Shown here piece by piece: positions 1-64,000 of a stretch of 64,000 bases of DNA. The position numbers and the translations under genes were made by a program. The notes beneath the pieces are model-generated. The model had not been told where the DNA came from, searched no databases, and saw nothing but the letters and a program-made list of their open reading frames with translations. Numbering within the stretch: the first letter of the stretch is position 1; the number at the start of each line of letters is the position of its first letter. This DNA comes from Candidatus Sumerlaeota bacterium. GTDB taxonomy: Bacteria; Sumerlaeota; Sumerlaeia; UBA8349. Location: NCBI GenBank assembly GCA_016931035.1, contig JAFGFN010000026.1:21235-85234 (forward strand), in the 5' to 3' direction.

Positions 1-356
1 GCGAACGTCGCGCGCAGCCCGCCGGCACTCTGTCGGGAGGCGAACAACAGATGTTGGCGATCGGCCGCGCGTTGATGTCCAGACCCTCGCTTCTCTTGCT
101 CGACGAGCCGTCGATGGGTCTGGCGCCGCGCATCGCCCAAGATATTTTCGCCACGCTGTCCGATCTCAAGCGCTCCGACACAAGCATGCTGCTTGTCGAG
201 CAGAACGCCCACCTCGCCCTTCGCGCCGCCGACCGGGGATACGTGATCGAAACGGGACAGATCGTCCTGGAGGGCGACAGCGAGTCGTTGCGCTCGAACC
301 GCGACGTCCAACGCGCCTATCTCGGTCGCGGATACCAGGAAGCGTGGGACGCATAG
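1..356 (+). CDS. livF: Branched-chain amino acid ABC transporter ATP-binding protein, C-terminal fragment (gene begins upstream of the window)
   Basis: Frame 3 reads ...LSGGEQQMLAIGRALMSRPSLLLLDEPSMGLAP..., i.e. ABC signature plus Walker B. The C-terminus 'RDVQRAYLG' is typical of LivF. Stop at 354-356. Confidence 0.8.
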   Translation, partial: ERRAQPAGTLSGGEQQMLAIGRALMSRPSLLLLDEPSMGLAPRIAQDIFATLSDLKRSDTSMLLVEQNAHLALRAADRGYVIETGQIVLEGDSESLRSNRDVQRAYLGRGYQEAWDA

Positions 357-401
357 CAAGTTCGAAGGTTCCAGGTTGGAAGGTTTGAGGCTCCAGATCC
401 A

Positions 402-1433
402 ATGTCCGCTCTGTCCACCGCGTCCACCCTGACCAGCCGAGAGATCGTCCGGCGGACCCTCGACCGCGAGAACCCGCCGCGCGTGGCCCGGTCCTTCGCC
501 GAATCCGACTTCGTCGGCGCCGGGTGCAGCGTCCGCGGGCGATCTACATCATGGAGCGAGGTCGGCGGCGGACGCTGGGAGCGTCTCGACGAATGGGGCA
601 ACACATGGGCGCGGGTCGATCCCACGTCGAAGGGCGAGGTCGCCCGGGGCGTCCTGCGCGATCTGAACGACCTGGACCGATACGAGTTCCTCGACTACTC
701 GCGCCCGGAGGACTATGAGAACGTGGCGCGAGTCCGCGGCGAGAAGCCCGACAAGTGGCTCATCGCCTGGCTGCCCGGCTTCGCGTTCAACATCGCGCGC
801 AAAATGCGAACGATGGAGCAATACCTGATCGATCTTCTGGTCGAACGAGACCGCATTCGAGCGTTGCACGATCGGATCGACGGGCTGCTCGAAAACATGA
901 TTCGCAACCACGCGCGAGCGGGAGCCGACTCGGTCATGTTTCCCGAAGACTGGGGAACGCAGCAACAGACTCTGATCGCGCCCGCTCTTTGGCGCGAGGA
1001 ATTCTTCCCCCGGTTCCGCAATCTGTGCGCCTTGGCTCACGACCTCGGACTGCGTGTCTTCATGCACTCGTGCGGAGCGGTCGGCGACATCGTGCCGGGC
1101 CTCATCGAGGCCGGGATCGACGTTCTGCAATTCGATCAACCCGACCTGCACGGGATCGACAACTTGGCGCGGCATCAGGAGAACGCGCGGATCGCCTTCT
1201 GGTGCCCGGTGGACATTCAGAAGGTCTTGCCGACGGGGGACGAGCGTCTCATCCGCGCCAAGGCGCGCGAGATGGTCGAGAAACTCTGGCGCGGACGCGG
1301 CGGCTTCATCGCCGGATTCTACGGCGACATGGCCTCGATCGGCGTCCGCCCCGAATGGCAACAGTGGGCGTGCGAAGAGTTCACGCGATGTGGAATACAA
1401 GAGACGAGAGCCGTCAGGTCGAATCTCCGATAA
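402..1433 (+). CDS. Uroporphyrinogen decarboxylase (URO-D) family protein, possibly an MtaA/CmuA-like methyltransferase
   Basis: 343-aa ORF. Its length and (beta/alpha)8-barrel-like pattern (DRIDGLLENMIRNHARAGADSVMF...HSCG) resemble the URO-D superfamily. Assignment by pattern recognition only. Confidence 0.45.
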   Translation: MSALSTASTLTSREIVRRTLDRENPPRVARSFAESDFVGAGCSVRGRSTSWSEVGGGRWERLDEWGNTWARVDPTSKGEVARGVLRDLNDLDRYEFLDYSRPEDYENVARVRGEKPDKWLIAWLPGFAFNIARKMRTMEQYLIDLLVERDRIRALHDRIDGLLENMIRNHARAGADSVMFPEDWGTQQQTLIAPALWREEFFPRFRNLCALAHDLGLRVFMHSCGAVGDIVPGLIEAGIDVLQFDQPDLHGIDNLARHQENARIAFWCPVDIQKVLPTGDERLIRAKAREMVEKLWRGRGGFIAGFYGDMASIGVRPEWQQWACEEFTRCGIQETRAVRSNLR

Positions 1434-1465
1434 GGGGGGAGCGAATCCCCACCGGGAGGAATCCG

Positions 1466-2731
1466 ATGCCCATTCTCGATCCGAAAACAGAAACCGCCAG
1501 TCGCGTCGTCTTGCGACAGGTTCAACTCGAACGCCTTCAGGCGACCGTGAACCGGGCGTACCGACACGTAACCTACTATCGCGAGACGTTCGACCGCGCC
1601 GGCATCCTGCCCGAGAACATTCGGTCGCTCGACGATCTGGCGCGTCTGCCGATCACGACGCGCGACGATCTTCTCGCCCACCAGCCCTACGCCCTCTTCG
1701 CCGTCCCGCTGAGCGACGTCCTGCGCCTCCACCCCGCCGCGGGAGCGGGCGGACCCGTCGTGGTCGGCTACACGCAAAACGACATCGCCACCTGGACCCG
1801 CATGGCGGCGCGCTCGCTCGCTTCGGCCGGGGTCACGCGAGAAGACGTTCTCCAGATCACGCTCGACTACTCGCACGGCTCCGCGGCGATCGGGACGCAA
1901 TCGGGCGCCGAAATCCTCGGCGCCTCGGTCATCCCGTGTTCGGGCCTCTCGCCCGAGCGACAGGCCGAGGTCATGCGACACTACCGCGCAACGGTTCTGG
2001 CCGCGACCCCGTCGCAGGCGCTTCGTCTCGGAAGCGCCCTCGGCGACCTGGACCCCGCCTCGATCACGCTCCGCATCGCGTTCATCGTAGGAGAAGTGTG
2101 GTCCGATGCGCTGCGCGAAGAAATCGAATCCGTTCTGCCGGTCGAGGCGTTCGGCAGCTACGGCCTGTCCGAAATGGCCGTCCCGGGATTGGCCACCGAA
2201 TGCGAATGCCATTGCGGACTCCACGTGAGCGAGGACAACGCCCTGGCCGAAGTGGTGGACCCCGAGACCCGCGCCCTCCTCCCTAACGGCAAGGCGGGCG
2301 AGCTGGTCCTGACCACCCTCACGCGCGAAGCCGTCCCGATGATTCGATACGCCACGGGCGACTTGACCGTCCTCGACGACGCGGTCTGCGCGTGCGGCCG
2401 AACCTATGTCCGGATGTCGCCCACCCACGAACGCACGGACGACATGGTGGTCGTCGGAGGCGGCCGAGTGTCTCCGAAACAAATCGAGACCGTCCTCCAC
2501 GGCATTCTGCCCGACGCCCCGTTCCGAATTCACACGACGGGGGGCGAGGGACTCGAGAACCTGGAGATTCGCGTCGGAATGTCTCCCGAGTGGCTCGACG
2601 GCGAGATGCGACGCGTGCAGGAACTGCGCGACCGGATCGAGACGGCCATTCACGAACACTTGGGCGTGAGCGCCGAAATCCGCCTGGTCGAAACCAGCCG
2701 GATCGACCGTCCGCCCCGCGGAGGAGAATGA
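1466..2731 (+). CDS. Phenylacetate-CoA ligase (PaaK/F390 synthetase)-like adenylate-forming enzyme, divergent paralog
   Basis: ATG at 1466 preceded by 'gggagga'. Collinear with the downstream PaaK (shared LDDLARLPITTRDDL and TREAVPMIRYATGDL motifs), but the P-loop is AAGAGG instead of S/T-GTTG. The longer ORF from 755 is an Arg-rich spurious extension. Confidence 0.65.
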   Translation: MPILDPKTETASRVVLRQVQLERLQATVNRAYRHVTYYRETFDRAGILPENIRSLDDLARLPITTRDDLLAHQPYALFAVPLSDVLRLHPAAGAGGPVVVGYTQNDIATWTRMAARSLASAGVTREDVLQITLDYSHGSAAIGTQSGAEILGASVIPCSGLSPERQAEVMRHYRATVLAATPSQALRLGSALGDLDPASITLRIAFIVGEVWSDALREEIESVLPVEAFGSYGLSEMAVPGLATECECHCGLHVSEDNALAEVVDPETRALLPNGKAGELVLTTLTREAVPMIRYATGDLTVLDDAVCACGRTYVRMSPTHERTDDMVVVGGGRVSPKQIETVLHGILPDAPFRIHTTGGEGLENLEIRVGMSPEWLDGEMRRVQELRDRIETAIHEHLGVSAEIRLVETSRIDRPPRGGE

Positions 2732-2738
2732 AGCGAAG

Positions 2739-4061
2739 ATGAGCTACGAGATCTGGCAACCCGAATTCGAGTGCCTGCCGCGCGAGGAGATGCAGGCGCT
2801 TCAACTCACGCGTCTCAAGGAAACGCTCGCGCGCCTCTGTGAGAACGTCCCCTTCTACCGCGACCGTCTCAAAGAGGCGGGCGTCTCGCCCGATTCGATC
2901 CGCACGCTCGACGACGTGCGGCGCATCCCCTTCACCACGAAGGCCGATCTCCGCCAACACTATCCGTACGGTCTTCTCTCCGTCCCGCTGAAAAATGTGG
3001 CCCGGATCCACGCCTCGACCGGGACAACGGGCCAACCGACCGTGGTCGCCTACACGCGGCGCGATCTCGAGACCTGGGCCGACCTCGTCGCGCGGTTCGT
3101 TGTCGCGGCGGGAGTCCGCCCCGACGACCTGGTGCACATCGCCTTCTCCTACGGTCTCTTCACGGGCGGCTTCGGCCTCCACTACGGCATCGAGCGAATG
3201 GGCGCGGGCATTATCCCCGTCGCCGCGGGCAACACCGAACGCCAGGTCCGGATTCTCAAGGAGATGCGGCCGACCGCGCTGGTCTGCACCCCGAGCTACA
3301 GTCTCCACATCGCCGAGGTCATGGAATCGATGGGGATCACGCCCGAGGACATCGCCTTGCGGATCGGCCTATTCGGCGGCGAATTCTGGAGCGAGAGTCT
3401 GCGCCGCGAAATCGAGATCCGCCTGGGCATCGGCGCCACCGACAACTACGGCCTTTCCGAAGTCATCGGTCCCGGCGTCTCGGGCGAGTGCGTGGTCAAG
3501 AACGGAATGCACCTTCAGGAAGACCATTTTCTCATCGAACACATCGATCCCGAGACCGAACGGCCCGTCGCGCCGGGAGAAGTAGGCGAGCTGGTCATCA
3601 CCCCTCTCTCGCGCGAAGCGTTCTCCGTTCTCCGCTATCGCACCCGCGACCTCTGCACGTTGATCGACGAGCCGTGTTCCTGCGGCCGAACCACCCGACG
3701 GATGACCAAGGTGATCGGCCGCACCGACGACATGCTCATCGTCCGAGGCGTGAACCTGTTCCCCTCGCAGGTCGAGACGGTGCTTCTCGACATGGGGGGC
3801 GCGGAACCTCACTATCAAATCGTCGTGGGTCGCTCGGGAACCCTCGACGAGATGGAGATCCAGGTCGAGATGCCGCCCGAACTCTTCTCGGACGAAATGA
3901 AGGAACTTCACCAATTCGAACGCAATCTCGAAAAGCGGCTTCAGGGCGAACTCGGGGTGTCGTTCAAACTCACTCTCGTCGAGCCCCGCACGCTCGAACG
4001 TTCGATGGGTAAGGCGAAACGCGTCGTGGACCTCCGAGGCGAACAACAAAAGACGACGTGA
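2739..4061 (+). CDS. paaK: Phenylacetate-CoA ligase
   Basis: 440 aa with the canonical PaaK motifs IHASTGTTGQP, YGLSE and YRTRDL. Confidence 0.8.
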   Translation: MSYEIWQPEFECLPREEMQALQLTRLKETLARLCENVPFYRDRLKEAGVSPDSIRTLDDVRRIPFTTKADLRQHYPYGLLSVPLKNVARIHASTGTTGQPTVVAYTRRDLETWADLVARFVVAAGVRPDDLVHIAFSYGLFTGGFGLHYGIERMGAGIIPVAAGNTERQVRILKEMRPTALVCTPSYSLHIAEVMESMGITPEDIALRIGLFGGEFWSESLRREIEIRLGIGATDNYGLSEVIGPGVSGECVVKNGMHLQEDHFLIEHIDPETERPVAPGEVGELVITPLSREAFSVLRYRTRDLCTLIDEPCSCGRTTRRMTKVIGRTDDMLIVRGVNLFPSQVETVLLDMGGAEPHYQIVVGRSGTLDEMEIQVEMPPELFSDEMKELHQFERNLEKRLQGELGVSFKLTLVEPRTLERSMGKAKRVVDLRGEQQKTT

Positions 4062-5776
4062 TCGCCCCCCCTGACCTTCGTCGGTTCCCGGAGCACGCCA
4101 TGCGCTGGAAAGCGCTCCTCTTCCTGGCCGTCTGCGTCTCCGCCGCGGCGGCGTTTCCCGGCCTCTACGGATGGGCGAAGACCCCGCCCAACGCTCTCTA
4201 TCTGTGGAGCGGCGCCCCCTGGGACAACAACGGCTACCTGCTTCTCATGCACCTGGGCTACGACGGCGCGTGGCTCTACGACAACCTCTGGACGACCGAA
4301 CCCCACCCGCGCATTCTTTCCCTCCCCTTCTACATCGCCCTCGGCCACGTCGCGAGAGGGTATGGCTGGTCGTGGGGACGGTTTTCCGGAAATCCCATTC
4401 CCGTCTGGAAGGCGATCCCACCTGTTTACGAGATCGCGCGCGCCGTCGTCACTTTGCTTCTTGTTTTCGCGATCTACGGCATGACGACGCTACTCACCGC
4501 CCGGCGACACCGCCGCCTCTGGATCGTCGCCTACTGCCTCTTCGCCGCGGGAACGACCGGTTTGGGAAAAGACATCACCGGGTTCACCGAGGGGAGCGTG
4601 TTGGCCTCGTGCAGCGCCTATCCGCACTTCACCGCATCTTTGATCCTCTATGTGGGCGCGTGCTCGGCGATGCTTCTCGGGCTGCGACTCGATGAATCCG
4701 CCCACCCGACCGTCCGCGATCCCCGCTTCCGAGCGTGGGCGTGGGTTCTTGCGATTGCGAGCGGGTTGGGACTCGCCTGGGTCCATGCCTTCGACCTCCC
4801 GCCACTCTTCGCGGTCGGCGCGGTCGTCCTCCTGGTGCGATGGCGCCAGGCGCGGCGAATTCCGCGCGTCACGCTGACCGTCTACCTCGCGTTTTGCGCC
4901 GTCGCGGGGGTGTCGGTTCTCTATCAGATGTCGATCATGCGGCGCTGGGAGGTTTTTCGCCTGATGGACAGCAACAACGTGTTGTATTGGTGGAGCCGGT
5001 GGGCGTCGCTCAAGACGATGGACGGCCTCCTGTGGCTTTCCGTCCCCGGCCTGGCGTTTCTCCTACTGACCCGTCGGCGTCGTCCCGAGGCCGTCTTTCT
5101 GGTCGCGTGGGTGGTCACGGCGATCGTCGCGATGCACGCGCCGGTCAAATACCAGCGACGCCTGATCGAGGGACTCCCGATCGCCTTGGCGTGCGTTCTC
5201 CCCTGGACGGTCGAGGGACTCCTCGTCCGCCCCCTGTTGCGCCGAGGCGCGCGGCCGGTCAACGTTCGCGGTCGAATCCGCCTCGTACGTCACGCGGCCT
5301 ATGCGCTGGTCCTCGTCGCGCTCCTGCCGCGCACGATCGCCATTCTCTACGAACGCAGCGTCGGCCGATTCGGCGCCGCGGACGATCTCTACTACGTCGA
5401 CATGAGAGAAGTGGAGGCGGCGGATTGGCTTGCGCGTCACGCGCCCGCCGGATCGACGGTTTGGGCTTCGCGGAGACGAGGCAACCGCATGCCTTTTCTC
5501 GCCGGGCTGCGCGTCTTTTACGGACATCAGATCATGACCGTGCACCCGGAGCGCAAAGCGTTCTTGACCGATTGCCTGTTCTCATTCGTTCTTCCCCTAG
5601 CGGAGTTCCGCCGCATCGTCGAGGAACACGGGATCGACTACGTCTTCTGGACGCGCGCCGACCGGACTCGCGGCCCCTTTCCGGACGGCGACATGGAGAC
5701 CTACGATCCCAAGACGCTCGGGAAACCGGTTTTCGACAACGGTTTCGCCAAGATCTTCGCCGTTCGCAAGGATTGA
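4058..5776 (+). CDS. Polytopic integral membrane protein of unknown function (GT-C-like topology)
   Basis: 572-aa ORF with many hydrophobic helices. ATGA overlap with the paaK stop. An alternative start is at 4100 (MRWKALLFL). Confidence 0.5.
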   Translation: MIAPPDLRRFPEHAMRWKALLFLAVCVSAAAAFPGLYGWAKTPPNALYLWSGAPWDNNGYLLLMHLGYDGAWLYDNLWTTEPHPRILSLPFYIALGHVARGYGWSWGRFSGNPIPVWKAIPPVYEIARAVVTLLLVFAIYGMTTLLTARRHRRLWIVAYCLFAAGTTGLGKDITGFTEGSVLASCSAYPHFTASLILYVGACSAMLLGLRLDESAHPTVRDPRFRAWAWVLAIASGLGLAWVHAFDLPPLFAVGAVVLLVRWRQARRIPRVTLTVYLAFCAVAGVSVLYQMSIMRRWEVFRLMDSNNVLYWWSRWASLKTMDGLLWLSVPGLAFLLLTRRRRPEAVFLVAWVVTAIVAMHAPVKYQRRLIEGLPIALACVLPWTVEGLLVRPLLRRGARPVNVRGRIRLVRHAAYALVLVALLPRTIAILYERSVGRFGAADDLYYVDMREVEAADWLARHAPAGSTVWASRRRGNRMPFLAGLRVFYGHQIMTVHPERKAFLTDCLFSFVLPLAEFRRIVEEHGIDYVFWTRADRTRGPFPDGDMETYDPKTLGKPVFDNGFAKIFAVRKD

Positions 5777-5889
5777 CCCCATGTCCGAAGGGTTCCAACT
5801 GGACGGCGTCCGCACAGATTGATACTCTGTCTCCCTGACCGCACCCGTCGCGGGCGCGGGTTTGAGGCACCGCGCGAAGACGATGGAGG

Positions 5890-7746
5890 ATGGGGTCGAA
5901 CATGACCGAGACCGAGTGGATTCTCGTCTTCCTGACGGCGATCTTCGTCCTGGGAATCGGCGCCCAATGGCTCGCCTGGCGGTTGCGCGTCCCGTCGATT
6001 CTCCTCCTCCTGGCCTTCGGATTACTCGCCGGGCCGGGCCTGGGTTGGATCGATCCCGACGCGTTGTTCGGCAACACGCTCTTCCCCATCGTCTCGTTGT
6101 CGGTCGCGGTAATTCTGTTCGAGGGCGGCCTGAGCCTTCGTCTCCACGAGCTGCACGAGACTCTGGCCGTGATTCGCAATCTGGTCACCGTCGGCGCGCT
6201 GGTCACCTGGGTTTTGGCCTCGCTCGGCGCCTGGCTCATCCTCGGTTTCGACCCCCAGGTCGCCGTCGTCCTGGGCGCGATCCTCGTCGTCACCGGACCG
6301 ACGGTCATCGGCCCTCTCCTCCGCCACATCCATCCTGTGCGCCGCGCCGGGGTCATCTCCAAGTGGGAAGGCATCATCATCGATCCCGTCGGTGCGTCTC
6401 TGGCCGTCCTGGTCTTCGAGGCGACTCAAGCCATCGGTTCCCACGGACTGGGCGAGGCATCGGTCCAGGTCGGCCGGAGCATCCTTCTGACCGTCGCAAC
6501 GGGAGGGGTCATCGGCGCAGCCGTAGCCGGACTCGCCGTTCTCCTCTTGCGCCGCTACTGGATGCCCGACTTTCTCCAAAGCCCGATGCTCCTCATGTTT
6601 GTCGCCGCCGCGTTCACGGCCTCCAACCTGATTCACGAAGACTCGGGATTGTTGACCGTCACCCTGATGGGGATCGTCCTCGCGAACCAGAAGGCCGTGC
6701 CCATCCGCCACATCGTCGAGTTCAAGGAGAATCTCCGCGTCCTCCTGATCTCGACCCTCTTCATCCTGCTCGCCTCTCGCCTCAAGCGCAGCGACTTGGC
6801 GCAGCTCGGGTGGCACAGCGCGGTGTTCGTCGCGTTCCTGATGCTGATCGTACGTCCCGCTTCCGTTCTCCTGTCCACGATCCGCTCGGGCCTGAATTGG
6901 CGCGAGAAAGCGTTTCTCTCGTGGCTCGCGCCGCGCGGCATCGTCGCGGCCGCGGTGGCCTCGGTGTTCGCGCTGCGCTTCGGCGAGGAAGGGACGAGAC
7001 TGGTCCAGGAGACCTTCCTGGTCATCGCGGCCACGGTCGCCATCTACGGCTTGACCACCCCATGGCTCGCGCGCCGCCTCGGCCTGGCGACCCCCAATCC
7101 CCAGGGAATCCTCATCGTCGGCGCCAATTCGGTCGGACTCGCCATCGGCGCCAAGATCCGAGAGGCCGATTATCGCGTCGTCTTCCTCGACACGAACCGC
7201 CGAGCGGTCCGCGAGGCGCGCATGGCGGGTTTCGAGGCGCACTGCGAGAACATCCTGGCCGAGGGCGTGTTCGAGACGATCGACCTGGGAGGCGTCGGGC
7301 GCATCCTGCTCCTGACCCCGAACGATGAGGTCAACGCCCTGGCGGCGCTCCACGTCATGGAGGTGTTCGGCCGCGCTTCCGTCTTCCAGATTCCGCCCCA
7401 ATCCGAAGGCGTGAAGACCAAACCCGAGGCCGTCTCCGGCAAGCGGCGCGGACGCCCGCTTTTCGCGCCGCACTCCAGTTACCTCTACTTCTGGAACCGC
7501 TTGAGAGAGGGCGCTCAGGTCAAGAAGACCCCCCTGAGCGACGAATTCGGCTATGCCGAGTTCCGGGCGAAGTACGGCGACGCGGCGTTGCCCCTCTTCA
7601 TCATCGACAAGGACAAGAACCTGTCCATTTGCACGGCGGACCGCGAGGCCGCGCCCCAGGCGGGAGAATCCCTGATCGCCCTGGTCGACGATCCCGACCC
7701 CGATTCCCCGACCCGCGACTCGGACGAACCATCCTCTTCGTCCTGA
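5890..7746 (+). CDS. Na+/H+ antiporter, CPA1/NhaP type, with a C-terminal TrkA-N-like regulatory domain
   Basis: An N-terminal transmembrane domain of about 400 aa (motif LFEGGLSL) is followed by a soluble Rossmann-like region. An alternative start is at 5902. Confidence 0.8.
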   Translation: MGSNMTETEWILVFLTAIFVLGIGAQWLAWRLRVPSILLLLAFGLLAGPGLGWIDPDALFGNTLFPIVSLSVAVILFEGGLSLRLHELHETLAVIRNLVTVGALVTWVLASLGAWLILGFDPQVAVVLGAILVVTGPTVIGPLLRHIHPVRRAGVISKWEGIIIDPVGASLAVLVFEATQAIGSHGLGEASVQVGRSILLTVATGGVIGAAVAGLAVLLLRRYWMPDFLQSPMLLMFVAAAFTASNLIHEDSGLLTVTLMGIVLANQKAVPIRHIVEFKENLRVLLISTLFILLASRLKRSDLAQLGWHSAVFVAFLMLIVRPASVLLSTIRSGLNWREKAFLSWLAPRGIVAAAVASVFALRFGEEGTRLVQETFLVIAATVAIYGLTTPWLARRLGLATPNPQGILIVGANSVGLAIGAKIREADYRVVFLDTNRRAVREARMAGFEAHCENILAEGVFETIDLGGVGRILLLTPNDEVNALAALHVMEVFGRASVFQIPPQSEGVKTKPEAVSGKRRGRPLFAPHSSYLYFWNRLREGAQVKKTPLSDEFGYAEFRAKYGDAALPLFIIDKDKNLSICTADREAAPQAGESLIALVDDPDPDSPTRDSDEPSSSS

Positions 7747-7889
7747 CTCGACGAGTTCAAACTGGACGAAGCGGGCCGGGCTTGGTAGGCTGCGTAGTCC
7801 GCTGTTCGCGTCGCGACGCAACCCGGAGTGCGCCGTTCGTCTCGCTCTCGATCGAACCGCGAAAAGACTCATCCGGCATCGGAAATCGC

Positions 7890-9335
7890 ATGAAATACGA
7901 AACGATCATCGGCTTTGAAGTTCACGTCGAGCTCTCGACGAATACGAAAGTGTTCTGCGGGTGTTCCACCGTCTTCGGACAACCGCCCAACACACAGGTC
8001 TGTCCCGTATGCCTCGGGCTGCCCGGGTCGCTGCCCGTCCTGAACCGGAAGGCGCTCGATCTCTCGCTCCGCACGGCGGTGGCGCTGAATTGCCGGATCA
8101 ACCGGCAGTGTCAGTTCGAGCGCAAGAACTACTACTATCCCGACCTGCCCAAGAACTATCAGATCTCGCAGCTCCGGCAGAACCTCGGCGTGGACGGCTT
8201 TCTCGACATTCCCATCGGCGACGGTTCCGAACAAAAGCGCATTCGCATCCACAACATCCACCTCGAAGAGGACGCCGGGAAAAACGTGCATCCCGAAAAC
8301 GCGGCGGCCGACTGCAGCCTCGTCGATCTGAACCGCACCGGGACCCCCTTGCTCGAAATCGTCTCCGAGCCCGACATCCGCGGCGCCGACGAGGCGATGG
8401 CCTATATGCAGGCGCTCAAGAACCTCCTGGAATACATCCAGGTCAGCGACTGCAACATGCACGAGGGGCGTCTGCGATTCGAGGTCAACATCTCGCATCG
8501 CCTTGCGGGCGAAACCGAGCTCCCCTCTTTCCGGTCCGAAATCAAAAACCTCGGGTCGATGAAAAGCGCCGTGCGATGCATCGAGTACGAAGCCAAGCGT
8601 CAAACGCGCGCCCTCGATCGAGGCGAAACCCTCGGGCGCGACACTCGTCTCTGGGACGACGAAACCGGTCGCTCCCAGGCGATGCGGTCGAAGGAAAGCG
8701 CGCACGACTACCGTTACTTCCCCGAGCCCGACCTCGTCGAACTCGACATCGAAAACGATTGGATCGAGCGCGTCCGAGCGGAGTTGCCCGAACTCCCCGC
8801 GGCCAAGAAGGCGCGTTTCATCGAACGGTACGGTCTTCCCGAATACGACGCGGGCGTTCTGACCGCCTCGCGTCCCCTGGCGGAATACTACGAGCAGGTC
8901 GTCGCCGCGCACGACAATCCGAAAGCCGCGAGCAATTGGATCATGACCGAGCTCCTGCGCGAACTCAACGAACGCGAAATCGAAGCGCGCGAATCCCCCG
9001 TCGCGCCCGAACATCTGGGAAAGATGATCCGGATGATCGACGCGAAAACGATCTCGGGCAAAATCGCCAAGGACGTGTTCGCCGAAATGCTCGCGGGCGG
9101 AGGCGATCCCGAACGAATCGTCCAGGACAAAGGTTGGGTCCAAGTCACGGACAGCGGTCAGGTCGAAACCTGGGTCGACGAAGCGATCCGGGCCAATCCC
9201 GGACCGGCTAGCGACTACGGCCAAGGCAAGGACCGCGCGATGGGATTCCTGGTGGGCCAGGTGATGCGCCTCAGCCAGGGCAAGGCCAACCCCGGCCTCG
9301 TCAACGAGCTGATCAAGAAACGCCTTCGCCCCTGA
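7890..9335 (+). CDS. gatB: Asp-tRNA(Asn)/Glu-tRNA(Gln) amidotransferase subunit B
   Basis: Starts MKYETIIGFEVHVEL and ends in a YqeY-like tail. The upstream part of the long ORF from 7629 is rejected. Confidence 0.9.
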   Translation: MKYETIIGFEVHVELSTNTKVFCGCSTVFGQPPNTQVCPVCLGLPGSLPVLNRKALDLSLRTAVALNCRINRQCQFERKNYYYPDLPKNYQISQLRQNLGVDGFLDIPIGDGSEQKRIRIHNIHLEEDAGKNVHPENAAADCSLVDLNRTGTPLLEIVSEPDIRGADEAMAYMQALKNLLEYIQVSDCNMHEGRLRFEVNISHRLAGETELPSFRSEIKNLGSMKSAVRCIEYEAKRQTRALDRGETLGRDTRLWDDETGRSQAMRSKESAHDYRYFPEPDLVELDIENDWIERVRAELPELPAAKKARFIERYGLPEYDAGVLTASRPLAEYYEQVVAAHDNPKAASNWIMTELLRELNEREIEARESPVAPEHLGKMIRMIDAKTISGKIAKDVFAEMLAGGGDPERIVQDKGWVQVTDSGQVETWVDEAIRANPGPASDYGQGKDRAMGFLVGQVMRLSQGKANPGLVNELIKKRLRP

Positions 9336-9433
9336 GAGTAAACATCGGACGATGGACGCCGAGAGTCCGCCGCCCGCTGAGCGAAAAAAGCCGTGCAAAC
9401 AAATCGCCGTCGAAGTAAGAATTAGAACCGGCG

Positions 9434-9451
9434 GGACCTGAATTCAGGTCC
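9434..9451. terminator. Perfect 18-nt palindrome ggacctgaattcaggtcc (stem 7, loop aauu) 99 nt after the gatB stop. Possible terminator or protein-binding site.
   Basis: Sequence is its own reverse complement. No T-tract follows it. Confidence 0.3.
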
Positions 9452-9512
9452 ACCCAGTCCTGCGAGTCTATTTCGTCCACTCAACAAAAACCCCGAAAGG
9501 AACCCGAACCCG

Positions 9513-10511
9513 ATGTCCAACCTGATCGACACGCTGCGAGAAAAGGCCCGCGCCCTGGGCAAAACCATCTGCCTGCCCGAGGCCGTCGACGACGCCCGAA
9601 CCGTGAAGGCGGCGCGCCAGTTCGCCGACGAGAAACTCGGCACCCCTCTCATCGTCGGTTCGGAAAAGGCCTTGAAGGAAATGGCTCAGAAAGCCGAGGT
9701 CTCGCTCGACGGCATTCGGACGATCGATCCCGCGCAGTTCGAGAAGATGGACGAAATGGTCGCCCTCTACCAGACGCGCCGCGCCAAGGAAAACCTGACC
9801 GACGATCAGGCGCGCGCCGTCCTGGTCGATCCGCTCTACTTCGGCGCCATGCTGGTCTCGATGGACCTCGCCGACGGCATGACGGCGGGCGCCATCCACA
9901 CCACCGCCGACGTGATCCGCGCGTCGATCAAGTGTATCGGCCCGCGCCAAGGACTCAAGACCGTGTCGTCGGCGTTTCTGATGATCGTTCCCGACGCCTC
10001 GTTCGGCATCGACGGCGCGCTCATCTATTCCGACTGCGGCGTGATCCCGGCGCCCACGCAGGCGCAGCTGGTCGACATCGGCGACGCCGCGGCGCAAACG
10101 TTCCGGCAACTGGTCGGCGGCGAGCCGATCGTCGCCTTCCTCAGCTTCTCGACCAAGGGCAGCGCCGACCACCCCGCCGCGAAGAAGATGGCCGACGCCG
10201 CGGCCGCCTTGGCCGAACGTCGTCCCGATCTCCAGGTGGACGGCGAACTCCAGGGCGACGCCGCCCTGATTCCGTCCGTGGGCAAGAGTAAGGCGCCCGG
10301 CAGCCAGGTGGCGGGCCGCGCCAACACCTTGATCTTCCCCGATCTCGGCGCGGGCAACATCGCCTACAAACTCACCCAGCGCCTGGCCAAAGCCGAAGCG
10401 TTCGGCCCCTTGCTCCAGGGTCTCGCTAAACCGGTCAACGACCTTTCGCGCGGCGCGACCACGGACGACGTGGTCCAGGTAGCCGCGATCACGGCATTGC
10501 AGACGCAGTAA
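9513..10511 (+). CDS. pta: Phosphate acetyltransferase (short single-domain form)
   Basis: 332 aa with the Pta/PtB family motifs (ICLPEA...DAR and C-terminal LSRGATTDDV). Confidence 0.8.
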   Translation: MSNLIDTLREKARALGKTICLPEAVDDARTVKAARQFADEKLGTPLIVGSEKALKEMAQKAEVSLDGIRTIDPAQFEKMDEMVALYQTRRAKENLTDDQARAVLVDPLYFGAMLVSMDLADGMTAGAIHTTADVIRASIKCIGPRQGLKTVSSAFLMIVPDASFGIDGALIYSDCGVIPAPTQAQLVDIGDAAAQTFRQLVGGEPIVAFLSFSTKGSADHPAAKKMADAAAALAERRPDLQVDGELQGDAALIPSVGKSKAPGSQVAGRANTLIFPDLGAGNIAYKLTQRLAKAEAFGPLLQGLAKPVNDLSRGATTDDVVQVAAITALQTQ

Positions 10512-10611
10512 AGCGGTGACAGGTTCGAAGGTTCCAGGTTGAAGGTTGAAGATGGTGGGACGGGAGCGATCGCGGAATGCGGTTGCTCCCGTGTTCTTTT
10601 GCGGCGGCCAG

Positions 10612-13600
10612 CTACTCGGTCGGAGTTCTGGAAGCTTCCGCCGGTGGCTCGACTCGGTACTTGCGTCCGAAGAGTTTCCGGATCGAAGCGCCGGCGTCGT
10701 CGAAAAGCGAATAGGCGACCGGGATCGCCAACAGGGTCAGCGTGAGCGACAGGGTCTGGCCCCCGATGATGACGCTGCTGATCGCGCGGTTCGTCGCCGC
10801 TCCCGAGCTCTCGGAAACGAGCAAAGGCAACATGCCCGCGACAAACGCGGTGGTCGTCATGAGGATCGGGCGCAAGCGGTGGCGATTCGCGATCATGAGG
10901 GCGTCGAATCGCGCCATCCCTTGGGCGCGGAGTTGGTTGGTGTGGTCGATCTGAAGTATCGCGTTTTTCATAACGACGGCGAACAGGACCAGCATCCCAA
11001 GAATCGAGAAGATGTTGAGCGATTGCCTGAAGAGGAGCAGCGACAGAAACGCGAAGGGAAGCGTGAGGGGGAACGCGAGAAGAATCGTAAAGGGATGAAG
11101 CCACGATTCGAACTGCGCCGCCATGACCAGATACGCGAACAGGAACGCGAGAACGAAGACGAAGAAGAAACCGCGGAACGCGCGCGCCATCTCGCGCGAG
11201 CGCCCGATGAGGCCCGTCTTGTACTCGGGTCCCATGTTGAGTTCGGCCGCCTTCTTGTCTAGGGCGTCGATCGCCGTCTGAAGCGAAGCGCCTTCCTCCA
11301 TGTTGGCCGAAAGCGTCACCTGCCGCATTCGGTTCAGACGGTTGATTTCGCTCGGGCCGGTTTGCTTCTCGAATCGAACCACGTCGCTCAGGGGAACGGA
11401 GCCGAGAAGCGACGAAGGGACGGTGGCCTGTTTAAGCTCTTCGGGATCGTTGCGATACAGGTCGTTGGCCTGAAGGAATACGTCGTATTGCTCGCCCCCC
11501 TCGTTGTAGTCCGAGACCTTGCTTCCGGCCACGAGCAACCGAAGGGTCGAGGCGATGTTGGAGACCGAAACGCCGAGCGCGGCGGCCTTGTCGCGATCGA
11601 TCGAGACGCCGAGTTGGGGTTTGCCGACCACGAGAGAAGAGTCGACGTCGGTTACGCCGGGGGTCTGGCGCAGCGCATCCATCAGCGCCTTGGCGTAAGT
11701 CTCCAACTTGGCCATGTCGCGTCCGCCCAGGACGTATTGAAGCGAGGCGGCCGTCATGCCGCCTCCCGAGAAGACCGGCACCTCGGCCAGGCTGACGCGC
11801 AGATTGTCCCTGGCGTGCGCGGGCAAGACGTCGCGTCGAACGTATTCCATCATTTCCATCTGAGAGAACGTGCGTTCGCCCAGATCGACCATGCGGACGT
11901 AGATGCTTCCCTGGTTCGCGATCTTCTGCTCGGTGTCGGCCACGCTGGCAATCGTATAGCGCACGCCCTCGAGTCCCCGAATGTCGGTCGCCAGCCGTTG
12001 CACCATCAGGTTGGTCGCTTCGAGCGAAGTGCCTTCGGGCGCGCGAATCGACACCTGGAACTGCGATTGGTCGTCGTCGGGGATAAAGTTCTTGGGAATG
12101 CGGCGCATGACGCTTGGGATCGTGGCCAGAAGGCCGGCCGAGACCAGGACGACGACCCAGCGATGGCGCAGAACGAAACTCAACGCCCCGCTGTACGCGA
12201 GTTCGATGGAATGATACAGAACGTTGTGCTTGGATTCGCCCTCGCCCGACGCGTCCACGCGGGCGGGCTCCTTCTTCAGCCACCGCGCCGCCAGCATCGG
12301 CGTGAGCGTGAAACTCACAATGAGGCTGACGACGATGGCCGATACGATCGTGACGCCGAAAGAATACAGAAACCGTCCGACGATGCCGCTCATCAGGGCA
12401 ACCGGGATGAAGACCGAGACGAGAGAAAGCGTGATGACCATGACGGCGAGGCCGATTTCGCGGGTCCCTTCTCGCGCGGCCTCGAACGGATCGAGTCCTC
12501 TCTCTTCGTGCAATCGAAAGATGTTTTCCATGACGACGATGGCGTCGTCGATCACGATGCCCACCGCGAGCGTCAGAGCGAGAAGCGTGAGGCTGTTGAG
12601 AGTGAACCCCATCCAATGGACCACGGCAAAGGCGCTGATAATCGAAGTCGGAATAGCCAGCGCCGAGATAGCCGTCATCCGGACGTTAGCCAGAAAGAAG
12701 AAAACCACGATGGCGGCGAAGATCGCCCCCAGAACCAGGTGCTCCTCCACCGCTCTGACCGAGTCCTTAACGAACACCGACTGATCGCGGACAATCTCCA
12801 CGCGATATCCCTTGGGGACGGACTGGGCGATCTCGACCAGACGTTCCTTGATCTTGTCCGCCACGGCAACCGTGTTGGTGCCCGACTGCTTGCGCACCTC
12901 GACCAGGACGGTCGGCGAATCGTCGAACTGCGAAAGGCTTTCCAGTTCCTCGGTGCCGTCGACGACTTTTCCCACGTCGGACACCGTGATCGCGTGGTCC
13001 CCCTCGTATCGAATGGCGATGCGAGAAAGGCCCGGCACGTCGCTCACGCGGCCTAGAGTGCGCACGGTGTAGTCGGTGGCCCCGAACTTCACGTTTCCGC
13101 CCGGCAGCTGGACGTTCTGCGTGGCGACGGCTTGCGCCACTTCCGCGGCGGAAACCCCGTGCGCTTTGAGACGCGAGGGATCGAGCTGAATGTTGATCTG
13201 CCGTTTCTGTCCGCCGATGATTCGCACTTGTCCCACGCCCTGAAGCGATTCCAGGCGGCGCTTGAGCGTCTTGTCGCAATACTCGGTGATGTTGCGGACC
13301 GAGTCGGCGGCCGTCGCGGCCAGCGTAATCACGGGCACGGCGTCGGGATCCATCTTCTCGACGAACGGCTGATCCACGCCCTTGGGAAGGTCGGGAATGA
13401 CGCGGTTGACCTTGTCGCGCACTTCCTGCGACGCGACATCGATGTTCTTTTCCAGGACGAACGAGATATAGACCTGGGAAATGCCTTCGGACGAGACGGA
13501 GCGCAGGTCGTCGATGCCGCTGATGGTGTTGACGGCCTCCTCGATCTTGTCGGTGATTTCTTGTTCGATTTCCTCGGGCGCCGACCCGGGCATGGTGGTC

Positions 13601-13746
13601 GTGACGGTCATGAAGGGGATATCGATCTTCGGGAAACGATCGAGACCCAACTGCGTGTAGCCGTACACGCCGAAGACAACCATGATGATGATCAAGACGG
13701 TGGCGAATACCGGGCGGCGGATGCAGATTTCAGCCAATACGTGCAT
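10612..13746 (-). CDS. RND efflux pump inner-membrane permease (HAE1/AcrB family)
   Basis: 1044 aa with a 12-TM architecture and AcrB-like N-terminus (RRPVFATVLIIIMVVFG). Confidence 0.9.
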   Translation of the reverse strand: MHVLAEICIRRPVFATVLIIIMVVFGVYGYTQLGLDRFPKIDIPFMTVTTTMPGSAPEEIEQEITDKIEEAVNTISGIDDLRSVSSEGISQVYISFVLEKNIDVASQEVRDKVNRVIPDLPKGVDQPFVEKMDPDAVPVITLAATAADSVRNITEYCDKTLKRRLESLQGVGQVRIIGGQKRQINIQLDPSRLKAHGVSAAEVAQAVATQNVQLPGGNVKFGATDYTVRTLGRVSDVPGLSRIAIRYEGDHAITVSDVGKVVDGTEELESLSQFDDSPTVLVEVRKQSGTNTVAVADKIKERLVEIAQSVPKGYRVEIVRDQSVFVKDSVRAVEEHLVLGAIFAAIVVFFFLANVRMTAISALAIPTSIISAFAVVHWMGFTLNSLTLLALTLAVGIVIDDAIVVMENIFRLHEERGLDPFEAAREGTREIGLAVMVITLSLVSVFIPVALMSGIVGRFLYSFGVTIVSAIVVSLIVSFTLTPMLAARWLKKEPARVDASGEGESKHNVLYHSIELAYSGALSFVLRHRWVVVLVSAGLLATIPSVMRRIPKNFIPDDDQSQFQVSIRAPEGTSLEATNLMVQRLATDIRGLEGVRYTIASVADTEQKIANQGSIYVRMVDLGERTFSQMEMMEYVRRDVLPAHARDNLRVSLAEVPVFSGGGMTAASLQYVLGGRDMAKLETYAKALMDALRQTPGVTDVDSSLVVGKPQLGVSIDRDKAAALGVSVSNIASTLRLLVAGSKVSDYNEGGEQYDVFLQANDLYRNDPEELKQATVPSSLLGSVPLSDVVRFEKQTGPSEINRLNRMRQVTLSANMEEGASLQTAIDALDKKAAELNMGPEYKTGLIGRSREMARAFRGFFFVFVLAFLFAYLVMAAQFESWLHPFTILLAFPLTLPFAFLSLLLFRQSLNIFSILGMLVLFAVVMKNAILQIDHTNQLRAQGMARFDALMIANRHRLRPILMTTTAFVAGMLPLLVSESSGAATNRAISSVIIGGQTLSLTLTLLAIPVAYSLFDDAGASIRKLFGRKYRVEPPAEASRTPTE

Positions 13747-13827
13747 GAGGGAATAGGTGCTCCATCGGATTGTGGCGCGGAAGCTTGCCCGTGAGCCACG
13801 GGCGGGACGCCCGTGTCACCCCGAAGG

Positions 13828-15069
13828 CTATCTCACCGGCGCGTTTTCCGCGGCCTGAGCGGGATCGGCGACGACTTCCTCTTTCGCGCGCAGTCCGTCG
13901 AGTATCTCCACCGTCCCGCCTTCGGCCTCGCGAGTGGCGATTACGCGGCGGCGGGCCAAGTCGTTCTCGATCACGTAGACCATCGTGGCGTCGCCCGAGC
14001 GGAACTGCGCCGAAGCGGGCAGGTAGAGGCGTGTGCGCTCGTCGCCCGTGGCGAGTTCGGCCGTCGCGAACATGCCCGGCATAAGACGGCCCTCGCTGTT
14101 GGCGACCAGCGCCTCGACCGTCAAGGCGCGATTCTGGCCCGCCACGGAAGGAGAAATGTACTTCACCAGGCCTTTGAAACGCTCGCCAGGAAAACTGTCG
14201 ACCTGGAACTCGACTTCCTGCCCCTCGCGAATGCTCCTCACGTCCTGTTGGGGCACCGTCAGCGCCAACCGCAAAGGGTCTATCTTGACGAGGGTAATGA
14301 TCTTGGAATCCGATCCCATCGGGTTGGACATAACCTTCTCGCCCAACGAGGCGTAGCGCTCGAGCACTTGAGCGTCGAACGGCGCGACGATCGAGGTGTC
14401 CTCGATCGCTTTGCGCCGGATGTCGAGTTGGGCGAGGGATTGAAGGTAGTTCCGATAGAGCTGACGCGCCTGCACAAGGGCCTGTTCGTATCGTTCGCGT
14501 CCGGCAACGAGTTCCGCGTTGGCCTGGTCGAACTCGGTCTGAGAAATCACGTTCTGCTCGTGGAGATTGTTCAGGCGGCTCCAATTGGCCTCGGACAGCT
14601 TCAGTGCCGCGTAGGCCAGACGCACTTCGGGCTGATTCTTCTCGTCGAATTCCTCGCGGCTGCTCTTCAGGCCCAACCTCACGCGCAAGGCTTCGGCCCC
14701 GGCCGCGGCTTCCGCCAACTTCTGCCGCGCGTCGGTCGAATCGAGCTGAATCAGAAGGTCGCCCTTCTTCACCCGGTCGCCGCGCTCGGCCCGCACCTCG
14801 CGAACGATACCGTCGACGTTACTCGCCACGTCGGCTTTCTCGGCCGCCTCCAGAGTGCCCGTGAGGCGAAGGATGACGCTCTCCTTCTTCGCTTCGACAA
14901 ACACGGTTTTGAGAGGAGAGCGTTTCTCGACGCCCCCTTGCGGAGCGGCGGAGGCGGCGGCCCGGGACCCCAAACTCACCTTGTCTCCTCCTCCGCAACC
15001 GGTCAGCCCCGCGCAGCATACCAGCGCTGTCGAGAAGATGAGAACCTGCGAAAAACGACTCAGAAACAT
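13828..15069 (-). CDS. RND efflux periplasmic adaptor (membrane fusion protein), lipoprotein
   Basis: Lipobox LTGC near the N-terminus. Coiled-coil hairpin plus beta-barrel pattern. Sits directly upstream of the RND permease. Confidence 0.85.
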   Translation of the reverse strand: MFLSRFSQVLIFSTALVCCAGLTGCGGGDKVSLGSRAAASAAPQGGVEKRSPLKTVFVEAKKESVILRLTGTLEAAEKADVASNVDGIVREVRAERGDRVKKGDLLIQLDSTDARQKLAEAAAGAEALRVRLGLKSSREEFDEKNQPEVRLAYAALKLSEANWSRLNNLHEQNVISQTEFDQANAELVAGRERYEQALVQARQLYRNYLQSLAQLDIRRKAIEDTSIVAPFDAQVLERYASLGEKVMSNPMGSDSKIITLVKIDPLRLALTVPQQDVRSIREGQEVEFQVDSFPGERFKGLVKYISPSVAGQNRALTVEALVANSEGRLMPGMFATAELATGDERTRLYLPASAQFRSGDATMVYVIENDLARRRVIATREAEGGTVEILDGLRAKEEVVADPAQAAENAPVR

Positions 15070-15084
15070 ATCGTAACTCCAACC

Positions 15085-15738
15085 CTAGGAGTCTTGGTGC
15101 GCGAGCGACTCGCGACAAGCGGCAATGCCGCCCAATGAAAACCGGGTAATGTGCTCGGCGTGGCGCGGGATGGACCTTTCGTCGAAAGCCGACTCCGGCT
15201 CCATGCGCGAAATGATCGCCCGCGCGTGGCTCAGAAGGAAGCACTGCGCCAGAACGCTCCGGATGCAATCGCTCACCGCTTGAGGCGAAGCTTCGGGGCC
15301 GAGCAACTCCTGCACGATGGCCCTTGCAGGCGCATGCACCACGTTGACCGCCTCCGCAACGAAAAGATCGATGGCGGAGGTAGGATCGAGCAGCTCGTGC
15401 GAGACGATTCGCATAAGGTCGTCGGGCGAACCGGCCCCAAGCATGTGCGTCAGTTGATCCGAGATAAAGTGGAAGAGCCTTTCTTCCGCGGTAACGCCTT
15501 CGTGCAAGGGCTCCCCCACCCATCGGGTCATGTGCCGCGCCAAGGCCTCTTCGAGAGCGCTGTGGTAGAGATGCTGCTTGTCGCGGAAGTGATAGTTGAC
15601 GGCGGCGTTGTTGACTCCCGCCCGCCGACAAATCGCCCGGGTCGTCGAGTTCTTGAAGCCGTTCAGGGCGAATTCCTCGATGGCGGCGTCGAGAATGCGC
15701 TCACGGGTGTCGTGGGTCTGTGACGAGTCATCTGCCAT
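15085..15738 (-). CDS. TetR/AcrR family transcriptional regulator
   Basis: N-terminal HTH (RERILDAAIEEFALNGFKNSTTRAICRRAGVNNAAVNYHF). First gene of the TetR-MFP-RND operon. Confidence 0.85.
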   Translation of the reverse strand: MADDSSQTHDTRERILDAAIEEFALNGFKNSTTRAICRRAGVNNAAVNYHFRDKQHLYHSALEEALARHMTRWVGEPLHEGVTAEERLFHFISDQLTHMLGAGSPDDLMRIVSHELLDPTSAIDLFVAEAVNVVHAPARAIVQELLGPEASPQAVSDCIRSVLAQCFLLSHARAIISRMEPESAFDERSIPRHAEHITRFSLGGIAACRESLAHQDS

Positions 15739-15958
15739 AGCGGAAGATACTAAAGCACCGGCTTCAATCTAGCGCTTCAAGCAAGGGTAACAACCCTCGC
15801 CCCCACTGTCAACGACAATTCCTCACTTCGGATGGTCGAATCGCGCGACGACCGAGGGAGTTCCTCCCGATTCCTCGTTGCTTACGCCCGCGGGTTCTGG
15901 CATGTTAGGCCGTCGAAGAATCGGAGCCGCGTCGAGCGAGAGAGAGGGACCCACCAGG

Positions 15959-17068
15959 ATGCAAATCGCCCTTATCGGGTTCAGCAAATCGGGTAAGACC
16001 ACCGTTTTCAACGCCTTGACCGGGGCCGACGCCGAAGTCTCGGCGTTCGCCGTGGGCAAGGCGAAAACGCACCGCGCCGTCGTCCAGGTGCCCGACGAAC
16101 GGCTTGACCGCTTGTGCGAGTTGTTCCAGTCCAAGAAGCTCGTCCACGCCACCGTCGACTATGTCGATCCCGTCGGCATTCGCCGCGATTTGGCGGGCGA
16201 AGGGGGCAGCCTGGGCGACGAAATGCTCAACACCATCGGCACCGCCGACGCCCTGGCCGCGGTGATTCGCGCCTTCGAAGACGAATCGGGCGTCGAGTGC
16301 GATCCCGTCGGCGATTTCGAGGCGATTCATCTCGAACTCCTCCTCAGCGACCTTAAGAAAGTCGAGAACCGCCTGGAACGCATTCGCGGCCAGATTCAGC
16401 GCGTCGCCGCCGTTCAGAAGAAGACGATGCAGGCCGAGGCGGACGCTTTGGATCGGGTCAAGACGGCCCTCGAAGCCGGACGTCCGATTCGGGCGCTCGA
16501 TCTGGACGCGGAAGAGGACCGGATTCTGCGTGCGTTTCAGTTTCTGACCGTCAAGCCGTTGCTCGTCGTCGTGAATCTCGCCGAAGACCGGATGACCGAG
16601 GGCGAGAAGACGATCGGCCGGATGCGCGACGCCGTCTCCGAAGATCCGGCGGACGCTCAGGCTTGGGAGCGATTCCTCGCTCTGTGCGGTCGCGCCGAGA
16701 TGGACATCGCGCGGCTCGAGCCCGAGGAACGGGCGGCATTCCTCGAGGAGTACGGCATCGAAGAGCCGGGGGCGGCGCGTATGATTCGCCTGTCCTACGA
16801 GGCGCTGGGGCTCATCTCCTTCCTGACGGTCGGCCCGACCGAGGCGCACGCCTGGACCATTCGGCGCGGCGCGACCGCCGTGGAGGCCGCCGGCGAGGTG
16901 CACTCGGACATGGAGCGGGGTTTCATCCGCGCGCAGGTCACGCCCTGGAGAGATCTTCTCGATGCGGAGAGCTTCGCAGAGGCGAAGAAACGCGCCCTCT
17001 TGCGGATCGAGGGGCGCGACTACGTGATTCAAGACGGCGATGTGATCGAGGTGTTATTCAACGTGTAA
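15959..17068 (+). CDS. ychF: Ribosome-binding ATPase YchF (Obg-like GTPase family)
   Basis: G1 motif GFSKSGKTT. C-terminal TGS domain (RDYVIQDGDVIEVLFNV). ATG at 15959. Confidence 0.9.
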   Translation: MQIALIGFSKSGKTTVFNALTGADAEVSAFAVGKAKTHRAVVQVPDERLDRLCELFQSKKLVHATVDYVDPVGIRRDLAGEGGSLGDEMLNTIGTADALAAVIRAFEDESGVECDPVGDFEAIHLELLLSDLKKVENRLERIRGQIQRVAAVQKKTMQAEADALDRVKTALEAGRPIRALDLDAEEDRILRAFQFLTVKPLLVVVNLAEDRMTEGEKTIGRMRDAVSEDPADAQAWERFLALCGRAEMDIARLEPEERAAFLEEYGIEEPGAARMIRLSYEALGLISFLTVGPTEAHAWTIRRGATAVEAAGEVHSDMERGFIRAQVTPWRDLLDAESFAEAKKRALLRIEGRDYVIQDGDVIEVLFNV

Positions 17069-17089
17069 GGCTTATCTCAGGAGGCGCCC

Positions 17090-17524
17090 ATGCGGTTGAA
17101 CCTGGACAAGTGGCAGACCTGGGCGGGAATCGGGGTCGTCGTCCTCCTTGTCTGGTGGCGCATGGCGGCGATCGACCGGAGCATGCCGACGGACAAGATC
17201 GCCGAGGTCATCCGGAATCGCGTGACGCGCGACTTTTCGCCCATGCTGGCTGAGGCGAAAGCGATGCAGGACGCGGGGAAGACGGAGTACGCCGCGGAAA
17301 GGATCGAGGAGTTCCGCAAACAAGTCCGCGGCGTTTCGGTCCAGAATCTCAAGGTGCGCGGGATCGGCCGCTACCGGATCGTGCGCGCCGAGATCCGGGT
17401 GAACGGCGCGCCTCCGCCCAACGGACGAAGCGTTCGCTACTATCGGTTCCGCTACACCTACGTTTCGGGATGGATGTTTAACTGGGAAGTCTCCGCGTGG
17501 CGATACTGGCTCGCCTTGTTCTAG
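17090..17524 (+). CDS. Small membrane-anchored hypothetical protein
   Basis: 144 aa with one N-terminal TM helix. Confidence 0.4.
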   Translation: MRLNLDKWQTWAGIGVVVLLVWWRMAAIDRSMPTDKIAEVIRNRVTRDFSPMLAEAKAMQDAGKTEYAAERIEEFRKQVRGVSVQNLKVRGIGRYRIVRAEIRVNGAPPPNGRSVRYYRFRYTYVSGWMFNWEVSAWRYWLALF

Positions 17525-17575
17525 GCGGCGAACCGCGCGGTTCCATTCGCAAAGCCCAGAGGAACGGACCCCAAG

Positions 17576-19423
17576 ATGAACAGGCCGATCGTTTATCGTT
17601 GCGCCCTCGCTCTCGTGGTTCTCTTCTATGCCGGTTTCGTCTGGTGGACCTGGATGCGGTGGCCCGATCCCGTCGTCGACTTCGGGCGCGAAATCTACAC
17701 CCCCTGGAGACTGAACGAAGGCGACACGCTCTACAAGGACGTCGCCTGGTTCAACGGCCCCTTGTCGGCTTTCTGGAACGCCGCGGTTCTTCGGATCCTG
17801 GGAACGTCCGTTCGGTCTCTGGCGATCTCCAACCTCGCGATTCTGGCCGGGATGCTCCTTCTTCTGAATTCCATTCTGCGAAACATGTACGGCAAGTGGC
17901 CGGCGCTGTGGTGCTTGTTGGTTGTCGCGTGGATCTTCGCTTTCGGTCGTTACCTCTGGTTGGGCAACAACAACTACGTGACCCCCTATTCTCATGAGAT
18001 CACGCACGGACTGTTCTTGTCCCTACTCGCGCTGCACTTCCAGTCCAAGGGGATGGGTTCGCGCAAGGCGGCGCTTCTCTATCACGCCCTGTGCGGCGCG
18101 GCGCTGGCCGGATGCTTTCTCACGAAGGTCGAGATGTTCGTTGCGGCGACGATGGGCGTCGCCGCCGGACAGGTCGCCTTCGCCATCCTCGAAAGACGCC
18201 TCTTCAAACCGTTCCTGGGAGCGGCAACCGGATTCCTTCTTGCGGTCCTGCCCTTCGCGATATGGTCCTGGATTCGTTTGGGTCCCTGGCCGGGTTGGGC
18301 GCAAGGGGTGTTCGGATCGCTGCACTATTCGTTCAATCCGCGCCTGCGCGATCTTCACTTCTACCGCTGGACGATGGGGACCGACTACGCGCTCGCAAAC
18401 GCGCTCTTCATGGTTCGGACGTTCGTTCTCGCGACGCTTCTCGTCGTTCTTGTTTCGGCTTTGTCGTTCAAGACCGCGGGACGACGCCTGTCCGACTCGA
18501 TGACCGTTCTCCTGACGGTCCTCGTCGCCTCGGTACTGTTCGCGTTTCGCAAATGGACCGGCTGGTCTCCGATCACGGCGATGCTTCCGTTCGCCGTTGT
18601 CGCTCAGGCCTTCTGGCTGATTCTCGCGCGCATGAAGGCAAAGGAGCCGAGCGTTTCGACTCGCGATTTCTCGAGCGGCATGGCCTTCCTCTCTTTCGCT
18701 CTGTTCCTGATGCTCAAGATCTTCCTCAAGGTCCGCGTCTATCACTACGGCTTCGTCTTGGCCATGCCCGCCATGCTCGCGACGGTCGGGTTTCTGGTCG
18801 GGACGATTCCGTCCTGGCTCGAGCGGCGCGGCGCCAACGATCGTCTGTTTCGAGCGATCGCCATCGGGGCCGTCATCGCCTTTTCTCTCGTTCATTTCCG
18901 GATCACGGTCGGATGGTACCGAGGGGTGATCATTCCGTTCGGAGAGGAGGGGGACCGGATCTGGATCTCGGATTCCTGGACCGACGCCTCGTCCGGGATT
19001 CACGAGGGACGGGGCAGAGTCCTGTATCATCTTCTCAACTACGACCTGACGAAGCGGATCGGTCCCGATCAGACCCTCCTCGTGCTGCCCGAGGGGGTGG
19101 CGATCAACTACTGGATTCGCCGCCCGAGTCCGACGCGCTACGTCAACTTCATGCCTCCCGAGTGGACGATGTTCGGCGAAGAGGAGATTGTCGGCGCGAT
19201 CCGGGCGCACCCGCCCGACTACGTTCTCCTCCTTCACCGCCCGACACCCGAATACGGCGATTGGGTCTTCGGCAAGGACTCCGGGAAACCGCTGTACGAC
19301 TGGGTCAAGAAAACCTACGTCCCCATCGAGCAATGGGGGACGTGGCCGTTCACCCAAAAGGCGGAGTACGGCGCGGTCCTCTTCAAATCGAAGTCGCTGT
19401 TCAACTCCCAGGCGCTTCCCTGA
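17576..19423 (+). CDS. Polytopic membrane protein with a C-terminal soluble domain (GT-C-like)
   Basis: 615 aa. About 400 aa of TM helices are followed by a roughly 200-aa soluble domain. Confidence 0.5.
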   Translation: MNRPIVYRCALALVVLFYAGFVWWTWMRWPDPVVDFGREIYTPWRLNEGDTLYKDVAWFNGPLSAFWNAAVLRILGTSVRSLAISNLAILAGMLLLLNSILRNMYGKWPALWCLLVVAWIFAFGRYLWLGNNNYVTPYSHEITHGLFLSLLALHFQSKGMGSRKAALLYHALCGAALAGCFLTKVEMFVAATMGVAAGQVAFAILERRLFKPFLGAATGFLLAVLPFAIWSWIRLGPWPGWAQGVFGSLHYSFNPRLRDLHFYRWTMGTDYALANALFMVRTFVLATLLVVLVSALSFKTAGRRLSDSMTVLLTVLVASVLFAFRKWTGWSPITAMLPFAVVAQAFWLILARMKAKEPSVSTRDFSSGMAFLSFALFLMLKIFLKVRVYHYGFVLAMPAMLATVGFLVGTIPSWLERRGANDRLFRAIAIGAVIAFSLVHFRITVGWYRGVIIPFGEEGDRIWISDSWTDASSGIHEGRGRVLYHLLNYDLTKRIGPDQTLLVLPEGVAINYWIRRPSPTRYVNFMPPEWTMFGEEEIVGAIRAHPPDYVLLLHRPTPEYGDWVFGKDSGKPLYDWVKKTYVPIEQWGTWPFTQKAEYGAVLFKSKSLFNSQALP

Positions 19424-21116
19424 CGGGGTGCGCCGCTTCTTGCCTTTCCCTCGACAGGATCGCGTAGGAGCCGCCCGCGGGACTGTAGCCGCAGTGGACG
19501 TTCTTCACCACGCGGAAGCCTTCCCGTTTCAGCGTCTCGACCTGGTCCGCTGCGGCGCTCTCGATGATGAACCAGACCCGCCGGTCGCGCGTTTCCAGCC
19601 GGTCGAGCGCGTCGATGGATTCCGCCGCGACGAGAGCGATCTTCGTGCCGGTGCACCGGATGCGCCACGAGTGCCAGGCCCCGGTCGCCTCGTCGATCTC
19701 CCTTACGATTCGGCGCTTCAACCGATAGGTGCAAGGCGACGAGATTCTCTCGAGTTGGACCTTCCCCTTCTTCGGCGCGTTTGCGTCCAAGTGATAGAGA
19801 AGCGCGTTGTTCGAATACGGAGGATGAGTGAAGACGAGGTCGCCGTCGCGCAGTCGTGCGTGAAGAAACAGCGCGACGGATTTCCAGTCCGGTTTCGACG
19901 AGGTCCGCGCGCGGGCGACCAGCGGGGCGGTCGCCGCGCCGAAACAAACCAGGAAGAGGAGCGCGACGAGAACTCGGCCGCGCGAATGGCCGAGAGAGCG
20001 ACCCATGAGAAGCCCGAGAAGGCGCGTCCACCCGATACCCGACAGGGCGAGAATCAAGGGGAAAACGGGAATCATGTATCGCGCGTCGAAGAAATGGTCG
20101 GGCTTCATGAGGCTGAAGACGAGAACGGGAACCGCGACGACGAGAGCCGCGAAACCCAGAAGACCCCGATTCGCGCGCAACAGCCAGGGAATGGCGGATA
20201 GCACCCCTATGCCGTAGGTCCAAGACAAGGCGGGGTTGTAGAACGTGAAGCTCCCCCAGGTCAGGCGCAGGATCGACCAGACGCTTTCCTGGCCGCCTCG
20301 ATGTCCTTGCAGGAGGTACGTTCCGCCTCCCCACAGGGGGACGATACGGACGAGCGCCACGCTCGACGAGAGCGCGAGAAGCGCCACGCAGACCAGATAA
20401 TCCCGCCGGGCCGGTCTGCCTCTTCGGAACGCGGAGTAGGCGAGAAGGGCAACGTGGCCGACGACGACCACGTAGTTGAACATGCTCGTATAGAGACTCA
20501 GAATCGTCAGGCACAGCCACAAGAGCAGCGCTCGGCTCCCCTTGTCGGGTGCGGAGGGATGGATCGCGCGAAAAGCGTAGTAGGTGGAGACCGTGGCGAG
20601 GCAGGCCATCAGCGCGTACATCCGATACTCTTGGCTGTAGAAAAGATGATAGGGCGAGAGGGCGAGAAGCCCCGCCGCGAGGGTCGCCGCCCATCGGCCC
20701 GCTACGAACCGGGCCATGTGCCAGACATAGACGATGGTCAGGATGCCGAAAAGAGCGGACGGCAATCGCAGCCAGGCGGGATTCTCCGACAGTCTCTGGA
20801 ACGCCGACGCGATCCAGAAGAAAAGCGGGAGAACCCCGGTCTCGAGATTGTGGTGGTAGACCTCGGTGATCGGACCCTCGCTCTGAAAGAGGGTGAATAT
20901 CTCGTCCAGCCAAAGGGGTTGGCGCCCCAACCCCGCCAGCCGGAGCCAAGCGCCGCCCCCCACGACCAGGCAGAACGCGAATGCGTACGGCGCTCTCCGT
21001 CCGTCGCGAAAGACGGCTATCGCGTTGCGGGTAGAGGGGGATAGAGCACCCATCAACATGGTCGAATCCGGTCCGTCCCAGGCGGACACCGTATGCGGGA
21101 ATCCCGGTTCTCTCAA
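19401..21116 (-). CDS. ArnT/PMT-family (GT39/GT83-like) glycosyltransferase
   Basis: Contains the motif LRLPSALFGILTIVYVWHMARF typical of 4-amino-4-deoxy-L-arabinose / protein-O-mannosyl transferase families. Real start is probably at an internal Met (MLMGAL). Confidence 0.65.
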   Translation of the reverse strand: MREPGFPHTVSAWDGPDSTMLMGALSPSTRNAIAVFRDGRRAPYAFAFCLVVGGGAWLRLAGLGRQPLWLDEIFTLFQSEGPITEVYHHNLETGVLPLFFWIASAFQRLSENPAWLRLPSALFGILTIVYVWHMARFVAGRWAATLAAGLLALSPYHLFYSQEYRMYALMACLATVSTYYAFRAIHPSAPDKGSRALLLWLCLTILSLYTSMFNYVVVVGHVALLAYSAFRRGRPARRDYLVCVALLALSSSVALVRIVPLWGGGTYLLQGHRGGQESVWSILRLTWGSFTFYNPALSWTYGIGVLSAIPWLLRANRGLLGFAALVVAVPVLVFSLMKPDHFFDARYMIPVFPLILALSGIGWTRLLGLLMGRSLGHSRGRVLVALLFLVCFGAATAPLVARARTSSKPDWKSVALFLHARLRDGDLVFTHPPYSNNALLYHLDANAPKKGKVQLERISSPCTYRLKRRIVREIDEATGAWHSWRIRCTGTKIALVAAESIDALDRLETRDRRVWFIIESAAADQVETLKREGFRVVKNVHCGYSPAGGSYAILSRERQEAAHPVREAPGS

Positions 21117-21199
21117 GACAAAAACCGGGGAAAACGCTTGAAAACCGCCTCGCTGAAGCGCGATGGTGGGACGGGACGAGATTCACTCGGACGGCGACC

Positions 21200-21817
21200 A
21201 TGACAGAGGCCTCTTCATCGGACATCGACGCACGCGACGGCCAATGGCTTCTCGCTTTGGCCAGGCGCACGCTCGAACGCTTGGCGCCCGACGGCGGGTC
21301 CCAGACTCCCGATGAGGCGCGGGTGATTCCCGACGACGAGATCCCACCGAACGTTCGTCCCAAACGCGGGGTCTTTGTCACGCTCCGGAAGCACGGCGCG
21401 TTGCGCGGGTGCATCGGCTATATCGTATCGCCCGTCCCGCTCTATCGCGCCGTGATCGAGAATGCCGTGAGCGCCGCGCGGCGCGACCCGCGGTTTCCCC
21501 CCGTTTCGTCCAGCGAAGTGCCCGATCTCCACATCGAGATCTCCGTTCTCACCGTCCCGCGCAAGATCCAGACCCTTGACGAGATCGTGGTCGGGCGTCA
21601 TGGACTGATCGCCACTCAAGGGCACATGCGCGGCCTGCTTCTTCCCCAGGTGCCGGGCGAATACGGCTGGGACCGCGATACGTTTCTCGATCACACGTGC
21701 ATGAAGGCGGGACTCGCGCGCGACGCCTGGCGATCGGGCAAGGTGCAATTCGAGGTCTTCTCGGCCACCATCTTTGCCGAGGCCGAACGAGGCGGCGCGC
21801 GCGATCGACTCGTCTGA
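21200..21817 (+). CDS. AMMECR1 domain protein
   Basis: Contains the motif GALRGCIGYI, with the conserved Cys-Gly that is characteristic of AMMECR1. Confidence 0.8.
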   Translation: MTEASSSDIDARDGQWLLALARRTLERLAPDGGSQTPDEARVIPDDEIPPNVRPKRGVFVTLRKHGALRGCIGYIVSPVPLYRAVIENAVSAARRDPRFPPVSSSEVPDLHIEISVLTVPRKIQTLDEIVVGRHGLIATQGHMRGLLLPQVPGEYGWDRDTFLDHTCMKAGLARDAWRSGKVQFEVFSATIFAEAERGGARDRLV

Positions 21818-21891
21818 GCGCGACAAAACCGACGTTCCCAAGAGGAGCGCTCCGCGGCCGCTCCCCCGTGCGCCCCCAGTCGAAGGTTTCG

Positions 21892-22515
21892 ATGGACTCC
21901 ATCACCCACATTCTGAGCGCCGTGATCGTCACCGAGCCGCTGCCCGTCCCCGCGGTCGAGGAGGGTGCAGTCTACGCGCGTTGGCGAGAGCGCTTGGCGA
22001 TCCTCCTCGCGGCCCTGCTGCCCGACGCCGACGGCGTTCTCGGTTGGATCGACCCGGCGCTTTACGCCCGCTATCACCGCGTCGCGACGCATTCCGTTCT
22101 GGGGCTTGTGATCCTCGTCTTTCTTTCGGCTTGGATCGCGCGCGCGTGGCCCGAGACCCTCCTGCCCCCTTTCGTCCGACGGCGATACGCGGGGCAAAAG
22201 ACGATCCCTCCGGCCTTCCGGCGTCTTCTGGCGTTCGCCTCTGTCGCGATTGTGTGCCATTGGCTGGGCGATTGGGTGGCGCGATGGGGGATTTGGCCGC
22301 TTTGGCCGTTCTGGAACGAGGATGTCGCTCTGGGACGCGTCAACTCGCTCGACGGCGTTCTCCTCGCCTTGACCGTGACGGCTTGGGCGATCCAACATCT
22401 CTTTCTCGTTCGGGGCAAGCGCCGCGCGGGTTGGATCGTCGCAGCGACCTGGATTCTCCTTTTCGCCGCGTACGTGTGGCTTCGGCCCTACTGGGGGCCG
22501 CCCGCCTATGTGTGA
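21892..22515 (+). CDS. Membrane-bound metal-dependent hydrolase (YdjM/DUF457 family)
   Basis: Starts MDSITHIL. Four hydrophobic helices, 207 aa. Confidence 0.55.
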   Translation: MDSITHILSAVIVTEPLPVPAVEEGAVYARWRERLAILLAALLPDADGVLGWIDPALYARYHRVATHSVLGLVILVFLSAWIARAWPETLLPPFVRRRYAGQKTIPPAFRRLLAFASVAIVCHWLGDWVARWGIWPLWPFWNEDVALGRVNSLDGVLLALTVTAWAIQHLFLVRGKRRAGWIVAATWILLFAAYVWLRPYWGPPAYV

Positions 22516-22636
22516 CCAGGAGGGCGGATCGAACGATTCGCATCGCAAATCCCTCCTTCTCGCTTTGTGCGCACGCTCGTCTGCGGTTTTTCTCTCCTTG
22601 ACACCCTCGGTGCGGCCTGATACTTCTACTTGAATT

Positions 22637-23821
22637 TTGGGTTGGAGAAAGGACCCGAGGGTGACCGACTTCGGCGAGCTCCGCCGAGCCGAACGACCGA
22701 CAGCGCGGCTGATGCTCGAGGACGGCGTGTGGTTTGAAGGGACTGGCTTTGGGAAACCAGGCGAGACCGTCGGAGAAGTCGTTTTCAATACCTCGATGAC
22801 GGGGTATCAGGAAATCCTGACCGATCCCTCCTATTTCGGTCAGATGGTCACGATGACCTATCCCCTGATCGGCAACTACGGCGCCACCCCCCTCGACGAA
22901 GAATCCGCCCGACCCCAGGCGCGCGCCCTGATCGTCAAGGAACTTTCCCAGACTTACAGCAATTGGCGGGGCGAGGACTCGCTCGACGCCTATCTCCGGC
23001 GGGCGGGCGTCGTAGGTCTGACCGACATCGACACCCGCGCCCTGGTTCTACACCTTCGCAACACGGGGGCGAAAAACGGCGTCCTGAGCACTGAGGACAT
23101 GGACCTGGACTCGCTCCGCGCCAAGGCCCGGGCCGCGCCCAAGATGGCGGGGCTCGACTTGGCTCAGTGCGTGACGTGCGAAGGCAAATACGAATACGAG
23201 GGCGCACGCCGCGGTCTGCCCCAGGACGGACGCCGCATCCTCCACGTGGTCGCCTACGACTTCGGGATGAAACGCAACATTTGCGACCTCATGCGGGCCG
23301 AAGGGTTCCGGGTCACCGTCGTCCCCGCGCGCGCAACCGCCGAAGAGGCGCTCGCGCTCGAACCCGACGGCATCTTCTTGAGCAACGGTCCCGGCGATCC
23401 CGAGCCATGCACCTACGCGATCGAAGCCGCGCGCGAGCTCATCCAAGGGGGAAAGCCGACGTTCGGGATCTGTCTGGGGCACCAAATCATGGGCCTCGCC
23501 CTCGGCGGCAAGACCTACAAGCTCAAGTTCGGCCATCGCGGCGCCAACCACCCGGTGCGCGACGAAGCGACGGGCCGGATCGAGATCACGTCGCAGAACC
23601 ACGGTTTCTGCGTCGATGCCGACAGCCTGGACCCCTCGAAGGTCGAAATCACGCACTGGAACCTCAACGACATGACCGTCGAGGGGCTGCGGCACAAGGA
23701 ATTGCCCGCGTTCTCGGTGCAGTACCACCCCGAGGCCTCGCCCGGGCCGCACGACGCATCGTATCTGTTTCCGAGGTTTCGGAAGATGATCGAAGAGAAT
23801 CTCCTTATAAGGATGAAGTAG
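22637..23821 (+). CDS. carA: Carbamoyl-phosphate synthase small (glutaminase) subunit
   Basis: Glutaminase catalytic motif GICLGHQ. An alternative start is at 22712 ([14 protein letters not shown]). Confidence 0.9.
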
Positions 23822-23852
23822 GAAGGATGAAGGATGAAATAGGAAGGATGAA
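23811..23852. repeat. 2 x 21-bp tandem direct repeat (ggatgaaRtaggaaggatgaa) spanning the carA stop codon
   Basis: The two copies are 20/21 identical. The first copy contains the carA TAG at 23819-23821. Confidence 0.7.
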
Positions 23853-23895
23853 CGACGAGAGACTGAGGGTTTCCTGAAACGAGGTTCTCTTGTGT

Positions 23896-24045
23896 GGAGT
23901 GCGGAACCTTGGTTCCGCTTTCATCGGCGGGAGCTTGCTCCCGACGAACCGGGAGATCGGAGAGTCTATAGTCGACGGCGCAAGCAAGATTGCGCCGCAA
24001 AAAGCGGAGCCCAGTCCGCCTCAGGCGGACAAGGTTCCGCACTCC
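23896..24045. repeat. 16-bp perfect inverted repeat (ggagtgcggaaccttg / caaggttccgcactcc) enclosing 118 bp with nested hairpins. MITE-like element or structured leader RNA.
   Basis: Left arm 23896-23911, right arm 24030-24045. Internal hairpins: gggagcttgctccc, ggcgcaa-gcaaga-ttgcgcc, gtccgcc-tca-ggcggac. Confidence 0.5.
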
Positions 24046-24058
24046 AAAACGGAGAAGA

Positions 24059-24700
24059 ATGCCCGACACGCCGCCCACAACGCTTTTCATCGTCCGTCAC
24101 GGCGAGACCGCCTGGAACGTCGAGCAGCGTCTCCAGGGGCAGTTGGACAGTCCTCTGACCGACCTGGGTCGGCGACAGGCCGAAGCGGTCGCCGAGCGAT
24201 TGGCCGAGGAGAACCTGGACGTTCTCTATAGCAGCGACCTTGGTCGCGCGATGGAAACCGCTCGCGTCATTGCCGACCGCTGCGGCGGTCCGGAGATCGT
24301 TCCGGACGCAGGATTAAGGGAGCGCAACTTCGGCATCTTCAACGGACTGAATTTCGCCGAGGCGCGCGAGCGAGACCCCGAGGCGTACTCGCACTGGATG
24401 GAATACGACTACGTAGTCCCCGGCGGCGAAAGCCCTCGCCAGAAGGCCGAGCGCGGGATCGCGGCGGTCGAAACCGTCGCGCGGCGTCATCCGGGAAGGA
24501 AGATCGGCATCGTGACGCACGGTGGCATTCTGACGAGTCTTCTGCGCCGCGTGATGCACGTCGAGGCCGAGGCGCCGCACGGGTTCCTGACGTACAACGG
24601 CGCGGTCAACGTCTTTCTGATGGAGAACGGCGCGCTGAAACTCTCGACCTGGGGCGACATCCGCCATCTCCGCCGCATCGGGACGAAGGACGATTTCTAG
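24059..24700 (+). CDS. Histidine phosphatase family protein (phosphoglycerate mutase-like)
   Basis: Catalytic RHGET motif at the N-terminus ([12 protein letters not shown]). Confidence 0.8.
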
Positions 24701-24722
24701 CCGAGCGCGAGACACTCATCGA

Positions 24723-27700
24723 ATGCCCAAACGCACCGACATCCACAAGATCCTCATCATCGGCTCCGGCCCGATCGTCATCGGCCAGGCGTGCGAGTTC
24801 GACTATTCCGGCACCCAAGGATGCAAAGCGCTGCGCGAAGACGGCTACGAGGTCGTCCTGGTCAATTCGAATCCCGCCACGATCATGACCGACCCCGAGT
24901 TCGGCGATCGCACCTATATCGAACCGCTTACCGTCGAAACCGTGGCCGAGATCATCGCCGCCGAGCGGCCCGATGCCCTTTTGCCCACCCTGGGCGGCCA
25001 GACGGGCCTGAACCTGGCGATGGACCTCCACCACGCCGGGGTCCTCGACAAGTACAACGTCGAGATGATCGGCGCCAAACCCGACGCGATCGAACGCGCC
25101 GAGGATCGCCTCCACTTCAAGGAGACGATGGAGCGCATCGGGATCGACGTGCCGCGCAGCGTCGTCGTGAAGACCCTGGACGAGGCTCGTCGCGCCGCCG
25201 AATCCCTCGGTTATCCCAACATCGTCCGTCCCTCCTACACCCTCGGCGGCACCGGCGGCGGCGTGGCCTACAATCCCGAGGAGTTCGAAGAAATCGTCAA
25301 GCGCGGCCTCTTTCTCTCTCCGATCACCGAAGTCATGATCGAGGAGTCGGTCCTCGGCTGGAAAGAGTACGAGCTCGAAGTGATGCGCGACATGGCCGAC
25401 AACGTCGTCATCGTCTGCTCGATCGAGAACGTCGACTCGATGGGGGTCCACACCGGCGACTCGATCACCGTCGCCCCAATCCAGACCCTGAGCGACGTCG
25501 AGTACCAGGCGATGCGCGACGAAGCGATTCGCATCATCCGCGCCATCGGAGTCGATACGGGCGGAAGCAACATCCAGTTCGCCGTCCACCCCGAGAACGG
25601 CCGACGCGTCGCCATCGAAATGAACCCGCGCGTGTCGCGTTCGAGCGCGCTCGCCTCGAAGGCGACGGGTTTCCCGATCGCCAAGATCGCGGCGAAACTC
25701 GCCGTCGGATACCGTCTCGACGAGTTGCCCAACGACATCACGCAAAAGACCCCCGCCTGTTTCGAGCCGACCATCGACTACTGCGTCGTCAAGATTCCGC
25801 GGTTCAACTTCGAGAAGTTTCCCGGCGCCGACCCGACCCTCGGCACCCAGATGAAATCGGTCGGCGAGACGATGGCGATCGGCCGCACGTTCAAGGAAGC
25901 GCTCCAGAAGGGTCTTCGCGGACTGGAGATCGGCCGCCACGGTCTCGGCGCCGACGGCAAGTCGGTCCCGCCCGGCTCGGGCAACCCGACGGGGATCGAC
26001 CGCGAGCTACTCGAGGGCAAACTCAAGACACCCAACGCCGACCGGATCTTCTACGTCAAGTACGCCCTCGTGCAGGGGATGTCGATCGACCGGGTCTACG
26101 CGCTCACCGCCATCGATCCCTGGTTCCTGGTCAACATCGCCGACCTGATCGAAATGGAACGCGAGATCGAGAACGAGATCGTCCCGCTCCTGGGCAACCC
26201 GACGCAACACGCCGAGGGCACGCCCCTCGCGCGGCGGATGCGCCGCGCCAAACAGTTCGGCTTCAGCGATTTCCAGATCGCCACGATTGCGAATCGGGTC
26301 CTCGGGCCCATAAGTCCTATAGGTCCTATGTGTCCTATTCTTTCCGAGATGGACATCCGCAAGATCCGTCTCGCCCTCGGCGTCCGCGCGGTCTACAAGT
26401 GCGTCGATACGTGCGCGGGCGAGTTCGAAGCGTACACGCCCTACTTCTACTCGACCTACGACGCCGCGCCTTACCCCTGGGCCAACGAACCGAAACGTTC
26501 GGACAAGAAACGCGTCATCATCCTCGGCGGCGGCCCGAATCGCATCGGCCAGGGGATCGAGTTCGACTATTGCTGCGTCCAGGCGGTCTTCGCCCTTCAG
26601 AAGCTCGGCTGCGAAGCCATCATGGTCAACTCGAATCCCGAGACGGTCTCGACCGACTACGACACCGCCGACAAACTCTACTTCGAGCCGCTGACCGTCG
26701 AGGACGTTCTCAACATCTGCGATCAGGAACAGCCCGACGGCGTGATCGTCCAGTTCGGCGGCCAAACGCCTCTCAATCTCGCGAAGAAACTCGAAGCCGC
26801 GGGCGTCCCCATCGTCGGCACCTCGCCCCGCTCGATCGAACTGGCCGAGGACCGCAAGTTCTTCAGCGAACTCCTCGACTCGCTCGAGATTCCGCAGACG
26901 GAAAGCGGCACCGGGTTCACCTTCGAGGAATGCCGCACGGTCGCGAACCGCATCGGCTATCCCGTCATGGTGCGCCCCTCGTTCGTCCTAGGCGGACGCT
27001 CGATGGAAACCGTGTACGACGACGAGACGCTCGAACGCTACATGGTCGAGGCCGTGAAGGTCTCGCCCGAGCACCCGATCCTGATCGACAAGTTCCTCGA
27101 GGAAGCGATCGAGGTGGACGTCGACGCGGTGGCCGACACAGAGAACGTCGTCATCGCCGCCATCATGGAACACATCGAACTCGCCGGAATCCACTCGGGC
27201 GACTCGGCCTGCGTTATTCCCACCCACACGCTGGCGCCCGAAATCCTCGACACCATACGCGACTACACCCGCGCCCTAGGCAAGGCGCTCGACGTTCGCG
27301 GACTCATGAACATCCAGTACGCCGTTAAGGACGGCCGGGTCTACGTCCTCGAAGTCAACCCGCGCGCCTCGCGCACCGTTCCGTTCGTGAGCAAGGCCAT
27401 CGGCCGCCCCGTGGCCCAGATCGCCACCCGGGTGATGACCGGCATGACGCTCGCCGAAGCGGGCTTCACCCGCGAGGTCGTCATCCCGCATTACGCCGTC
27501 AAGGAAGCGGTTCTCCCGTTCCTCAAGTTCCAGGGCGCGCGCATCGCCCTCGGGCCCGAGATGCGATCGACCGGCGAAGTCATGGGGATCGACATGGATT
27601 TCGGCCTCGCGTTCATTAAGTCGCAACAAGGCGCCATGGGTCACTTCCCCACGAGCGGCGGCGTCTTCGTCTCGGTCTGCGACAAAGACAAGCCCCTCAT

Positions 27701-28061
27701 CGCCCCGATCGCGCGCGAGCTCGTCAAACTCGGGTTCGTGCTCTACGCGACGCGCGGAACGCAGGACTTTCTCGCCGGCCAGGGCGTCCCCGCCAAGAAG
27801 GTTTTCAAGGTCAACGAAGGCCGGCCCAACGTCGTGGACCTGATGATCGACGGCAAGCTCGACCTCATCGTCAACACCCCGCTGGGACGCGCCTCGATGT
27901 ACGACGAAGCGGCGATCCGCGCCAACGCCGTTTCGCGCAACGTCTGCCTTGTGACGACGCTCGCCGCCGCCCGCGCGGTGGTCGAGGGTCTCCAGGCGCT
28001 CCGCGCCCAAAAACCCACCACCAAAGCGCTGCAGGACTATCACCGTGAGATCGCGCGATGA
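24723..28061 (+). CDS. carB: Carbamoyl-phosphate synthase large subunit
   Basis: 1112 aa with duplicated ATP-grasp halves (two copies of FDYSGTQ/FDYCCVQ) and a C-terminal MGS-like domain. Confidence 0.95.
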
Positions 28062-28407
28062 AATCGAACTGATTGAGAAACTCTCTCAAAGGGGGTATTC
28101 CGAACAGGCCGCAGAGCATTTCGCTGGAACCCCGCCGAAGAGAACACAGAGAGGATAGCGACAAGGGCGCGTGTCCACGGATGGATGCAGATGGCCATTT
28201 GTCCGGCGGATTTCCCTGTGGCGAATCGAGTCTCCAGGAAAAACAGGCGCCACCGCCGGGCTGGCTGTGGTAAACTGGTCCTCCAACTATCTGCCGGGAA
28301 CCGTAGCCCGGAATGATTTCCGGCTCGGATTCGGATTAACCCTCAACCGAAAAGCGAGAAAAGTCGATTCAGTCCGAGTACGAACAGCCTCAAGGAGGTG
28401 CTTGCTC

Positions 28408-29790
28408 ATGGGGTCATTGAGATCGCGGGGATTCACGCCTGGACGGCTGTTGGCTGTTGCGTTCGTCGTTTGCCTTCCGATGGCCGAAGCGCGCGCCAAC
28501 GACTGGTTCCAATACAACGGCAATCTGGGAGACCGCGCCTCGACCGAAACGATCGGCACCATCGACTGGTCGGTGTCTTCGCCTCCGCTGCCCGACTGGG
28601 AGATTCCCATTACGAACGGATTCAGCTCGTTCTCCGTCGTGGACGGCAAGATGTATACCACGGTCAGCCGGGTCCACACGGATATGGTCACTCGTGAATT
28701 CTGCGTCGCCTACGACGCCGCCTCCGGCACGGAACTCTGGGCGATGCCGATGAGCCCGGCCTCCTACGCCAGCGGCGCAACCGCGCTTGGAGAGCAGGAC
28801 GGACCACGATCGACGCCGACCTGCGACGGCGAAAGGGTTTATGTCCTCGATAACGACCTGAGACTCTACTGCTTCGACGTCGGCGATGGCCATGTGGTCT
28901 GGAGCAAGAACATCATGACGGAATACAGCGGACGGACGATCGGCTACGACTGCGCGGCTTCGCCTCTGCTCGAAGGCGAGTCGGTCGTTGTACCCGGCGG
29001 CGGCAACGGCCAGGGCTTCCTCGCTTTCAATCGCACCGACGGCGTCCTGGCCTGGGCAAGCAACGTCAATGAGTACATGACTCAGGCCTCGCCCGTCGCC
29101 GCCACCATCCACGGCGTGCGGCAGATCGTCTTCCTTGTCCAGCACAGGTTGATCTCAGTGAACGCCGCCACGGGTGTGGAGCTCTGGCGTTACACCGTCG
29201 GCTACGCCACCGCCGCCGGGGCCTCGCCGGTCGTCTGCAACGGAAATTACGTCTATCACTCGACGTCTTATAGCTCCGGCGAGGGGGGGGTGTGCCGGAT
29301 CGACTGGGACGGCGCCAACTTCTCGGCCGTCGAGATCTGGCGCACGCCGTACCCGACGTTGTCGAATCATTGGAGTACGGCCGTTTACTACGACGGCTAT
29401 ATCTACGGTCTGTATGGCCACGCTGGGCCCACGACCTACAATCTCCCGCTCAAGTGCGTGGATTTGATGACGGGAACCGTGATGTGGTCGCACAGTGACA
29501 GTGGTGTCGGTGATTTCGGTCCGGGCGGCTTGATGCGGGTGGGCGACAAAGTCGTCGTCTTGGCGGCCAACGGCAACGTCGTCGTCGTCCAGGCGACGTC
29601 CACGGCCTACACCGAGATTACGCGGGCGGACATGCTCGACGGGAAATGCTGGTCCAGCCCCGTACTGAGCGACAATCGGCTCTACATACGCAGCATCACG
29701 CAGGGAAAACGATTCCCGTTCTCCACGATCGCGACGCCGACCCCGACGCCGGCGCCGTCGGGCGCGAGACTCCTCGATATCTACGAGTGA
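28408..29790 (+). CDS. Secreted PQQ-like beta-propeller repeat protein (BamB-like fold)
   Basis: RBS aaggagg at 28393-28399. Signal peptide present. Repeated W-containing blades (VVWS, VLAWAS, ELWRY, VMWSH). Confidence 0.7.
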   Translation: MGSLRSRGFTPGRLLAVAFVVCLPMAEARANDWFQYNGNLGDRASTETIGTIDWSVSSPPLPDWEIPITNGFSSFSVVDGKMYTTVSRVHTDMVTREFCVAYDAASGTELWAMPMSPASYASGATALGEQDGPRSTPTCDGERVYVLDNDLRLYCFDVGDGHVVWSKNIMTEYSGRTIGYDCAASPLLEGESVVVPGGGNGQGFLAFNRTDGVLAWASNVNEYMTQASPVAATIHGVRQIVFLVQHRLISVNAATGVELWRYTVGYATAAGASPVVCNGNYVYHSTSYSSGEGGVCRIDWDGANFSAVEIWRTPYPTLSNHWSTAVYYDGYIYGLYGHAGPTTYNLPLKCVDLMTGTVMWSHSDSGVGDFGPGGLMRVGDKVVVLAANGNVVVVQATSTAYTEITRADMLDGKCWSSPVLSDNRLYIRSITQGKRFPFSTIATPTPTPAPSGARLLDIYE

Positions 29791-29802
29791 GTCAGACCGC
29801 CG

Positions 29803-30393
29803 TCAAGGCGCGCTTTTCACGTTGTTGTCGATGATATCCCCGCTCGAAACCGTCCCGTTCGATGGGTCGTAGTACATGTAGTTCTGGCCGGCGAGCAGGT
29901 CTTGCGCGATGGTCCCGACATCGTCGTGCACGTCGACGTCCAGGTCCGGGCCATGGCTCATCAGGAACCACTTGAGGCCCTGGGCCCTCAGCTGCGGGTA
30001 CGTCTCCTCCCACCGAGTCGTATTGTAGTAGCGGTAGTATTTCGCGTCTCCGAACTCGGCGGGATCGAGAGTGAGGTCCTTTCTCGGAAACGACTCGCGC
30101 GGGAAAGACGTCAGAAAGGCCACGGGCGTGGTGAGCTGAGGAATATCGACCAGCGACGTATGCCAGGTGGCCGCGGCCGGGTCGGGGTAATGGTTGAAAT
30201 CCACCATGTACTCCTCCAGGCCCGTGCGAACGGTTCGCATGTCGGCCTTGGCGCGCGAAACTTTGGAGCGTGTCTGCGCTTCCAGGAAATTCGGGACCGC
30301 GATCGCCGCGAGAATGGCGATGATGGCAACCACGATAAGCAATTCGATGAGCGTGAAACCGGGTTGTCCTTCATACCTCGGCGAGGACCGCAT
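29803..30393 (-). CDS. Prepilin-type N-terminal cleavage/methylation domain protein (type II secretion pseudopilin-like)
   Basis: MRSSPRYEGQPGFTLIELLIVVAIIAILAAIAVPNF is a canonical class III signal with conserved Glu at +5. Start at an internal Met of the longer ORF. Confidence 0.75.
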   Translation of the reverse strand: MRSSPRYEGQPGFTLIELLIVVAIIAILAAIAVPNFLEAQTRSKVSRAKADMRTVRTGLEEYMVDFNHYPDPAAATWHTSLVDIPQLTTPVAFLTSFPRESFPRKDLTLDPAEFGDAKYYRYYNTTRWEETYPQLRAQGLKWFLMSHGPDLDVDVHDDVGTIAQDLLAGQNYMYYDPSNGTVSSGDIIDNNVKSAP

Positions 30394-30709
30394 AGGAATT
30401 CCCTTCCTCCGCGTGGGCGGCAATGAGGCATGTAGCCCGGGCTGAACACCTGAGTCGAACGTGTTATTCATATCCGAAATGGGCAGAACTGTCAAGATCG
30501 GAGCGATTCTCGGAGTACTTCACCGATTGGAGCCCCAACGGTTCTCTCTTGGCCGGAGCGGCTTTTTCGCGACGAGAACATATCGCCCTGAAGTCACGGA
30601 CGTTGCATCCGGAACGTCACGCGGATCTCTCCAGGATCGAGACGGTCGAACCAAGACGGGATTTCGACGAGCGCCATGGGGGCGACCATGAATCTTCTCG
30701 CTTTCCGCG

Positions 30710-32197
30710 TCAGGGAGCTTCGGGAATGACGGAGTCCTCGAGATGCGGGCGGCCGATCTCGGGCTCGTCCGTGTCCGAGTCTCTCTTCTCCTGGATTTCT
30801 CGCGCTAACGACTTCAGCACCGCGTGCCCCCATCCAAGACCCGCCAGAGCGGAAAGAACGTCCGCCACCACCCGTCCCCAGAAGAGTCCCGGAATCCCAA
30901 ATGCCCAGGCTCCCGCGAGCGACAAAGGCACCAGCAATCCGACGATCCGCAGGACATTGACTCCCGTAGCGTGCAGCGGCTTGCGCACCCCGTTCAGGAA
31001 GAACCCCGTGTAGCGATGGATCTCCATCATCCCATAGCCGATGGGGACGATTCGGAGATACAAGGTCAGAGTGGCGACCACCTCCGCGTCGCGGCTGAAA
31101 AGTTGCGCGATCGGGTGCGCGAGAAGCGCGAAGGCCAGATAAATCGCGCCGCCCCATATGAAGGCGAACGTGTTGCTGAACAGCCGCCCGCGGATCACCC
31201 GGTCGAGGCGTTTCGCACCGTAGTTCTGCCCGACGAACGGAACCAGCGAGATTCCGAGCGCCATCGGCACCATGAAGGCGAACATCTCGACGCGTCCCGC
31301 CGCGCCGCACGCGGCCACCGCCGCCGCGCCGAACCCGGCGACGATGCGCGTGACGATCGCCCCTGCGATCGGCATCAGGAGATTGGTGAGGCAACAGGGA
31401 AGCCCGATATGCAACACCTCGGCCCACGACGCGCGCAGCTCCCGCCACGTGGGCATGAACAGATGCAGGAGACGATGGCGTCGATGGAGGACCCAGAGAA
31501 TCAGGACACCCGAGACGGCGCGCGACACGATCGTGGCGACGGCCGCTCCGCGAATGCCCCAGCGCGGAAAACCCCAGAGGCCGAATATCATGATGGGGTC
31601 TAGGATGACGTTCAGAACCGAGGCGATCACCATGATCAGGCTGGGCGAGACGGTGTCGCCCGTCGCCCTCACGATGTTGTTCATCATCATCGGCAGGACC
31701 ATGAAGACGACACCCAGGTACCAGACGACCATGTACTGGTGGATCAGAGGCAACGTGCGCTCGTTCGCCCCGAGCATCCGAAACACGGGGTCGATGGTCC
31801 ACAGTCCGCCGATCGACATGAGTACGACGATGACAACCGCGAGGACCAGGGTGTGCGTGGTGAGTCGTTGCGCCTGGACTTGATCGTCTCGGCCCAACGC
31901 GTGAGAGACGACCGCCGTGGCGCCCGTCCCCAGACCCATACTGATGCTGGCGATGATCATGACGACCGGAAAGGTGAATGCCATCGCCGCCAGAGGGATC
32001 GTGCCTAGGCGCGAGACGAAATACGTGTCGGCTAGGTTGAACGCCGTCATGGCGAACGTCCCGCCCAGCATCGGCGCCGCCATCCCGACGAGCGTGCGCC
32101 CCACCGGACGCCCGACCAGGCGCGCGGGCAGTCCGCCCTGGCGGCGGTCGTCGCTCTCGCCCGTGCGAGCGGATTCTGTATCGAACGATTGCTTCAA
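30710..32197 (-). CDS. MATE family efflux transporter
   Basis: 495 aa, 12 TM helices, NorM/DinF-like repeated halves. Confidence 0.85.
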   Translation of the reverse strand: MKQSFDTESARTGESDDRRQGGLPARLVGRPVGRTLVGMAAPMLGGTFAMTAFNLADTYFVSRLGTIPLAAMAFTFPVVMIIASISMGLGTGATAVVSHALGRDDQVQAQRLTTHTLVLAVVIVVLMSIGGLWTIDPVFRMLGANERTLPLIHQYMVVWYLGVVFMVLPMMMNNIVRATGDTVSPSLIMVIASVLNVILDPIMIFGLWGFPRWGIRGAAVATIVSRAVSGVLILWVLHRRHRLLHLFMPTWRELRASWAEVLHIGLPCCLTNLLMPIAGAIVTRIVAGFGAAAVAACGAAGRVEMFAFMVPMALGISLVPFVGQNYGAKRLDRVIRGRLFSNTFAFIWGGAIYLAFALLAHPIAQLFSRDAEVVATLTLYLRIVPIGYGMMEIHRYTGFFLNGVRKPLHATGVNVLRIVGLLVPLSLAGAWAFGIPGLFWGRVVADVLSALAGLGWGHAVLKSLAREIQEKRDSDTDEPEIGRPHLEDSVIPEAP

Positions 32198-32275
32198 GAG
32201 ACGACTTCCTCCGATCGCCGCGGAATCTCTGCCACCACATCCGGGTCTCCTAGGATCCGATACGACACGCCTCTT

Positions 32276-33646
32276 TCAGAACACCCGTCCGGCGAGCTCG
32301 AGGAATTCCGTCACGGGCGCTAGAACAGGGAAGCCCTCGCTTCGCGGGATGTGGCCGTTGACGAACATATAGAGCATCGCCTGGTTCCAGAAGACAAACA
32401 TGGCGGAAAGAATAGCCGCCGAGACGAGCCAGACTCTCCGGCGCGGGAGCGCATCGTAGATCGCACCGAGTCCGAGCGCGAACAGAGCCGTGAACGGGAT
32501 GAACTGGCGCGCGCCGAACGAATACCCCATCCACCAGACCGACCACGAGGCGTAAACGTAGTACATGACCACAGCGTGCACCGTCGCGATCCGGAGCGTC
32601 GCGCTCCGGGTTCGCCGCGCCAGGAACCACACCCACCCGCAGAACCCGACGAAGAGAAGGGGCGACCAGTAGAACAATCCGTGGCGGGTCGAGAAGAGGA
32701 CTTGCCAGAGCGCGGGCGAAGTCCAGTTGAAGCGTTCGCCCGGGTTGTTCATCGCGACGTGAAACCAGGTTCCCCACATCGCGCGCCACGCGAGAATTTG
32801 GGGGAAGAATGCAAGGATAAATCCAACACCCACAAAGATATACACGATGGCAATACGGCGAGGCGAACATCCCCCGGCCCCCTCCTTCGAGCCTCCGAAC
32901 AGGACCAGAAGAATCGGAACAAGGACGAAGAGAACGTTCTCGGTGCGGAGCGCGCCGCCGAGTCCGGCCAACGCCCCGAGCGCCACCCAGTGCCACGCCG
33001 TGGCGCATCCGTCCTCGACCCGGAACGCCGCGAGCAAGAGGAGGTTGTAGACCACGAGCGTCGGCAGCGTCGGGCTGCACCAGAAGGCGATCGTTCCGTG
33101 ACTGAGCGGAGAACAGAGGAACGTCACAAACGTCGCGGCGGACGCGGCGGAGTCGCCGACGAAGCGGCTCAGGATGCGCCGCGTCGTCCAGAAGGCCATT
33201 CCGCCAAACACGAACGCCGCCAAAGGCGGCACGAACTGATAGAGGGGCGTGTAGCCGTCCGCCGCCCAGCTCCACAGACCGCCCAACCGCCCGACCGGCG
33301 TCAACACGTGGGCCAACAGGAAGAACGGCGCGATGAGAATCGAATACCCCACTCCATAACGATTGAAGTAAAGACCCGTGTGGGGCGAACGCGGGAGGAA
33401 ATCGCGCGTCTGGAACCCGTGGCGGTTGTAGTTGTGTTCGTAGAATTCGTTCTCGAAATCCAGATCGCCGTCGATCGCGAGCGAACGAACGAAGGCATAG
33501 TACGCCTGACCGTCGGTGCCCGCGATGCCCGCGTAGCGCGGGTTGTCGGAGTCGACCGCGACCATGTACAGCGATTGGGCGACGACAATGGCGAGATAGA
33601 TCGCCAGAGAGCGGCGCAGGAAGAGGTTTGCGATTCGTTCGAGCAT
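32276..33646 (-). CDS. Polytopic membrane protein, possible GT-C-fold glycosyltransferase
   Basis: 456 aa with many TM helices. Adjacent to a GT4 gene with a 4-nt gap. Confidence 0.45.
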   Translation of the reverse strand: MLERIANLFLRRSLAIYLAIVVAQSLYMVAVDSDNPRYAGIAGTDGQAYYAFVRSLAIDGDLDFENEFYEHNYNRHGFQTRDFLPRSPHTGLYFNRYGVGYSILIAPFFLLAHVLTPVGRLGGLWSWAADGYTPLYQFVPPLAAFVFGGMAFWTTRRILSRFVGDSAASAATFVTFLCSPLSHGTIAFWCSPTLPTLVVYNLLLLAAFRVEDGCATAWHWVALGALAGLGGALRTENVLFVLVPILLVLFGGSKEGAGGCSPRRIAIVYIFVGVGFILAFFPQILAWRAMWGTWFHVAMNNPGERFNWTSPALWQVLFSTRHGLFYWSPLLFVGFCGWVWFLARRTRSATLRIATVHAVVMYYVYASWSVWWMGYSFGARQFIPFTALFALGLGAIYDALPRRRVWLVSAAILSAMFVFWNQAMLYMFVNGHIPRSEGFPVLAPVTEFLELAGRVF

Positions 33647-33650
33647 CGTG

Positions 33651-34814
33651 TCAGCGCCGCGCGGCGGCGCGTCGGAGGATGTCCTTCAGGGCCTCGATTC
33701 TCGAAGGCCAGCGAAACTCGGTCGAGGCGTGTTCGCGCCCTTCCGCGCCCATCCTCCGAGCCGACTCGGGGTCGCGCAAGAGACGGAGAATCGCCCGGGC
33801 CACGCACTCCGGATCGCGTCCGTCGACTCGGAGTCCCGTTTGGCCGTCGAGAATCGATTGGCTCGTCCCGCCCGCGTTGCCTCCGACGACGGGCAGACCG
33901 TGCGCCGACGCCTCGGCAAACGCGATCCCGAACCCTTCGGTGTCGCCGGTGCGCTCGATATCGAAGTTGGGCAGAACGTAGCAGTCGCTCTCGGCAAACG
34001 CTCGCAGAAGGCTCTCGCCGTCCACGCGGCCCTCGAGCCGCACGACCTCGCCGAGACCGAGTTGGGCGGCCTGTTTCGCCAAATCCGCCGCCAAAGGCCC
34101 GGTGCCGACAATGCGGTAGCGCAGACTCGGGAATTCCTTGAGAACCGTCGGGAGCGCTTCGAGAACGGTCGCGTGGCCCTTGCGCTCGACGAGCCGTCCC
34201 ACGCTCAGGAGTCGCGGTCCGCGAGCGGGGTCGCTCAAGGGGCACGCGGCATACCGCGGATCGAAATGTTCGTCCGCGACGGCGGGAAGGAGCACCTCGA
34301 TTCTGTCCGCCGGCGCACGGAGAAGATCCGTCAAGCCCGACCGGGCGTTCTCCGACGCGGCGACGACAACCCGCGCCCGGCAACAAACCCGGCGCGCGAG
34401 ACGAGACTGAATTCGCGTGCGCGAGATCGTCGACGGCTCCTCGGCGTGGGTGAACGCGACGAGCGGCTTGCCCAGCATCGCCGCGACAATCGCGACGGGC
34501 GGCCCCGTCGGCACCAACTCTCCCGTCAGTATGACGTCGGGACGGAACCGCCGGGCCGCTCGAAACGTCTGGAGAAGAAGGTTCGCTCCGAGCGGAACGA
34601 ATTGGAGTCTCAGCGGCCGGAGCCACTCGGCGCGTTCGATCCGGCAGCGCCGGATCTTGTAGGGTTGAGCGGAGTCGAACTCGCGCCAACCCGGGATGCG
34701 GCGGGTCAGGACGAGCGTCTCGAAGCCGTCGAGGCGGCTCAAGAGGTTGTGGTAGTAAACGCGCGACCCGCCGAGGTGAGGAAGATAGTTGTCGGTGACG
34801 AGAAGAATTCGCAT
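33651..34814 (-). CDS. Glycosyltransferase family 4
   Basis: Starts MRILLVTDNY and has the GT4 EX7E region (TEGFGIAFAEASAHGLPVVGG). ATG at 34814. Confidence 0.8.
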   Translation of the reverse strand: MRILLVTDNYLPHLGGSRVYYHNLLSRLDGFETLVLTRRIPGWREFDSAQPYKIRRCRIERAEWLRPLRLQFVPLGANLLLQTFRAARRFRPDVILTGELVPTGPPVAIVAAMLGKPLVAFTHAEEPSTISRTRIQSRLARRVCCRARVVVAASENARSGLTDLLRAPADRIEVLLPAVADEHFDPRYAACPLSDPARGPRLLSVGRLVERKGHATVLEALPTVLKEFPSLRYRIVGTGPLAADLAKQAAQLGLGEVVRLEGRVDGESLLRAFAESDCYVLPNFDIERTGDTEGFGIAFAEASAHGLPVVGGNAGGTSQSILDGQTGLRVDGRDPECVARAILRLLRDPESARRMGAEGREHASTEFRWPSRIEALKDILRRAAARR

Positions 34815-35016
34815 GAGGGCGAAAAACGACCGGCGAGAGAGATCGCGCATCCGGGGAGATCGAGCCCCGCCTCGGGTTCGACCGACATCATAGGTCCATT
34901 CCTCGCGTCCCGTCAAACGGCATATCCACACGGCTCTCCTGGGAATCTTGGGGAAGAACCCGGACACGCGCGCTCGAAAAGGGAGGAGGCTCCTTCTCCG
35001 CGGGGATTTCTTGGGC

Positions 35017-35112
35017 TGTCGTTGACTCCGGCCAACTGAAGTTGGAACAACAAACGAAGAATCGGAATCGGTCAGGCCCGTCTGTTTGTCGTTCCAGCTT
35101 CAGCTGGCCAAC
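35017..35112. repeat. 96-bp palindromic repeat element, copy A (REP/MITE-like)
   Basis: Begins tgtcgttgactccggccaactgaagttggaacaacaaacgaaga, has a central loop, and its right arm is the near reverse complement of the left. The first 44 nt are identical to copy B apart from 2 SNPs. Confidence 0.8.
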
Positions 35113-35787
35113 GGCTCCCTCGTTCCCCGGAAATCCCCAAAGGCCCCCCCACGCTTCCGGAGGGTGAGCGGCGCAGAACGGGCGGCATGTTCCGTTCGCC
35201 TTCCTCTGTGCACGCCAAAGGCGTGCCAGCCTCCGGCCTGGGGTTGGCGCGGCGCGGCCGAGCGCAGCGAAGCCGCGCAACGCGGCTACCCCAGGAACAC
35301 GCGACCCCATTTTCGTTCTTCAACCCGGAACGGGTTGTGGCCTATTGGCCCATTGCGCCACAACCCCGTTGGGGTTGTCTGAATTGGGACGTACGTGACC
35401 CAAGGTAGCGCCTGCCCGGCTCCGCTCCGCTTCGCCGTGCCGGGCGGCGCAACCTTGGGCTGTAGGCTGCGGCCCCGTTGGGGCCGAAAAGAAGAACGGG
35501 CCGAAGAAGTCCAATCCGACGCGTTGTATGGACGTTGTCGTTTGTGCAGCACAGACCGACCCCGAGAGTCCGCAGACTTCGCCGCTTCCCCCATCCCCGT
35601 CGTACACGCACTTCCGGAACCGCAGGAGAATCGGGTTGTGTCGCGCACTCGGGCGGTGATACGATCTCTGCCAGTGTCCAGAGACCCTTCTTCTTCCCGT
35701 CTTTCCGGACACAGACCGCTCGTTCGGACGGACCGAGCGCGCGCATCGCGACGGCCGTCGGACCGACACATCTAGAGAGAAGAAACG

Positions 35788-36927
35788 ATGAAAGTACCCC
35801 TGCTGGATCTGAAAGCGCAGCTGGCGCCGATCGAACGCGAGATCAAGGAGGCCGTCCTCGAGGTCGTGGATTCGACCCGCTACATCATGGGGCCTAAGGT
35901 CGAGGAGTTGGAAACGCGGATCGCCGAGTACGTCGGCGCGGCCCGGGCCGTCGGCGTCTCGTCGGGCACCGACGCCCTCCTAGTCTCCCTGATGGCGCTC
36001 GGCGTCGGCTCGGGCGACATTGTGGTGACGACGCCCTATTCGTTTTTCGCCACGGCGGGCGTCGTTGCGCGTCTCGGCGCGACCGCCGCGTTCGTGGATA
36101 TCGATCCCGACACTTACAACATCTCCCCCGCCGCGCTCGAAGAATGGTTCGAACGCGAGACAACCCGCGTCGGCCAAGTCAAGGCCATCGTTCCGGTGCA
36201 TCTCTACGGCCAGTGCGCCGACATGGACCCGATTCTCGAAATCGCGCGACGCTACGGCGTCCCGGTGGTCGAGGATGCGGCCCAGGCCATCGGGGCGACC
36301 TATCCGTCGAAGTCGGGCGTCAAGAAAGCCGGCGCGATGGGAACCGTCGGGTGCTTCTCGTTCTTCCCGAGCAAGAACCTCGGTTGCCTCGGGGACGGCG
36401 GCATGGTAGCGACCGACGACGCGGCCCTCGCCGACAAGATCGTCCTTCTGCGAAACCACGGGGCCCAACCGAAGTACTACCATTCGCTCGTCGGCGGGAA
36501 TTTCCGGCTCGACGCGATACAGGCCGCCGTCCTTCTGGTCAAGTTGCCGCATCTCGATACCTGGCACGCCGGACGCCGCGCCAACGCCGCGTACTACGAC
36601 CGGCATCTGAACGTTCCCGGCCTCAAGAAGCCCCACGTCGCCTACGGACCCGACTCGCACATCTATAATCAGTACGTCCTGGCGGTCCCCGACGACCGTC
36701 GCGACGCCCTTCGCAAACACCTCGACGCGAACGCCGTCGGCAACGAGGTCTACTATCCCGTCCCGTTCCACGAACAGCAATGCTTCGCCCACCTGGGCTA
36801 CAAGACGGGCGATTTCCCGCACAGCGAGCGCGCGGCGCGCCGCACCATCGCCCTGCCGATCTACGCCGAACTGACCGATGGGATGAAGGATTACGTTATC
36901 GAGAAGATCGAGGCATTCTATGAGTAA
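35788..36927 (+). CDS. DegT/DnrJ/EryC1/StrS family PLP-dependent sugar aminotransferase
   Basis: Starts MKVPLLDL. Contains the PLP-lysine region [10 protein letters not shown]. Confidence 0.85.
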
Positions 36928-38548
36928 GAAAGTCTGCGTCGTCGGGGCCGGACGCTGGGGACGCAACCACATCCAGACGTTGCACACGATGGACTGCCTC
37001 GGGGGCATCGTCGAGGCGAACGACGAGACCCTCGCGCGTCTCGCCCAGTCCTACCCCGAGGCCAAGACCTTCCCGAACGTCCGCGACGCCGTGCGCGAGG
37101 AGTTCGACGGATTCACCGTCGCCACGCCCGCCGCGACGCATTTCGAGATCGCGTCGTTCCTTCTGCGCGACAAGAAACACGTCCTGGTCGAGAAGCCGAT
37201 CGCGCTAAAAGCGTCGGAGGCGAGAGAACTCGACGCCCTGGCCCGGCGGCAGGGCGTCCAGCTGATGGTCGGCCACGTTCTCCTCTTCCATCCCGCCATC
37301 GCCAAGATCAAGGAACTCGTCGACGCCGGCAAGATCGGCAAACTCGAGTATCTTTACAGCAATCGCCTCAACCTCGGCGCGGTGCGAACGGAAGAGAACA
37401 TCCTCTGGAGTTTCGCCCCGCACGACATCTCGATCTTCCAACACCTCATCGGGGCGATGCCGACGCAGGTGACCTCGCGCGGCGGAGCCTTTCTCCAGCC
37501 CCACATCCACGACACCACGATGACGGTCCTCTCCTACCCCGACAACGTGGTCGGACACATCTTCGTCAGCTGGCTCCACCCGTTCAAGGAACACCGCCTC
37601 GTCGCCATCGGTTCCAAAGGGATGCTCTCGTTCGACGATTCGAGCGAGAGTAAGGATCTTCTCTTTCACGAAAAGGGGATCGACTGGGTCCAAGGCGAAC
37701 CGGTCAAGCGCGACGGCGCGACCGAGGCGATCCCCTACGACCGGACTCTCCCTCTGACCAACGAGCTGACCTACTTCGTGGACTGCCTGGGCGGCAACCC
37801 CGTCGAACTCGCGGACGGACGCAGCGCCGTCGAGGTCCTCGAAATCCTCGAACAAGCCACCGTGAGTCTCCTCGCCGGGTCGCCCGTCGCGCCTCAACCT
37901 TCGAAGGACTACTTCGTTCACAAGAGCGCCTACGTGGACGAAGGCGCCGAGGTGGGCGCGGGAACGAAGATCTGGCATTTCTCTCACGTCATGAAGGGCG
38001 CCCGGATCGGCGAGCGCTGCATTCTCGGCCAGAACTGCAACGTGGACGGGGGCGCGCTCATCGGCAACAACGTCAAGGTCCAAAACAACGTGTCGATCTA
38101 CGCCGGGGCCGTCATCGAAGACGATGTCTTCCTCGGACCGTCGTGCGTTCTGACCAACGTCACGAACCCGCGCTCCCAAGTCGTACGGCATTCGCTCTAC
38201 GAGAAGACGACGATCCGGCGCGGCGCGTCGATCGGGGCGAACGCCACCATCGTTTGCGGCGTGGAGATCGGACGCTACGCCTTCATCGCCGCCGGCGCCG
38301 TCGTTGCGAAGAACGTCCCCGACTATGCGTTGATGGTCGGGGTCCCGGCGCGGCAAACGGGATGGATGAGCCGCCACGGGCTGCCGCTCCAGAATCCCGA
38401 CGCCGAAGGCGTGATGACCTGTCCCGAGAGCGGGTATCGCTACAAAGAAGCGGTCCCGGGCGTCCTGCGATGTCTCGATCTGGACGAAGAAGCTCCTCTG
38501 CCCGAGGACTTGGCGATAGGGAAACGCCCCTACGACAGTTTCAAGTAG
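36920..38548 (+). CDS. Bifunctional Gfo/Idh/MocA-type sugar-nucleotide dehydrogenase / hexapeptide-repeat N-acetyltransferase fusion
   Basis: Residues 1-330 carry the Rossmann motif [11 protein letters not shown] and an oxidoreductase C-terminal domain. Residues 340-542 carry left-handed beta-helix hexapeptide repeats ([49 protein letters not shown]). Confidence 0.8.
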
Positions 38549-38615
38549 AGCGCCCGCGGTCGCGGCAGGCCGAAGCCTGAACGTTGAACGTCGTCTCGGA
38601 AGGACTCGCGAGCGG

Positions 38616-40511
38616 ATGGCGAGGAATTCGCGACACAGGAAGGAGACGGAGCTCGATTCCCGACTCGGGAATCGGGTCGAGTCGAGACATTTCGCCCACA
38701 TTTGGTGGCTCCTGATTCTTCTCGGAGTCTTCGTCCAAGTCTCCGACGTTCTTTCGAGCAATTACCTCCCCAAAACAGTGTGGAGCGCCGTCTTTCTCGC
38801 CCTTGCGTTTCTGTTCACGCGGCGCGGATCGGATCGCCCGTTCGGTCTCACCCCGCTGGGCGCGATCTGGCTCGCTTTCGGGCTCTGGGGACTCGCTTCG
38901 GCAATCTGGGCGCCCAGTCCCCGCGTGACGGTCGAGCGATGGATCGCCCTGTTCTTCTTCCCCTCGATGGCCTATCTCGTCGCGCAACGCACTCGTTTCT
39001 GGGAATCGGAAACGTTCTGGACGGCCTATTGCGTTCTCTTCTCGGTCGTCTGCCTTATCGGATGTCTGCAGTTCATCCTCCCGATCGAGTGTCTCAAGCC
39101 GTGGTTCCCGAAGCAGGACTTCCTTGGGTGGATCGAGAGCACCGGTCTCCCCTCTTCGACACTCGGCAACCGAAACTACGCGGGCGAATACCTCGCCGCG
39201 ACGTTTCCTCTCGTCCTGTGGCGTTTCCTCAAGGCCGACGGCCGGGCGATGGTTGTCCCGTTCGTCGCGCTTGGGCTCGGCGCGGCGTTCCTTCTCTTCA
39301 CCCGGACGCGAAGCGCGTGGCTGGCCCTCGCCCTCGCCTTCGCGCTGATCGCCGCCTTCGGAGGCGCGCGGAGAGCGCTTCGCCGCAAACGCAGTCTCCC
39401 GATCCTGGTCGCGACGGCGTGCGTGGTTCTCGCGGCGGGCCTCGTCGTGCGCCCCTCGTCGCGCGTCAAGACGCAGGGTCGCGGCGACGGCTACGGCGGG
39501 ATGCCGGTCTATAAGGACACCCTTCTCCAGTCCTTCCGGTCCACCCTTTCCGATCTCAAAACGAACAAACGCCTGGCGATGTGGCGGCTCGCCTTGAGCG
39601 TCGGGACGAACCCTCTCCTCGGCTGTGGATGGGGAAACTACCCGATCGTCGCGACGCCGTACAACCCCGAAGACAAGATCTTCACGCTCAATTACGAGAT
39701 TCACAGCGACGTTCTTCAGTGCTACGTCGATCTGGGGGTCGTCGGACTCGGAATCGTCCTGGCCTTCGCCGTCCATCTCGCAACCCTCGTCTACAGGCAA
39801 CGCCAAGACGAAAGCCTGATTCTCGCGTCGGGCGCCGCCGTCTTTGCGCTCACGCTCATGCTGTCCGTCACGTTCCTTTCGGAAAAGGTATCGACCCAGA
39901 TTTGGACTGCGGGTATAATCGCCGTCATCAACGACCGGAACGCCCGCCATCCCTGGAAGCGGTTCGACCTGAACCGTTGGGCGCGGGGCGCTCTCCGTTT
40001 CACGGCAGTGGTCGGACTCGCCGCGCTTGCGGTCGCCGCGGGCATGACGGTATGGGGCGATTTCCAGTTCTGGAAGGAGACCGTACGAAACCCTCGGATC
40101 GGCCTGAGTCCGGACTACGACCGTTTGGCGCGTGACGTGCTACCCTGGATGCAGTTCGAGCCGAACGTGATTCACATTCTGACAAACCAGACGTCGAGCA
40201 CGGCGCTTCGCGCGGGGCGTCTCGACGCCACCGAGACGTTCGCCCGCAAAGCCGTGTCGCTTCACTCCAACGATGCCGTCGCGTTGGGCAATCTGGTCGC
40301 CGTCGCGCTCAAGAGGTCGGATTTGGAAACGGCGGCGCGATACCTCGAAGAAATCGTGCGCCTGGGACCGCGATTCGCGACCTTCGACGTTTGGAGGATG
40401 CTGGCGAACTGCTACGCCCGCCTAGGCAAGGAAGACCGGGCGAAGGAATGTCTCGACAAGGCGCTTTCGCTCTTGGCGAGGGACCGCCCCGCCGCGGGGC
40501 GGGCGCCATAA
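38616..40511 (+). CDS. O-antigen ligase (Wzy_C/WaaL) family membrane protein with C-terminal TPR repeats
   Basis: Wzy_C hallmarks (SAWLALALAF and LLGCGWGNY). The roughly 150-aa C-terminus is TPR-like. Confidence 0.65.
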   Translation: MARNSRHRKETELDSRLGNRVESRHFAHIWWLLILLGVFVQVSDVLSSNYLPKTVWSAVFLALAFLFTRRGSDRPFGLTPLGAIWLAFGLWGLASAIWAPSPRVTVERWIALFFFPSMAYLVAQRTRFWESETFWTAYCVLFSVVCLIGCLQFILPIECLKPWFPKQDFLGWIESTGLPSSTLGNRNYAGEYLAATFPLVLWRFLKADGRAMVVPFVALGLGAAFLLFTRTRSAWLALALAFALIAAFGGARRALRRKRSLPILVATACVVLAAGLVVRPSSRVKTQGRGDGYGGMPVYKDTLLQSFRSTLSDLKTNKRLAMWRLALSVGTNPLLGCGWGNYPIVATPYNPEDKIFTLNYEIHSDVLQCYVDLGVVGLGIVLAFAVHLATLVYRQRQDESLILASGAAVFALTLMLSVTFLSEKVSTQIWTAGIIAVINDRNARHPWKRFDLNRWARGALRFTAVVGLAALAVAAGMTVWGDFQFWKETVRNPRIGLSPDYDRLARDVLPWMQFEPNVIHILTNQTSSTALRAGRLDATETFARKAVSLHSNDAVALGNLVAVALKRSDLETAARYLEEIVRLGPRFATFDVWRMLANCYARLGKEDRAKECLDKALSLLARDRPAAGRAP

Positions 40512-40678
40512 GAGGCAGGCTGAAGCCTGTACCGAGAAAGGCTCGCGGTCTGCCCCACCGGAGTAAACGGACCATTGCCGCGGTATGGGAAATTCAAGTC
40601 GGCCTGCTTCAGCAGGCTCCCCGTTTGCCCCGTGCTTTAGCGCGGGGTAAGCGAGACAAAAAGACCAAGGGCGGGCGC

Positions 40679-40704
40679 GTTTCCTGCCGCTTCTCGCAGG
40701 AAAC
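40679..40704. terminator. Hairpin gtttcctgc-cgcttctc-gcaggaaac (perfect 9-bp stem) in the ligase-to-PGT intergenic region
   Basis: Perfect inverted repeat with no T-tract. One of four hairpins between 40514 and 40704. Confidence 0.3.
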
Positions 40705-40750
40705 GTGACAGCCGACATTACTCCCGGGGCGGTACACTAGGGCAACAGGC

Positions 40751-42712
40751 TTGCGACTCATGATTCGCGCTTTCGACATCGCTTTCTCCCTCGTCGCGCT
40801 CGTGCTGCTCGCTCCGCTTGCGCTCTTGATCGCCTTATTGATCAAGATCGATTCGAGCGGCCCCGTCCTCTTTCTCCAAAAACGCGTCGGGCGCGGCGGC
40901 GTTCCGTTCACGATGTTCAAGTTCCGCAAGATGCGCGAGGGGCTCGCCAACCAAGGGCCCGCCGTCACGTCGCGCTACGACAGCCGCCTCACCGTCGTCG
41001 GACGCTGGCTCGAACGAACGAAGCTCGACGAGCTCCCCCAACTCCTCAACGTCCTCAAGGGCGACATGGCCGTCGTTGGCCCTCGACCCGAACTCGAGGA
41101 GTTCACGCGCTTCTATCCCGAGAAATGGAAGGACGTCCTTTCCGTCCGGCCCGGCTTGATCGGCCCCAGCCAGGTCCTCCATCGCAACGAGTCCGAGCTC
41201 TATCCGCCCGACTGTCGCGACCGCGAGGATTTCTACGTCCGCCGTATCCTGCCCGACAAACTCGATTGCGACATCCGGTACATCGAGAACGCTTCGCTTC
41301 TCTACAACCTCACCATCCTGATGCGAGCGCTCTTTCGCACGCTAATCGGGACGATCACACGCGATTCGACGATCTCGACGGCCCGGAGCCTCTATCTGCT
41401 CGTCTCCTATACGCTAGTCTCCATCCTGAGTCTCTACGCCGCCTACCGGCTCCGGTATCCGGACGCCATGCCGGTGACCGACGCGCGGATCTTCAGACTC
41501 AGCTTCCCCATTCCGATCGTTGTGTATCCGCTCGTGTTCCTGTCGCTGCGCGTCCATCGCCGCATGTTCGGGAGCCTGACGCTCGAAGACGTGACGGCGT
41601 TCTTCAAGAGCTGCGTCGTCGGGTCGTTCCTGATGATCCTGGTCCTTCTGATCCTCGACGCCCGGGAGTTCTCGAGACTGGTCTACAGCATCGACTTCGT
41701 TTTCCGTTTTCTCGGCCTGACGCTCCTGGCCTACGTCGAGTATCAATACACTCAAAAACGCAAGCTCCTGACCGGCCGCGACATCGTCCGAGCGGTCGTC
41801 TTCGAGGCGGTCGCCGTCGCCTTTTTGGTCCTGTGCTCGATTCTTCTCATCGCCTTCGCCGTCCCTCGCCCGTCCGAAGCCGCCGCCGACTTCGCGCGAA
41901 CGATCTGGGCCGTCGCCGCGCTCGCCGTCGCCGCGCCGCTCATCTACATGGCGACCTTCCAGGAAGTCCCAAGACGACTCGTCTACTATCTCAAGGTCAA
42001 GATGAAGCAAACCGCCATCATGCTCGCCCAAGGCGCGTTGTTCCTCGTGGTCGTCTCGCTCCTCCTCGACGTGCGCGACTACTCGCGCCCCGCCGTCCTC
42101 CTCTCGATCGTCGTCCTGACCGCGTCGCTCATGGCGTTCTTCGTTCTCACTTGGTGGTTGCGCTGGCGCTCGCTTCCCGAGGTCCGGCGCGACCGCGTGC
42201 TCCTGATCGGTCTCGCGCCCGACCTCGACCTGTTCATCACCGCGCTGCAACGCAGCCACGTCGACTACTCGATCGTCGGCATCATCAGCGACGAGACACG
42301 GGATCGGTTCTATACCGTCTCGAAGATCGAGATTCTGGGGACGCTCAACGAGCTCGAAGACGTCCTCAACGTATACCGCGTGGATACGTTCGTCGTCTCG
42401 TCCGAACGCCTCGGCCCCCACGAGATGGCCTGGGTGCGGCAAATCGCCCGCGCGCACAACGTCGCGGTCCGATACATCACCGGGGTCGATCGGTTCATGC
42501 GGCTGGATGCGGAGCGAGAGGAATCCGCACTGGAACGGTCGGCAGTGGAAGAAATCGCGAAGCCTTCACTCCCCGTCACCCCTCCCGCGGAAAAAGCGGA
42601 AGCGGCAAACGGCGAAAGGAAACGGAAGCGTTCATCTCGTTCGCGCCGCGCCGCCGCGTCTCGACCGAAGGAACCGCCACGCGCCGCAGAGACTTCCGAA
42701 TCCGTAGGATAG
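40751..42712 (+). CDS. Polyprenyl-phosphate sugar phosphotransferase (Bac_transf/WbaP catalytic domain) with permuted domain order
   Basis: The N-terminal 200 aa form the complete sugar-transferase catalytic domain (KRVGRGGVPFTMFKFRKM ... DELPQLLNVLKGDMAVVGPRPE). They are followed by a multi-TM segment, a Rossmann-like CoA_binding_3-like region (VLLIGLAPD...VDTFVV) and a basic low-complexity tail. Confidence 0.75.
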   Translation: MRLMIRAFDIAFSLVALVLLAPLALLIALLIKIDSSGPVLFLQKRVGRGGVPFTMFKFRKMREGLANQGPAVTSRYDSRLTVVGRWLERTKLDELPQLLNVLKGDMAVVGPRPELEEFTRFYPEKWKDVLSVRPGLIGPSQVLHRNESELYPPDCRDREDFYVRRILPDKLDCDIRYIENASLLYNLTILMRALFRTLIGTITRDSTISTARSLYLLVSYTLVSILSLYAAYRLRYPDAMPVTDARIFRLSFPIPIVVYPLVFLSLRVHRRMFGSLTLEDVTAFFKSCVVGSFLMILVLLILDAREFSRLVYSIDFVFRFLGLTLLAYVEYQYTQKRKLLTGRDIVRAVVFEAVAVAFLVLCSILLIAFAVPRPSEAAADFARTIWAVAALAVAAPLIYMATFQEVPRRLVYYLKVKMKQTAIMLAQGALFLVVVSLLLDVRDYSRPAVLLSIVVLTASLMAFFVLTWWLRWRSLPEVRRDRVLLIGLAPDLDLFITALQRSHVDYSIVGIISDETRDRFYTVSKIEILGTLNELEDVLNVYRVDTFVVSSERLGPHEMAWVRQIARAHNVAVRYITGVDRFMRLDAEREESALERSAVEEIAKPSLPVTPPAEKAEAANGERKRKRSSRSRRAAASRPKEPPRAAETSESVG

Positions 42713-43732
42713 ATGGAAGATCGGGAAGACGACCGGAAGCGCGACCAGCAGCACCCACCCGTTCCTGGCCGCCGCCTGAATAGACGCCCCCAGAACGCAC
42801 GCGAGATACACCGCCACGCCCGCCGCGAGACACCGCGCGAAAAGGACGTGAACGAACGCCAACGGGATCCCGACAAGAAGCGCGCAGACGAACGCCAGCG
42901 GGACCCAGTGCCGGATCGACGCCGCTCGACCGTGCTTCTGCATCACGCGAATCTTCCAGAACCCGTACTCGAAGTACTGCCGCCAGAGCGACCGAAACGA
43001 ACCGCGCGCCACGTACCACGACCGAATCGCGGGCGATTGCCAAATCTTCTTGTGCGCCCGCGTCAGGCGCAGGTTCATCTCGTCGTCCTGATTTCGCATC
43101 AACTCCTCGTCGAACCAACCGACTTCGTTGAAAAGCGCGTTGCGCCAACACCCGAGATAGACCGTATCGACCCGCCCTTCGTAATCGAGATCGCGACACC
43201 GAGCCCCGCCGACGGCGAACGGATGTTGGAACGCCGCGGCGATGGCGCGCGACAGAACCGACTCGCCGGCTTCAGCGCGCCAGGGTCCGCCGACGTTGTC
43301 GGCCTTCGTCTCGCGCAGGGTCTCGACGCACCGCGCCACGTAGTCGTCGGCGATCCGCGTGTGGGCGTCGACCCGGATGACGATCTCTCCCCGCGCCCGT
43401 TGAATCCCTTCGTTCAATGCCGTCGAGACGATGCGCCGTGGATTGGCGATCAACCGGACCCGCGGATCGCGCCGCGCGATTTCCGCGACGATCTTGTCGG
43501 TCCCGTCGTCGCTTATCCCGTCGCACACGAGGACCTCGAACCCGCCCGGCACGTCCTTCTGAGCCAGAATCGACTCGAGACACGCGCGGATCATGTCGCT
43601 TTCGTTCCGCACCGGAACGACGACGGATACGACCGGTGAGACTTGAGGAGACGAGGGGTCGGGGTTCATACGCTTCGAATCGGCTTGTTGGCGTTTGGCG
43701 AATATGCGATAGTCCGGTAGCGCTTCGGACAT
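42632..43732 (-). CDS. Glycosyltransferase family 2 with C-terminal TM helices
   Basis: GT2 core (VVSVVVPVRNE...DGISDDGT...VDAH). An alternative start is at 43669. Confidence 0.75.
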   Translation of the reverse strand: MSEALPDYRIFAKRQQADSKRMNPDPSSPQVSPVVSVVVPVRNESDMIRACLESILAQKDVPGGFEVLVCDGISDDGTDKIVAEIARRDPRVRLIANPRRIVSTALNEGIQRARGEIVIRVDAHTRIADDYVARCVETLRETKADNVGGPWRAEAGESVLSRAIAAAFQHPFAVGGARCRDLDYEGRVDTVYLGCWRNALFNEVGWFDEELMRNQDDEMNLRLTRAHKKIWQSPAIRSWYVARGSFRSLWRQYFEYGFWKIRVMQKHGRAASIRHWVPLAFVCALLVGIPLAFVHVLFARCLAAGVAVYLACVLGASIQAAARNGWVLLVALPVVFPIFHLSYGFGSLCGAWRFLRSRRGGAARTR

Positions 43733-43790
43733 ATCTCAGAAGAAGTGTAACGCAAAGCCGCCAAGGCGCAAAGAGAAGAAAGCGACAAGG

Positions 43791-44915
43791 GTGACGAAAG
43801 TGAAGATTCTCACCGTCGTCGGCGCGCGGCCCCAATTCATCAAGGCCGCCATGGTGAGCCGCGCCGTCGCCCGACACAACGCCGCCGCCCTCCCCACGGC
43901 CCCACCCGTAGTCGAGGAAATCGTCCACACGGGTCAGCACTACGATCACGGAATGAGCCAGGCCTTCTTCGACGAGATGGAGATCCCCGGTCCCGCCGTC
44001 AATCTCGGCGTCGGGTCGGGCACCCACGGCGAGACAACCGCCGCCATGCTCCGCGGCCTCGAGGCCGAGATCGTCGCGCGCCGTCCCGACTGGGTCCTCG
44101 TCTACGGCGACACGAATTCGACTCTCGCCGGCGCGCTGGCCGCCGCGAAACTCCACGTCCCCGTCGCGCACGTCGAGGCCGGGCTGCGTTCCTTCAACAA
44201 ACGAATGCCCGAGGAGATCAACCGTCTCGTCGCCGACCACGTCTCGACCCTTCTCTTCTGCCCCACCCGCGCGGCGGTCGAGAACCTCGCGAGCGAGGGG
44301 ATCGCCGACGGAGTTCACGCGGTGGGCGACGTGATGTACGACGCCGCGCTCGCCTTCGGAGACCTCGCCCGCCAACACAGCGACGTTCTCGATCGCCTCG
44401 GTCTCGCGCCGAAGGGCTACGCCCTCGCCACCTGTCACCGCGCCGAAAACACCGATAGCGGCGAACGCCTCGCCGCCATTCTCGACGGCCTGGGCCGCGT
44501 CGCCGAGTCCGTGCCGGTCGTTTTGCCGCTCCACCCTCGCACGCGCGAGCGGATCGAACGATTCGGGTTCGCGAAACGCGCCGAGCGTCTCCGCACCGTC
44601 GAGCCCGTCTCGTTTCTCGACATGATCCGGCTCGAGCAGGAGGCGCGCGCGATCCTCACGGACTCCGGCGGCGTTCAGAAGGAGGCCTACTTCCACGGCG
44701 TGCCGTGCGTCACGTTGCGCGACGAGACCGAATGGGTCGAGACTGTCGAGGCCGGATGGAACACCCTGGCGGGCGCCGACGCCGACGCGATCGCCCAGGC
44801 CGCGCGCGACGCCTCCCCCGGCCGCCCGATCGCCGACTACGGCGACGGCCACGCGGCGGACAAGATCCTCTCAATCCTTCTCTGCCCTTCCTCAAACCCC
44901 GAGGAAGAAACCTGA
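43791..44915 (+). CDS. wecB: UDP-N-acetylglucosamine 2-epimerase (non-hydrolysing)
   Basis: Contains the WecB motifs (VGARPQFIKAA and HVEAGLRS). GTG start at 43791 or 43800. Confidence 0.85.
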   Translation: MTKVKILTVVGARPQFIKAAMVSRAVARHNAAALPTAPPVVEEIVHTGQHYDHGMSQAFFDEMEIPGPAVNLGVGSGTHGETTAAMLRGLEAEIVARRPDWVLVYGDTNSTLAGALAAAKLHVPVAHVEAGLRSFNKRMPEEINRLVADHVSTLLFCPTRAAVENLASEGIADGVHAVGDVMYDAALAFGDLARQHSDVLDRLGLAPKGYALATCHRAENTDSGERLAAILDGLGRVAESVPVVLPLHPRTRERIERFGFAKRAERLRTVEPVSFLDMIRLEQEARAILTDSGGVQKEAYFHGVPCVTLRDETEWVETVEAGWNTLAGADADAIAQAARDASPGRPIADYGDGHAADKILSILLCPSSNPEEET

Positions 44916-44966
44916 GGCTTTTCCTGAATGCGGAGAATACCTCTTGCCGACGCCGATCTCTCGAGT

Positions 44967-45062
44967 TGTCGTTGACTCTGGCCAACTGAAGTTGGAACAA
45001 CAAACAAAGAACCCACACGGGCTACGCTTGTCCGTTTGTTGTCCCAACTTCAGTTGGCCAAC
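44967..45062. repeat. 96-bp palindromic repeat element, copy B
   Basis: Same 5' 44 nt as copy A (2 SNPs). Right arm ccgtttgttgtcccaacttcagttggcc is the near-perfect reverse complement of the left arm. Same orientation as copy A. Confidence 0.8.
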
Positions 45063-45101
45063 ACATCCGTCATTCCCGAGAATCCCGGAAGTGTCTTCAT
45101 C

Positions 45102-47012
45102 TCAAACGAACGGTCTACGGTTGTCGAGGAACTGGCGGCAGAAGCTGTTGAGGCAGAGGAAACCCCAGATCTTGCGGCCGAAACTCGGCTCGCTCGGAAG
45201 ACCCCGCCGGATCGCGTCGAAATCGAGAAACTCCCGCGCCGCCTGCGAGGGTTCGCCGAACGCCTTCTCGACGAACTCCTTGAGCGCGTCGCCGTACCAT
45301 TGCACCAGCGGGACCGGGAATCCCATCTTGTCCTTGCGCCCGAGGACGCTCGCGGGCAGGGTGTCGCCGAAGAAGAGTTTGGGCAGACGCTTGAGCTCGC
45401 CCCCCCTGAACTTCACGTTCGCCGGGATCGTCGCCACGAACTCGACCAGCGGATGGTCGAGGAACGGGGTGCGCGACTCGACGCCGTGCGCCATGCTCGT
45501 CCGGTCCTCCACTTGGAGCAGCGCGGGCAGGAGCGTGAGGAAGTCGAAGTGGAGCATGCTGTCGAAGTAGCATCGGCTCCCGATCTCGTTGGAGAAATAC
45601 ACGCGGCGAAACTCTTCGTACACGTCGTAGTCGCGCGGGAAAGCGTCCCACCGCACTTCGTCGCGCACCTCGGCGCTGCGGTCGATCAGGCGGAAGTAAC
45701 GGCGGTCGTAGTCGTCGAACATCCCGGCGCTGAAGAAGTGGCGCATCAGAGGCTCGTATCCGGCGAGCGACTGGAGATTCGGGATGATCGACTCATAGGT
45801 GACGATGAAACGCGGCGAATGGCTCTCGCCCGCCACCGCGCCTTTGAGGCACTGCTCGAAGTAAGCGATCAGGTATCGAACGTACCCGCCGAAGATTTCG
45901 TCCGCGCCCTGTCCCCCTAGGACGACCTTGCGTTTCCCTTTCACGTACTTCGAGACGACGTACTGAGGGAACGAGCCGGGCCCGGCGACCGGGAAGTCCA
46001 TGTGATAGATCAGGCGGTCGAACGCATCGACGAAGTCGTCGCTCGACACCGGGATCTCGCGCAGGTCGATCCCTTCGCGTCGCGCGACGTCGCGCGCGAA
46101 CCCGCTTTCGTCGAACCGTTCGCCGTATCCGCGAAAGACGCCGTGGAACGCCATGAAATCGTCGGCGCCCGTCGCGCGTCGGGCCAGGGCGGCGATGCCG
46201 CTCGAATCGATGCCGCCGCTCAGATAGCCGCTCACGGGAACGTCGCTCACGACGTGCGCGCGGATCGAGTCCTCCATGAGCTCGCGGCATCGCTCGACGA
46301 ACCACGCCTCGCCGTGCTCCATGTCGAGGTCGTACCGTACCTTCCAGTAGGTGTGTGACCGCGTCCCCTCGGAATCGACCGTCCGCCACGTAGCGGGCGC
46401 GACCTCCTCGATGTTCTCGAACAGGGTCTTGCCGCGCAGGCAGAACTGGAAGGTCAGATAATCGCGCAGTCCCGAGCGGTCGATCCGCACGTCGGGAAGG
46501 AACGAAAAGAGCGCCTTGATCTCGGAGGCGAAATAGAGCGTCTCGCCCGACCAGGCGACGTACAACGGCTTGATCCCGAAACGATCGCGCGCGAGGAAGA
46601 GCCGTCGGCGGCGGGCGTCCCAGATCGCGAAGGCGAACATCCCGCGCAGGTACTCGGGACAGGCCTCGCCCCACTCCATATAGGCCTTGAGGATCACCTC
46701 GGTGTCGGACTGCGTCCGAAAGCGGTGCTTGGATTCGAGGCGGGCGCGCAGCTCGCGAAAGTTGTAGATCTCGCCGTTGAAGACGATAGTGAGGTCGGCC
46801 TCGTCTTCGCGCATCGGTTGGCGCGCGCGTTCCGAGAGATCGAGAACGCTGAGCCGAACGTGGCCCATCCCGAGGGCGGCGTCGGGCGCGAGCCAGAGAC
46901 CTTCGTCGTCGGGTCCGCGGTGCTTCTGCAGGGCGTTCATCCGCTCGAGGCGTTCGCCCAGCCGGTCGATCGCCCCGCCTGACGGATTGAAGATTCCCGC
47001 GATCCCGCACAT
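45102..47012 (-). CDS. asnB: Asparagine synthetase B-type glutamine amidotransferase
   Basis: N-terminal MCGIAG nucleophile and the PP-loop SGGIDSS. Confidence 0.85.
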   Translation of the reverse strand: MCGIAGIFNPSGGAIDRLGERLERMNALQKHRGPDDEGLWLAPDAALGMGHVRLSVLDLSERARQPMREDEADLTIVFNGEIYNFRELRARLESKHRFRTQSDTEVILKAYMEWGEACPEYLRGMFAFAIWDARRRRLFLARDRFGIKPLYVAWSGETLYFASEIKALFSFLPDVRIDRSGLRDYLTFQFCLRGKTLFENIEEVAPATWRTVDSEGTRSHTYWKVRYDLDMEHGEAWFVERCRELMEDSIRAHVVSDVPVSGYLSGGIDSSGIAALARRATGADDFMAFHGVFRGYGERFDESGFARDVARREGIDLREIPVSSDDFVDAFDRLIYHMDFPVAGPGSFPQYVVSKYVKGKRKVVLGGQGADEIFGGYVRYLIAYFEQCLKGAVAGESHSPRFIVTYESIIPNLQSLAGYEPLMRHFFSAGMFDDYDRRYFRLIDRSAEVRDEVRWDAFPRDYDVYEEFRRVYFSNEIGSRCYFDSMLHFDFLTLLPALLQVEDRTSMAHGVESRTPFLDHPLVEFVATIPANVKFRGGELKRLPKLFFGDTLPASVLGRKDKMGFPVPLVQWYGDALKEFVEKAFGEPSQAAREFLDFDAIRRGLPSEPSFGRKIWGFLCLNSFCRQFLDNRRPFV

Positions 47013-47014
47013 GG

Positions 47015-48229
47015 CTAGACCCCCAATCGTTCATACCACCGAATCAGATTCGCCGCCTGCGTTTTCCACGAATATCGCTCGCGGGCCCGGTCGAACGATT
47101 CGGGCCGGAACTCGCCGCGGTCGAGCCGCGCGAGGAACGCGTCGAGCGCCGCGGCGATCTCGCGCTCCGACCCCATAGGATACACGTCGCCGATTTCGCC
47201 TTCGCGCACGATCCGGCGCAGCTCGGGCAGGTCGCTCGCGCACACCGCGACGCCCGCCTCGATGAACTCGAAGAGCTTGTTCGGCGTGCAATACAGACTG
47301 TTGAGCATCCCGCTCTCGCGATAGGGGATCACTCCCGCGTCGGCCGCCGCGACAAACGCCATCATGCGCCGGTGCGACGTCCAGGCGCCGAAATGGACGT
47401 TCGAGATTCTCTTGCGGCGACAGAGAGACCGCAAGCGCTCTTTCTCCGTCCCCTCGCCCAGGAAGAAGAGACTCGCCCGTCCCTCGAGATGCCGGAAGGC
47501 GAGCGTCAGGTTCCTCAGGTTCCGATCGGCCGACAGGTTCCCCTGAAAGACGATCTTTCGCCCCGCCGAGGAGGGCGAGCCGAAATGCTTCGCGAAATCC
47601 CCGTTACCCGCGGGTGCCGGACACGGCTCGGCGCAGCTGTTGTAAAGAATCTCGGGAATCGCCGTCCCGTACAAGCCCGCCATCGCCTCGGCGATGGATT
47701 GGTTAACGGCGATGGCGAGATTCACTTCGGATAGACACGCGCGTTCGATCCGCGTCCAATAACGCTGAAAGAACGGATTGATCGTCTGGAAGGGGAAGAA
47801 CTCGTGCGCGTCGTAAATGAGCCGGGCGCGCGGACACTGTCTCTTGCGGACCTCGATCCCCGCGGGCAGGGTTTTCAGGTCGTGACAGTGGATCGCGTCG
47901 AACGTCTCGCCCGCCGGGACGTTGCGCAGAAAGTAAGCCGTGTTGTGAGGCGAAGGGCCGCTCCCGAACAGATACCACAAGCTCTGCGCGAGACCGTAGA
48001 GTCCCGAGGGGAGGCGTCGCGCAACGCGACGCGCGGACGAAGAACTCTCGAACTCGCCACCCGACTCGACCACCGCCCGCACGCGCGGGTCGAGTCCCTC
48101 GGCCTCGATGCGGGTGGGGACGGAAACGAGCGTCGCATCGCGCCCCGATTCGACCAAAGCGTTCGTCTCGCCGACGATTCGCCGGTCGAGCTGCGTTCCG
48201 TGGGCGGAGAGTACGAGGATTCGCGACAT
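47015..48229 (-). CDS. Glycosyltransferase family 4
   Basis: 404 aa with a GT-B C-terminal domain. 2-nt gap to asnB. Confidence 0.75.
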   Translation of the reverse strand: MSRILVLSAHGTQLDRRIVGETNALVESGRDATLVSVPTRIEAEGLDPRVRAVVESGGEFESSSSARRVARRLPSGLYGLAQSLWYLFGSGPSPHNTAYFLRNVPAGETFDAIHCHDLKTLPAGIEVRKRQCPRARLIYDAHEFFPFQTINPFFQRYWTRIERACLSEVNLAIAVNQSIAEAMAGLYGTAIPEILYNSCAEPCPAPAGNGDFAKHFGSPSSAGRKIVFQGNLSADRNLRNLTLAFRHLEGRASLFFLGEGTEKERLRSLCRRKRISNVHFGAWTSHRRMMAFVAAADAGVIPYRESGMLNSLYCTPNKLFEFIEAGVAVCASDLPELRRIVREGEIGDVYPMGSEREIAAALDAFLARLDRGEFRPESFDRARERYSWKTQAANLIRWYERLGV

Positions 48230-48330
48230 ACCGATCCTTCGCCGCGGCGATTCAATGGGTTCGTCTCGCTACAGCACGGTTCTACAGGAGGAAGCGGACG
48301 GACTCCACTGGTTTCTGACAGTCAAAAACG

Positions 48331-48360
48331 TTGACGGGCTAGGACCCCCGAGCCTAATCT
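48331..48360 (+). promoter_or_regulatory. Candidate sigma70-like promoter TTGACG-N18-TAATCT upstream of wzm
   Basis: -35 at 48331-48336, -10 at 48355-48360. ATG at 48383. Confidence 0.25.
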
Positions 48361-48382
48361 GATCCCGGGAGCGAGAACGAAT

Positions 48383-49183
48383 ATGAAGTCCGGCCCTCTG
48401 TGTTTGCTCACCAAGCACCGCGCCATGTTGTGTCGAACAACGTGGAACGAGATCAAGGCGCGTTACGCCGGCTCGATTCTCGGGCTCGCCTGGCTCGTTT
48501 TCTATCCTCTCCTGTTCCTCGGAGTCTACTCGGTCTTCATCTACATCCTGATGGGAAAGCGCGCAGGCGATCTTTCCGATCCCGCCTTGATCGACCAGGT
48601 GCTTCTCGTTTTCTGCGGCCTGATTCCGTTCATCGGTTTCGCCGAAGGGTTGGCGGGCGGCGTGGTCTCGGTCACGCAGAACGCGAACCTGATCAAGAAC
48701 ACCCTGTTCCCCATCGAACTGGTCCCCGTCAAGGCGGTCCTCGTCGGGCAGTGCACCCAGGTGGTCGGTACGGCGATGCTGCTGGTGTGTCTGGCCGTCT
48801 TCGGCAAGTTGACGATCTGGGTTCTCGTTCTGCCGCTCGTCTGGCTGCTGCAAATCGCCCTGTCGGTAGGGGTGGCCTGGATTCTGTCGAGCCTCAACGT
48901 CTATTTCCGCGACCTGCAAAACATCGTCGGCGTCGTCACGTTGATGTTGATGTTGATCAGCCCGATCGCCTGGAAGGCGGTCGACATCCCGGCGAGCGTT
49001 CTGCCGTGGATGATGTTCAACCCCTTGTACTACGTCATCGTCGCGTGTCAGCAATGTCTGTTGCTCGGTCGTTTCCCCGACCCGATCCTTCTCGAAGTGC
49101 TCGGAGTTCTCGCCGTGCTCGTCTTCTTCGGCGGATACGCCTTCTTCCGCAGGATGAAGCGTGTGTTCGCCGACAACGTCTGA
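48383..49183 (+). CDS. wzm: ABC-2 type polysaccharide export permease
   Basis: 266 aa, 6 TM helices, ABC-2 family pattern. Confidence 0.8.
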   Translation: MKSGPLCLLTKHRAMLCRTTWNEIKARYAGSILGLAWLVFYPLLFLGVYSVFIYILMGKRAGDLSDPALIDQVLLVFCGLIPFIGFAEGLAGGVVSVTQNANLIKNTLFPIELVPVKAVLVGQCTQVVGTAMLLVCLAVFGKLTIWVLVLPLVWLLQIALSVGVAWILSSLNVYFRDLQNIVGVVTLMLMLISPIAWKAVDIPASVLPWMMFNPLYYVIVACQQCLLLGRFPDPILLEVLGVLAVLVFFGGYAFFRRMKRVFADNV

Positions 49184-49193
49184 AGGCGTCCAA

Positions 49194-51047
49194 ATGAACG
49201 ATTCGGCCATCCGCCTCAAAGAGCTCGGGAAGATGTACAAACTCTTCCGCCATCCGGCGGACAGGGTGTTCGACGCGTTCGGTCTCCGCCGCCGTCCGTT
49301 CGGACCCAAACTCGTCTTCCAGGAGTTCTGGGCGCTGCGCGGCATCGACCTGCGCGTGACCAAGGGGGAGAGAATCGGCATCATCGGCCAGAACGGCGCG
49401 GGCAAAAGCACCCTGCTCAAGATCGTCACCGGCGTCGCTGCGCCGACCGAAGGGAGCGTCGAGGTCTCGGGACAGATTCAGGCCTTGCTCGAACTCGGGA
49501 CCGGTTTCCACCCGGAATTCACGGGACGCGAGAACATCCGGGCGTCGTTGTCGCTCAACGAATTCTCCTCGTCCGAGATCCGCGAGATGGAGGAGGATAT
49601 CGTCGACTTCGCGGAACTCGGCGATTTCATCGACCACCCTCTCAAGACCTATTCGGCGGGGATGGCGGCCCGATTGGCTTTCTCGACCGCCTCGGCCATT
49701 CGGCCCGAAATCCTCATCATCGACGAGGTCCTGGGCGCGGGCGACGCCTACTTCGCGGGCAAATGCGTCGAACGGATGAAGCAACTCACCCACGAATCGG
49801 GCGCGACGGTCCTCTTCGTCAGCCACGACCTGAACAGCGTCCAGGCCCTGTGCGAGCGCGTCCTCTGGATTCATCGCGGCCAGGTGCATCGCGACGGCGC
49901 GCCGCTCGATACGATCCAGGACTACATGGCGATGGTGCGGCGCGACGAGGAAACGCGGCTCCGCGCGCGCGACCTGAGAGTCCTGAAGAAACAGGCCCTC
50001 TTCCTCGAACGGGACGAGGACGTTTACGAAAAGACCTTGTTCCACTTTGTTTGTCCCGGATCGCCTCCCCCGCCGCCGGGACAGCGCATCTACGGCCTGA
50101 CCCTCTCGGTCGACGAGCAGGAGGCCGCCCGAATCGCGGTCGGGAGCCCGATGGACAATTCGGCCGATCACATGAATTACCTCATGGACACTCCCGGCTA
50201 CATGGACTGGGGACCCGCCGCCAAGGATCGCAACAGTCGGCCCTATCGCGAGTACGGCGACTACAAGGGGCGCTACGGCCACGCCCCCTTCGAGTTCGCC
50301 GTGCCGCGCACTCTGTTGCGCGAGGGCGAGACGCAACGCCTTCAACTCGACATCGAAGCCTCCGTCACTCATGAGGGCATCGCCGTCGAGGCGTACAACG
50401 GCGAGGCCTATGTCCCGATCGGCCCCGTCGCTACGGGCGAAGGCGTGGCGACGCGCCTCGAGTTTTCGAGCGCCCTTCTCCGACCCGGAAAGCAAGCGCT
50501 CGGCGCCGCCGCGCCGTCCGGAGAAACCGCTCTTCTGTCCGCCGCCGAACGTCCGGCCGAGCACGCGCCTCAACAACCCGTCCGCCACGAATACGGCGCG
50601 GGAGGGGCGAAGATTCTCCAGGTGCGAATGCTCAACGCCCAGGGCGAGGACACGCGCGTCTTTCATCCCGACGAACCGATGCGGGTCGAGATCGAATTCC
50701 AAGCCGAGGCCGAGCTGGCCGATCCCGTCTTCGTGTTCTGCGCCTATCTGCCCGACGGCCGGTGCGCCACCCAGTGGATCGTCGATTCGCGGACAATGGG
50801 CTCGCCCCGCGTGCCGCCGGGCAAGGGGCGCGCGACGTTTCGGATCGACCGGCTTGTCTTGGGCAAGTCCGCCTACGTCGCCAGCGCGGCGATCTTCAAG
50901 TTCCTGCGTCCCGACGGGCGGGAACCCGAAAGCTATCACGTCCTCGACCGATGCATCCATTTCCAAGTGGTACAAGGCGTAGAACACGTTTACGAGAAAG
51001 GGTTGTGCGTGCAACCCTTCGAGGCGGAGATCGATCTTGGACGCTGA
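49194..51047 (+). CDS. wzt: Polysaccharide ABC exporter ATP-binding protein with a C-terminal carbohydrate-binding extension
   Basis: Nucleotide-binding domain (GQNGAGKST, LSGG-like, DEVLGAGD) in residues 1-250. About 180-aa unique linker. C-terminal 150-aa Wzt_C-like beta-sandwich (KILQVRMLNAQGE...). Confidence 0.85.
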   Translation: MNDSAIRLKELGKMYKLFRHPADRVFDAFGLRRRPFGPKLVFQEFWALRGIDLRVTKGERIGIIGQNGAGKSTLLKIVTGVAAPTEGSVEVSGQIQALLELGTGFHPEFTGRENIRASLSLNEFSSSEIREMEEDIVDFAELGDFIDHPLKTYSAGMAARLAFSTASAIRPEILIIDEVLGAGDAYFAGKCVERMKQLTHESGATVLFVSHDLNSVQALCERVLWIHRGQVHRDGAPLDTIQDYMAMVRRDEETRLRARDLRVLKKQALFLERDEDVYEKTLFHFVCPGSPPPPPGQRIYGLTLSVDEQEAARIAVGSPMDNSADHMNYLMDTPGYMDWGPAAKDRNSRPYREYGDYKGRYGHAPFEFAVPRTLLREGETQRLQLDIEASVTHEGIAVEAYNGEAYVPIGPVATGEGVATRLEFSSALLRPGKQALGAAAPSGETALLSAAERPAEHAPQQPVRHEYGAGGAKILQVRMLNAQGEDTRVFHPDEPMRVEIEFQAEAELADPVFVFCAYLPDGRCATQWIVDSRTMGSPRVPPGKGRATFRIDRLVLGKSAYVASAAIFKFLRPDGREPESYHVLDRCIHFQVVQGVEHVYEKGLCVQPFEAEIDLGR

Positions 51048-54000
51048 CACCCAATACTTCGATCAGCCCGAAATCTGGGGACAGGCGCCGGAACCGTACC
51101 AGCGCCAGGTCCTGGCGGACGTTCTCAGTCTGTTGCCCGACGACGTCGAGAGCGTCCTGGACGCCGGCTGCGGCGACGGCTACATCGCGAACGCCCTGCC
51201 CGAACGCCTTCGCGTCGTCGGACTCGACGTGAGCGAAACGGCCCTCCAACACGTCCGCCGGGAAACGCGGGTCGGGTCGATCGCGGACCTTCCGTTCCCC
51301 GACGGATCGTTCGATCTCGCGATGGCCAACGACGTGGTCGAACATCTGTCGAAAGAGGATTACCGGCGGGCCCTGGCCGAACTGCGGCGCGTCTCTCGGA
51401 AGTACATCCTTCTCACGGTTCCCCTCAACGAACAACTCGAAGCGAACGAAGCCCGGTGCGCCGATTGCGGGGCGATCTACCACGTGAACCATCATCGGCG
51501 ATCTTTCTCCGAACGGTCCCTCGATCGTCTGTTCGGCGCCAGGTTCAAAGTCGTCGAAACCCGGCTGTCGGGAGACGTGACCGGAAGACCGCGCGACCCG
51601 ACCGCCGCGCTTCGTCGGAACCTGGGTTTCTATCACACATGGGAAAAGGCTATGTGCCCCGAGTGCGGGTCGAAACGCCAAATCCAGCCACCCACTTCTT
51701 CCACCCTGCGCCGGACGCTCGACGCTCTGCGCACGCGACGTTATGCGGAGACTCTCGTGCAACGCGGCCCGTGGAACGATCGTTCGGAAATCGTCGCGCT
51801 GTTCTCGCGTCGCCCGGGGCGGGTCCCTCTCGAAGACCTCTCTCCCGAAACGTTCTCCGTCCCCGCGCTCCGTGTGAATCTCGCCAATGCTCTCCAACGC
51901 GCCGAACCTGGGTTCACGCCGGGCGCGATCCGGCCTCGCTTTCTAACCCGGGGACCGTGGGAAGCGACCCCCAACGGTCTCCAAGCCCGGACGGGCGACG
52001 AACCGTCGCTCGTCCTCATCCGCTTTCCCGTCGAGCCCCGAGAAGGCGATCGACTCATCGTCGAAAGCGAGGGACGCGGTCGGTTGATCGTCTCCTCCCT
52101 CGATCCTCTCCTCGGGCGCGCGTTCGCTCTTCAGGACAAGCGCTACACGCAGGAGGACGCCCGGTTTCTGGAGATTCCCGTTTGCGAGACCTGGTGGCCC
52201 GACCAGGCGGGTTGGGGACTGGAGATTGTCGCCCAAGACGCTCTCGTGCTTCATTCCGTCGAGCTCCGGCCCGCCTCGGACGCCGCTCGGCGAACACTCA
52301 ACGCCGTCCGTCTCGAACCGGGACACCACATCGTGCGACGAACGATCGACGGCGTGGTGCGTTCGTGGGGACTCATGACGGAACACGCAGGATGGCGCCC
52401 GCTGCCGGATCTCGAAGCGTTCTTCTCGAAATCTCGCCCCAAACCCGAATCCCACGACGCCGATTGGGCTGAGTTCGCCGAGACGATCCGGGAGGCGGAC
52501 GACCGACGCCGCCGCGAGATCGATCTCCTCCGACGCGGCTCCGAGTTGACCGAGACGAAGCGCGCGAGGGCCGAAGAAGCGTATTCTCAAGCGCAAGAAC
52601 GGGCCTCGGCGGTGGAGACGGCGCGCGACGAGATGCAGGCGCTTCGAACCCAAGTCGAGACGCTCCGCGCCGCGCTGACTCGCACCGAGGAGGCGCGAGA
52701 CCGGGCCGAGAAGAGCTATATCGCCGCCTGCGAAGAACATCGGGCCTTGAGCGCCGAAACGGAATCGCTGCGCAAGACTCTGGCTCAAACCGAGGAGGGA
52801 TGGAGCCGGGCCGAGAAAACCTACATCGCCGCCTGCGAAGAACACCAGGCGCTTTGCGCCGAGACCCAGTCGTTGCGCGACGGTCTCGCGCGGACGGAAG
52901 AGGCGCGGAATCGAGCGGAGAAGAGCTATATCGCCGCGTGCGAAGAACATCAGGCGATGCGTCGCGGGACGGAGTCTTTGCGCAACGCCCTCACCGAGGC
53001 CGAGAACGCGCTCCGGCGCGCGCAGGAGGACCACGAGACGGACCTGAAGGAGAAAGAGCGTCTCCGCGACGAAGCGCGAGAACTCCGGACGGCCCTGTCT
53101 CAGGCCCAGGAGACCCGCCGGCGCGCCGAAGAATCGTGCGCGGCACTGCGCGACGAGAAGAACGCGCTCCACGACCAGCTCGCGAACGTGCGCGACGCGC
53201 TCGTTCAGGTGGAACAGGCGCGCGACCGCGCCGAGAACGCTCGCGTCGCCCTGTCCGAAGAACGGCTGGCGCTTCGAGTCGACATGGACGCCCTGAGACG
53301 TTCTCTCGCTCAGACCGAGAAAGAACGTCTCAGGATCGAAAGCGCGTCGGCCGCGCTGGAACGTCGAGTGATGAAACTCGAGCAGGCGCTGACCGATGCG
53401 GAACAGGAAATCGCGACCTCGAAACAGGAAGTCGCCTCTCTGCACGATGAGACCGTCCGCGCCGAGGTAGAGATCGACAAGACGCGCAGGCAGCGCGACA
53501 AGGCGGAGAACGCCTGTGTCGTCCTGCGAAAATCCCACGAAGACCTCGAGAAGCGCCTCGCGGCCCTAACCGAAGAATGTCGCTCGATGCGAGGCGTGCG
53601 GGGCGGGACGCGCGAGATTCTCTACGCCGTCAAGAAATGGATCGTCGGGCACCCTCCCGATTCGCCAGACGAGACGTATCCCGCGCGCTGGAAGTCGTTG
53701 CCCGCCGCCCTCGCCGACGGCCGCTCGCCCCGGGTCCTCGTTCTGTCCCACATGTTCCCGCATCCCGATCAACCCGCGCTCGGCTCCTTCATCCTCGAGC
53801 AGGTCCGGGCGCTCCGTCGCGACGCGGGAGTCGACGCCCGCGTCCTTTCGGGCCGACCTTACTGGATGAACCTCTCGCGCCATCCCCGAACGCTGTGGCT
53901 CCGAAACCTCGACTATTCGCGCAAGGCGCTCCCCAACGTCCGCTGGCGTGAACTCGACGGCGTCCCGGTCATGTACGTCCCCTACCGAGTCGTCGCCCGT

Positions 54001-54960
54001 CCGTGGACGCACGGCTGGTCGTATCGCAACGCCATGATGCGCGTGCTCGACCGGGTGCGAGCGGAATTCCGTTTCGACCTGGTCCACGCCCACACCGCCT
54101 ATCTCGACGGGACCGCCGGTCTGGCCATCGCTCGGCGCTTCGGAGTTCCGTTCCTTATCACCGAGCACACCGGCCCGTTCTCTCATTTACTTCGCGGTCC
54201 CATCATGACCCGCCAAACGAAACGCGCGCTCAACGGCGCCGACCGGACGATCGCCGTGTCGAACGACCTGAAACGAAACATGGGCGAAGTCATGAGTCCG
54301 GAGAAGGGCGAAAAGATCGTCGTCCTGCCCAACGGCGTCGACACGGAACTCTTCCGTCTGCCCGACGAACACCGGCCCGATCCGCGAGCGCCGCGCATCT
54401 TCTTCGTCGGCGGACTCGGACCCGTCAAGAACCTGCGTCTTCTCCTTAGGGCGTTCCAGATTATCGCGGGAGAGACTCCCGATGCGACACTGAACCTGAT
54501 CGGGGGCGAGGAAAAGGCCGGCAAGAAGAAGGTTCTCGACGATCTCGCCGGGGAACTCGGCCTGGTCAACCAAGTGCGATTCCTCGGACCCAAGACGCGC
54601 GAGGAAGTGGCGGAGCTCCTTCGCGAGGAGGCGGATCTCCTAGTCCTGTCCAGTCGGACGGAGACTTTCGGTTGCGTTCTTGTCGAGGCGATGGCGTGCG
54701 GCAAACCGGTCGTCGCCACGCGGTGCGGAGGACCCGAAGACATCGTGGCCGACAACCAAGTCGGACGGTTGTGCGAGAACGACAACGTCGAGGACCTGGC
54801 GCGGGCGCTTCGCGAGACGATCGAGAACCTTCCGCGATTCTCGCCGCAAGTCATCCGCCAATTCGCGGTCGAACGCTACGGATACGACGCCCTCACCGAG
54901 AACCTGCGACGGCTCTATGCGGAGCTCGCCGGGGCTGGAAACGGGCTACGCCGGACATGA
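51037..54960 (+). CDS. Tri-domain protein: SAM-dependent methyltransferase, extended coiled coil, glycosyltransferase family 4
   Basis: TTG start overlaps the wzt stop. MT motif I VLDAGCGDGY with Zn-ribbon-like CADC...CPEC. Residues about 480-850 form a heptad-periodic, 35-aa repeat coiled coil. Residues about 900-1307 form a GT4 domain ending in an EX7E region (ETFGCVLVEAMACGKPVVAT). Confidence 0.8.
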   Translation: MDADTQYFDQPEIWGQAPEPYQRQVLADVLSLLPDDVESVLDAGCGDGYIANALPERLRVVGLDVSETALQHVRRETRVGSIADLPFPDGSFDLAMANDVVEHLSKEDYRRALAELRRVSRKYILLTVPLNEQLEANEARCADCGAIYHVNHHRRSFSERSLDRLFGARFKVVETRLSGDVTGRPRDPTAALRRNLGFYHTWEKAMCPECGSKRQIQPPTSSTLRRTLDALRTRRYAETLVQRGPWNDRSEIVALFSRRPGRVPLEDLSPETFSVPALRVNLANALQRAEPGFTPGAIRPRFLTRGPWEATPNGLQARTGDEPSLVLIRFPVEPREGDRLIVESEGRGRLIVSSLDPLLGRAFALQDKRYTQEDARFLEIPVCETWWPDQAGWGLEIVAQDALVLHSVELRPASDAARRTLNAVRLEPGHHIVRRTIDGVVRSWGLMTEHAGWRPLPDLEAFFSKSRPKPESHDADWAEFAETIREADDRRRREIDLLRRGSELTETKRARAEEAYSQAQERASAVETARDEMQALRTQVETLRAALTRTEEARDRAEKSYIAACEEHRALSAETESLRKTLAQTEEGWSRAEKTYIAACEEHQALCAETQSLRDGLARTEEARNRAEKSYIAACEEHQAMRRGTESLRNALTEAENALRRAQEDHETDLKEKERLRDEARELRTALSQAQETRRRAEESCAALRDEKNALHDQLANVRDALVQVEQARDRAENARVALSEERLALRVDMDALRRSLAQTEKERLRIESASAALERRVMKLEQALTDAEQEIATSKQEVASLHDETVRAEVEIDKTRRQRDKAENACVVLRKSHEDLEKRLAALTEECRSMRGVRGGTREILYAVKKWIVGHPPDSPDETYPARWKSLPAALADGRSPRVLVLSHMFPHPDQPALGSFILEQVRALRRDAGVDARVLSGRPYWMNLSRHPRTLWLRNLDYSRKALPNVRWRELDGVPVMYVPYRVVARPWTHGWSYRNAMMRVLDRVRAEFRFDLVHAHTAYLDGTAGLAIARRFGVPFLITEHTGPFSHLLRGPIMTRQTKRALNGADRTIAVSNDLKRNMGEVMSPEKGEKIVVLPNGVDTELFRLPDEHRPDPRAPRIFFVGGLGPVKNLRLLLRAFQIIAGETPDATLNLIGGEEKAGKKKVLDDLAGELGLVNQVRFLGPKTREEVAELLREEADLLVLSSRTETFGCVLVEAMACGKPVVATRCGGPEDIVADNQVGRLCENDNVEDLARALRETIENLPRFSPQVIRQFAVERYGYDALTENLRRLYAELAGAGNGLRRT
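52684..52998 (+). repeat. 3 x 105-bp near-identical in-frame tandem repeats encoding 35-aa coiled-coil units (RAEKSYIAACEEH...)
   Basis: Unit starts at 52684, 52789 and 52894. At least four more diverged 35-aa units follow. Confidence 0.8.
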
Positions 54961-54981
54961 CGCGGCATCCCGTCTTCTCGA

Positions 54982-57534
54982 TCATTCCGAGAGGGGCGTC
55001 GTTCGCCACTCGATGTCGCCGCCTTCGAGCGACGGCGGCGACGGACCGGGATACAGCCCCAGTCCCGTGATACAAACGCAACGCTGCTCGACGCGGCGCG
55101 TGGCCAGCGTCACGGTAGTCGATTCCTCGCTCGCCCACGGCGCGAGCGGAACCCAGTCCCGGACGGCCTTCGCCGACCGGTAGGCAATCTCGAATCGCCG
55201 TCTCCCGATCTCCGCTTCCAAAACGTTCTCCTCGGGGCCGTTCGAGTAGACTTCCAGGAAGAGTCCGCCGCTCGACGATCCGAACAATTCGTTCAGGTTC
55301 CGAGAGGAGAGCCGCACCTTCGCACCGCGAGTCAAGAGCATCGTCCGATTGTTCTCCACGAAATCCGAGGAAGAAACGCCGGTCGAGGGCGCCTCCGAAG
55401 CCGGACGCCATCCCTCCGGATCGAACGCTTCGGTCGCCGGAACGAATCGCGCGACCGCGTTCGGGCTCAACCCGTAGAGCCGTATGACGTAGTCGAAGCT
55501 CGATGTCCGTAGCGTGTCGCGCCTCAGACTCCGCCTCTGCGATACGCCGTCGGCCATTGGACACATGAATGCCGTTGTCTGGAAAAGCGGCGTCATGTGC
55601 CGTCGCAAAACGGCCCCCCACGGGAGGCTCAAAGACAACGTCTCCGACGAATAGGCGGATTCGCAAGCCAGGATTCCGAAACGACGATCGGGCGCAAGCT
55701 CGGAATACAGCGGCTCGACCCGGCCCTGTGGAAGCGGCGCGGGATTGAAGTAACGCAGCGGTATCGCAAGAATCGGGGACACACCGCTTGCCGAACACGC
55801 GCGGCTCGACTCCCCCGCCGCGCGGTAGCGATTCCAGTAGAGGGCGCGATGACGAACGCCCCAGTTTCCCGCCAGGAGTCCAACGCAAACCGCCGCCGCG
55901 ATCCACTTCGCCGCGCTCCTCACGCGGCCGGGTCGGGTTCGCAGCAGTTCCGACGGCGCATACAACAAAGCGACGAAGTAAAGCGTGTAGAGCGCGACGT
56001 AGTTGCGGCGCTCGAAATGGTGTCCGTATTGAAGAATGAGGAGATACGTCAGTGGAAACCACAGAACGGCCAGGATATCCCATCGGCCCGCCTTTCCCCG
56101 GAACGCCCGCGCGAGAAAAAGCAACCACCCGCTCACGACGCACAACGCGCCGATCCCAAAGAGAATCGGTCCCTCGGCGTGCGCCAGCATCCGGAGCGCT
56201 TCCGCGATCTCTCGTTTCTGGTTCGCGGCGGGGTTCGCGTGGACGAGGAGCATCGAGAAGTATCCCGGGCCAAAGAAAGCGTAGAGAAGGTTCGCCGCGG
56301 TGAACACGGCGCCGATCGCGAAACACAGCCATCCGAGCCGCAAAGCCTGACGCCCATGCCGCCGCGACAGAAACAGCAACCCGATGGAAAGGGCGATCGA
56401 GAGAACCGAGAGCGTCACGACGAGATTCCATCGCGCCGCTTCGCTCAGGTTCGTGACGAGCGCGTACCCTTGCGACACATCGGCCTTGTACCAGAAGAGC
56501 GATGGAGCGTTCGGCAGGACGGCGAAGACGCCGAGTCCCACGAGAATCGCTAGTGTCGACAGGCTGCGCCGCAAGACGACGAGCGCGGCAAGACCCTCGA
56601 GAATCGCCAGGACGATCAGCAAGAACATCGTCGTCGGGTAAGCCAGCTGCGACAACGCGAGAAGCGCGCCTCCCGCCGCCGCCCATCCGGCCCCGCCGGA
56701 ACGGCCCGTCGATTCGGACGCCCACAGATACGACGCCAAACCGCCCACGAGCAGGCACGCTTGCACAGTCACCGGAAACCCGGACGGCAGATAACAGGAG
56801 TGCATGAGAGAGAACGTCGGAAGCGCCGCCGCGACGGCGCCCGCGGCCGCCCCGAAACGTCGGGCGAAAAGAACGCCGAAGATCGCCGCCGTGAGCAAAC
56901 CGCAAATCAGATTCGCGCTCACCTGGATCGTCTCGCGCATCGGCAGACCGAGCAGGACCGCAATCGGAGGCAGCGGCACGTGAAACAGAGGCTTGGTGTG
57001 GACGGCCGCCAGGGTCCTGAAGTACGCCCTCGCGGCCTCCGAGCGACGCATCCCATCGAGTCTCTCGACGGAACTGCCGAACGTCGCCGCGGCATTCCGC
57101 CGGAGATCGTCGGCGAGAAGGGGCGAGAGGCTCCCGCGCAACGCAAGACTCAGATACGCCGTCGCCAGCGTGTTCTGCTGCATGTAGAGATTCTCGTCGT
57201 ACATGAAGAAGCCGCTCTTCACGTACTTCCCATGACACGCGGCGAACACGACCAGAAGAACGACGATCCCGATCGCGAGCGACCGAAGCGACGGACCCGC
57301 GCCGCCGTCCCGTCCGTCGTCGTTCGACGCCGCGTCCAAGTGAAACGCCGTCGCCTGTTCTTCCAGGACGGAAAGATCCAAGAACCGGGATTGCGCGACG
57401 TAGCGCGGGCCCGTCTTGGTGCGGACGAACAGCCGCACCAGAATCGCCTTGAGCGCACCCGAGAATCCCGGGACCCATCCGAACGCGATGAGAGCCGATC
57501 GAAAAGCAACGAAACGCGTCGGAGTCATGCGCAT
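54982..57534 (-). CDS. Large polytopic membrane protein, GT-C-like (YDE motif in first loop), with C-terminal soluble domain
   Basis: Start ATG at 57534 (MRMTPTRF) overlaps the upstream gene by 10 nt. About 14 TM helices. The upstream Arg-rich extension of the ORF and the alternative-frame ORF 54893..57478 are rejected. Confidence 0.5.
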   Translation of the reverse strand: MRMTPTRFVAFRSALIAFGWVPGFSGALKAILVRLFVRTKTGPRYVAQSRFLDLSVLEEQATAFHLDAASNDDGRDGGAGPSLRSLAIGIVVLLVVFAACHGKYVKSGFFMYDENLYMQQNTLATAYLSLALRGSLSPLLADDLRRNAAATFGSSVERLDGMRRSEAARAYFRTLAAVHTKPLFHVPLPPIAVLLGLPMRETIQVSANLICGLLTAAIFGVLFARRFGAAAGAVAAALPTFSLMHSCYLPSGFPVTVQACLLVGGLASYLWASESTGRSGGAGWAAAGGALLALSQLAYPTTMFLLIVLAILEGLAALVVLRRSLSTLAILVGLGVFAVLPNAPSLFWYKADVSQGYALVTNLSEAARWNLVVTLSVLSIALSIGLLFLSRRHGRQALRLGWLCFAIGAVFTAANLLYAFFGPGYFSMLLVHANPAANQKREIAEALRMLAHAEGPILFGIGALCVVSGWLLFLARAFRGKAGRWDILAVLWFPLTYLLILQYGHHFERRNYVALYTLYFVALLYAPSELLRTRPGRVRSAAKWIAAAVCVGLLAGNWGVRHRALYWNRYRAAGESSRACSASGVSPILAIPLRYFNPAPLPQGRVEPLYSELAPDRRFGILACESAYSSETLSLSLPWGAVLRRHMTPLFQTTAFMCPMADGVSQRRSLRRDTLRTSSFDYVIRLYGLSPNAVARFVPATEAFDPEGWRPASEAPSTGVSSSDFVENNRTMLLTRGAKVRLSSRNLNELFGSSSGGLFLEVYSNGPEENVLEAEIGRRRFEIAYRSAKAVRDWVPLAPWASEESTTVTLATRRVEQRCVCITGLGLYPGPSPPSLEGGDIEWRTTPLSE

Positions 57535-58475
57535 GGCTCGACGCCCTCCCGCACGAGATGGGTCAGCAGGTAGTCCGTCGCCATCGGAATCGAATAACGG
57601 TCGTCCATCCAAAGCGGATTGACGATGATATTCTCCTCCAAACCGCGCTCGATCCGTTCGAGCAGGGGGCTCCGCAATCTCGCGAAGGCCGAGGGATAGA
57701 GAAACTGCGTGCGACGACTCGTGTCCGCGTATTCGAACAGTCCGTTCGGCGCCACGCGTTCGCGCAGCCACTCGTCGCATCGCCGCGCCGCTTCCCACGC
57801 GGCTTCCGATCCGGAAGCGGCGGCGTATTGGGTCACAAGGCTCATCGTGATCGAGGCGTAGCCGACGTCCGGGCCGTCGTATTCGAGAAAGCAACCGGTC
57901 GGAAGTTGGTGCGCGATCAGAAGACCGATCTGTTCTTCCGCCGCTCGAGCGAACGTCGCGTCGTCCGCGATGCGCGAGGTGTTCCAGAGCGCCGCGCACG
58001 AGGCGGCGAGCTGGTTCGCCACGTCGGCCCGTGGGTGTCGCGCGAGCCAGCGGGCCGTCGGGCGCAAGTCGATGCCGAAGTCGTCTCCCGCCAGAAGCAT
58101 CGCCGCCGTGATCGCTTGGGCCGACATCGCCGTGGCGCAGAAGCTCCGTTCCCACGGATAGACTTCGTCCACCGAGCCGTCGGAATGGCGCTGGGAACTC
58201 CAGAACCGCGCGGCCGCCCGAATCTGCGGCGCAAAGAGATCGCGCGCACTCGGCAGGCACTGTCCGAGACGCGCAAGGTAGAGCGCACACTCCTGATAGC
58301 GAGCGTTGCAGGTGTCGTGGATGCCGTAGTGCCACCAGGAGCGGTCGAAACAACCGTGCGTCGCCGACTCCGGGTCCATGTCGAGGAAACCAAGGAAACG
58401 CTCACACAGCGCGCGGCCGAAACGGAGGAACTCGCTCGACCGATGCGGAGGCGGTGGGGTGAGATCGATCGTCAT
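57525..58475 (-). CDS. Hypothetical protein (possibly alpha/alpha-toroid fold)
   Basis: Start MTIDLTPP at 58475, ATGA-overlapping the upstream gene. Trp/aromatic-rich. Confidence 0.4.
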   Translation of the reverse strand: MTIDLTPPPPHRSSEFLRFGRALCERFLGFLDMDPESATHGCFDRSWWHYGIHDTCNARYQECALYLARLGQCLPSARDLFAPQIRAAARFWSSQRHSDGSVDEVYPWERSFCATAMSAQAITAAMLLAGDDFGIDLRPTARWLARHPRADVANQLAASCAALWNTSRIADDATFARAAEEQIGLLIAHQLPTGCFLEYDGPDVGYASITMSLVTQYAAASGSEAAWEAARRCDEWLRERVAPNGLFEYADTSRRTQFLYPSAFARLRSPLLERIERGLEENIIVNPLWMDDRYSIPMATDYLLTHLVREGVEPCA

Positions 58476-59320
58476 GAGGCTTTTTGCCCACTCTTGCGCG
58501 CCGCCAGGGTCAGTGTCAGGTTGAGATCCACCGAGGGAATCCATCCGAACGGGAAGAACCGCCGCCGCTCGACCTGGAAGGAGCGGCGCAGCTCTCGAAC
58601 CACGCCTCGCGCCGAGTTGCAGTGCTCGATCGCGATCGCCTGCGCGTAGTCCAGACCGTATCGCTTGGAAAGCGTCCGTTGCGAAGTGAATCGTCGCCCC
58701 AGATTCCAGGCCCATCCTCCTTCGCAGGGAAGTCCGACAAGAAACAAACCGTCATCCGCGAGCACGCGCCGGACTTCCGCGAGTACGTCGCCGAGGAAGA
58801 AGAGATGCTCCAGGGAATAGATCGAGATAATCGTGCCGAATGCGCCGTCGCGAAAGGGAAGGCGGCACGCGTCGGCCTGCATCACTCGGGCTCTCGGAAA
58901 TCGCCGCCTCGCCGATCGTAAGGAATCGAGATTCACGTCCACGCCCACGACGCTCTCGCGTTCAGAGAAGTAAGAGAAGTGAGCGCCCCCTCCGCACCCC
59001 AGGTCGAGAGTCCACGCTTCGGGAGAAGGGGGATACTGCGCCACTCGCTTATGGGCCGAGTGGTGAATCCAGCGGAAAACACCGTTGCCCAATTCGAAGT
59101 ACTCGTCGAGCGACTCGGCGGCCACGCTCTTCCACTTCTGGCAGTGCGGGTTGTCCGCGCCGCGAGTATCGACTCGGGGTTCCGACGGCATCATGACGAG
59201 CACGCCGTCCGTCGATTCGAATTCGCGCCCGCAGGTTTCGCAGCGAGTGTTTTCTCCTTCCATGCGCGCCGCCGTCCGGCAATCGGGACACGCGAGCAGA
59301 CTCTCGAACGGCGCTTTCAT
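58472..59320 (-). CDS. Class I SAM-dependent methyltransferase with an N-terminal Zn-ribbon
   Basis: CPDC...CETC zinc ribbon, then LDLGCGGG (motif I) and VDVNLD. Confidence 0.75.
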   Translation of the reverse strand: MKAPFESLLACPDCRTAARMEGENTRCETCGREFESTDGVLVMMPSEPRVDTRGADNPHCQKWKSVAAESLDEYFELGNGVFRWIHHSAHKRVAQYPPSPEAWTLDLGCGGGAHFSYFSERESVVGVDVNLDSLRSARRRFPRARVMQADACRLPFRDGAFGTIISIYSLEHLFFLGDVLAEVRRVLADDGLFLVGLPCEGGWAWNLGRRFTSQRTLSKRYGLDYAQAIAIEHCNSARGVVRELRRSFQVERRRFFPFGWIPSVDLNLTLTLAARKSGQKAS

Positions 59321-60258
59321 CGCGTCGAGTCCTCCTCCGGGCGAGAAGCGGGAGGGCGTCTTCGCGCCAGCTGGCCCAACTCGAGCCGCACCTGGGCGAT
59401 CTGCTCGGCCAAGAGACCGAAGAAGAAGACGAACACGCCCGACAAGATGAGCGCGAGAGACGAGCCAAACACACCTCCCCTAAGAACGATCTGAATCACG
59501 CCCCAGACGCTCCCGACGACGAGCAGGAAAAGCCCCGTGGGCGTGAAGATGCGTTGCGGATTGAAGAGCATTGTCAAACGCAGCAGAATGTGAAGGAAGC
59601 GGAGTCCGTCGCGCAGCGGACGAATCCCGCTGCGCCCCGTGCGGCGGCGTCCGATCGTCTTCAGAGACACGTATCGCACTTCGCGTCCCAGCTTGAGAAA
59701 CGCCATCGTCACCGTCGTCGGATAGGAGTAGTGCCGGGGGAAAAGATGAACGACTTCCAGGAGCGGCTCGCGCCGGACCGCGCGGAATCCCGAAGTGAGG
59801 TCCGCGATCTTCTCCTGCGATAGGAATTCCGCGAATCGGATCAGTCCGCGATTGCCGAACGAACGCAGACGCGAGACGTTCGCTCCGGGCGCGCGAGCCC
59901 CGACCACAAGGTCGCACTCGCCGCAGTGCTCGAGGAGGGCGGGAATCTCTTCGGCCGGGTGCTGCCCGTCGGCGTCGAGCATCACGATCCATTCGCCCCG
60001 TGCCGCCTCGCACCCGGTGCGGACGGCGGCCCCGTTGCCTCGGTTCTTCGAATGCCGCACCACGCGCGCGCCCGCTTCGCGCGCCGCGTCCGCCGTGCCG
60101 TCGGTCGAACCGTCGTCCACGACGACAATCTCGTTCGCTATGTTCAGCGCCGCGATGCGGCGGACGACTTCGCCCACGCTTTCCGCCTCGTTGAAGGCGG
60201 GGATCACCACGCTCACGTCCGGCCGGGTCGCACTCGTCGGGTCGAGACTCGTCATCAT
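59317..60258 (-). CDS. Polyprenyl-phosphate glycosyltransferase (GT2, GtrB/ArnC/DPM1-like)
   Basis: VSVVIPAFNE, DDGSTDGT and DADGQH motifs plus two C-terminal TM helices. Confidence 0.8.
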   Translation of the reverse strand: MMTSLDPTSATRPDVSVVIPAFNEAESVGEVVRRIAALNIANEIVVVDDGSTDGTADAAREAGARVVRHSKNRGNGAAVRTGCEAARGEWIVMLDADGQHPAEEIPALLEHCGECDLVVGARAPGANVSRLRSFGNRGLIRFAEFLSQEKIADLTSGFRAVRREPLLEVVHLFPRHYSYPTTVTMAFLKLGREVRYVSLKTIGRRRTGRSGIRPLRDGLRFLHILLRLTMLFNPQRIFTPTGLFLLVVGSVWGVIQIVLRGGVFGSSLALILSGVFVFFFGLLAEQIAQVRLELGQLARRRPPASRPEEDSTR

Positions 60259-61700
60259 TCTCCTCGCGCGGAAAAGTCGAGCACCTGGACGCCCGCGAGC
60301 GTGAAGCGCTTCACGTCGTCGAAGGTGCGCACACGCCGCAGTGTCCTCCAGAAATACCGTGGGCGCAAGTAGAAGCGACGATACGCCCGGCGAACCGCCT
60401 TCTCCAAATACTCCGAAGAGACGTGCGTATAGTGCTCGTTGTAGAGCGCACCGACGTGGAGATTGGCGAGATCCGTCGCGGACCCGTCGCCGATCTCGGG
60501 ATGCCGCGCGGCGACCTCATCGAACAGGGGCGTCCCCGGATACGGTGTGCACAGGCCGAACGTCACCGTCGTCGGATCGATTTCGAGGACGAAGCGGACC
60601 GTCGTCTCGATCGTCTCCTCGGTTTCGCCCGGCATCCCCAACATCACGTGGGCGTGAGTCTCCACGCCCGCCTGCCGCGCCCAACCGAACACCTCGCGCG
60701 TCTGCTCGATGCGCGTCCCCTTGCGGCTGCGGTCGAGAATCTCCTGCACCCCGGATTCCACTCCGAACTTGACCATGTGGCATCCCGATCGCTTCATCGT
60801 CTCGAGCGTCTCGAGATCGAGCGTGTTGACCCGCGCGTTGCAGACCCAGGTCAGGTCGAGATGCGACTCTATCAACTTCCGGCAGAACTCTTGCGTGCGA
60901 GAACGGCTGAAAGTGAACGTCTCGTCGCGGAAGAAGATCTCGCGATACCCCTTCGCGCTCAGCTGCGCGAGCTCGGCGATCACGTTGTCCACGGACCGCG
61001 CCCGAAGACGCGGACCGTAGAAGAACGGCGCCGTGCAGAAGCTGCACAGTCCCGGACAGCCGCGCGAAGTCGAGAGCGTCATATACGGCATCCGCCGCAC
61101 CACGGGGTTGAAGTAGTGCACGCCGCGCGGAAGCATGTCCACGTCCAGAAAGGGAAGATCGTCGAGATTCTCGATGAACGGGTAGTCGGGGTTCAGAATC
61201 GTCCGGCCGTCTTCGCGATATCCGATCCCGGGCACGCCGCGCCAGTCCTCGCCTCGATCGAGCGCCAGCGCCACGTCGCGCACGACGTATTCGGGCTCGC
61301 GCCGAACGACGACGTCTACCCCCTCCTTGGCGAGCGTCGCCTCGGGCAGGAAGGTCGGATGCGAACCGAAAAGGAAGGTCTGCAGGCTCGCGTTGACTCC
61401 CTTCATGCTCCTCAGGGTCTCGGCGTCCTCGTTCACGCTCATCGTGGACGTGGACATGACGACCACGTCGAATTCCGAAGCGCGAGCCACTACGCGAGTC
61501 AGAGGAACCCGTTCGCCGAGCGCGTCCAGGAACTCGACGTCCAGTCCCGCCCGCTTGAGCACCGTCGCGACCCCGAGCAACGCATAGGGCGGGACGCTGG
61601 CCCCACCGATGCGCTTCCCCTTGCACCAACAGCCGTAGAGCACGTCGCGCACAACGTTCTTCGTGAACGCACTGGAAGGATTGAGAACGAGGAAACGCAT
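60255..61700 (-). CDS. B12-binding domain radical SAM protein (class B)
   Basis: N-terminal cobalamin-binding Rossmann fold followed by CPGLCSFC (CxxxCxxC). Start MRFLVLN at 61700. The upstream Arg-rich part of the ORF is rejected. Confidence 0.85.
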   Translation of the reverse strand: MRFLVLNPSSAFTKNVVRDVLYGCWCKGKRIGGASVPPYALLGVATVLKRAGLDVEFLDALGERVPLTRVVARASEFDVVVMSTSTMSVNEDAETLRSMKGVNASLQTFLFGSHPTFLPEATLAKEGVDVVVRREPEYVVRDVALALDRGEDWRGVPGIGYREDGRTILNPDYPFIENLDDLPFLDVDMLPRGVHYFNPVVRRMPYMTLSTSRGCPGLCSFCTAPFFYGPRLRARSVDNVIAELAQLSAKGYREIFFRDETFTFSRSRTQEFCRKLIESHLDLTWVCNARVNTLDLETLETMKRSGCHMVKFGVESGVQEILDRSRKGTRIEQTREVFGWARQAGVETHAHVMLGMPGETEETIETTVRFVLEIDPTTVTFGLCTPYPGTPLFDEVAARHPEIGDGSATDLANLHVGALYNEHYTHVSSEYLEKAVRRAYRRFYLRPRYFWRTLRRVRTFDDVKRFTLAGVQVLDFSARGE

Positions 61701-61717
61701 GACGGAGATCTGCCCTT

Positions 61718-63658
61718 CTAAGCCGCGACGGGCACGGCGCGCATCGCCTCGCGCCACATCATGAGAATAACGAGGCTCATCCTCTGTTTGCCATGCAGAA
61801 GATCGAGCCGTCCGGTCCCGTCGCGAAGACGACGCACGGCGTCCGGATCGAGCCATTCCTGCCCGCGCAAACGCTCGTCGCCGAGCCATTCCTCCTCGAG
61901 TCGCGCGAGCGCTTCGCCGTAGGCTTCTTCGAGCGGGACGTGGAACGCCTGTTTCCGTCCGCCGCCGGCGTAGCCCGGAATCCAGCGCTCGGCGCAGGTC
62001 CGCAAAATCCGCTTGTTCGTCCCGCGACGAATCTTCCACCCGATCGGAAGCGCCGTCGCGAGCTCGACCAGGCGCGGGTCGAGAAACGGCACCCGGCCTT
62101 CGAGCGACGCCCCCATCGTCATCTTGTCCATCTTGAGCAGAATGTTGTCGGGAAGCCAGAATCGGCACTCCTGCTCCAAGAGCGCGTCGAAAAGGCCTTG
62201 CGCGCCCCGCTCGCGCGAGCGCGCCAGGTCCGCCGCGAGATCGCCGGTCACGTCGCGGACGTCGTCGTGTCCGTCGCGCCACTCGGGACGAAGGAGCCCG
62301 TCGAGCGCCGCGTCGTCGAAAAGCGAAACGTGCGCCATGTACATCGCCTCGGGATGCCCCATCGCCGCGAGCATCGCCGCCAAACGCTCGCGACCCGACA
62401 CGCCGAGCGACGATGGATAGTCGAAGAACCGATCGAGCCAAGCGACCGGCGTACGACTCACCGCCCACCCCGCCGCGCGTCCGACGGCGCGAGCGAGCGG
62501 CCCGAGCCGCCGCGAGGCTCCGAACAGGCGCAACAGGTTCTTCTGATGGAGGTAGCCGCCGAGCAACTCGTCCGCCCCTTCGCCCGTCAGGACCACTTTG
62601 ACCTCGCGCGCCGCGGCCCGGGACAGAAGATAGAGTGGCAGAATGATCGCGTCGCCCAACGGCTCGTCCATCAGGCGCACGGCGTCGGGAAGGAGCCGCA
62701 TGTCGTCGGGACGCATCCGAATCGAGGTGTGCCGCGCGCCGATCCGCCGCGCCAGAGACTCCGCCGCCGCCGTTTCGTCGCGTGCCGTGCCGAAACCCAT
62801 CGAAAACGTTCGCACCGGTTCGTCCGTGTGGCGCGCCATCAGACTCACGATGCTTCCCGAGTCCACTCCCCCGCTCAGGAAGGCCCCCACGGGCACGTCG
62901 GCCATCATCTGCATCCGAACGGCGTCTTCGGCGAGAGAGGCGAACTCGTCAATCGCGTCTTCCTCGCGCTTCCACCGCTCTTCGCCCCGGAAACGCGTTT
63001 GCCAATAGGGCTTGGTACACACCGCGCCGTTCTCGATCGTCATCCGATGCCCCGGCGGAAAACGCCGTATGGAACGCCACATCGTATGAGGACCCGGAAC
63101 GTAGCGAAGCCGCAGATAGAGCCGCAGCGCCGCGGGATCCACGTCGCGCCGAACCCACGGCAGCGTCAGGAGCGACTTGACCTCCGAGGCGAATACGAAG
63201 CTCTCCGGCGTCTCGGCATAAAACAAGGGTTTGACGCCCATCGGGTCGCGCGCAAGAACCAGACGGCGGCGTGGGGCGTCCCACAACCCGAACGCGAAAA
63301 TGCCATTGAGGCGTCTCACCATCTCCTCGCCCCATTCGGCGTAGGCGTGGAGAAGCGTTTCCGTGTCGCACCGCGTGCGAAAGACCCGCCCGCGCGACTC
63401 CAGCTCGCGACGCAAGTCCATGAAGTTGTATATCTCGCCGTTGTAGACGACGACCAGGCCGCCGTCGGCGCTCGCCATCGGCTGCGCGCCGCCTTCGAGA
63501 TCGACGATGCTCAACCGCTGGTGCCCCAAACCGATCATGCCGTCCGGCGCGAGATAGACCCCTTCTCCGTCCGGACCCCGGTGCGCCATCTGCGCGCGCA
63601 TCGCGTCGAGGCGCTCGCGCGTCGCGCCCGGGCCGAGAATCCCACAAATGCCGCACAT
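61718..63658 (-). CDS. asnB: Asparagine synthetase B-type glutamine amidotransferase, second paralog
   Basis: MCGICGI nucleophile and SGGVDS PP-loop. Confidence 0.85.
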   Translation of the reverse strand: MCGICGILGPGATRERLDAMRAQMAHRGPDGEGVYLAPDGMIGLGHQRLSIVDLEGGAQPMASADGGLVVVYNGEIYNFMDLRRELESRGRVFRTRCDTETLLHAYAEWGEEMVRRLNGIFAFGLWDAPRRRLVLARDPMGVKPLFYAETPESFVFASEVKSLLTLPWVRRDVDPAALRLYLRLRYVPGPHTMWRSIRRFPPGHRMTIENGAVCTKPYWQTRFRGEERWKREEDAIDEFASLAEDAVRMQMMADVPVGAFLSGGVDSGSIVSLMARHTDEPVRTFSMGFGTARDETAAAESLARRIGARHTSIRMRPDDMRLLPDAVRLMDEPLGDAIILPLYLLSRAAAREVKVVLTGEGADELLGGYLHQKNLLRLFGASRRLGPLARAVGRAAGWAVSRTPVAWLDRFFDYPSSLGVSGRERLAAMLAAMGHPEAMYMAHVSLFDDAALDGLLRPEWRDGHDDVRDVTGDLAADLARSRERGAQGLFDALLEQECRFWLPDNILLKMDKMTMGASLEGRVPFLDPRLVELATALPIGWKIRRGTNKRILRTCAERWIPGYAGGGRKQAFHVPLEEAYGEALARLEEEWLGDERLRGQEWLDPDAVRRLRDGTGRLDLLHGKQRMSLVILMMWREAMRAVPVAA

Positions 63659-63682
63659 TGGCGTCCCGTTCTTCCCGCGTTC

Positions 63683-64000
63683 TCAGAAGTCGATGTAGTC
63701 CGGCAACAGCTCGTCCATCGGAAGCGGCAGTCGTTCGCGATACTGAACGTGCTTGGCGACCTGGAACCCCATCCAGATCGCGTCGTCCACGTTGGCATAG
63801 CAGAAGAGCCCCTGCCTGCCGAACGTCGTGACGTTCGACAGGCTCGACAGGTGATCGACGATGGCTCGGATCTTTTCCTGATAGCCGACCCGAAATCGCG
63901 GATACGCATGGCGCAGACGCCGCGTGTGATAACTCTCGACGCGCCGGCGCGCGAGAAGACCGTTCGCTTCGAGCGGCCCCATCACCCGTTCGAACAACGT
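63683..64000 (-). CDS. C-terminal part of a putative FAD/NAD(P)-dependent oxidoreductase (gene continues beyond the window)
   Basis: C-terminal ...TFGRQGLFCYANVDDAIWMGFQVAKH is amine-oxidase/UDP-galactopyranose-mutase-like. Partial. Confidence 0.35.
   Translation of the reverse strand, partial: TLFERVMGPLEANGLLARRRVESYHTRRLRHAYPRFRVGYQEKIRAIVDHLSSLSNVTTFGRQGLFCYANVDDAIWMGFQVAKHVQYRERLPLPMDELLPDYIDF

Follow-up and report, generated by a model that had tools for sequence, protein, structure and literature searches.

A predicted phosphoglycosyl transferase from Candidatus Sumerlaeota with an N-terminal catalytic domain, a duplicated membrane bundle and a C-terminal Rossmann-like domain

Locus and integrity of the gene

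The DNA analyzed (a stretch of 64,000 nucleotides, referred to as the window) contained an ORF encoding a phosphoglycosyl transferase (PGT) of 653 aa when translated from a TTG start. The GenBank protein MBN1866075.1, annotated as "sugar transferase" from Candidatus Sumerlaeota, begins instead with an ATG at 40760 and has 650 aa. Two numberings are therefore in use (653-aa from the TTG and 650-aa from the ATG), with an offset of 3. The features of the gene and of its convergent neighbor were as follows:

40751..42712, + strand: complete ORF for a monotopic phosphoglycosyl transferase of the PGT-first type (653 aa, TTG start)
40763..40852, + strand: N-terminal hydrophobic helix (residues about 5-34), putative counterpart of the re-entrant helix of PglC/WbaP
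40766..41341, + strand: Bac_transf (PF02397) catalytic domain (residues 6-197; Pfam E 9.6e-54)
41027..41032, + strand: catalytic Asp-Glu dyad D93-E94 in 'LDELPQL' (from the sequence, aligned with WbaP)
41366..41776, + strand: first four-TM-helix bundle, repeat 1 (residues 206-342; hydropathy, AF2 and hhalign)
41777..42190, + strand: second four-TM-helix bundle, repeat 2 (residues 343-480; hydropathy, AF2 and hhalign)
42191..42550, + strand: Rossmann-like DUF of the PF13727/CoA_binding_3 type (residues 481-600), with a long C-terminal helix at its end
42551..42712, + strand: non-conserved, disordered Lys/Arg-rich tail (residues 601-653) and stop codon
42632..42712, no strand assigned: overlap of the PGT tail with the 27 terminal codons of the convergent GT2 gene (81 bp)
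42632..43732, - strand: convergent GT2 gene (Glycos_transf_2, E 3.8e-27)

The neighboring genes encoded DegT, GFO/IDH/MocA-acetyltransferase, Wzy_C, GT2, GT4, 2-epimerase and Wzt proteins, and upstream synteny was kept around a 60%-identical orthologue (locus L082). No second PGT was detected in the window.

The first-pass annotation had raised the possibility of an assembly fusion, in which an assembly or annotation error would have fused a small PglC-like PGT gene in frame with the membrane-protein gene downstream of it. The source is a metagenome-assembled genome, and small PGTs of ~200 aa are the most frequent type among relatives of the catalytic domain, both of which are compatible with such an artefact. 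On the other hand, the ORF was continuous, with neither a stop nor a frameshift near residues 200-230, and its codon-position GC was the same across residues 190-240, that is, through the PGT/TM junction. This junction was also contiguous in ~50 co-linear homologues from independent ENA, JGI, Logan and NCBI assemblies, four of which shared 53-60% identity, and the identical orthologue gene (L082, 60% identical to the query) was found on contigs from two different samples. Furthermore, AF2 modeled the whole chain with a pLDDT of 85.7 and a pTM of 0.75. These results confirmed that the ORF is one genuine protein; the artefact, to which we assign a negligible probability, was effectively refuted.

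The extreme C-terminus differed from the rest of the protein. Residues 601-653, rich in Lys and Arg, were matched by no homologue and modeled as disordered by AF2 (pLDDT <50 over 608-650 in the 650-aa numbering), and their codon-position GC was 0.68/0.68/0.57, compared with about 0.65/0.39/0.83 in the protein body. The coding GC signature was lost in both overlapping tails of the PGT and GT2 genes, and both the tail and the overlap were absent at the orthologous locus L082. Neither the basic tail nor the overlap of 81 bp, both of which had already been pointed out in the first-pass annotation, thus shows any sign of selection in the sequence, and both look unconstrained.

Catalytic domain, membrane segment and C-terminal Rossmann-like domain

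The Bac_transf match scored 182.1 bits (cutoff, 27) and covered profile positions 2-177 of 179. The domain was similar to WbaP and PglC chains in phmmer (E about 2e-22) and to the PglC structure 8e37_A in Foldseek (E 9.5e-10; TMt 0.74). A 'GPRP' nucleotide motif was located at residues 110-113, after the Asp-Glu dyad, and the two elements aligned with 'LDELPQL...VGPRP' of WbaP. In an alignment of 49 sequences, D90, E91, P108, R109 and P110 (650-aa numbering) were invariant, as were R3 and P19 (650-aa numbering), the latter corresponding to P22, the family-invariant Pro in the N-terminal helix. This helix showed a hydropathy peak at 13-31 and was a single continuous helix (2-31) by DSSP on the AF2 model. 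The protein is probably an active PGT, given its high Bac_transf score, the invariance of its dyad, PRP motif and helix Pro, its position in a polysaccharide cluster and the detection of no other PGT in the window. The enzyme would then start the synthesis of the surface polysaccharide of the surrounding cluster by the predicted reaction: UDP-sugar + polyprenyl-phosphate -> polyprenyl-PP-sugar + UMP. An assignment of substrate from UDP-diNAcBac fingerprints (GLLLP loop and aromatic box; PMC10186338) was dropped, because these motifs were not evident. As only Bac_transf and PF13727 were detected, with no second catalytic domain, the protein does not appear to be bifunctional.

Between the catalytic and Rossmann-like domains, a hydropathy scan gave 8 TM candidates (residues 213 to 466) in addition to the one N-terminal hydrophobic helix, and the region formed eight long helices in the AF2 model. 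When repeats 1 and 2 were compared by hhalign, a probability of 98%, an E value of 3e-13 and a score of 75.7 were obtained, while the maximum scores of the controls were 34 (block-shuffled), 11 (column-shuffled) and 12 (reversed). A module HMM built from repeat 2 also matched repeat 1 (24 bits; i-E 3e-7). The membrane segment is, by these profile comparisons, a tandem duplication of a four-TM bundle; repeat 2 is the copy that runs on into the Rossmann domain, an arrangement shared with WbaP and PglF. When the two TM halves were compared by single-sequence BLAST, no significant similarity emerged (E 3.5), and the duplication was visible only by profile-profile comparison with shuffled controls. 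Since the number of TM helices is even (8), the two soluble domains are expected on the cytoplasmic side, as in WbaP; Lys and Arg residues numbered 18 in the predicted cytoplasmic loops vs. 8 outside.

The C-terminal domain was assigned to the PF13727/CoA_binding_3 type, in agreement with the first-pass description of the region as Rossmann-like. Its Pfam score straddled the cutoff (23.0-25.5 bits), and the C-terminal module aligned by hhalign with the 4TMH-DUF of P0060 (probability 94.8%; E 5e-8) and with E. coli WcaJ (E 0.16). Whole-chain Foldseek aligned one domain at a time with WbaP, and the module was hence modeled and searched separately; its best structural match was WbaP; in the PDB copy used, no other solved protein aligned over both 4TMH and DUF. 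The DUF of WbaP binds UMP, UDP and UTP, and the enzyme is inhibited by UMP (IC50, 4.1 uM; PMC10942596). By analogy, the DUF of the present protein may sense uridine nucleotides and tune PGT activity or oligomerization.

It is also conceivable, albeit rather unlikely, that the 8TM-DUF is what is left of a lost dehydratase and is decaying, serving as a membrane anchor only and neither regulating the enzyme nor binding nucleotides. In the query subclade, the Gly-rich turn of the DUF is degenerate ('IGLAPD' vs. the family consensus 'VGxGxE') and this, together with the PF13727 score at the cutoff, suggests that nucleotide binding may be altered or lost. No SDR partner was present within the window and, in the AF2 model, no counterpart of the dimerization beta-hairpin of WbaP followed the DUF: the last strand (569-573) was succeeded only by a helix (576-600) and the disordered tail. 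However, identity among the four close orthologues was 53-65% in the DUF, comparable to the catalytic domain (66-71%) and above the TM region (43-51%), and the coding GC signature was intact in the DUF. Furthermore, G484, G507, R516 and G527 were invariant or nearly so in 49 divergent sequences, the DUF was modeled confidently (pLDDT 83-97 over most of 480-580), and it was retained throughout the 8-TM clade, all of which argue for a maintained rather than a decaying domain.

The PGT-first family and its origin

A search for further PGTs with an N-terminal Bac_transf, suggested in the first-pass annotation, was run, and the best homologues were without exception PGT-first (120 of 120). They formed an architecture series: PGT–4TMH–DUF (~460 aa), PGT–8TM–DUF (the query clade) and PGT–4TMH–DUF–SDR (~820 aa). 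The last form is exemplified by P0060 (813 aa) and P0078 (832 aa), and P0065 likewise has a second catalytic domain. One of the short PGT–4TMH–DUF proteins (P0067) and the adjacent SDR gene aligned end to end with the 820-aa fusions (~49% identity), so that, by alignment, this form is demonstrably a split PGT–4TMH–DUF–SDR fusion. The 8-TM clade was recovered at a Jaccard index of >=0.95 in 95% of bootstraps of an NJ tree of the PGT domain. The architecture recurs in many uncultured bacteria and represents a large uncharacterized lineage; no cultured carrier was found. An apparent PGT-first protein of 566 aa at locus L075 (Clostridium gasigenes) was rejected, because the reading ran through a stop codon. 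Neither the duplicated bundle nor the wide spread of the architecture had been mentioned in the first-pass annotation.

The origin of the C-terminal module was examined by exhaustive hmmsearch of its profile against 1.84e9 representatives; a word-indexed search with the C-terminal profile gave 3 matches and missed the protein's own family, and exhaustive HMMER searching was used instead. Ranks 51-150 comprised 46 module–SDR, 9 PGT–module–SDR, 5 PGT–module and 2 module–PGT proteins, and canonical large PGTs (Lg-PGTs) accounted for 2 of the 150 best matches, these being rank counts taken without base rates of the groups. The best scores were 79.5 bits for the PglF type vs. 71.7 bits for Lg-PGT, the module being very divergent from both. 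By these profile matches, the nearest outside relatives of the module appear to be dehydratases of the PglF/CapD/WbpM type together with PGT–module–SDR fusions. The tree of PGT domains placed all 23 canonical Lg-PGTs in a split without any PGT-first protein. The 122 PGT-first proteins grouped with small PGTs (Sm-PGTs), and at least 110 of them occupied a split free of Lg-PGTs in 85% of the 60 bootstraps. All trees were built by NJ alone. Both the Lg-PGT and the Sm-PGT sequences in them were taken from a single scan of genome contigs, which was keyed on PGT-domain patterns and yielded mostly generic small and canonical large PGTs, with no class-M members.

The inverted domain order relative to the WbaP-type large PGTs, recognized in the first-pass annotation, was upheld (PGT–4TMH–4TMH–DUF), together with the complete Bac_transf domain at residues 1-200 and the multi-helix membrane segment after it; the accompanying claim of a circularly permuted WbaP-type PGT was not supported, because the module was nearest the PglF/CapD/WbpM type and the PGT domain grouped with small PGTs. 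A true circular permutation would have required a WbaP-type gene (4TMH–DUF–PGT) to be tandemly duplicated and trimmed so that the PGT came first. The same three building blocks are indeed present in cyclically permuted order, the short PGT–4TMH–DUF relatives (~460 aa) match Lg-PGTs in size, the Lg-PGT model TIGR03025 (EPS_sugtrans) matched in three stretches (262 bits), and WbaP was the best structural match of the module, as the sole solved candidate spanning 4TMH and DUF. Nevertheless, the permutation seems improbable: the 46 module–SDR and 9 PGT–module–SDR proteins outnumbered the 2 Lg-PGTs in ranks 51-150, the PGT domain was separated from 23/23 sampled Lg-PGTs, the PGT–4TMH–DUF–SDR fusions and their split version provide a direct alternative route, and a tandem Lg-PGT intermediate (…PGT–4TMH–DUF–PGT) was not seen among 270 retrieved proteins.

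An origin from a small PGT and a dehydratase front end is thus likely, since the module is nearest the PglF/CapD type and the PGT domain groups with small PGTs. A small PGT would have been joined to the N-terminus of a PglF/CapD/WbpM-type protein (4TMH–DUF–SDR), the SDR would later have been lost or split off, and the 4TMH would have been duplicated in the 8-TM clade of the query. No match to a PglF-type SDR/dehydratase was found in the protein or anywhere in the window, which suggests that the dehydratase link is historical, not current, at this locus. The resulting protein would consist of a re-entrant helix and PglC-like domain (1-200), two four-TM bundles (206-342 and 343-480), a cytoplasmic DUF (481-600) and an unconstrained tail. 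To this explanation as a whole (a genuine initiating PGT that arose by fusion, SDR loss and 4TMH duplication, with the role of the DUF drawn from WbaP) we assign a probability of roughly 0.7.

A wider reading, which we regard as speculative, is that the 4TMH–DUF is a position-independent mobile regulatory cassette linking the first membrane step to the supply of UDP-sugar and, jointly, that the 8-TM bundle is an intramolecular pseudo-dimer. The cassette could then sit on either side of a PGT or precede a dehydratase, and one chain would reproduce the two-bundle stalk of the WbaP homodimer, giving a monomeric, still nucleotide-regulated initiating enzyme. 

In the series of PGT–4TMH–DUF–SDR, its two-gene split, PGT–4TMH–DUF and PGT–8TM–DUF, the module stands between PGT and dehydratase or after PGT alone. 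The series would be a concrete evolutionary link between the PGT and dehydratase classes, and offers ready-made constructs for asking whether nucleotide sensing by the DUF or dimerization of the bundle depends on domain order.

Comparison with known systems

Every part of the protein is a known domain, with chemistry that is almost certainly standard, and the PGT-first order with the doubled bundle is a variant built from these domains. The combination of Bac_transf and CoA_binding_3 is probably already listed in domain-architecture databases. In the published class definitions consulted, Lg-PGTs have an N-terminal 4TMH and DUF, and Bi-PGTs have extra catalytic domains; a PGT-first 4TMH-DUF form did not appear in these papers. 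PGT-first proteins were all annotated only as 'sugar transferase' and fall below the NCBIfam Lg-PGT cutoffs, the query scoring as follows: 262.3 vs. 295.55 for TIGR03025, 227.1 vs. 410.75 for TIGR03023, and 135.4 vs. 403 for TIGR03022. In surveys based on domain order, such proteins would therefore be misclassified as small or unclassified PGTs.

The protein resembles Lg-PGTs (WbaP, WcaJ and CpsE; PDB 8T53) in the Bac_transf domain with its DE dyad and PRP motif, in a four-TM bundle and PF13727 Rossmann DUF as accessory parts, in the predicted cytoplasmic location of both soluble domains, and as the predicted initiating enzyme of a polysaccharide cluster. However, the order is PGT–TM–DUF instead of TM–DUF–PGT, two four-TM bundles (8 TM) are present instead of one, and the model has no equivalent of the inter-domain beta-hairpin that mediates dimerization of WbaP. 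Because the PGT domain and the module both lie outside the sampled Lg-PGT groups, the PGT-first protein probably resembles Lg-PGTs, in inverted form, by convergence rather than by circular permutation of one of them.

The sharing of 4TMH–DUF by Lg-PGTs and dehydratases similar to PglF was called 'puzzling' in the WbaP structure paper (PMC10942596). The N-terminal 4TMH–DUF of the PglF/CapD/WbpM/EpsC dehydratases (4TMH–DUF–Polysacc_synt_2) appears to be the closest outside relative of the query module, although their SDR domain (Polysacc_synt_2, PF02719) is missing from the query. Bi-PGTs in the form of the PGT–4TMH–DUF–SDR fusions (e.g., P0060 and P0078) share the N-terminal PGT followed by 4TMH–DUF, the same PGT-domain radiation and a homologous junction, and differ by their second catalytic domain and by the extra 4TMH of the query. 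The small monoPGT PglC (PDB 8E37/8G1N) has the catalytic domain from residue 1, as does the query, whose catalytic domain shared 32-33% identity with PglC of C. concisus when aligned by Foldseek and grouped with Sm-PGTs in the tree, but which adds a C-terminal extension of 450 residues comprising the membrane and Rossmann parts.

Catalytic domain, reading frame and gene ends

Two convergent genes are concerned, and residue numbers of the first follow the 653-aa form unless the 650-aa form is named.

40751-42712, +: polyprenyl-phosphate glycosyl-phosphotransferase (PGT) gene, 653 aa from a TTG start, continuous
42632-43732, -: GT2 gene

An ATG at 40760, three codons 3' of the TTG, gives the 650-aa protein deposited as MBN1866075.1, "sugar transferase [Candidatus Sumerlaeota bacterium]". 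A complete Bac_transf domain was detected by Pfam at residues 6-197 (E 9.6e-54), and this region aligned with the PDB chains of WbaP and PglC (E about 2e-22). Its Asp-Glu dyad, in 'LDELPQL', was intact, as was 'VGPRP', and both were invariant in a 49-sequence family alignment; an intact monoPGT catalytic core was thereby shown at the level of sequence and predicted structure. By analogy, catalysis would follow the monoPGT route with release of UMP.

A hydropathy scan revealed one N-terminal hydrophobic helix and eight transmembrane (TM) candidates between residues 213 and 466. The AlphaFold2 model, for which the 49-sequence alignment was the input (mean pLDDT 85.7, pTM 0.75), was confident and began with a PglC-like domain and eight long helices; next came a beta-alpha-beta Rossmann domain (478-573), a long terminal helix (576-600) and, at 608-650, a disordered tail (all 650-aa numbering). 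The order proposed in the first-pass annotation, namely an N-terminal Bac_transf domain followed by a multi-helix membrane segment and a Rossmann domain, was therefore confirmed by Pfam, hydropathy and the model. This order is also, as claimed, inverted relative to large PGTs (WbaP, WcaJ), since in Pfam and the model the PGT domain lies ahead of the four-TM-helix bundle (4TMH) and the CoA_binding_3-type (PF13727) Rossmann domain (DUF).

A frameshift or chimera near residue 200-230, considered earlier as a possible artefact, can be excluded as far as assembled sequence allows, because homologues were co-linear with the gene and codon-position GC was the same across the junction. The PGT domain was N-terminal in all 120 best database matches; about 50 of these (590-706 aa) spanned 78-98% of the protein, these long co-linear homologues coming from independent assemblies (ENA, JGI, Logan and NCBI), and four, with 53-60% identity, were co-linear across the PGT/TM junction. 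Codon-position GC (about 0.65/0.39/0.83) was alike in the PGT domain, residues 190-240, both TM halves and the Rossmann domain.

The 81-bp overlap of the basic tail with the convergent GT2 gene was correct by coordinates. Residues 601-653 were matched by no homologue and were modelled as disordered, and the coding signature was lost there (0.68/0.68/0.57), as it was in the last 27 codons of the GT2 gene (0.59/0.74/0.67). In the 60%-identical orthologue P0002 (P-numbers denote retrieved homologues), the protein ends at residue 592, and the gene that follows, 20 nt further on, is a different one. Run-on of both ORFs into a stop-poor, GC-rich spacer is the best reading of the overlap, in preference to a regulatory feature. 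At 42551-42712 and 42632-42715, the signature was gone from the last 27-53 codons of both convergent genes; in this GC-rich genome, ORFs seem to extend beyond conserved protein ends, and apparent overlaps elsewhere in the window may be inflated.

Membrane segment and C-terminal module

In a profile-profile comparison, residues 206-342 matched residues 343-480 with 98% probability (E 3e-13, score 75.7), against control scores of at most 34 (30 block-shuffled alignments), at most 11 (30 column-shuffled) and 12 (reversed alignment). Furthermore, an HMM built from repeat 2 and the Rossmann domain alone also matched repeat 1 (24 bits, i-E 3e-7). The membrane segment is, as judged from these profiles, a duplicated four-helix bundle. 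An R-x-x-S-R…D motif marks the TM3/TM4 turn of each repeat, and its Asp, in TM4, is conserved; that of repeat 1 (D312, 650-aa numbering) was invariant in the 49 sequences. The more specific form R-[ED]-[FY]-S-R was found at 41654-41671 and 42065-42082 of the window and in homologues, while the aligned position in the PGT–dehydratase fusion P0060 reads 'PRSVLITD'.

Predicted cytoplasmic loops contained 18 Lys and Arg residues, versus 8 in predicted outside loops, and the number of TM helices was even; this fits a putative N-in/C-in topology with the catalytic and Rossmann domains both on the cytoplasmic face. In WbaP, a shared cytoplasmic face of catalytic domain and DUF is established (PMC10942596). 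Speculatively, the duplicated bundle may do in a single chain what the stalk of two bundles does in the WbaP dimer.

PF13727 was borderline in Pfam at residues 429-546: 23.0 bits with the whole protein and 25.5 with the isolated C-terminal half (cutoff, 25). When bundle 2 and the Rossmann domain (the module) were modelled alone (pLDDT 81.8), the best PDB match in Foldseek was WbaP (8t53_A; E 2.4e-5), with 252 columns across bundle and DUF. On the model, the C-terminal part is a WbaP/PglF-type 4TMH-DUF module, and the relationship to CoA_binding_3 proposed earlier was upheld. The 123-residue entry 3nkl, deposited as 'UDP-D-quinovosamine 4-dehydrogenase', we take to be the isolated DUF of a WbpM/PglF homologue, from how such homologues are named.

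The Rossmann domain is conserved: close orthologues share 53-65% identity in it, compared with 66-71% in the catalytic domain and 43-51% in the TM region. The DUF of WbaP binds UMP, UDP and UTP, and UMP inhibits with an IC50 of 4.1 µM (PMC10942596); by analogy, we infer a uridine-nucleotide sensor and oligomerisation element. However, the Gly-rich turn is 'IGLAPD' in this subclade (family consensus, 'VGxGxE'), which counts against a simple transfer from WbaP.

Gene neighbourhood and predicted role

The PGT gene was the sole PGT and the sole 4TMH-DUF module detected in the 64-kb window, in which no PglF-type SDR was found. It lies among the following genes.

33651-34967, -: GT4
35788-36927: DegT aminotransferase
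36920-38548, +: GFO/IDH/MocA oxidoreductase (residues 4-323) fused to a hexapeptide acetyltransferase (about 330-463), 542 aa
38616-40511, +: Wzy_C (O-antigen polymerase/ligase family) with a C-terminal TPR region, 631 aa, directly upstream of the PGT gene
43791-44915: UDP-GlcNAc 2-epimerase family
45102-47012, -: Asn-synthase-type amidotransferase
47015-48229, -: GT4
49161-51047, +: Wzt ABC-transporter ATPase with a Wzt_C carbohydrate-binding domain
51037-54960, +: methyltransferase–GT4, 1307 aa

The oxidoreductase–acetyltransferase ORF, which shares 8 bp with the DegT gene upstream, combines WbpB-like and WbpD-like parts, and remains a fusion at the locus of P0002 (L082, 4431-6005). Together with DegT and the 2-epimerase it resembles, presumably, the Wbp/Wlb route of P. 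aeruginosa and Bordetella to UDP-2,3-diacetamido-2,3-dideoxy-uronic acids. The order DegT, oxidoreductase–acetyltransferase, Wzy_C and PGT was kept in L082, with a UDP-sugar 6-dehydrogenase-family gene (UDPG_MGDP_dh) just upstream. A more distant 8-TM member adjoins DegT, SDR, nucleotidyltransferase, Wzz-kinase, CpsB and Poly_export genes; Wzy_C–TPR proteins are also encoded close to a distant 8-TM family member (L084, 16600-17860).

The Wzt and methyltransferase–GT4 genes (49161-54960) suggest an ABC-transporter-dependent glycan pathway beside or combined with the PGT cluster; the latter protein might terminate or polymerise chains, by likeness to WbdD/WbdA-type systems. Long ORFs inside the cluster at 30594-32240 (-), 32276-33646 (-) and 48269-49429 (-), of 548, 456 and 386 aa, had no Pfam match at E ≤ 1e-4, and may be divergent membrane proteins (flippase, polymerase, Wzm?) or no genes at all. 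We conclude from gene content that the protein is the predicted initiating PGT of a surface-polysaccharide pathway, Wzy- or ABC-transporter-dependent.

Family, origin and place among known enzymes

Forms of PGT-first proteins (PGT domain at the N-terminus), defined by Pfam coordinates on representatives
Short form, about 456-480 aa (P0010, P0034, P0067, P0073): Bac_transf 3-194, PF13727 about 277-440 (33-51 bits)
Form of the present gene, about 590-706 aa (P0002-P0057): Bac_transf, 8 TM, PF13727
Long form, about 810-860 aa (P0060): Bac_transf, PF13727 263-440, Polysacc_synt_2 485-765
Long form with Epimerase-type SDR (P0078): Bac_transf, PF13727, Epimerase
Long form with receiver domain (P0065, 969 aa): as P0060, with C-terminal Response_reg after the SDR
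Form with N-terminal PilZ (P0112, 660 aa): PilZ, Bac_transf, PF13727

The architecture, always under generic annotation, is common among uncultured lineages, its carriers being Sumerlaeota, Planctomycetota and one MAG each of Deltaproteobacteria and Anaerolineales. The PilZ family is known for c-di-GMP binding, and precomputed Pfam lists also gave PF00072 in the PGT-first relatives P0084, P0091 and P0119. These signalling domains recall the stand-alone response regulator reported in PMC12802240 as an activator of a PGT.

A soluble 337-aa SDR gene starts 27 nt 3' of P0067 (L085, 8001-10442; Deltaproteobacteria MAG JACQVA010000008.1). When joined, P0067 and this SDR aligned end to end with the single-chain long fusions P0081, P0069 and P0078 over about 820 residues (about 49% identity), and are thus a natural split or fusion pair; fission or fusion at the DUF|SDR boundary therefore converts short and long forms into each other.

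The first-pass annotation had read the protein as a circularly permuted WbaP-type PGT. In an exhaustive hmmsearch of 1.84 billion representatives, the module profile gave 5,699 matches at E ≤ 1e-3, 533 at ≤ 1e-10 and 33 at ≤ 1e-30, the best 150 of which were sorted by local HMMs for PGT and SDR domains. The top 50 were all members of the protein's own family, 19 of them full-length PGT–module proteins and the other 31 fragments. Ranks 51-150 comprised 46 module–SDR proteins of canonical PglF/CapD/WbpM layout (full-length mostly 570-765 aa, plus fragments), 38 with the module only (mostly fragments), nine PGT–module–SDR, five PGT–module and two canonical large PGTs (module–PGT; ranks 90 and 110). 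The gap between the best PglF-type (79.5 bits) and the best large PGT (71.7 bits) was small, and library base rates of both architectures enter these rank counts. In hhalign, the profile matched P0060 with 94.8% probability (E 5e-8, 176 columns), versus E 0.16 over 37 columns for E. coli WcaJ; canonical large PGTs from the genome scan scored 10-51 bits with the module HMM.

The catalytic domain was placed in a neighbor-joining tree, distance-based and with outgroups drawn from one pattern-driven scan. Its 201 PGT domains came from 122 PGT-first proteins, 49 small PGTs, 23 canonical large ones (WcaJ among them) and 7 others. All 23 large PGTs fell in one split without any PGT-first protein; conversely, 122/122 PGT-first proteins were in a split free of large PGTs, with at least 110 so placed in 85% of 60 bootstraps. 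The split closest to the PGT-first set also took in 24 small PGTs and 4 of other architectures. The full tree recovered the 8-TM clade exactly (P0001-P0057 without P0054, plus a few shorter forms nested in it), and in 95% of bootstraps the clade reached Jaccard ≥ 0.95. Module and catalytic domain, two independent lines, both point to fusion with a dehydratase front end rather than permutation, which is disfavored by the module ranks and by the separation from 23/23 large PGTs. In the most economical history, a small PGT would have joined a PglF-type protein at its front end, the SDR would have been lost or detached, perhaps repeatedly, and the bundle would have been duplicated at the base of the 8-TM clade.

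A PGT-first 4TMH-DUF form or a duplicated bundle was not found described in the literature covered, outside which the SSN survey of O'Toole et al. 2021 falls; the domain combination is probably already in domain-architecture databases. Three monoPGT classes are recognized: small (core only), large (4TMH and DUF ahead of the core) and bifunctional (added catalytic domains, N- or C-terminal) (PMC10942596, PMC11626204, PMC10186338). The present protein would work like a large PGT, by analogy, but departs from the domain order that defines this class and scores below its NCBIfam cutoffs; without a second catalytic domain it is not bifunctional, and without an SDR it is not PglF-type. The main value of the fusion series is that it ties PGTs to PglF-like dehydratases via a common module.

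Follow-up and report, generated by a model that had tools for sequence, protein, structure and literature searches.

The fusion gene and its reading frame

A long gene beside the wzm and wzt exporter genes of a Candidatus Sumerlaeota bacterium encodes a methyltransferase, a coiled coil and a glycosyltransferase in a single polypeptide, and the question is what such a protein does for the glycan that the exporter carries. The gene lies in a window of 64,000 nucleotides (GCA_016931035.1 JAFGFN010000026.1:21235-85234), and all coordinates, collected in Table 1, are counted from the first letter of that window. The analysis indicates that the fusion protein probably measures, caps and helps to build a cell-surface sugar chain exported by the neighbouring ABC transporter.

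Table 1. Features of the locus and of the fusion gene
Feature	Coordinates	Strand	Basis
Cluster genes for precursors, initiation and ligation	35788..47012		Domain matches
Stand-alone GT4 glycosyltransferase, divergent, adjoining wzm	47015..48229	-	Pfam
wzm, ABC-2 permease of glycan exporter	48383..49183	+	ABC2_membrane E 1e-11 (Pfam), NCBIfam Wzm/RfbD model
wzt, ATP-binding subunit	49194..51047	+	ABC_tran and Wzt_C PF14524 (Pfam)
Whole fusion gene	51037..54960	+	1307 aa, TTG start, five parts
Class I SAM-dependent methyltransferase, residues 1-259	51037..51813	+	Pfam, AF2 model, Foldseek, family invariants
All-beta sandwich, CBM-like, residues 270-460	51844..52416	+	Conserved motifs NPLQ, WWPDxxG, SWG
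Coiled coil, residues ~478-852, ~375 aa, ~54 heptads	52468..53592	+	Pro-free, heptad phase, autocorrelation
Tandem repeat of 105 bp (35 aa, 5 heptads), 2.6 copies, within coiled coil	52684..52956	+	Tandem Repeats Finder
Basic amphipathic junction, residues 849-872, MRGVRGGTREILYAVKKWIVG	53581..53652	+	Conservation, hydrophobic moment
GT4 (GT-B, retaining-type) module, residues 892-1298	53710..54930	+	Pfam PF00534, PF13439, PF13579, PF13692
More cluster genes	58472..63658	-	Small class I methyltransferase, GT2, B12-binding radical SAM enzyme, second AsnB-like amidotransferase

The fusion is a real 1307-residue protein. An earlier note on this DNA had described one fused protein, and the 1307 codons indeed contain no internal stop; the GC content at the three codon positions (0.72/0.47/0.77) is gene-like, and an NCBI protein annotated as 'glycosyltransferase [Candidatus Sumerlaeota bacterium]' is 100% identical to the product. 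The beginning of the gene overlaps the end of wzt (stop codon at 51045-51047) by 11 nt. The TTG start is supported by a Shine-Dalgarno-like sequence (GAGG/GGAG) 7 nt upstream and by the N-termini of homologues (MAEDRAYFEQ, MADDRQYYEQ), which align to residue 1 of the fusion (MDADTQYFDQ). Since the sequence comes from a metagenome-assembled genome, has a repetitive interior and opens with a codon other than ATG, one might suspect that a sequencing or assembly error joined two or three genes, or that the start is wrong. This is very improbable given the continuous frame and the aligned N-termini, and an assembly artefact is ruled out because 46 of the 150 best cluster representatives (50% identity level), from independent assemblies, share the architecture of N-terminal module and GT4, which thus occurs in at least 46 protein clusters. 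A search for the same domain order had been suggested earlier, and this is its outcome. A cultured strain of Desulfotomaculum defluvii (P0017) also has this architecture, although its version has diverged further and its GT4 module is only distantly related.

Domain organisation of the fusion protein

The N-terminus is a class I SAM-dependent methyltransferase, as had been proposed, with a Rossmann-like fold and the glycine-rich motif I (VLDAGCGDG, residues 40-48, invariant across the family). Residues 24-168 match Methyltransf_11/25/23 above the Pfam gathering scores (E 2e-17), and the AF2 model (pLDDT 86, pTM 0.86) finds class I methyltransferases among PDB structures by Foldseek (E 1e-9), including the sugar O-methyltransferases AtmM and RebM. 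The domain is completed by residues up to about 259, comprising a long helix and a four-cysteine insertion (C141, C144, C207 and C210, all four invariant across the family), which is presumably zinc-binding. Residues 200-480 had been described as having no recognisable domain. This did not stand, as the methyltransferase extends to about residue 259 and residues 270-460 are predicted with confidence to form a beta-sandwich, which has CBM-like fold matches and may be regarded as carbohydrate-binding-module-like. A kinase was also considered for residues 270-460 and was ruled out by the beta-sandwich fold and the lack of any kinase family match; no kinase was found in the fusion protein or in the locus.

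The central part is a very long coiled coil, which had been put at about 350 residues and proved to be slightly longer. Proline is absent from residues 471-872 (402 residues), against a frequency of 0.073 elsewhere (P = 6e-14), and only four glycines occur in residues 471-852. The a/d heptad phase is constant along the coiled coil, the excess of similarity at lags divisible by 7 reaches z = 23 against shuffles, and the autocorrelation peaks at lags of 35, 70 and 105 (z = 16 against shuffles at lag 35). The 35-residue repeats have the protein form TEEARxRAEKSYIAACEEHxA..., and the corresponding 105-bp repeat in the DNA has 75% matches and a score of 301 in Tandem Repeats Finder. If continuous, the coiled coil would be about 56 nm long. 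The junction that follows has a hydrophobic moment of 0.66-0.69 and a net charge of +4, is kept in the 22 family representatives with longer spacers and is missing where the spacer is almost nil; we infer that it is a candidate membrane-interface helix. No TM segment was found in the fusion protein.

The C-terminus is a GT4 module of the GT-B type, again in agreement with the earlier note. GT4 domains are found at residues 918-1264 above the Pfam gathering scores (Glycos_transf_1 PF00534, E 5e-37; PF13439, E 7e-24), so that the Glyco_transf_4 and Glycos_transf_1 domains by which CAZy GT4/GT-B enzymes are recognised occur together with an intact E-x7-E motif (E1209 and E1217, in ETFGCVLVE at residues 1209-1217), which is invariant in the family. 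Among proteins of known structure, the module matches BshA, MshA and PimA (E 7e-21 to 2e-18). No GT2 domain was matched in the fusion protein by Pfam, and GT4 is its sole glycosyltransferase module. With one GT4 module, the protein cannot constitute the entire polymerase.

The exporter and the surrounding gene cluster

The adjoining wzm and wzt genes, already recognised as such, were confirmed by the domains of their products, encoded directly upstream of the fusion gene. The wzm product has five TM-like segments and is 47-68% identical to the products of wzm genes that adjoin homologous fusion genes. The wzt ORF spans 49161-51047 and opens at a GTG (49161), the probable start being the ATG at 49194. 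Its nucleotide-binding domain matches Wzt of Aquifex aeolicus (8dku/7k2t/6amx, E 2e-69), and the C-terminal beta-sandwich extension that had been claimed is the carbohydrate-binding module Wzt_C (PF14524, about 50586-50978; E 1.8e-15, score 57.6 bits, cut-off 30.4). Between the two lies a conserved region of about 200 aa without domain assignment. Over its full length, Wzt is 60% identical to the Wzt proteins of two homologous loci (L001 and L002), and the six associated Wzt proteins all have lengths of 600-688 aa.

The genes at 35788..47012 encode a DegT aminotransferase, a UDP-GlcNAc 3-dehydrogenase/acetyltransferase fusion, a Wzy_C+TPR ligase-like protein, Bac_transf, GT2, a WecB 2-epimerase and an AsnB-like amidotransferase, and L001-L003, L006, L088 and L089 have this set beside the fusion gene as well. 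In the downstream group, the methyltransferase-GT2-AsnS trio is also kept in L003, and the B12-binding radical SAM enzyme and AsnS are found in L002 and L006. The sugars of the glycan are probably 2,3-diacetamido-2,3-dideoxy hexoses or uronic acids, partly amidated. The stand-alone GT4, which is 27% identical to a GT4 encoded downstream of the L003 fusion gene, is likely to be the partner glycosyltransferase of the fusion.

The linkage to the exporter extends to other genomes. In eight other loci with the wzm-wzt cassette, which come from several phyla (L001, L002, L003, L006, L007, L009, L088 and L089), a wzt gene with Wzt_C is found either immediately upstream or no more than 3 kb away; on the short contig of L005, wzm alone was seen, directly upstream of the fusion gene. 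Stop and start codons overlap in L002 and L089 as in the present locus, and a closely related cassette is present in the Gram-positive D. defluvii. The link between the fusion and a system for the export of capped glycans is therefore strong.

Distribution of the family and variation of the spacer

Comparison of coiled-coil length across relatives, which had also been suggested, revealed a ruler-like pattern of constant end modules and a variable spacer. In the alignment of 18 relatives, the N-terminal module is about 470 aa long (468-483 aa in 14 of 17 relatives, the outliers including the N-terminally truncated P0007 with 446 aa and the divergent P0016 with 382 aa) and the GT4 module about 415 aa (412-422 aa in 13 of 17), while the middle region ranges from 45 to 415 aa. 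Among the 46 cluster representatives, the spacer measures 37-432 aa with a median of 144 aa, the longest being that of the present protein. In the P0002 cluster, alleles that agree in all but two of 1206 aligned positions are set apart by a single repeat of 56 aa (8 heptads), and each of the two lengths occurs in two or more independent assemblies. Differences in repeat copy number can also come from assembly collapse.

Proposed function

The functional class used for comparison comprises WbdD, WbbB, ORF6-O7 and ORF7-O4, which act in ABC-transporter-dependent glycan assembly. The present locus has the corresponding parts: a coiled coil of about 375 aa separates an N-terminal methyltransferase from a C-terminal GT4, and Wzm and a Wzt with a C-terminal binding module are encoded alongside, a linkage kept in eight other loci. 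We favour, with moderate confidence, the reading that the protein is a fusion of a chain terminator, a molecular ruler and a polymerase module. By analogy with WbdD, WbbB, ORF6(O7) and WsaE, it would be a soluble, membrane-peripheral assembly protein that probably oligomerises via the coiled coil, and would act in five steps. First, the GT4 module would be placed at the membrane end, possibly anchored by the junction helix, where the undecaprenyl-linked chain grows, and would perform one chain-building transfer alongside the cluster's stand-alone GT4 and GT2 enzymes. Second, the coiled coil would hold the methyltransferase up to about 56 nm away. Third, only chains long enough to span this distance would reach the methyltransferase, where the CBM-like beta-sandwich probably holds the chain end. 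Fourth, the methyltransferase would methylate the non-reducing terminal sugar and extension would stop; as there is no kinase, a plain methyl cap rather than methyl-phosphate is expected. Fifth, the cap would serve as the epitope for the C-terminal binding module of Wzt, the chain would be exported by Wzm/Wzt, and a Wzy_C-type ligase or oligosaccharyltransferase would attach it.

The coiled coil might instead serve only to oligomerise the protein and to tether two enzymes that belong to one pathway, with the methyltransferase decorating internal residues or a precursor and something else setting the length and export signal, for example the 282-aa class I methyltransferase (58472-59320) or the B12-radical SAM enzyme. 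These two are further candidates for methylation in the cluster, so the fused methyltransferase could indeed act on internal residues and not on the cap; WsaE in vitro reportedly methylates without regard to chain length (PMC2943079); and some family members, whose spacers measure only 37-79 aa, apparently function with no long coiled coil and need no ruler, so that the coiled coil may have just an accessory role. We nevertheless consider this scaffold function rather unlikely. The glycosyltransferase and the methyltransferase occupy opposite ends of the coiled coil, the methyltransferase at the position that the terminator takes in all characterised systems (PMC11231755). The N-terminal module accompanies a Wzt with Wzt_C even where no glycosyltransferase is attached (L007, L009), and it occurs alone or with the coiled coil only beside wzm-wzt in these loci, in P0018, P0028 and others; this unfused form is the WbdD-type format, expected if the module is a terminator. 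Finally, near-identical alleles change the spacer by whole multiples of a heptad, a pattern expected from selection on length itself.

Another possibility retains the terminator and ruler and assigns to the fused GT4 the addition of an adaptor sugar or of a unique terminal residue for methylation, leaving polymerisation to the stand-alone GT4 and GT2. The fusion has only one glycosyltransferase module, against two each in WbbB, ORF6(O7) and WsaE, and the cluster encodes at least four other glycosyltransferases (33651-34967, 42632-43732, 47015-48229 and 59317-60258). Yet the polymerase of Klebsiella pneumoniae O7 is also split between a coiled-coil protein and a stand-alone glycosyltransferase, and a transferase for the terminal residue would be expected beside the methyltransferase, not across a 56-nm rod. 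We consider this assignment unlikely, and a polymerising role of the fused GT4 remains the preferred one.

To our knowledge, control of chain length by a coiled-coil ruler has been proven in a few enterobacterial O antigens only. In the fusion family, the principle would also hold for uncultured phyla and for a Gram-positive organism. It is possible, and we put it forward tentatively, that the fusion represents a widespread, uncharacterised, cross-phylum family of terminator-ruler-GT4 proteins (at least 46 clusters at 50% identity) in which the CBM-like domain clamps the chain end and the ruler is tuned by gain and loss of heptad-multiple repeats, the unit being 35 aa in the present protein and 56 aa in the P0002 cluster; the alleles would then form a series of lengths between almost nil and about 56 nm, with the present protein as the longest polysaccharide ruler described. 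The spacers of 37-432 aa and the one-repeat polymorphism in near-identical alleles offer natural length variants for tests of the ruler model, which the cultured carrier D. defluvii JCM 14036 makes feasible. The family overturns no current idea and is useful rather than revolutionary.

Comparison with known systems

The earlier drawing of a functional analogy to a WbdD-type terminator and ruler holds up, with constant end modules and a variable spacer. WbdD (E. coli O9a/O8, K. pneumoniae O3/O5; polymerase WbdA) is likewise a methyltransferase terminator on a coiled-coil ruler whose cap is read by the C-terminal module of Wzt, as is proposed here, and the unfused relatives of the fusion, with methyltransferase, beta domain and coiled coil only, have the WbdD format. 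WbdD (708 aa) differs in that it has no glycosyltransferase and recruits WbdA via its C-terminus, its coiled coil lies within residues 460-708 (less than 250 aa), and in O9a it carries a eukaryotic-type kinase where the fusion has the beta-sandwich. Structures of WbdD are present in the PDB (PMC3482155), and WbdD was absent from the 21 phmmer hits (E <= 0.01) of a PDB search, from the best 60 PDB profile-search matches listed and from the top 50 Foldseek hits; the argument is therefore one of architectural analogy and not of orthology.

The claim that the architecture is absent from characterised systems had to be given up, the precedents being WbbB of K. pneumoniae O12, ORF6 of K. pneumoniae O7 and WsaE of Geobacillus stearothermophilus. 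WbbB (K. pneumoniae O12/Raoultella terrigena) combines an N-terminal terminator, a coiled-coil ruler and two C-terminal glycosyltransferases in one polypeptide (PMC11231755), although its terminator is a GT99 beta-Kdo transferase and its polymerase modules are GT102 and GT103, whereas the fusion starts with a class I SAM methyltransferase and ends with GT4. In WsaE (strain NRS 2004/3a, S-layer glycan), an N-terminal chain-capping 2-O-methyltransferase is joined to two chain-building rhamnosyltransferase domains, and wzm, wzt and wsaE follow one another with overlapping stop and start codons (PMC2943079), the same order and overlap as here; its cluster shares with the present one a Wzy_C-type transferase and a TPR protein. 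The description of WsaE mentions no long coiled coil (PMC2943079), whereas that of the fusion has about 375 aa.

ORF6(O7), which has been dissected biochemically (Kelly et al. 2024, PMC11231755), is similar in architecture, with an N-terminal SAM methyltransferase, a CBM-like beta-sandwich before a central coiled coil and C-terminal glycosyltransferases; it is encoded with wzm and wzt, the polymerase depends partly on stand-alone glycosyltransferases, and its orthologues, like the fusion family, occur with and without fused glycosyltransferase modules. Between methyltransferase and CBM it has a 223-aa kinase and makes a methyl-phosphate cap, while the fusion has no kinase and a four-Cys insertion; it carries two GT2 modules instead of one GT4; and its precursors are rhamnose and ribose, those of the present cluster probably 2,3-diacetamido sugars. 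CgnL (7pd7), reported as the closest PDB structure for ORF6, was absent among the top 50 Foldseek hits of the methyltransferase. According to Kelly et al. 2024 (PMC11231755), a CBM-like domain in a terminator is known only from ORF6-O7, and the fusion would be the second example. Like ORF6(O7) and WsaE, the fusion has an N-terminal methyltransferase and a C-terminal glycosyltransferase in one polypeptide beside wzm-wzt, with one glycosyltransferase module in place of two. The fused design is thus already proven in Klebsiella and Geobacillus, and what is new here is the single GT4, the design without a kinase and the exceptionally long ruler.

Fusion gene and encoded domains

The fusion gene starts with a TTG codon and is read in one unbroken frame (see the table below), with gene-like GC at the codon positions in a window of ~64% G+C. 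The TTG is preceded at 7-16 nt by GAGG and GGAG motifs, and the stop codon of wzt sits within the opening codons of the fusion gene. The start is corroborated by the N-termini of homologues, which align with residue 1. The earlier note had considered that two genes might be separated by an unnoticed stop or frameshift, but the frame is continuous in the assembled sequence; given this, the homologue N-termini and the same architecture among relatives, a wrong start was rejected and an artefactual fusion is effectively excluded. The protein, which matches at 100% identity an NCBI entry bearing the sole name 'glycosyltransferase [Candidatus Sumerlaeota bacterium]', contains no transmembrane segment. 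The antisense ORF opposite the coiled-coil region has gene-like GC3 but most probably results from high G+C and repetitive sense-strand codon usage and is not a gene.

Positions of the features discussed, in the window and in the encoded proteins
Feature	Window position (strand)	Residues	Remarks
Genes just upstream of the cluster	30710-34967 (-)		MatE/MurJ-like MOP-family transporter, 456-aa protein, GT4
Wzy_C-TPR gene	38616-40511 (+)		Wzy_C membrane domain (O-antigen ligase/O-oligosaccharyltransferase type), C-terminal TPR repeats
Bac_transf gene	40751-42712 (+)		653 aa, ~7 TM-like segments
Bac_transf domain		3-200	
CoA_binding_3 domain		429-546	
Wzt middle region	49953-50570	~255-455	~200 aa, between nucleotide-binding domain and Wzt_C
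Fusion gene	51037-54960 (+)		1307 codons
wzt stop codon	51045-51047		TGA
N-terminal AlphaFold2 model		1-490	16 sequences
Predicted methyltransferase fold		1-259	
Class I methyltransferase Pfam models		24-168	
Final methyltransferase strand		246-256	WNDRSEIVALF
Proline-free segment		471-872	
Glycine-poor segment		471-852	four glycines
Unchanging a/d hydrophobic phase		478-852	
Antisense ORF	51943-53538 (-)		531 aa
DNA repeat	52684-52956		105-bp unit, 2.6 copies
Basic amphipathic junction		849-872	
GT4 module		892-1298	
GT4 Pfam models		918-1264	
850-aa membrane protein gene	54982-57534 (-)		ATG at 57534, ~10 TM-like segments, convergent with fusion gene
ORF upstream of the latter	57525-58715 (-)		

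Profile searches bore out both ends of the protein as first read from the sequence: Pfam models of class I methyltransferases at the N-terminus and of GT4 glycosyltransferases at the C-terminus scored above their gathering thresholds. The AlphaFold2 model is confident (pLDDT 86, pTM 0.86), and in it the first part of the protein is predicted to form a Rossmann-type methyltransferase, whose final strand follows a four-Cys insertion (C141, C144, C207 and C210, all invariant) and a long helix. Among the matches listed by Foldseek against the PDB, only class I SAM methyltransferases were found, including the sugar O-methyltransferases AtmM and RebM. For the beta-sandwich no homology to Wzt_C was detectable with hhalign (probability 1.4%), and its origin as a copy of the adjoining Wzt_C module was rejected. 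The GT4 module carries the E-x7-E motif and the remaining family invariants, and its sequence matches BshA, MshA and PimA.

The absence of proline from the segment between the end modules is highly significant (P = 6e-14 against 7.3% Pro elsewhere). Self-similarity has maxima at lags of 35 (z = 16), 70 and 105, with a similarity excess of z = 23 at multiples of 7. A coiled coil of ~375 residues would, if continuous, span ~56 nm; the entire C-terminal coiled-coil region of WbdD comprises residues 460-708 (PMC3482155). The conserved basic amphipathic junction that follows (hydrophobic moment 0.66-0.69, charge +4) occurs in family members with long spacers, and we propose it, by inference only, as a candidate membrane-interface element.

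Distribution of the family and variation of the spacer

A word-indexed search yielded 15 more proteins with the layout of an N-terminal methyltransferase and a C-terminal GT4, and the N module (methyltransferase and CBM-like beta domain), used as the query of an exhaustive phmmer search, returned 413 cluster representatives at E <= 1e-30. The best 150 of these 413 were classified using HMMs built from the close family. The domain order singled out in the earlier note, methyltransferase, beta domain and GT4, recurs in 46 of them; in 19 a methyltransferase and a beta domain are present but GT4 is missing, and several of these finish in a coiled coil, as in the WbdD format; 13 combine methyltransferase with GT4 and lack the beta domain; and 81 gave a methyltransferase match alone. 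Eight long representatives in the last class carry, in addition, a C-terminal GT4 that is more divergent. Myxococcus xanthus WbgA might belong to the family; a literature search gave no confirmation.

Coiled-coil length differs widely among relatives: the spacer of the 46 representatives measures 37-432 aa (median 144), the window protein having the longest, between end modules of roughly constant size. Aligned members of the close family have an N module of ~470 aa, a GT4 module of ~415 aa and a middle of 45-415 aa, the size exceptions being truncated or divergent proteins (P0006, P0007, P0015, P0016 and P0018). Two allele lengths, 1206 aa (three assemblies) and 1262 aa (two assemblies), occur in the cluster formed at 90% identity around the closest homologue; 2 mismatches and precisely one 56-residue (8-heptad) repeat distinguish them. 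Such a difference would be expected of a spacer whose length is selectable and changes by repeat gain or loss; assembly collapse of repeats could also produce it. In the coiled coil of another homologue, P0009 (locus L002, gene 10001-13159), the heptad QQQLSTT occurs five times in a row without a mismatch, a microsatellite-like route to spacer change by one heptad each time.

Linkage to the ABC transporter

Of the two genes upstream of the fusion gene in the window, the wzm product was assigned to ABC2_membrane and that of wzt to ABC_tran and Wzt_C (PF14524, 57.6 bits, cut-off 30.4) by Pfam, in agreement with NCBIfam. For the nucleotide-binding domain of Wzt, the best match is the O-antigen transporter Wzt of Aquifex aeolicus (E 2e-69). 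The Wzt middle region is conserved in all six family-linked Wzt proteins (600-688 aa); it has no family match and no detectable similarity to Wzt_C, and was rejected as a second copy of that module (BLASTP E 0.2, hhalign probability 1.1%).

Among related loci in other assemblies, L001, L002, L088 and L089 have wzm and a wzt with Wzt_C directly before the fusion gene; in L003 and L006 both lie no more than 3 kb from it. On the short contig of L005 wzm alone is visible, directly upstream. Stop and start codons overlap at the fusion gene in the window, L002 and L089. For the conserved proteins of 508-543 aa that L002 and L003 encode beside the fusion gene, tblastn found no counterpart in the window. 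A scan of genome contigs with the N-module alignment, which used generic methyltransferase motifs, was informative for L007-L010 among the matches listed. The N module follows wzm-wzt as a lone 473-aa protein in L007 (Planctomycetales), and in L009 (Nitrospiraceae) it does so joined to another domain and a short coiled coil. The contig that carries P0028 is too short to display neighbouring genes.

Nearly the same cassette as in the window is present in the Desulfotomaculum defluvii JCM 14036 assembly (L088, genes 1-22906): Wzy_C, UDP-sugar dehydrogenase, DegT, dehydrogenase/acetyltransferase, Bac_transf, epimerase, wzm, wzt with Wzt_C, the methyltransferase-coiled coil-GT4 fusion, formyltransferase, WbmS-like protein, two AsnS, two GT4 and WecG. 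Since the cassette is spread over several phyla, occurring in Sumerlaeota, a deltaproteobacterium and this cultured Gram-positive bacterium, its product is not necessarily an LPS O antigen. The acceptor of the glycan may be either lipid A-core or protein.

Other genes of the cluster

Precursor genes travelling with the fusion gene encode a UDP-GlcNAc 3-dehydrogenase-acetyltransferase fusion, a DegT aminotransferase, a WecB 2-epimerase, AsnB-like amidotransferases, a B12-radical SAM enzyme and extra GT4 enzymes. Read against the WbpB/E/D/I pathway of 2,3-diacetamido-2,3-dideoxy sugars, this gene set points to such sugars as the likely glycan precursors.

The Wzy_C-TPR protein resembles WsaB and WsaA, two separate proteins of S-layer glycosylation in G. 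stearothermophilus. The Bac_transf protein has its catalytic domain at the N-terminus, ahead of the TM-like segments and the CoA_binding_3 domain, an order opposite to that usual in the WbaP type; it may represent two genes or an unusual fusion. The 850-aa protein, with a soluble C-terminal part of ~290 aa, has no Pfam or NCBIfam match and may serve the cluster as a membrane glycosyltransferase or polymerase of a kind not recognised so far; its gene overlaps the stop of the upstream ORF, which has no family match either, by 10 nt. The genes just upstream of the cluster, among which the 456-aa protein (6 TM-like segments) has no family match, may represent a Wzx/Wzy-type pathway adjoining the ABC-transporter pathway.

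Possible function of the fusion protein

In the scheme established by experiment for other proteins, a coiled coil carries the terminating enzyme at its distal tip, polymerising GT modules are at or near the membrane-proximal end, and the binding module of Wzt reads the cap (PMC11231755, PMC3482155). The domain and gene content described here fits best, and probably, a terminator, ruler and polymerase of this kind. The methyltransferase would be the chain terminator at the distal end and, lacking a kinase, would be expected to leave a plain methyl cap; the CBM-like domain would likely act as a clamp on the chain end, and the fused GT4 may be one among several chain-building enzymes. That the GT4 is instead an adaptor or a terminal-residue transferase within the same scheme seems quite unlikely. 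The cluster's second methyltransferase and its radical SAM enzyme lend plausibility to a scaffold that measures nothing, whose methyltransferase would have a decorating role, but this reading is on the whole doubtful.

As a terminator-ruler-polymerase, the window protein would generalise the observation of a CBM in a terminator, and its family would offer a natural series of ruler lengths, with added value from a cultured organism carrying a closely related cassette.

Comparison with known systems

The central claim of the earlier note, that the architecture is not recognised from characterised systems, does not hold, as three fused proteins are described in the literature. WbbB of K. pneumoniae O12 combines termination, ruler and polymerisation in one protein (PMC11231755). 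ORF6 of K. pneumoniae O7 has an N-terminal methyltransferase, a kinase, a CBM, a coiled coil and two GT2 modules, and its orthologues, with or without GT modules, occur in several phyla (PMC11231755). G. stearothermophilus WsaE joins a capping 2-O-methyltransferase with a pair of rhamnosyltransferase domains, and the genes wzm, wzt and wsaE overlap one another (PMC2943079). The window protein is not a homologue of WbbB, nor of WbdD, since it has no kinase and no sequence similarity to WbdD was found among the matches listed in PDB searches. It differs from WbbB, ORF6 and WsaE in its single GT4 module, its four-Cys methyltransferase without a kinase, its beta-sandwich without detectable Wzt_C homology, and its unusually long, repeat-built coiled coil.

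Follow-up and report, generated by a model that had tools for sequence, protein, structure and literature searches.

An old 35-residue super-repeat in the coiled coil of a putative glycan-ruler protein from Candidatus Sumerlaeota

Described coiled-coil rulers and the Sumerlaeota locus

It is generally accepted that coiled-coil rulers set the modal chain length of ABC-transporter-dependent O-antigens, on evidence that has so far come from a few enterobacterial proteins into which insertions and deletions were engineered. In WbdD of E. coli O9a and K. pneumoniae O3, which has a trimeric coil of about 20 nm, engineering the coil to be longer or shorter moved the modal chain length up or down (PMC5082667). 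Proteins that combine a coiled coil with terminator domains, with or without fused glycosyltransferases (GTs), are named as a hallmark of the ABC-transporter-dependent pathway in PMC11231755. Coiled-coil terminator/ruler proteins of the WbdD, WbbB and ORF6-O7 type represent a functional class and not one sequence family.

Our analysis revealed a candidate member of this class in the window, i.e. the whole 64-kb stretch of Candidatus Sumerlaeota DNA under study. An open reading frame on the plus strand (51037-54960) encodes a 1307-aa methyltransferase/beta-sandwich/coiled-coil/GT4 protein, which corresponds to NCBI MBN1866082.1 (Candidatus Sumerlaeota bacterium, annotated as 'glycosyltransferase') and is a 100% match to P0001 in our family set. 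Directly upstream and on the same strand are genes for a Wzm-like ABC-2 permease (48383-49183; Pfam ABC2_membrane 1e-11, NCBIfam galactan_ABC_perm Wzm/RfbD 7.9e-07) and a Wzt-like ABC ATPase (49161-51047; Pfam ABC_tran 4.5e-20) with a C-terminal carbohydrate-binding module (Wzt_C 1.8e-15, aa 476-606 of the ATPase). The wzt stop overlaps the start of the fusion gene, and the order wzm, wzt (with Wzt_C), fusion gene is retained at homologous loci (L001, L002, L003 and L085). Other genes of the cluster encode a Wzy_C ligase-like protein, an initiating Bac_transf, further GT2 and GT4 enzymes and sugar-modification functions. The features that mark the functional class were found together, namely a wzm/wzt cluster, a Wzt_C domain and an extended coil between a methyltransferase module and a GT4, and the gene context as that of a WbdD/WbbB-type ruler is supported. 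Judging from the presence of the domain, the carbohydrate-binding module of Wzt might read a terminal cap.

The N-terminal domain is a class I SAM-dependent methyltransferase (51037-51816, plus strand; aa 1-260) with an intact SAM motif I (DAGCGDG at aa 42) and four invariant cysteines (C141, C144, C207, C210). The SAM methyltransferase fold is present, and a chain-terminating role is presumed by analogy. It is followed by an all-beta, sandwich-like domain (51844-52401, plus strand; aa ~270-455, from AF2 secondary structure) that ends C-terminally in a conserved SWG motif, and the two are conserved together as one module of 465 positions in about 55 cluster representatives. Behind the coil we found the motif RG(V/I)(R/W)GGxRE and a short amphipathic helix (TREILYAVKKWIVG; 53590-53652, plus strand; AF2 helix aa 857-870, hydrophobic moment 1.01). 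Of 18 family proteins tested, 14 carry the motif, the coil-only P0018 among them, and motif and helix together are a candidate membrane-proximal element that may associate with the membrane. The C-terminal GT4 domain (53719-54936, plus strand; GT-B, retaining-type family; Pfam Glyco_transf_4 7e-24, Glycos_transf_1 5e-37) carries an EX7E motif at aa 1209 and matches BshA, PimA and MshA in the PDB at 1e-17 to 1e-20. On its own, this one GT4 would probably not make a complete polymerase unless the glycan were a homopolymer or other GTs of the cluster were recruited.

In its architecture the protein matches WbdD, WbbB and Klebsiella O7 ORF6. WbdD likewise has an N-terminal methyltransferase-containing terminator, a coil and a membrane-proximal C-terminal region, and is partnered by Wzm/Wzt with an ATPase that bears a C-terminal carbohydrate-binding module (PMC5082667, PMC11231755, PMC3482155). 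It differs by its kinase, its separate polymerase WbdA and its coil, whereas the Sumerlaeota protein has a beta-sandwich in place of the kinase, a fused GT4 and a stalk predicted to be nearly three times as long. No kinase-like domain was seen in the AF2 model of the window protein, and no sequence relationship was detected between WbdD and the window methyltransferase. WbbB of K. pneumoniae O12 and Raoultella terrigena also unites an N-terminal terminator, a coil ruler and a C-terminal GT in one polypeptide, as summarised in PMC11231755; its terminator is a beta-Kdo glycosyltransferase and it has two polymerising GT modules, compared with a methyltransferase and one GT4 here. By domain layout the closest characterised architecture is K. 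pneumoniae O7 ORF6 (GenBank MN173773.1; methyltransferase-kinase-CBM/coiled coil/two GT2), which shares the N-terminal methyltransferase, additional folded domains with an Ig-like beta domain immediately N-terminal to the coil, the central coil and the C-terminal GT modules. Some of its orthologues have the GT part and others lack it (PMC11231755), as is the case for P0018 and P0015 in our family. The kinase and the two GT2 modules of ORF6 set it apart from the window protein with its single GT4.

The coiled coil and its super-repeat

As the original prediction had stated, the repeats lie inside a coiled coil, which proved to be a long and heptad-regular helix. In the AF2 single-sequence model of aa 440-900 the helix occupies segment positions 35-412, i.e. 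a continuous alpha-helix of 378 residues in the protein (52456-53589, plus strand; aa 474-851), for which full extension would give a length of about 56 nm. The heptad register does not change between about aa 512 and aa 848, a stretch of ~48 heptads with zero stutters. Hydrophobicity power at period 3.5 was 247.7 compared with a shuffle maximum of 87.2 (none of 5000 shuffles reached the observed value), and the spectral peak lies exactly at 3.5 (240.1, next peak 76.6). Large hydrophobic residues (LIVMFYW) make up 47-50% of the a/d positions versus 6% elsewhere, an enrichment of about 8-fold, and there is no proline between aa 471 and 860. The protein thus shows the 3.5 periodicity, the continuous a/d register and the absence of helix breakers that are expected of a canonical heptad coiled coil. 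The oligomer type is uncertain, since the a positions of the three repeat units are polar or aromatic (R/W, Y, H, T). The Kammerer trimerisation motif is R-h-x-x-h-E, and RAEKSY does not fit it, having Y instead of E at position 6.

The three units of 105 bp (52684-52998, plus strand; aa 550-654) start at 52684, 52789 and 52894, all in frame with the ORF, as predicted. Tandem Repeats Finder reported a single array (52684-52956, period 105, 2.6 copies, score 301) and no second long-period array elsewhere in the window. Each unit encodes 35 aa, which is exactly five heptads and 5.2 nm of coil, in agreement with the integer number of heptads and the step of about 5 nm that had been anticipated, and the core motif common to all three is RAEK(S/T)YIAACEEH(R/Q)A. 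The units had further been described as almost identical in DNA sequence and recently duplicated, and here the data say otherwise. In-register DNA identity is 70-73% (75% matches in Tandem Repeats Finder), protein identity is 63-71%, and two units share at most 20 nt as their longest exact run. Nei-Gojobori estimates between units gave a saturated dS of 1.06-1.88 and a dN of 0.15-0.22, with dN/dS of about 0.1-0.2. The triplication is old, is now maintained by purifying selection on the protein sequence, and is therefore unlikely to be slipping actively. An assembly artefact, which the original prediction had held possible, is ruled out for the same units, as they differ at about 28% of positions and an assembler could therefore neither have collapsed nor duplicated them.

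Beyond the array, four more diverged units continue in the same 35-aa phase (52999-53418, plus strand; starting at aa 655, 690, 725 and 760, from the in-register identity matrix). At least four such units had been proposed; the third of the motifs quoted for them, KAENACVVLRKSH (aa 819), does not belong to the series, because its offset from unit 1 is 263 residues and a multiple of neither 7 nor 35. An out-of-phase motif copy, RDKAENACVVLRKSH, was read from the sequence here (53485-53529, plus strand; aa 817-831). On the 5' side, the stacked alignment placed a weakly similar unit in phase (52579-52683, plus strand; aa 515-549) with 23-31% aa identity to the three main units. Autocorrelation of the protein gave z = 15.4 at lag 35 and z = 12.3 at lag 70, and the consensus of the stacked units is EAR.RAE....AA.EE..ALR.....LR.ALAQTE, with most of the motif lost from the later units. 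We consider the three units to be, probably, the best-preserved copies of an ancient 35-residue super-repeat.

Variation of stalk length in the family

A search with a profile of the N-terminal module retrieved 976 cluster representatives at E<=1e-30. HMM-anchored spacers range from 15 to 388 aa, with the window protein being the longest sampled (388 aa), and nearly all length variation of the family is located in the coil. An HMM made from the window units lacked the sensitivity to count units in distant homologues, and autocorrelation and phase stacking were used instead. They showed the 35-residue period to recur in distant homologues: lag 35 gave the highest autocorrelation for the window protein and for P0003, P0008 and P0025, and ranked second for P0002; P0003 and P0008 are 36-47% identical to the window protein (BLASTP). 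Moderately related proteins are separated by indels of 7, 21 and 28 aa. Indels between related proteins are mostly heptad multiples, with a 12-residue gap in P0004 as an exception. Neither metagenome nor genome contigs yielded a close relative when scanned with the window protein, which is also the sole member of its 90% cluster. A scan of genome contigs with the N-module alignment retrieved mostly unrelated methyltransferases, with the full N-module only in L004 and partial ones in L005 and L006, and was left out of the further analysis.

The closest lineage shares 56% identity with the window protein. In this sister lineage, gene copies that are at least 99.7% identical carry either two or three copies of a 168-bp coil unit (56 aa, 8 heptads), so that heptad-quantised length change does occur in the family. 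The alleles, of 1206 and 1262 aa, were found on four distinct contigs, between which there are 4-12 substitutions in 3.6 kb and a length difference of exactly 168 bp. DNA identity among the units is 88-95%, and in the 2-copy allele the first unit is a chimera with its junction in a 13-nt microhomology. An assembly artefact was rejected for this polymorphism, given the microhomology of only 13 nt, the unique substitutions of the third unit and the four haplotype contigs from different assemblies. The proposed gain and loss of units with preserved heptad register is thus borne out for the 168-bp unit of the sister lineage and not demonstrably for the window array.

A probable ruler and other possible roles for the stalk

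We think it probable that the long stalk acts as a length-measuring ruler in a single-polypeptide assembly protein of an ABC-transporter-dependent glycan pathway. In the mechanism that we propose, the super-repeat would build an unusually long and register-perfect stalk of about 378 residues, and the protein would form a parallel homo-oligomer by analogy with WbdD, WbbB and Klebsiella O7 ORF6. The GT4 at the C-terminus would sit at the membrane together with the short amphipathic helix, at the site of undecaprenyl-linked glycan growth, and the stalk would keep the N-terminal methyltransferase and beta-sandwich at a fixed distance from it. Methylation would then cap only those chains long enough to reach the methyltransferase, and the carbohydrate-binding module of Wzt would recognise the capped end for export. 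Stalk length would evolve as whole heptad-multiple units are gained or lost, and the register would therefore never be broken. Oligomeric state and orientation, the terminator activity of the methyltransferase and a dependence of glycan length on coil length are what we infer for this protein; the last of these is carried over from the experiments on WbdD and WbbB (PMC5082667, PMC11231755).

Alternatively, the coil might be an oligomerisation or scaffold stalk that tethers the enzymes or recruits GTs, measures nothing and drifts neutrally in length. The almost continuous spread of the spacers would suit such a role, as would P0013 and P0014, which are essentially without a coil and therefore indicate that the two enzymes can do without a long one. 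We nevertheless regard it as unlikely, as a register preserved without stutter over ~48 heptads, indels that mostly (P0004 excepted) respect the heptad and purifying selection on the units speak against it, and WbdD and WbbB provide the precedent of a ruler in the same pathway context (PMC5082667, PMC11231755).

The strong conservation of the non-core positions of RAEKSYIAACEEH suggests a role beyond spacing. It may be speculated that the super-repeat binds the growing glycan or partner enzymes through a surface site repeated at regular intervals, much like the period of tropomyosin, with the stalk serving as a track or scaffold. Despite synonymous divergence, 15 consecutive residues are nearly invariant in the three units, the exposed b, c, f and g positions included, and a putative site (R-x-x-A-E-x-x-Y...C/L...) can be drawn, and the motif R..AE.AY recurs at 35-residue spacing in P0003, P0008 and P0025. 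Such a role appears improbable given the loss of most of the motif from the later units of the same protein and its presence in one or two copies, or none, in short-coil members.

We give still less credit to a contingency-type hypervariable array, in which near-identical units slip or recombine and thereby switch glycan length from strain to strain. It was the original prediction for this locus, and the units are indeed exact heptad multiples, with gain and loss of highly similar units seen in the sister lineage. In the window, however, saturated dS and the short exact identity leave the units ill suited to slipped-strand or homologous exchange, the array lacks the near-identical DNA units and long exact homology of a slippage-type VNTR (70-73% identity, 20 nt maximum), and the metagenome and genome scans yielded no close relatives in which variation at this array could show. 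A described case of repeat-tuned heptads is the poly-psi domain of NeuO, the polysialic acid O-acetyltransferase of E. coli K1, a polysaccharide-modifying enzyme in which whole heptads come and go with natural variation in the number of tandem repeats, tuning its activity (PMC3046976). There a perfect 7-nt VNTR slips at high frequency and causes on/off phase variation, and the heptads, which the crystal shows as disordered, form no coiled coil, in contrast to the diverged 105-168 bp units, the coiled coil and the rare changes of the window family.

Least probable of all is an intramolecular antiparallel hairpin of ~28 nm that would fold the helix back, set the methyltransferase beside the GT4 and pair the repeats with the diverged units downstream: the AF2 monomer model is compatible with it (pLDDT minimum at the exact helix midpoint, aa ~640-670; pTM 0.45), as are the alanine-rich d positions, but such a fold-back is a common outcome when homo-oligomeric coils are modelled as AF2 monomers, no conserved Gly/Pro turn exists (Gly at aa 588, 616 and 644 fall in different unit positions), and a one-sided 56-aa insertion as in the sister lineage would re-pair the whole hairpin while being neutral in a parallel in-register oligomer.

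Taken as a ruler, the window protein extends the known architecture to a methyltransferase/beta-sandwich/coil/GT4 fusion from an uncultured phylum. Its repeats are old and probably stable and are therefore unlikely to constitute a switch at this locus. In the family, natural changes of stalk length are heptad-quantised, even between near-identical gene copies. It is conceivable, though we hold it only tentatively, that the family is a natural modular glycan ruler retuned by gain and loss of heptad-multiple units, with the surface motif maybe being a periodic docking site. If true, this would be the first case in nature to parallel the insertions and deletions engineered into WbdD, with the prediction that allele length should match glycan length, and the spacers of 15 to 388 aa would offer a natural series of ruler lengths for the ruler model outside the Enterobacteriaceae.

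The coil and its 105-bp units

Our analysis did reveal an uninterrupted heptad pattern in the coil of the methyltransferase / beta-sandwich / coiled coil / GT4 fusion protein. The hydrophobicity spectrum of aa 470-850 peaked exactly at period 3.5 (power 240.1, next peak 76.6), and the observed period-3.5 power of 247.7 was reached by 0 of 5000 shuffles (shuffle maximum 87.2); it was likewise unreached by shuffles for aa 655-851 alone. In 28-residue windows starting at aa 512-834 the best a/d register remained constant, with one exception at aa 722, and thus spans about 48 heptads. Large hydrophobic residues occupy 47-50% of the a/d positions versus 6% elsewhere, and there are no prolines between residues 471 and 860. 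When aa 440-900 were modelled from the single sequence, a single 378-residue helix (aa 474-851; about 56 nm) was predicted, with a short amphipathic helix after it at aa 857-870. At this base of the coil (aa 852-872, 53590-53652) the motif RG(V/I)(R/W)GGxRE plus helix was found, which is kept in 14 of 18 family proteins tested, GT-less ones included; by analogy with the WbdD C-terminus, it may anchor the protein to the membrane or recruit partners.

Tandem Repeats Finder detected a single array in this region (52684-52956, period 105, 2.6 copies, 75% matches, score 301), which was also the sole long-period tandem repeat across the 64-kb window. Coordinates, size and arrangement of the original prediction were correct: three tandem units of 35 aa start at 52684, 52789 and 52894 on the plus strand, share the frame of the 1307-codon ORF (51037-54960) and encode TEEARDRAEKSYIAACEEHRALSAETESLRKTLAQ, TEEGWSRAEKTYIAACEEHQALCAETQSLRDGLAR and TEEARNRAEKSYIAACEEHQAMRRGTESLRNALTE, respectively. 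Each unit is a whole number of heptads, namely five, or 5.2 nm of coiled coil. Diverged units had also been proposed to follow, and four do so in phase (aa 655, 690, 725 and 760), but the last motif quoted for them, KAENACVVLRKSH, exists at aa 819 off the 35-residue phase. A weak unit in the same phase precedes the three at aa 515. The stacked units share the consensus EAR.RAE....AA.EE..ALR.....LR.ALAQTE, and autocorrelation of the protein sequence peaked at lags 35 (z 15.4) and 70 (z 12.3).

The units had been described as almost identical in DNA and recently duplicated, neither of which held. In register they share 70-73% DNA and 63-71% protein identity, with a longest exact run of 20 nt common to any two; the first 66 nt are 76-83% identical versus 56-64% for the last 39 nt. 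Nei-Gojobori dS was saturated (1.06-1.88), dN was 0.15-0.22, and judged by these values the duplications are old, with the protein sequence preserved through purifying selection. Identity among the three units (63-71%) exceeds that to units of P0002, the sister lineage (about 40%, by eye), which argues that the triplication postdates the split from that lineage, yet it is far from recent. Since over a quarter of positions differ between copies, assembly collapse or expansion of the array could be ruled out.

Protein architecture and genomic neighborhood

The ORF product is identical to NCBI MBN1866082.1 (Candidatus Sumerlaeota bacterium, 96-kb contig), which is annotated as 'glycosyltransferase'. 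By Pfam and PDB searches, aa ~24-170 are a class I SAM methyltransferase and aa ~900-1300 a GT4 (GT-B) glycosyltransferase. Two cysteine pairs located in insertions of the methyltransferase fold, C141/C144 (51457-51468) and C207/C210 (51655-51666), are invariant in 12 of 12 aligned family members and probably coordinate a structural zinc ion; such a CxxC...CxxC set is unusual among small-molecule or sugar methyltransferases.

Immediately upstream and on the same strand are genes for a Wzm-type permease and then a Wzt-type ATPase with a Wzt_C carbohydrate-binding module; the wzt stop codon overlaps the fusion gene's start. The surroundings as a whole form a polysaccharide cluster encoding a Wzy_C (ligase-like) protein with TPR repeats, an initiating Bac_transf transferase, GT2 and GT4 enzymes, a UDP-GlcNAc 2-epimerase, a DegT aminotransferase, a GFO/IDH/MocA-hexapeptide (acyltransferase) fusion, two AsnB-like amidotransferases, a second methyltransferase and a B12-binding radical SAM enzyme. 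The sugar-modification genes among these (DegT, GFO/IDH/MocA-hexapeptide, epimerase, both AsnB-like and B12-radical SAM; 35788-38548, 43791-47012 and 60255-63658) suggest a 2,3-diacetamido-uronic acid (amide)-type sugar. The locus of the homologue P0008 has a largely overlapping set, minus the epimerase and the second AsnB-like gene.

On the minus strand, 54982-57534 encodes about 850 aa with at least eight hydrophobic segments and no Pfam family; it lies inside a mechanical ORF (54982-58353) whose first ~270 codons are without coding-type GC3. It separates the fusion gene from a small methyltransferase gene (58472-59320) that directly adjoins the fusion gene in sister loci L001, L084 and L086, and its product may belong to the pathway as a membrane component restricted to this lineage. 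Elsewhere, an AAGGATG-based tandem repeat (23809-23852; period 7, 6.3 copies; period 21, 2.1 copies at 95%) overlaps the stop codon of, and lies just 3′ of, a carA-like gene (22637-23821), upstream of a histidine-phosphatase gene (23990-24700).

Coil length in the family

A word-indexed search identified 15 proteins with the methyltransferase-coil-GT4 layout (899-1307 aa, 36-56% identity to the window protein). At E<=1e-30, an exhaustive HMMER search with the methyltransferase plus beta-sandwich profile retrieved 976 cluster representatives; the full 465-position module is present in about 55. In the homologous loci inspected, the fusion gene likewise follows wzm and wzt(Wzt_C), in that order. 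Between HMM anchors in the N-terminal and post-coil/GT4 modules the spacer measures 15-388 aa, the window protein being the longest sampled, and the coil holds essentially all length variation of the family. The 35-residue period also occurs elsewhere, as top autocorrelation peak in P0003 (z 8.1), P0008 (z 8.7) and P0025 (z 7.5) and as second peak in P0002, and all four carry the motif R..AE.AY at this spacing. P0018 (791 aa, methyltransferase and coil only) has a strong 24-residue repeat in its helical region (z 18.8; at least eight copies of ELQNA.AE.E.LRERV..GE.A.V) and retains the post-coil RGxxG motif at its extreme C-terminus; since 24 is no multiple of the heptad, some relatives' stalks use another periodicity. 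The P0006 gene (L002 8001-12382, 5.4-Mb genome) appears disrupted by an insertion sequence: GT4 stops early at 983 aa, a DDE transposase follows directly, and transposase genes of the IS110 and Mu types are found upstream.

The 90% cluster of the window protein has one member, and protein scans of metagenome and genome collections found no relative of the gene. Among moderately related proteins (74-87% identical over the aligned spacer segment, including about 45 pre-coil residues), coil lengths differ by 7, 21 and 28 residues in P0005, P0006 and P0015 and by 28 between P0011 and P0012; P0004, with a 12-residue gap, is an exception. The clearest case is P0002, in the lineage closest to the window protein: its gene has a tandem repeat of 168 bp (56 aa, 8 heptads), and the full-length proteins of its 90% cluster comprise three of 1206 aa and two of 1262 aa. 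Four genes retrieved from this lineage are separated in their DNA by 4-12 substitutions over 3.6 kb and by exactly one 168-bp unit. Unit 1 of the 2-copy allele is chimeric, combining units 1 and 2 of the 3-copy allele, with the junction inside a 13-nt run common to both (ATGGAGTCGCTCG); units 2 and 3 are 95% identical. This is genuine copy-number polymorphism, since each of the four contigs represents its own haplotype and they come from different assemblies. Repeat-mediated, register-preserving length change, as originally predicted, is thus found in the family and directly visible in the sister lineage, but the window array is no hot spot; it is an old part of the stalk maintained by selection, and its recency and variability had been overstated.

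Proposed ruler mechanism and alternative readings

The ABC-transporter-dependent pathway has coiled-coil terminator/ruler proteins that match the window protein in architecture and context. WbdD combines methyltransferase and kinase domains with a trimeric, roughly 20-nm coil and a C-terminus that binds the membrane, and coil insertions and truncations shift modal chain length (PMC5082667). WbbB carries terminator, coil and two GT modules on one chain, and K. pneumoniae O7 ORF6, with orthologues with or without the GT part, has methyltransferase, kinase, Ig-like module, coil and two GT2 modules (PMC11231755). Sequence homology to WbdD was not found in the window protein, which places it outside the WbdD sequence family; the kinship is in architecture and pathway, not sequence. 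Most likely, by analogy, a parallel homo-oligomeric stalk would keep the methyltransferase about 56 nm from a membrane-proximal GT4, the methyltransferase would cap glycan chains once they reach stalk length, and Wzt would then bind the cap and export the chain.

A pure scaffold role for the coil is also supported, as spacer lengths spread near-continuously and coil-less members are included. Near-invariance of 15 consecutive residues in the three units, solvent-exposed positions included, suggests putative periodic binding sites. A pLDDT dip at the helix midpoint of the predicted model suggests that the helix may fold back as a hairpin, which is hard to square with the one-sided 56-aa insertion tolerated in the P0002 lineage. 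That the window array is a contingency locus is contradicted by the divergence of its units.

In sum, the protein fuses methyltransferase, beta-sandwich, coil and GT4 in an uncultured phylum and has the longest stalk sampled in its family, with a 5-heptad super-repeat that is ancient; the number of units is naturally polymorphic in the family. In the literature searched we found no report of natural ruler copy-number polymorphism, the nearest analogue being the NeuO heptad VNTR (PMC3046976). At the family level, the coil-length results offer a natural series on which the ruler model can be tested.
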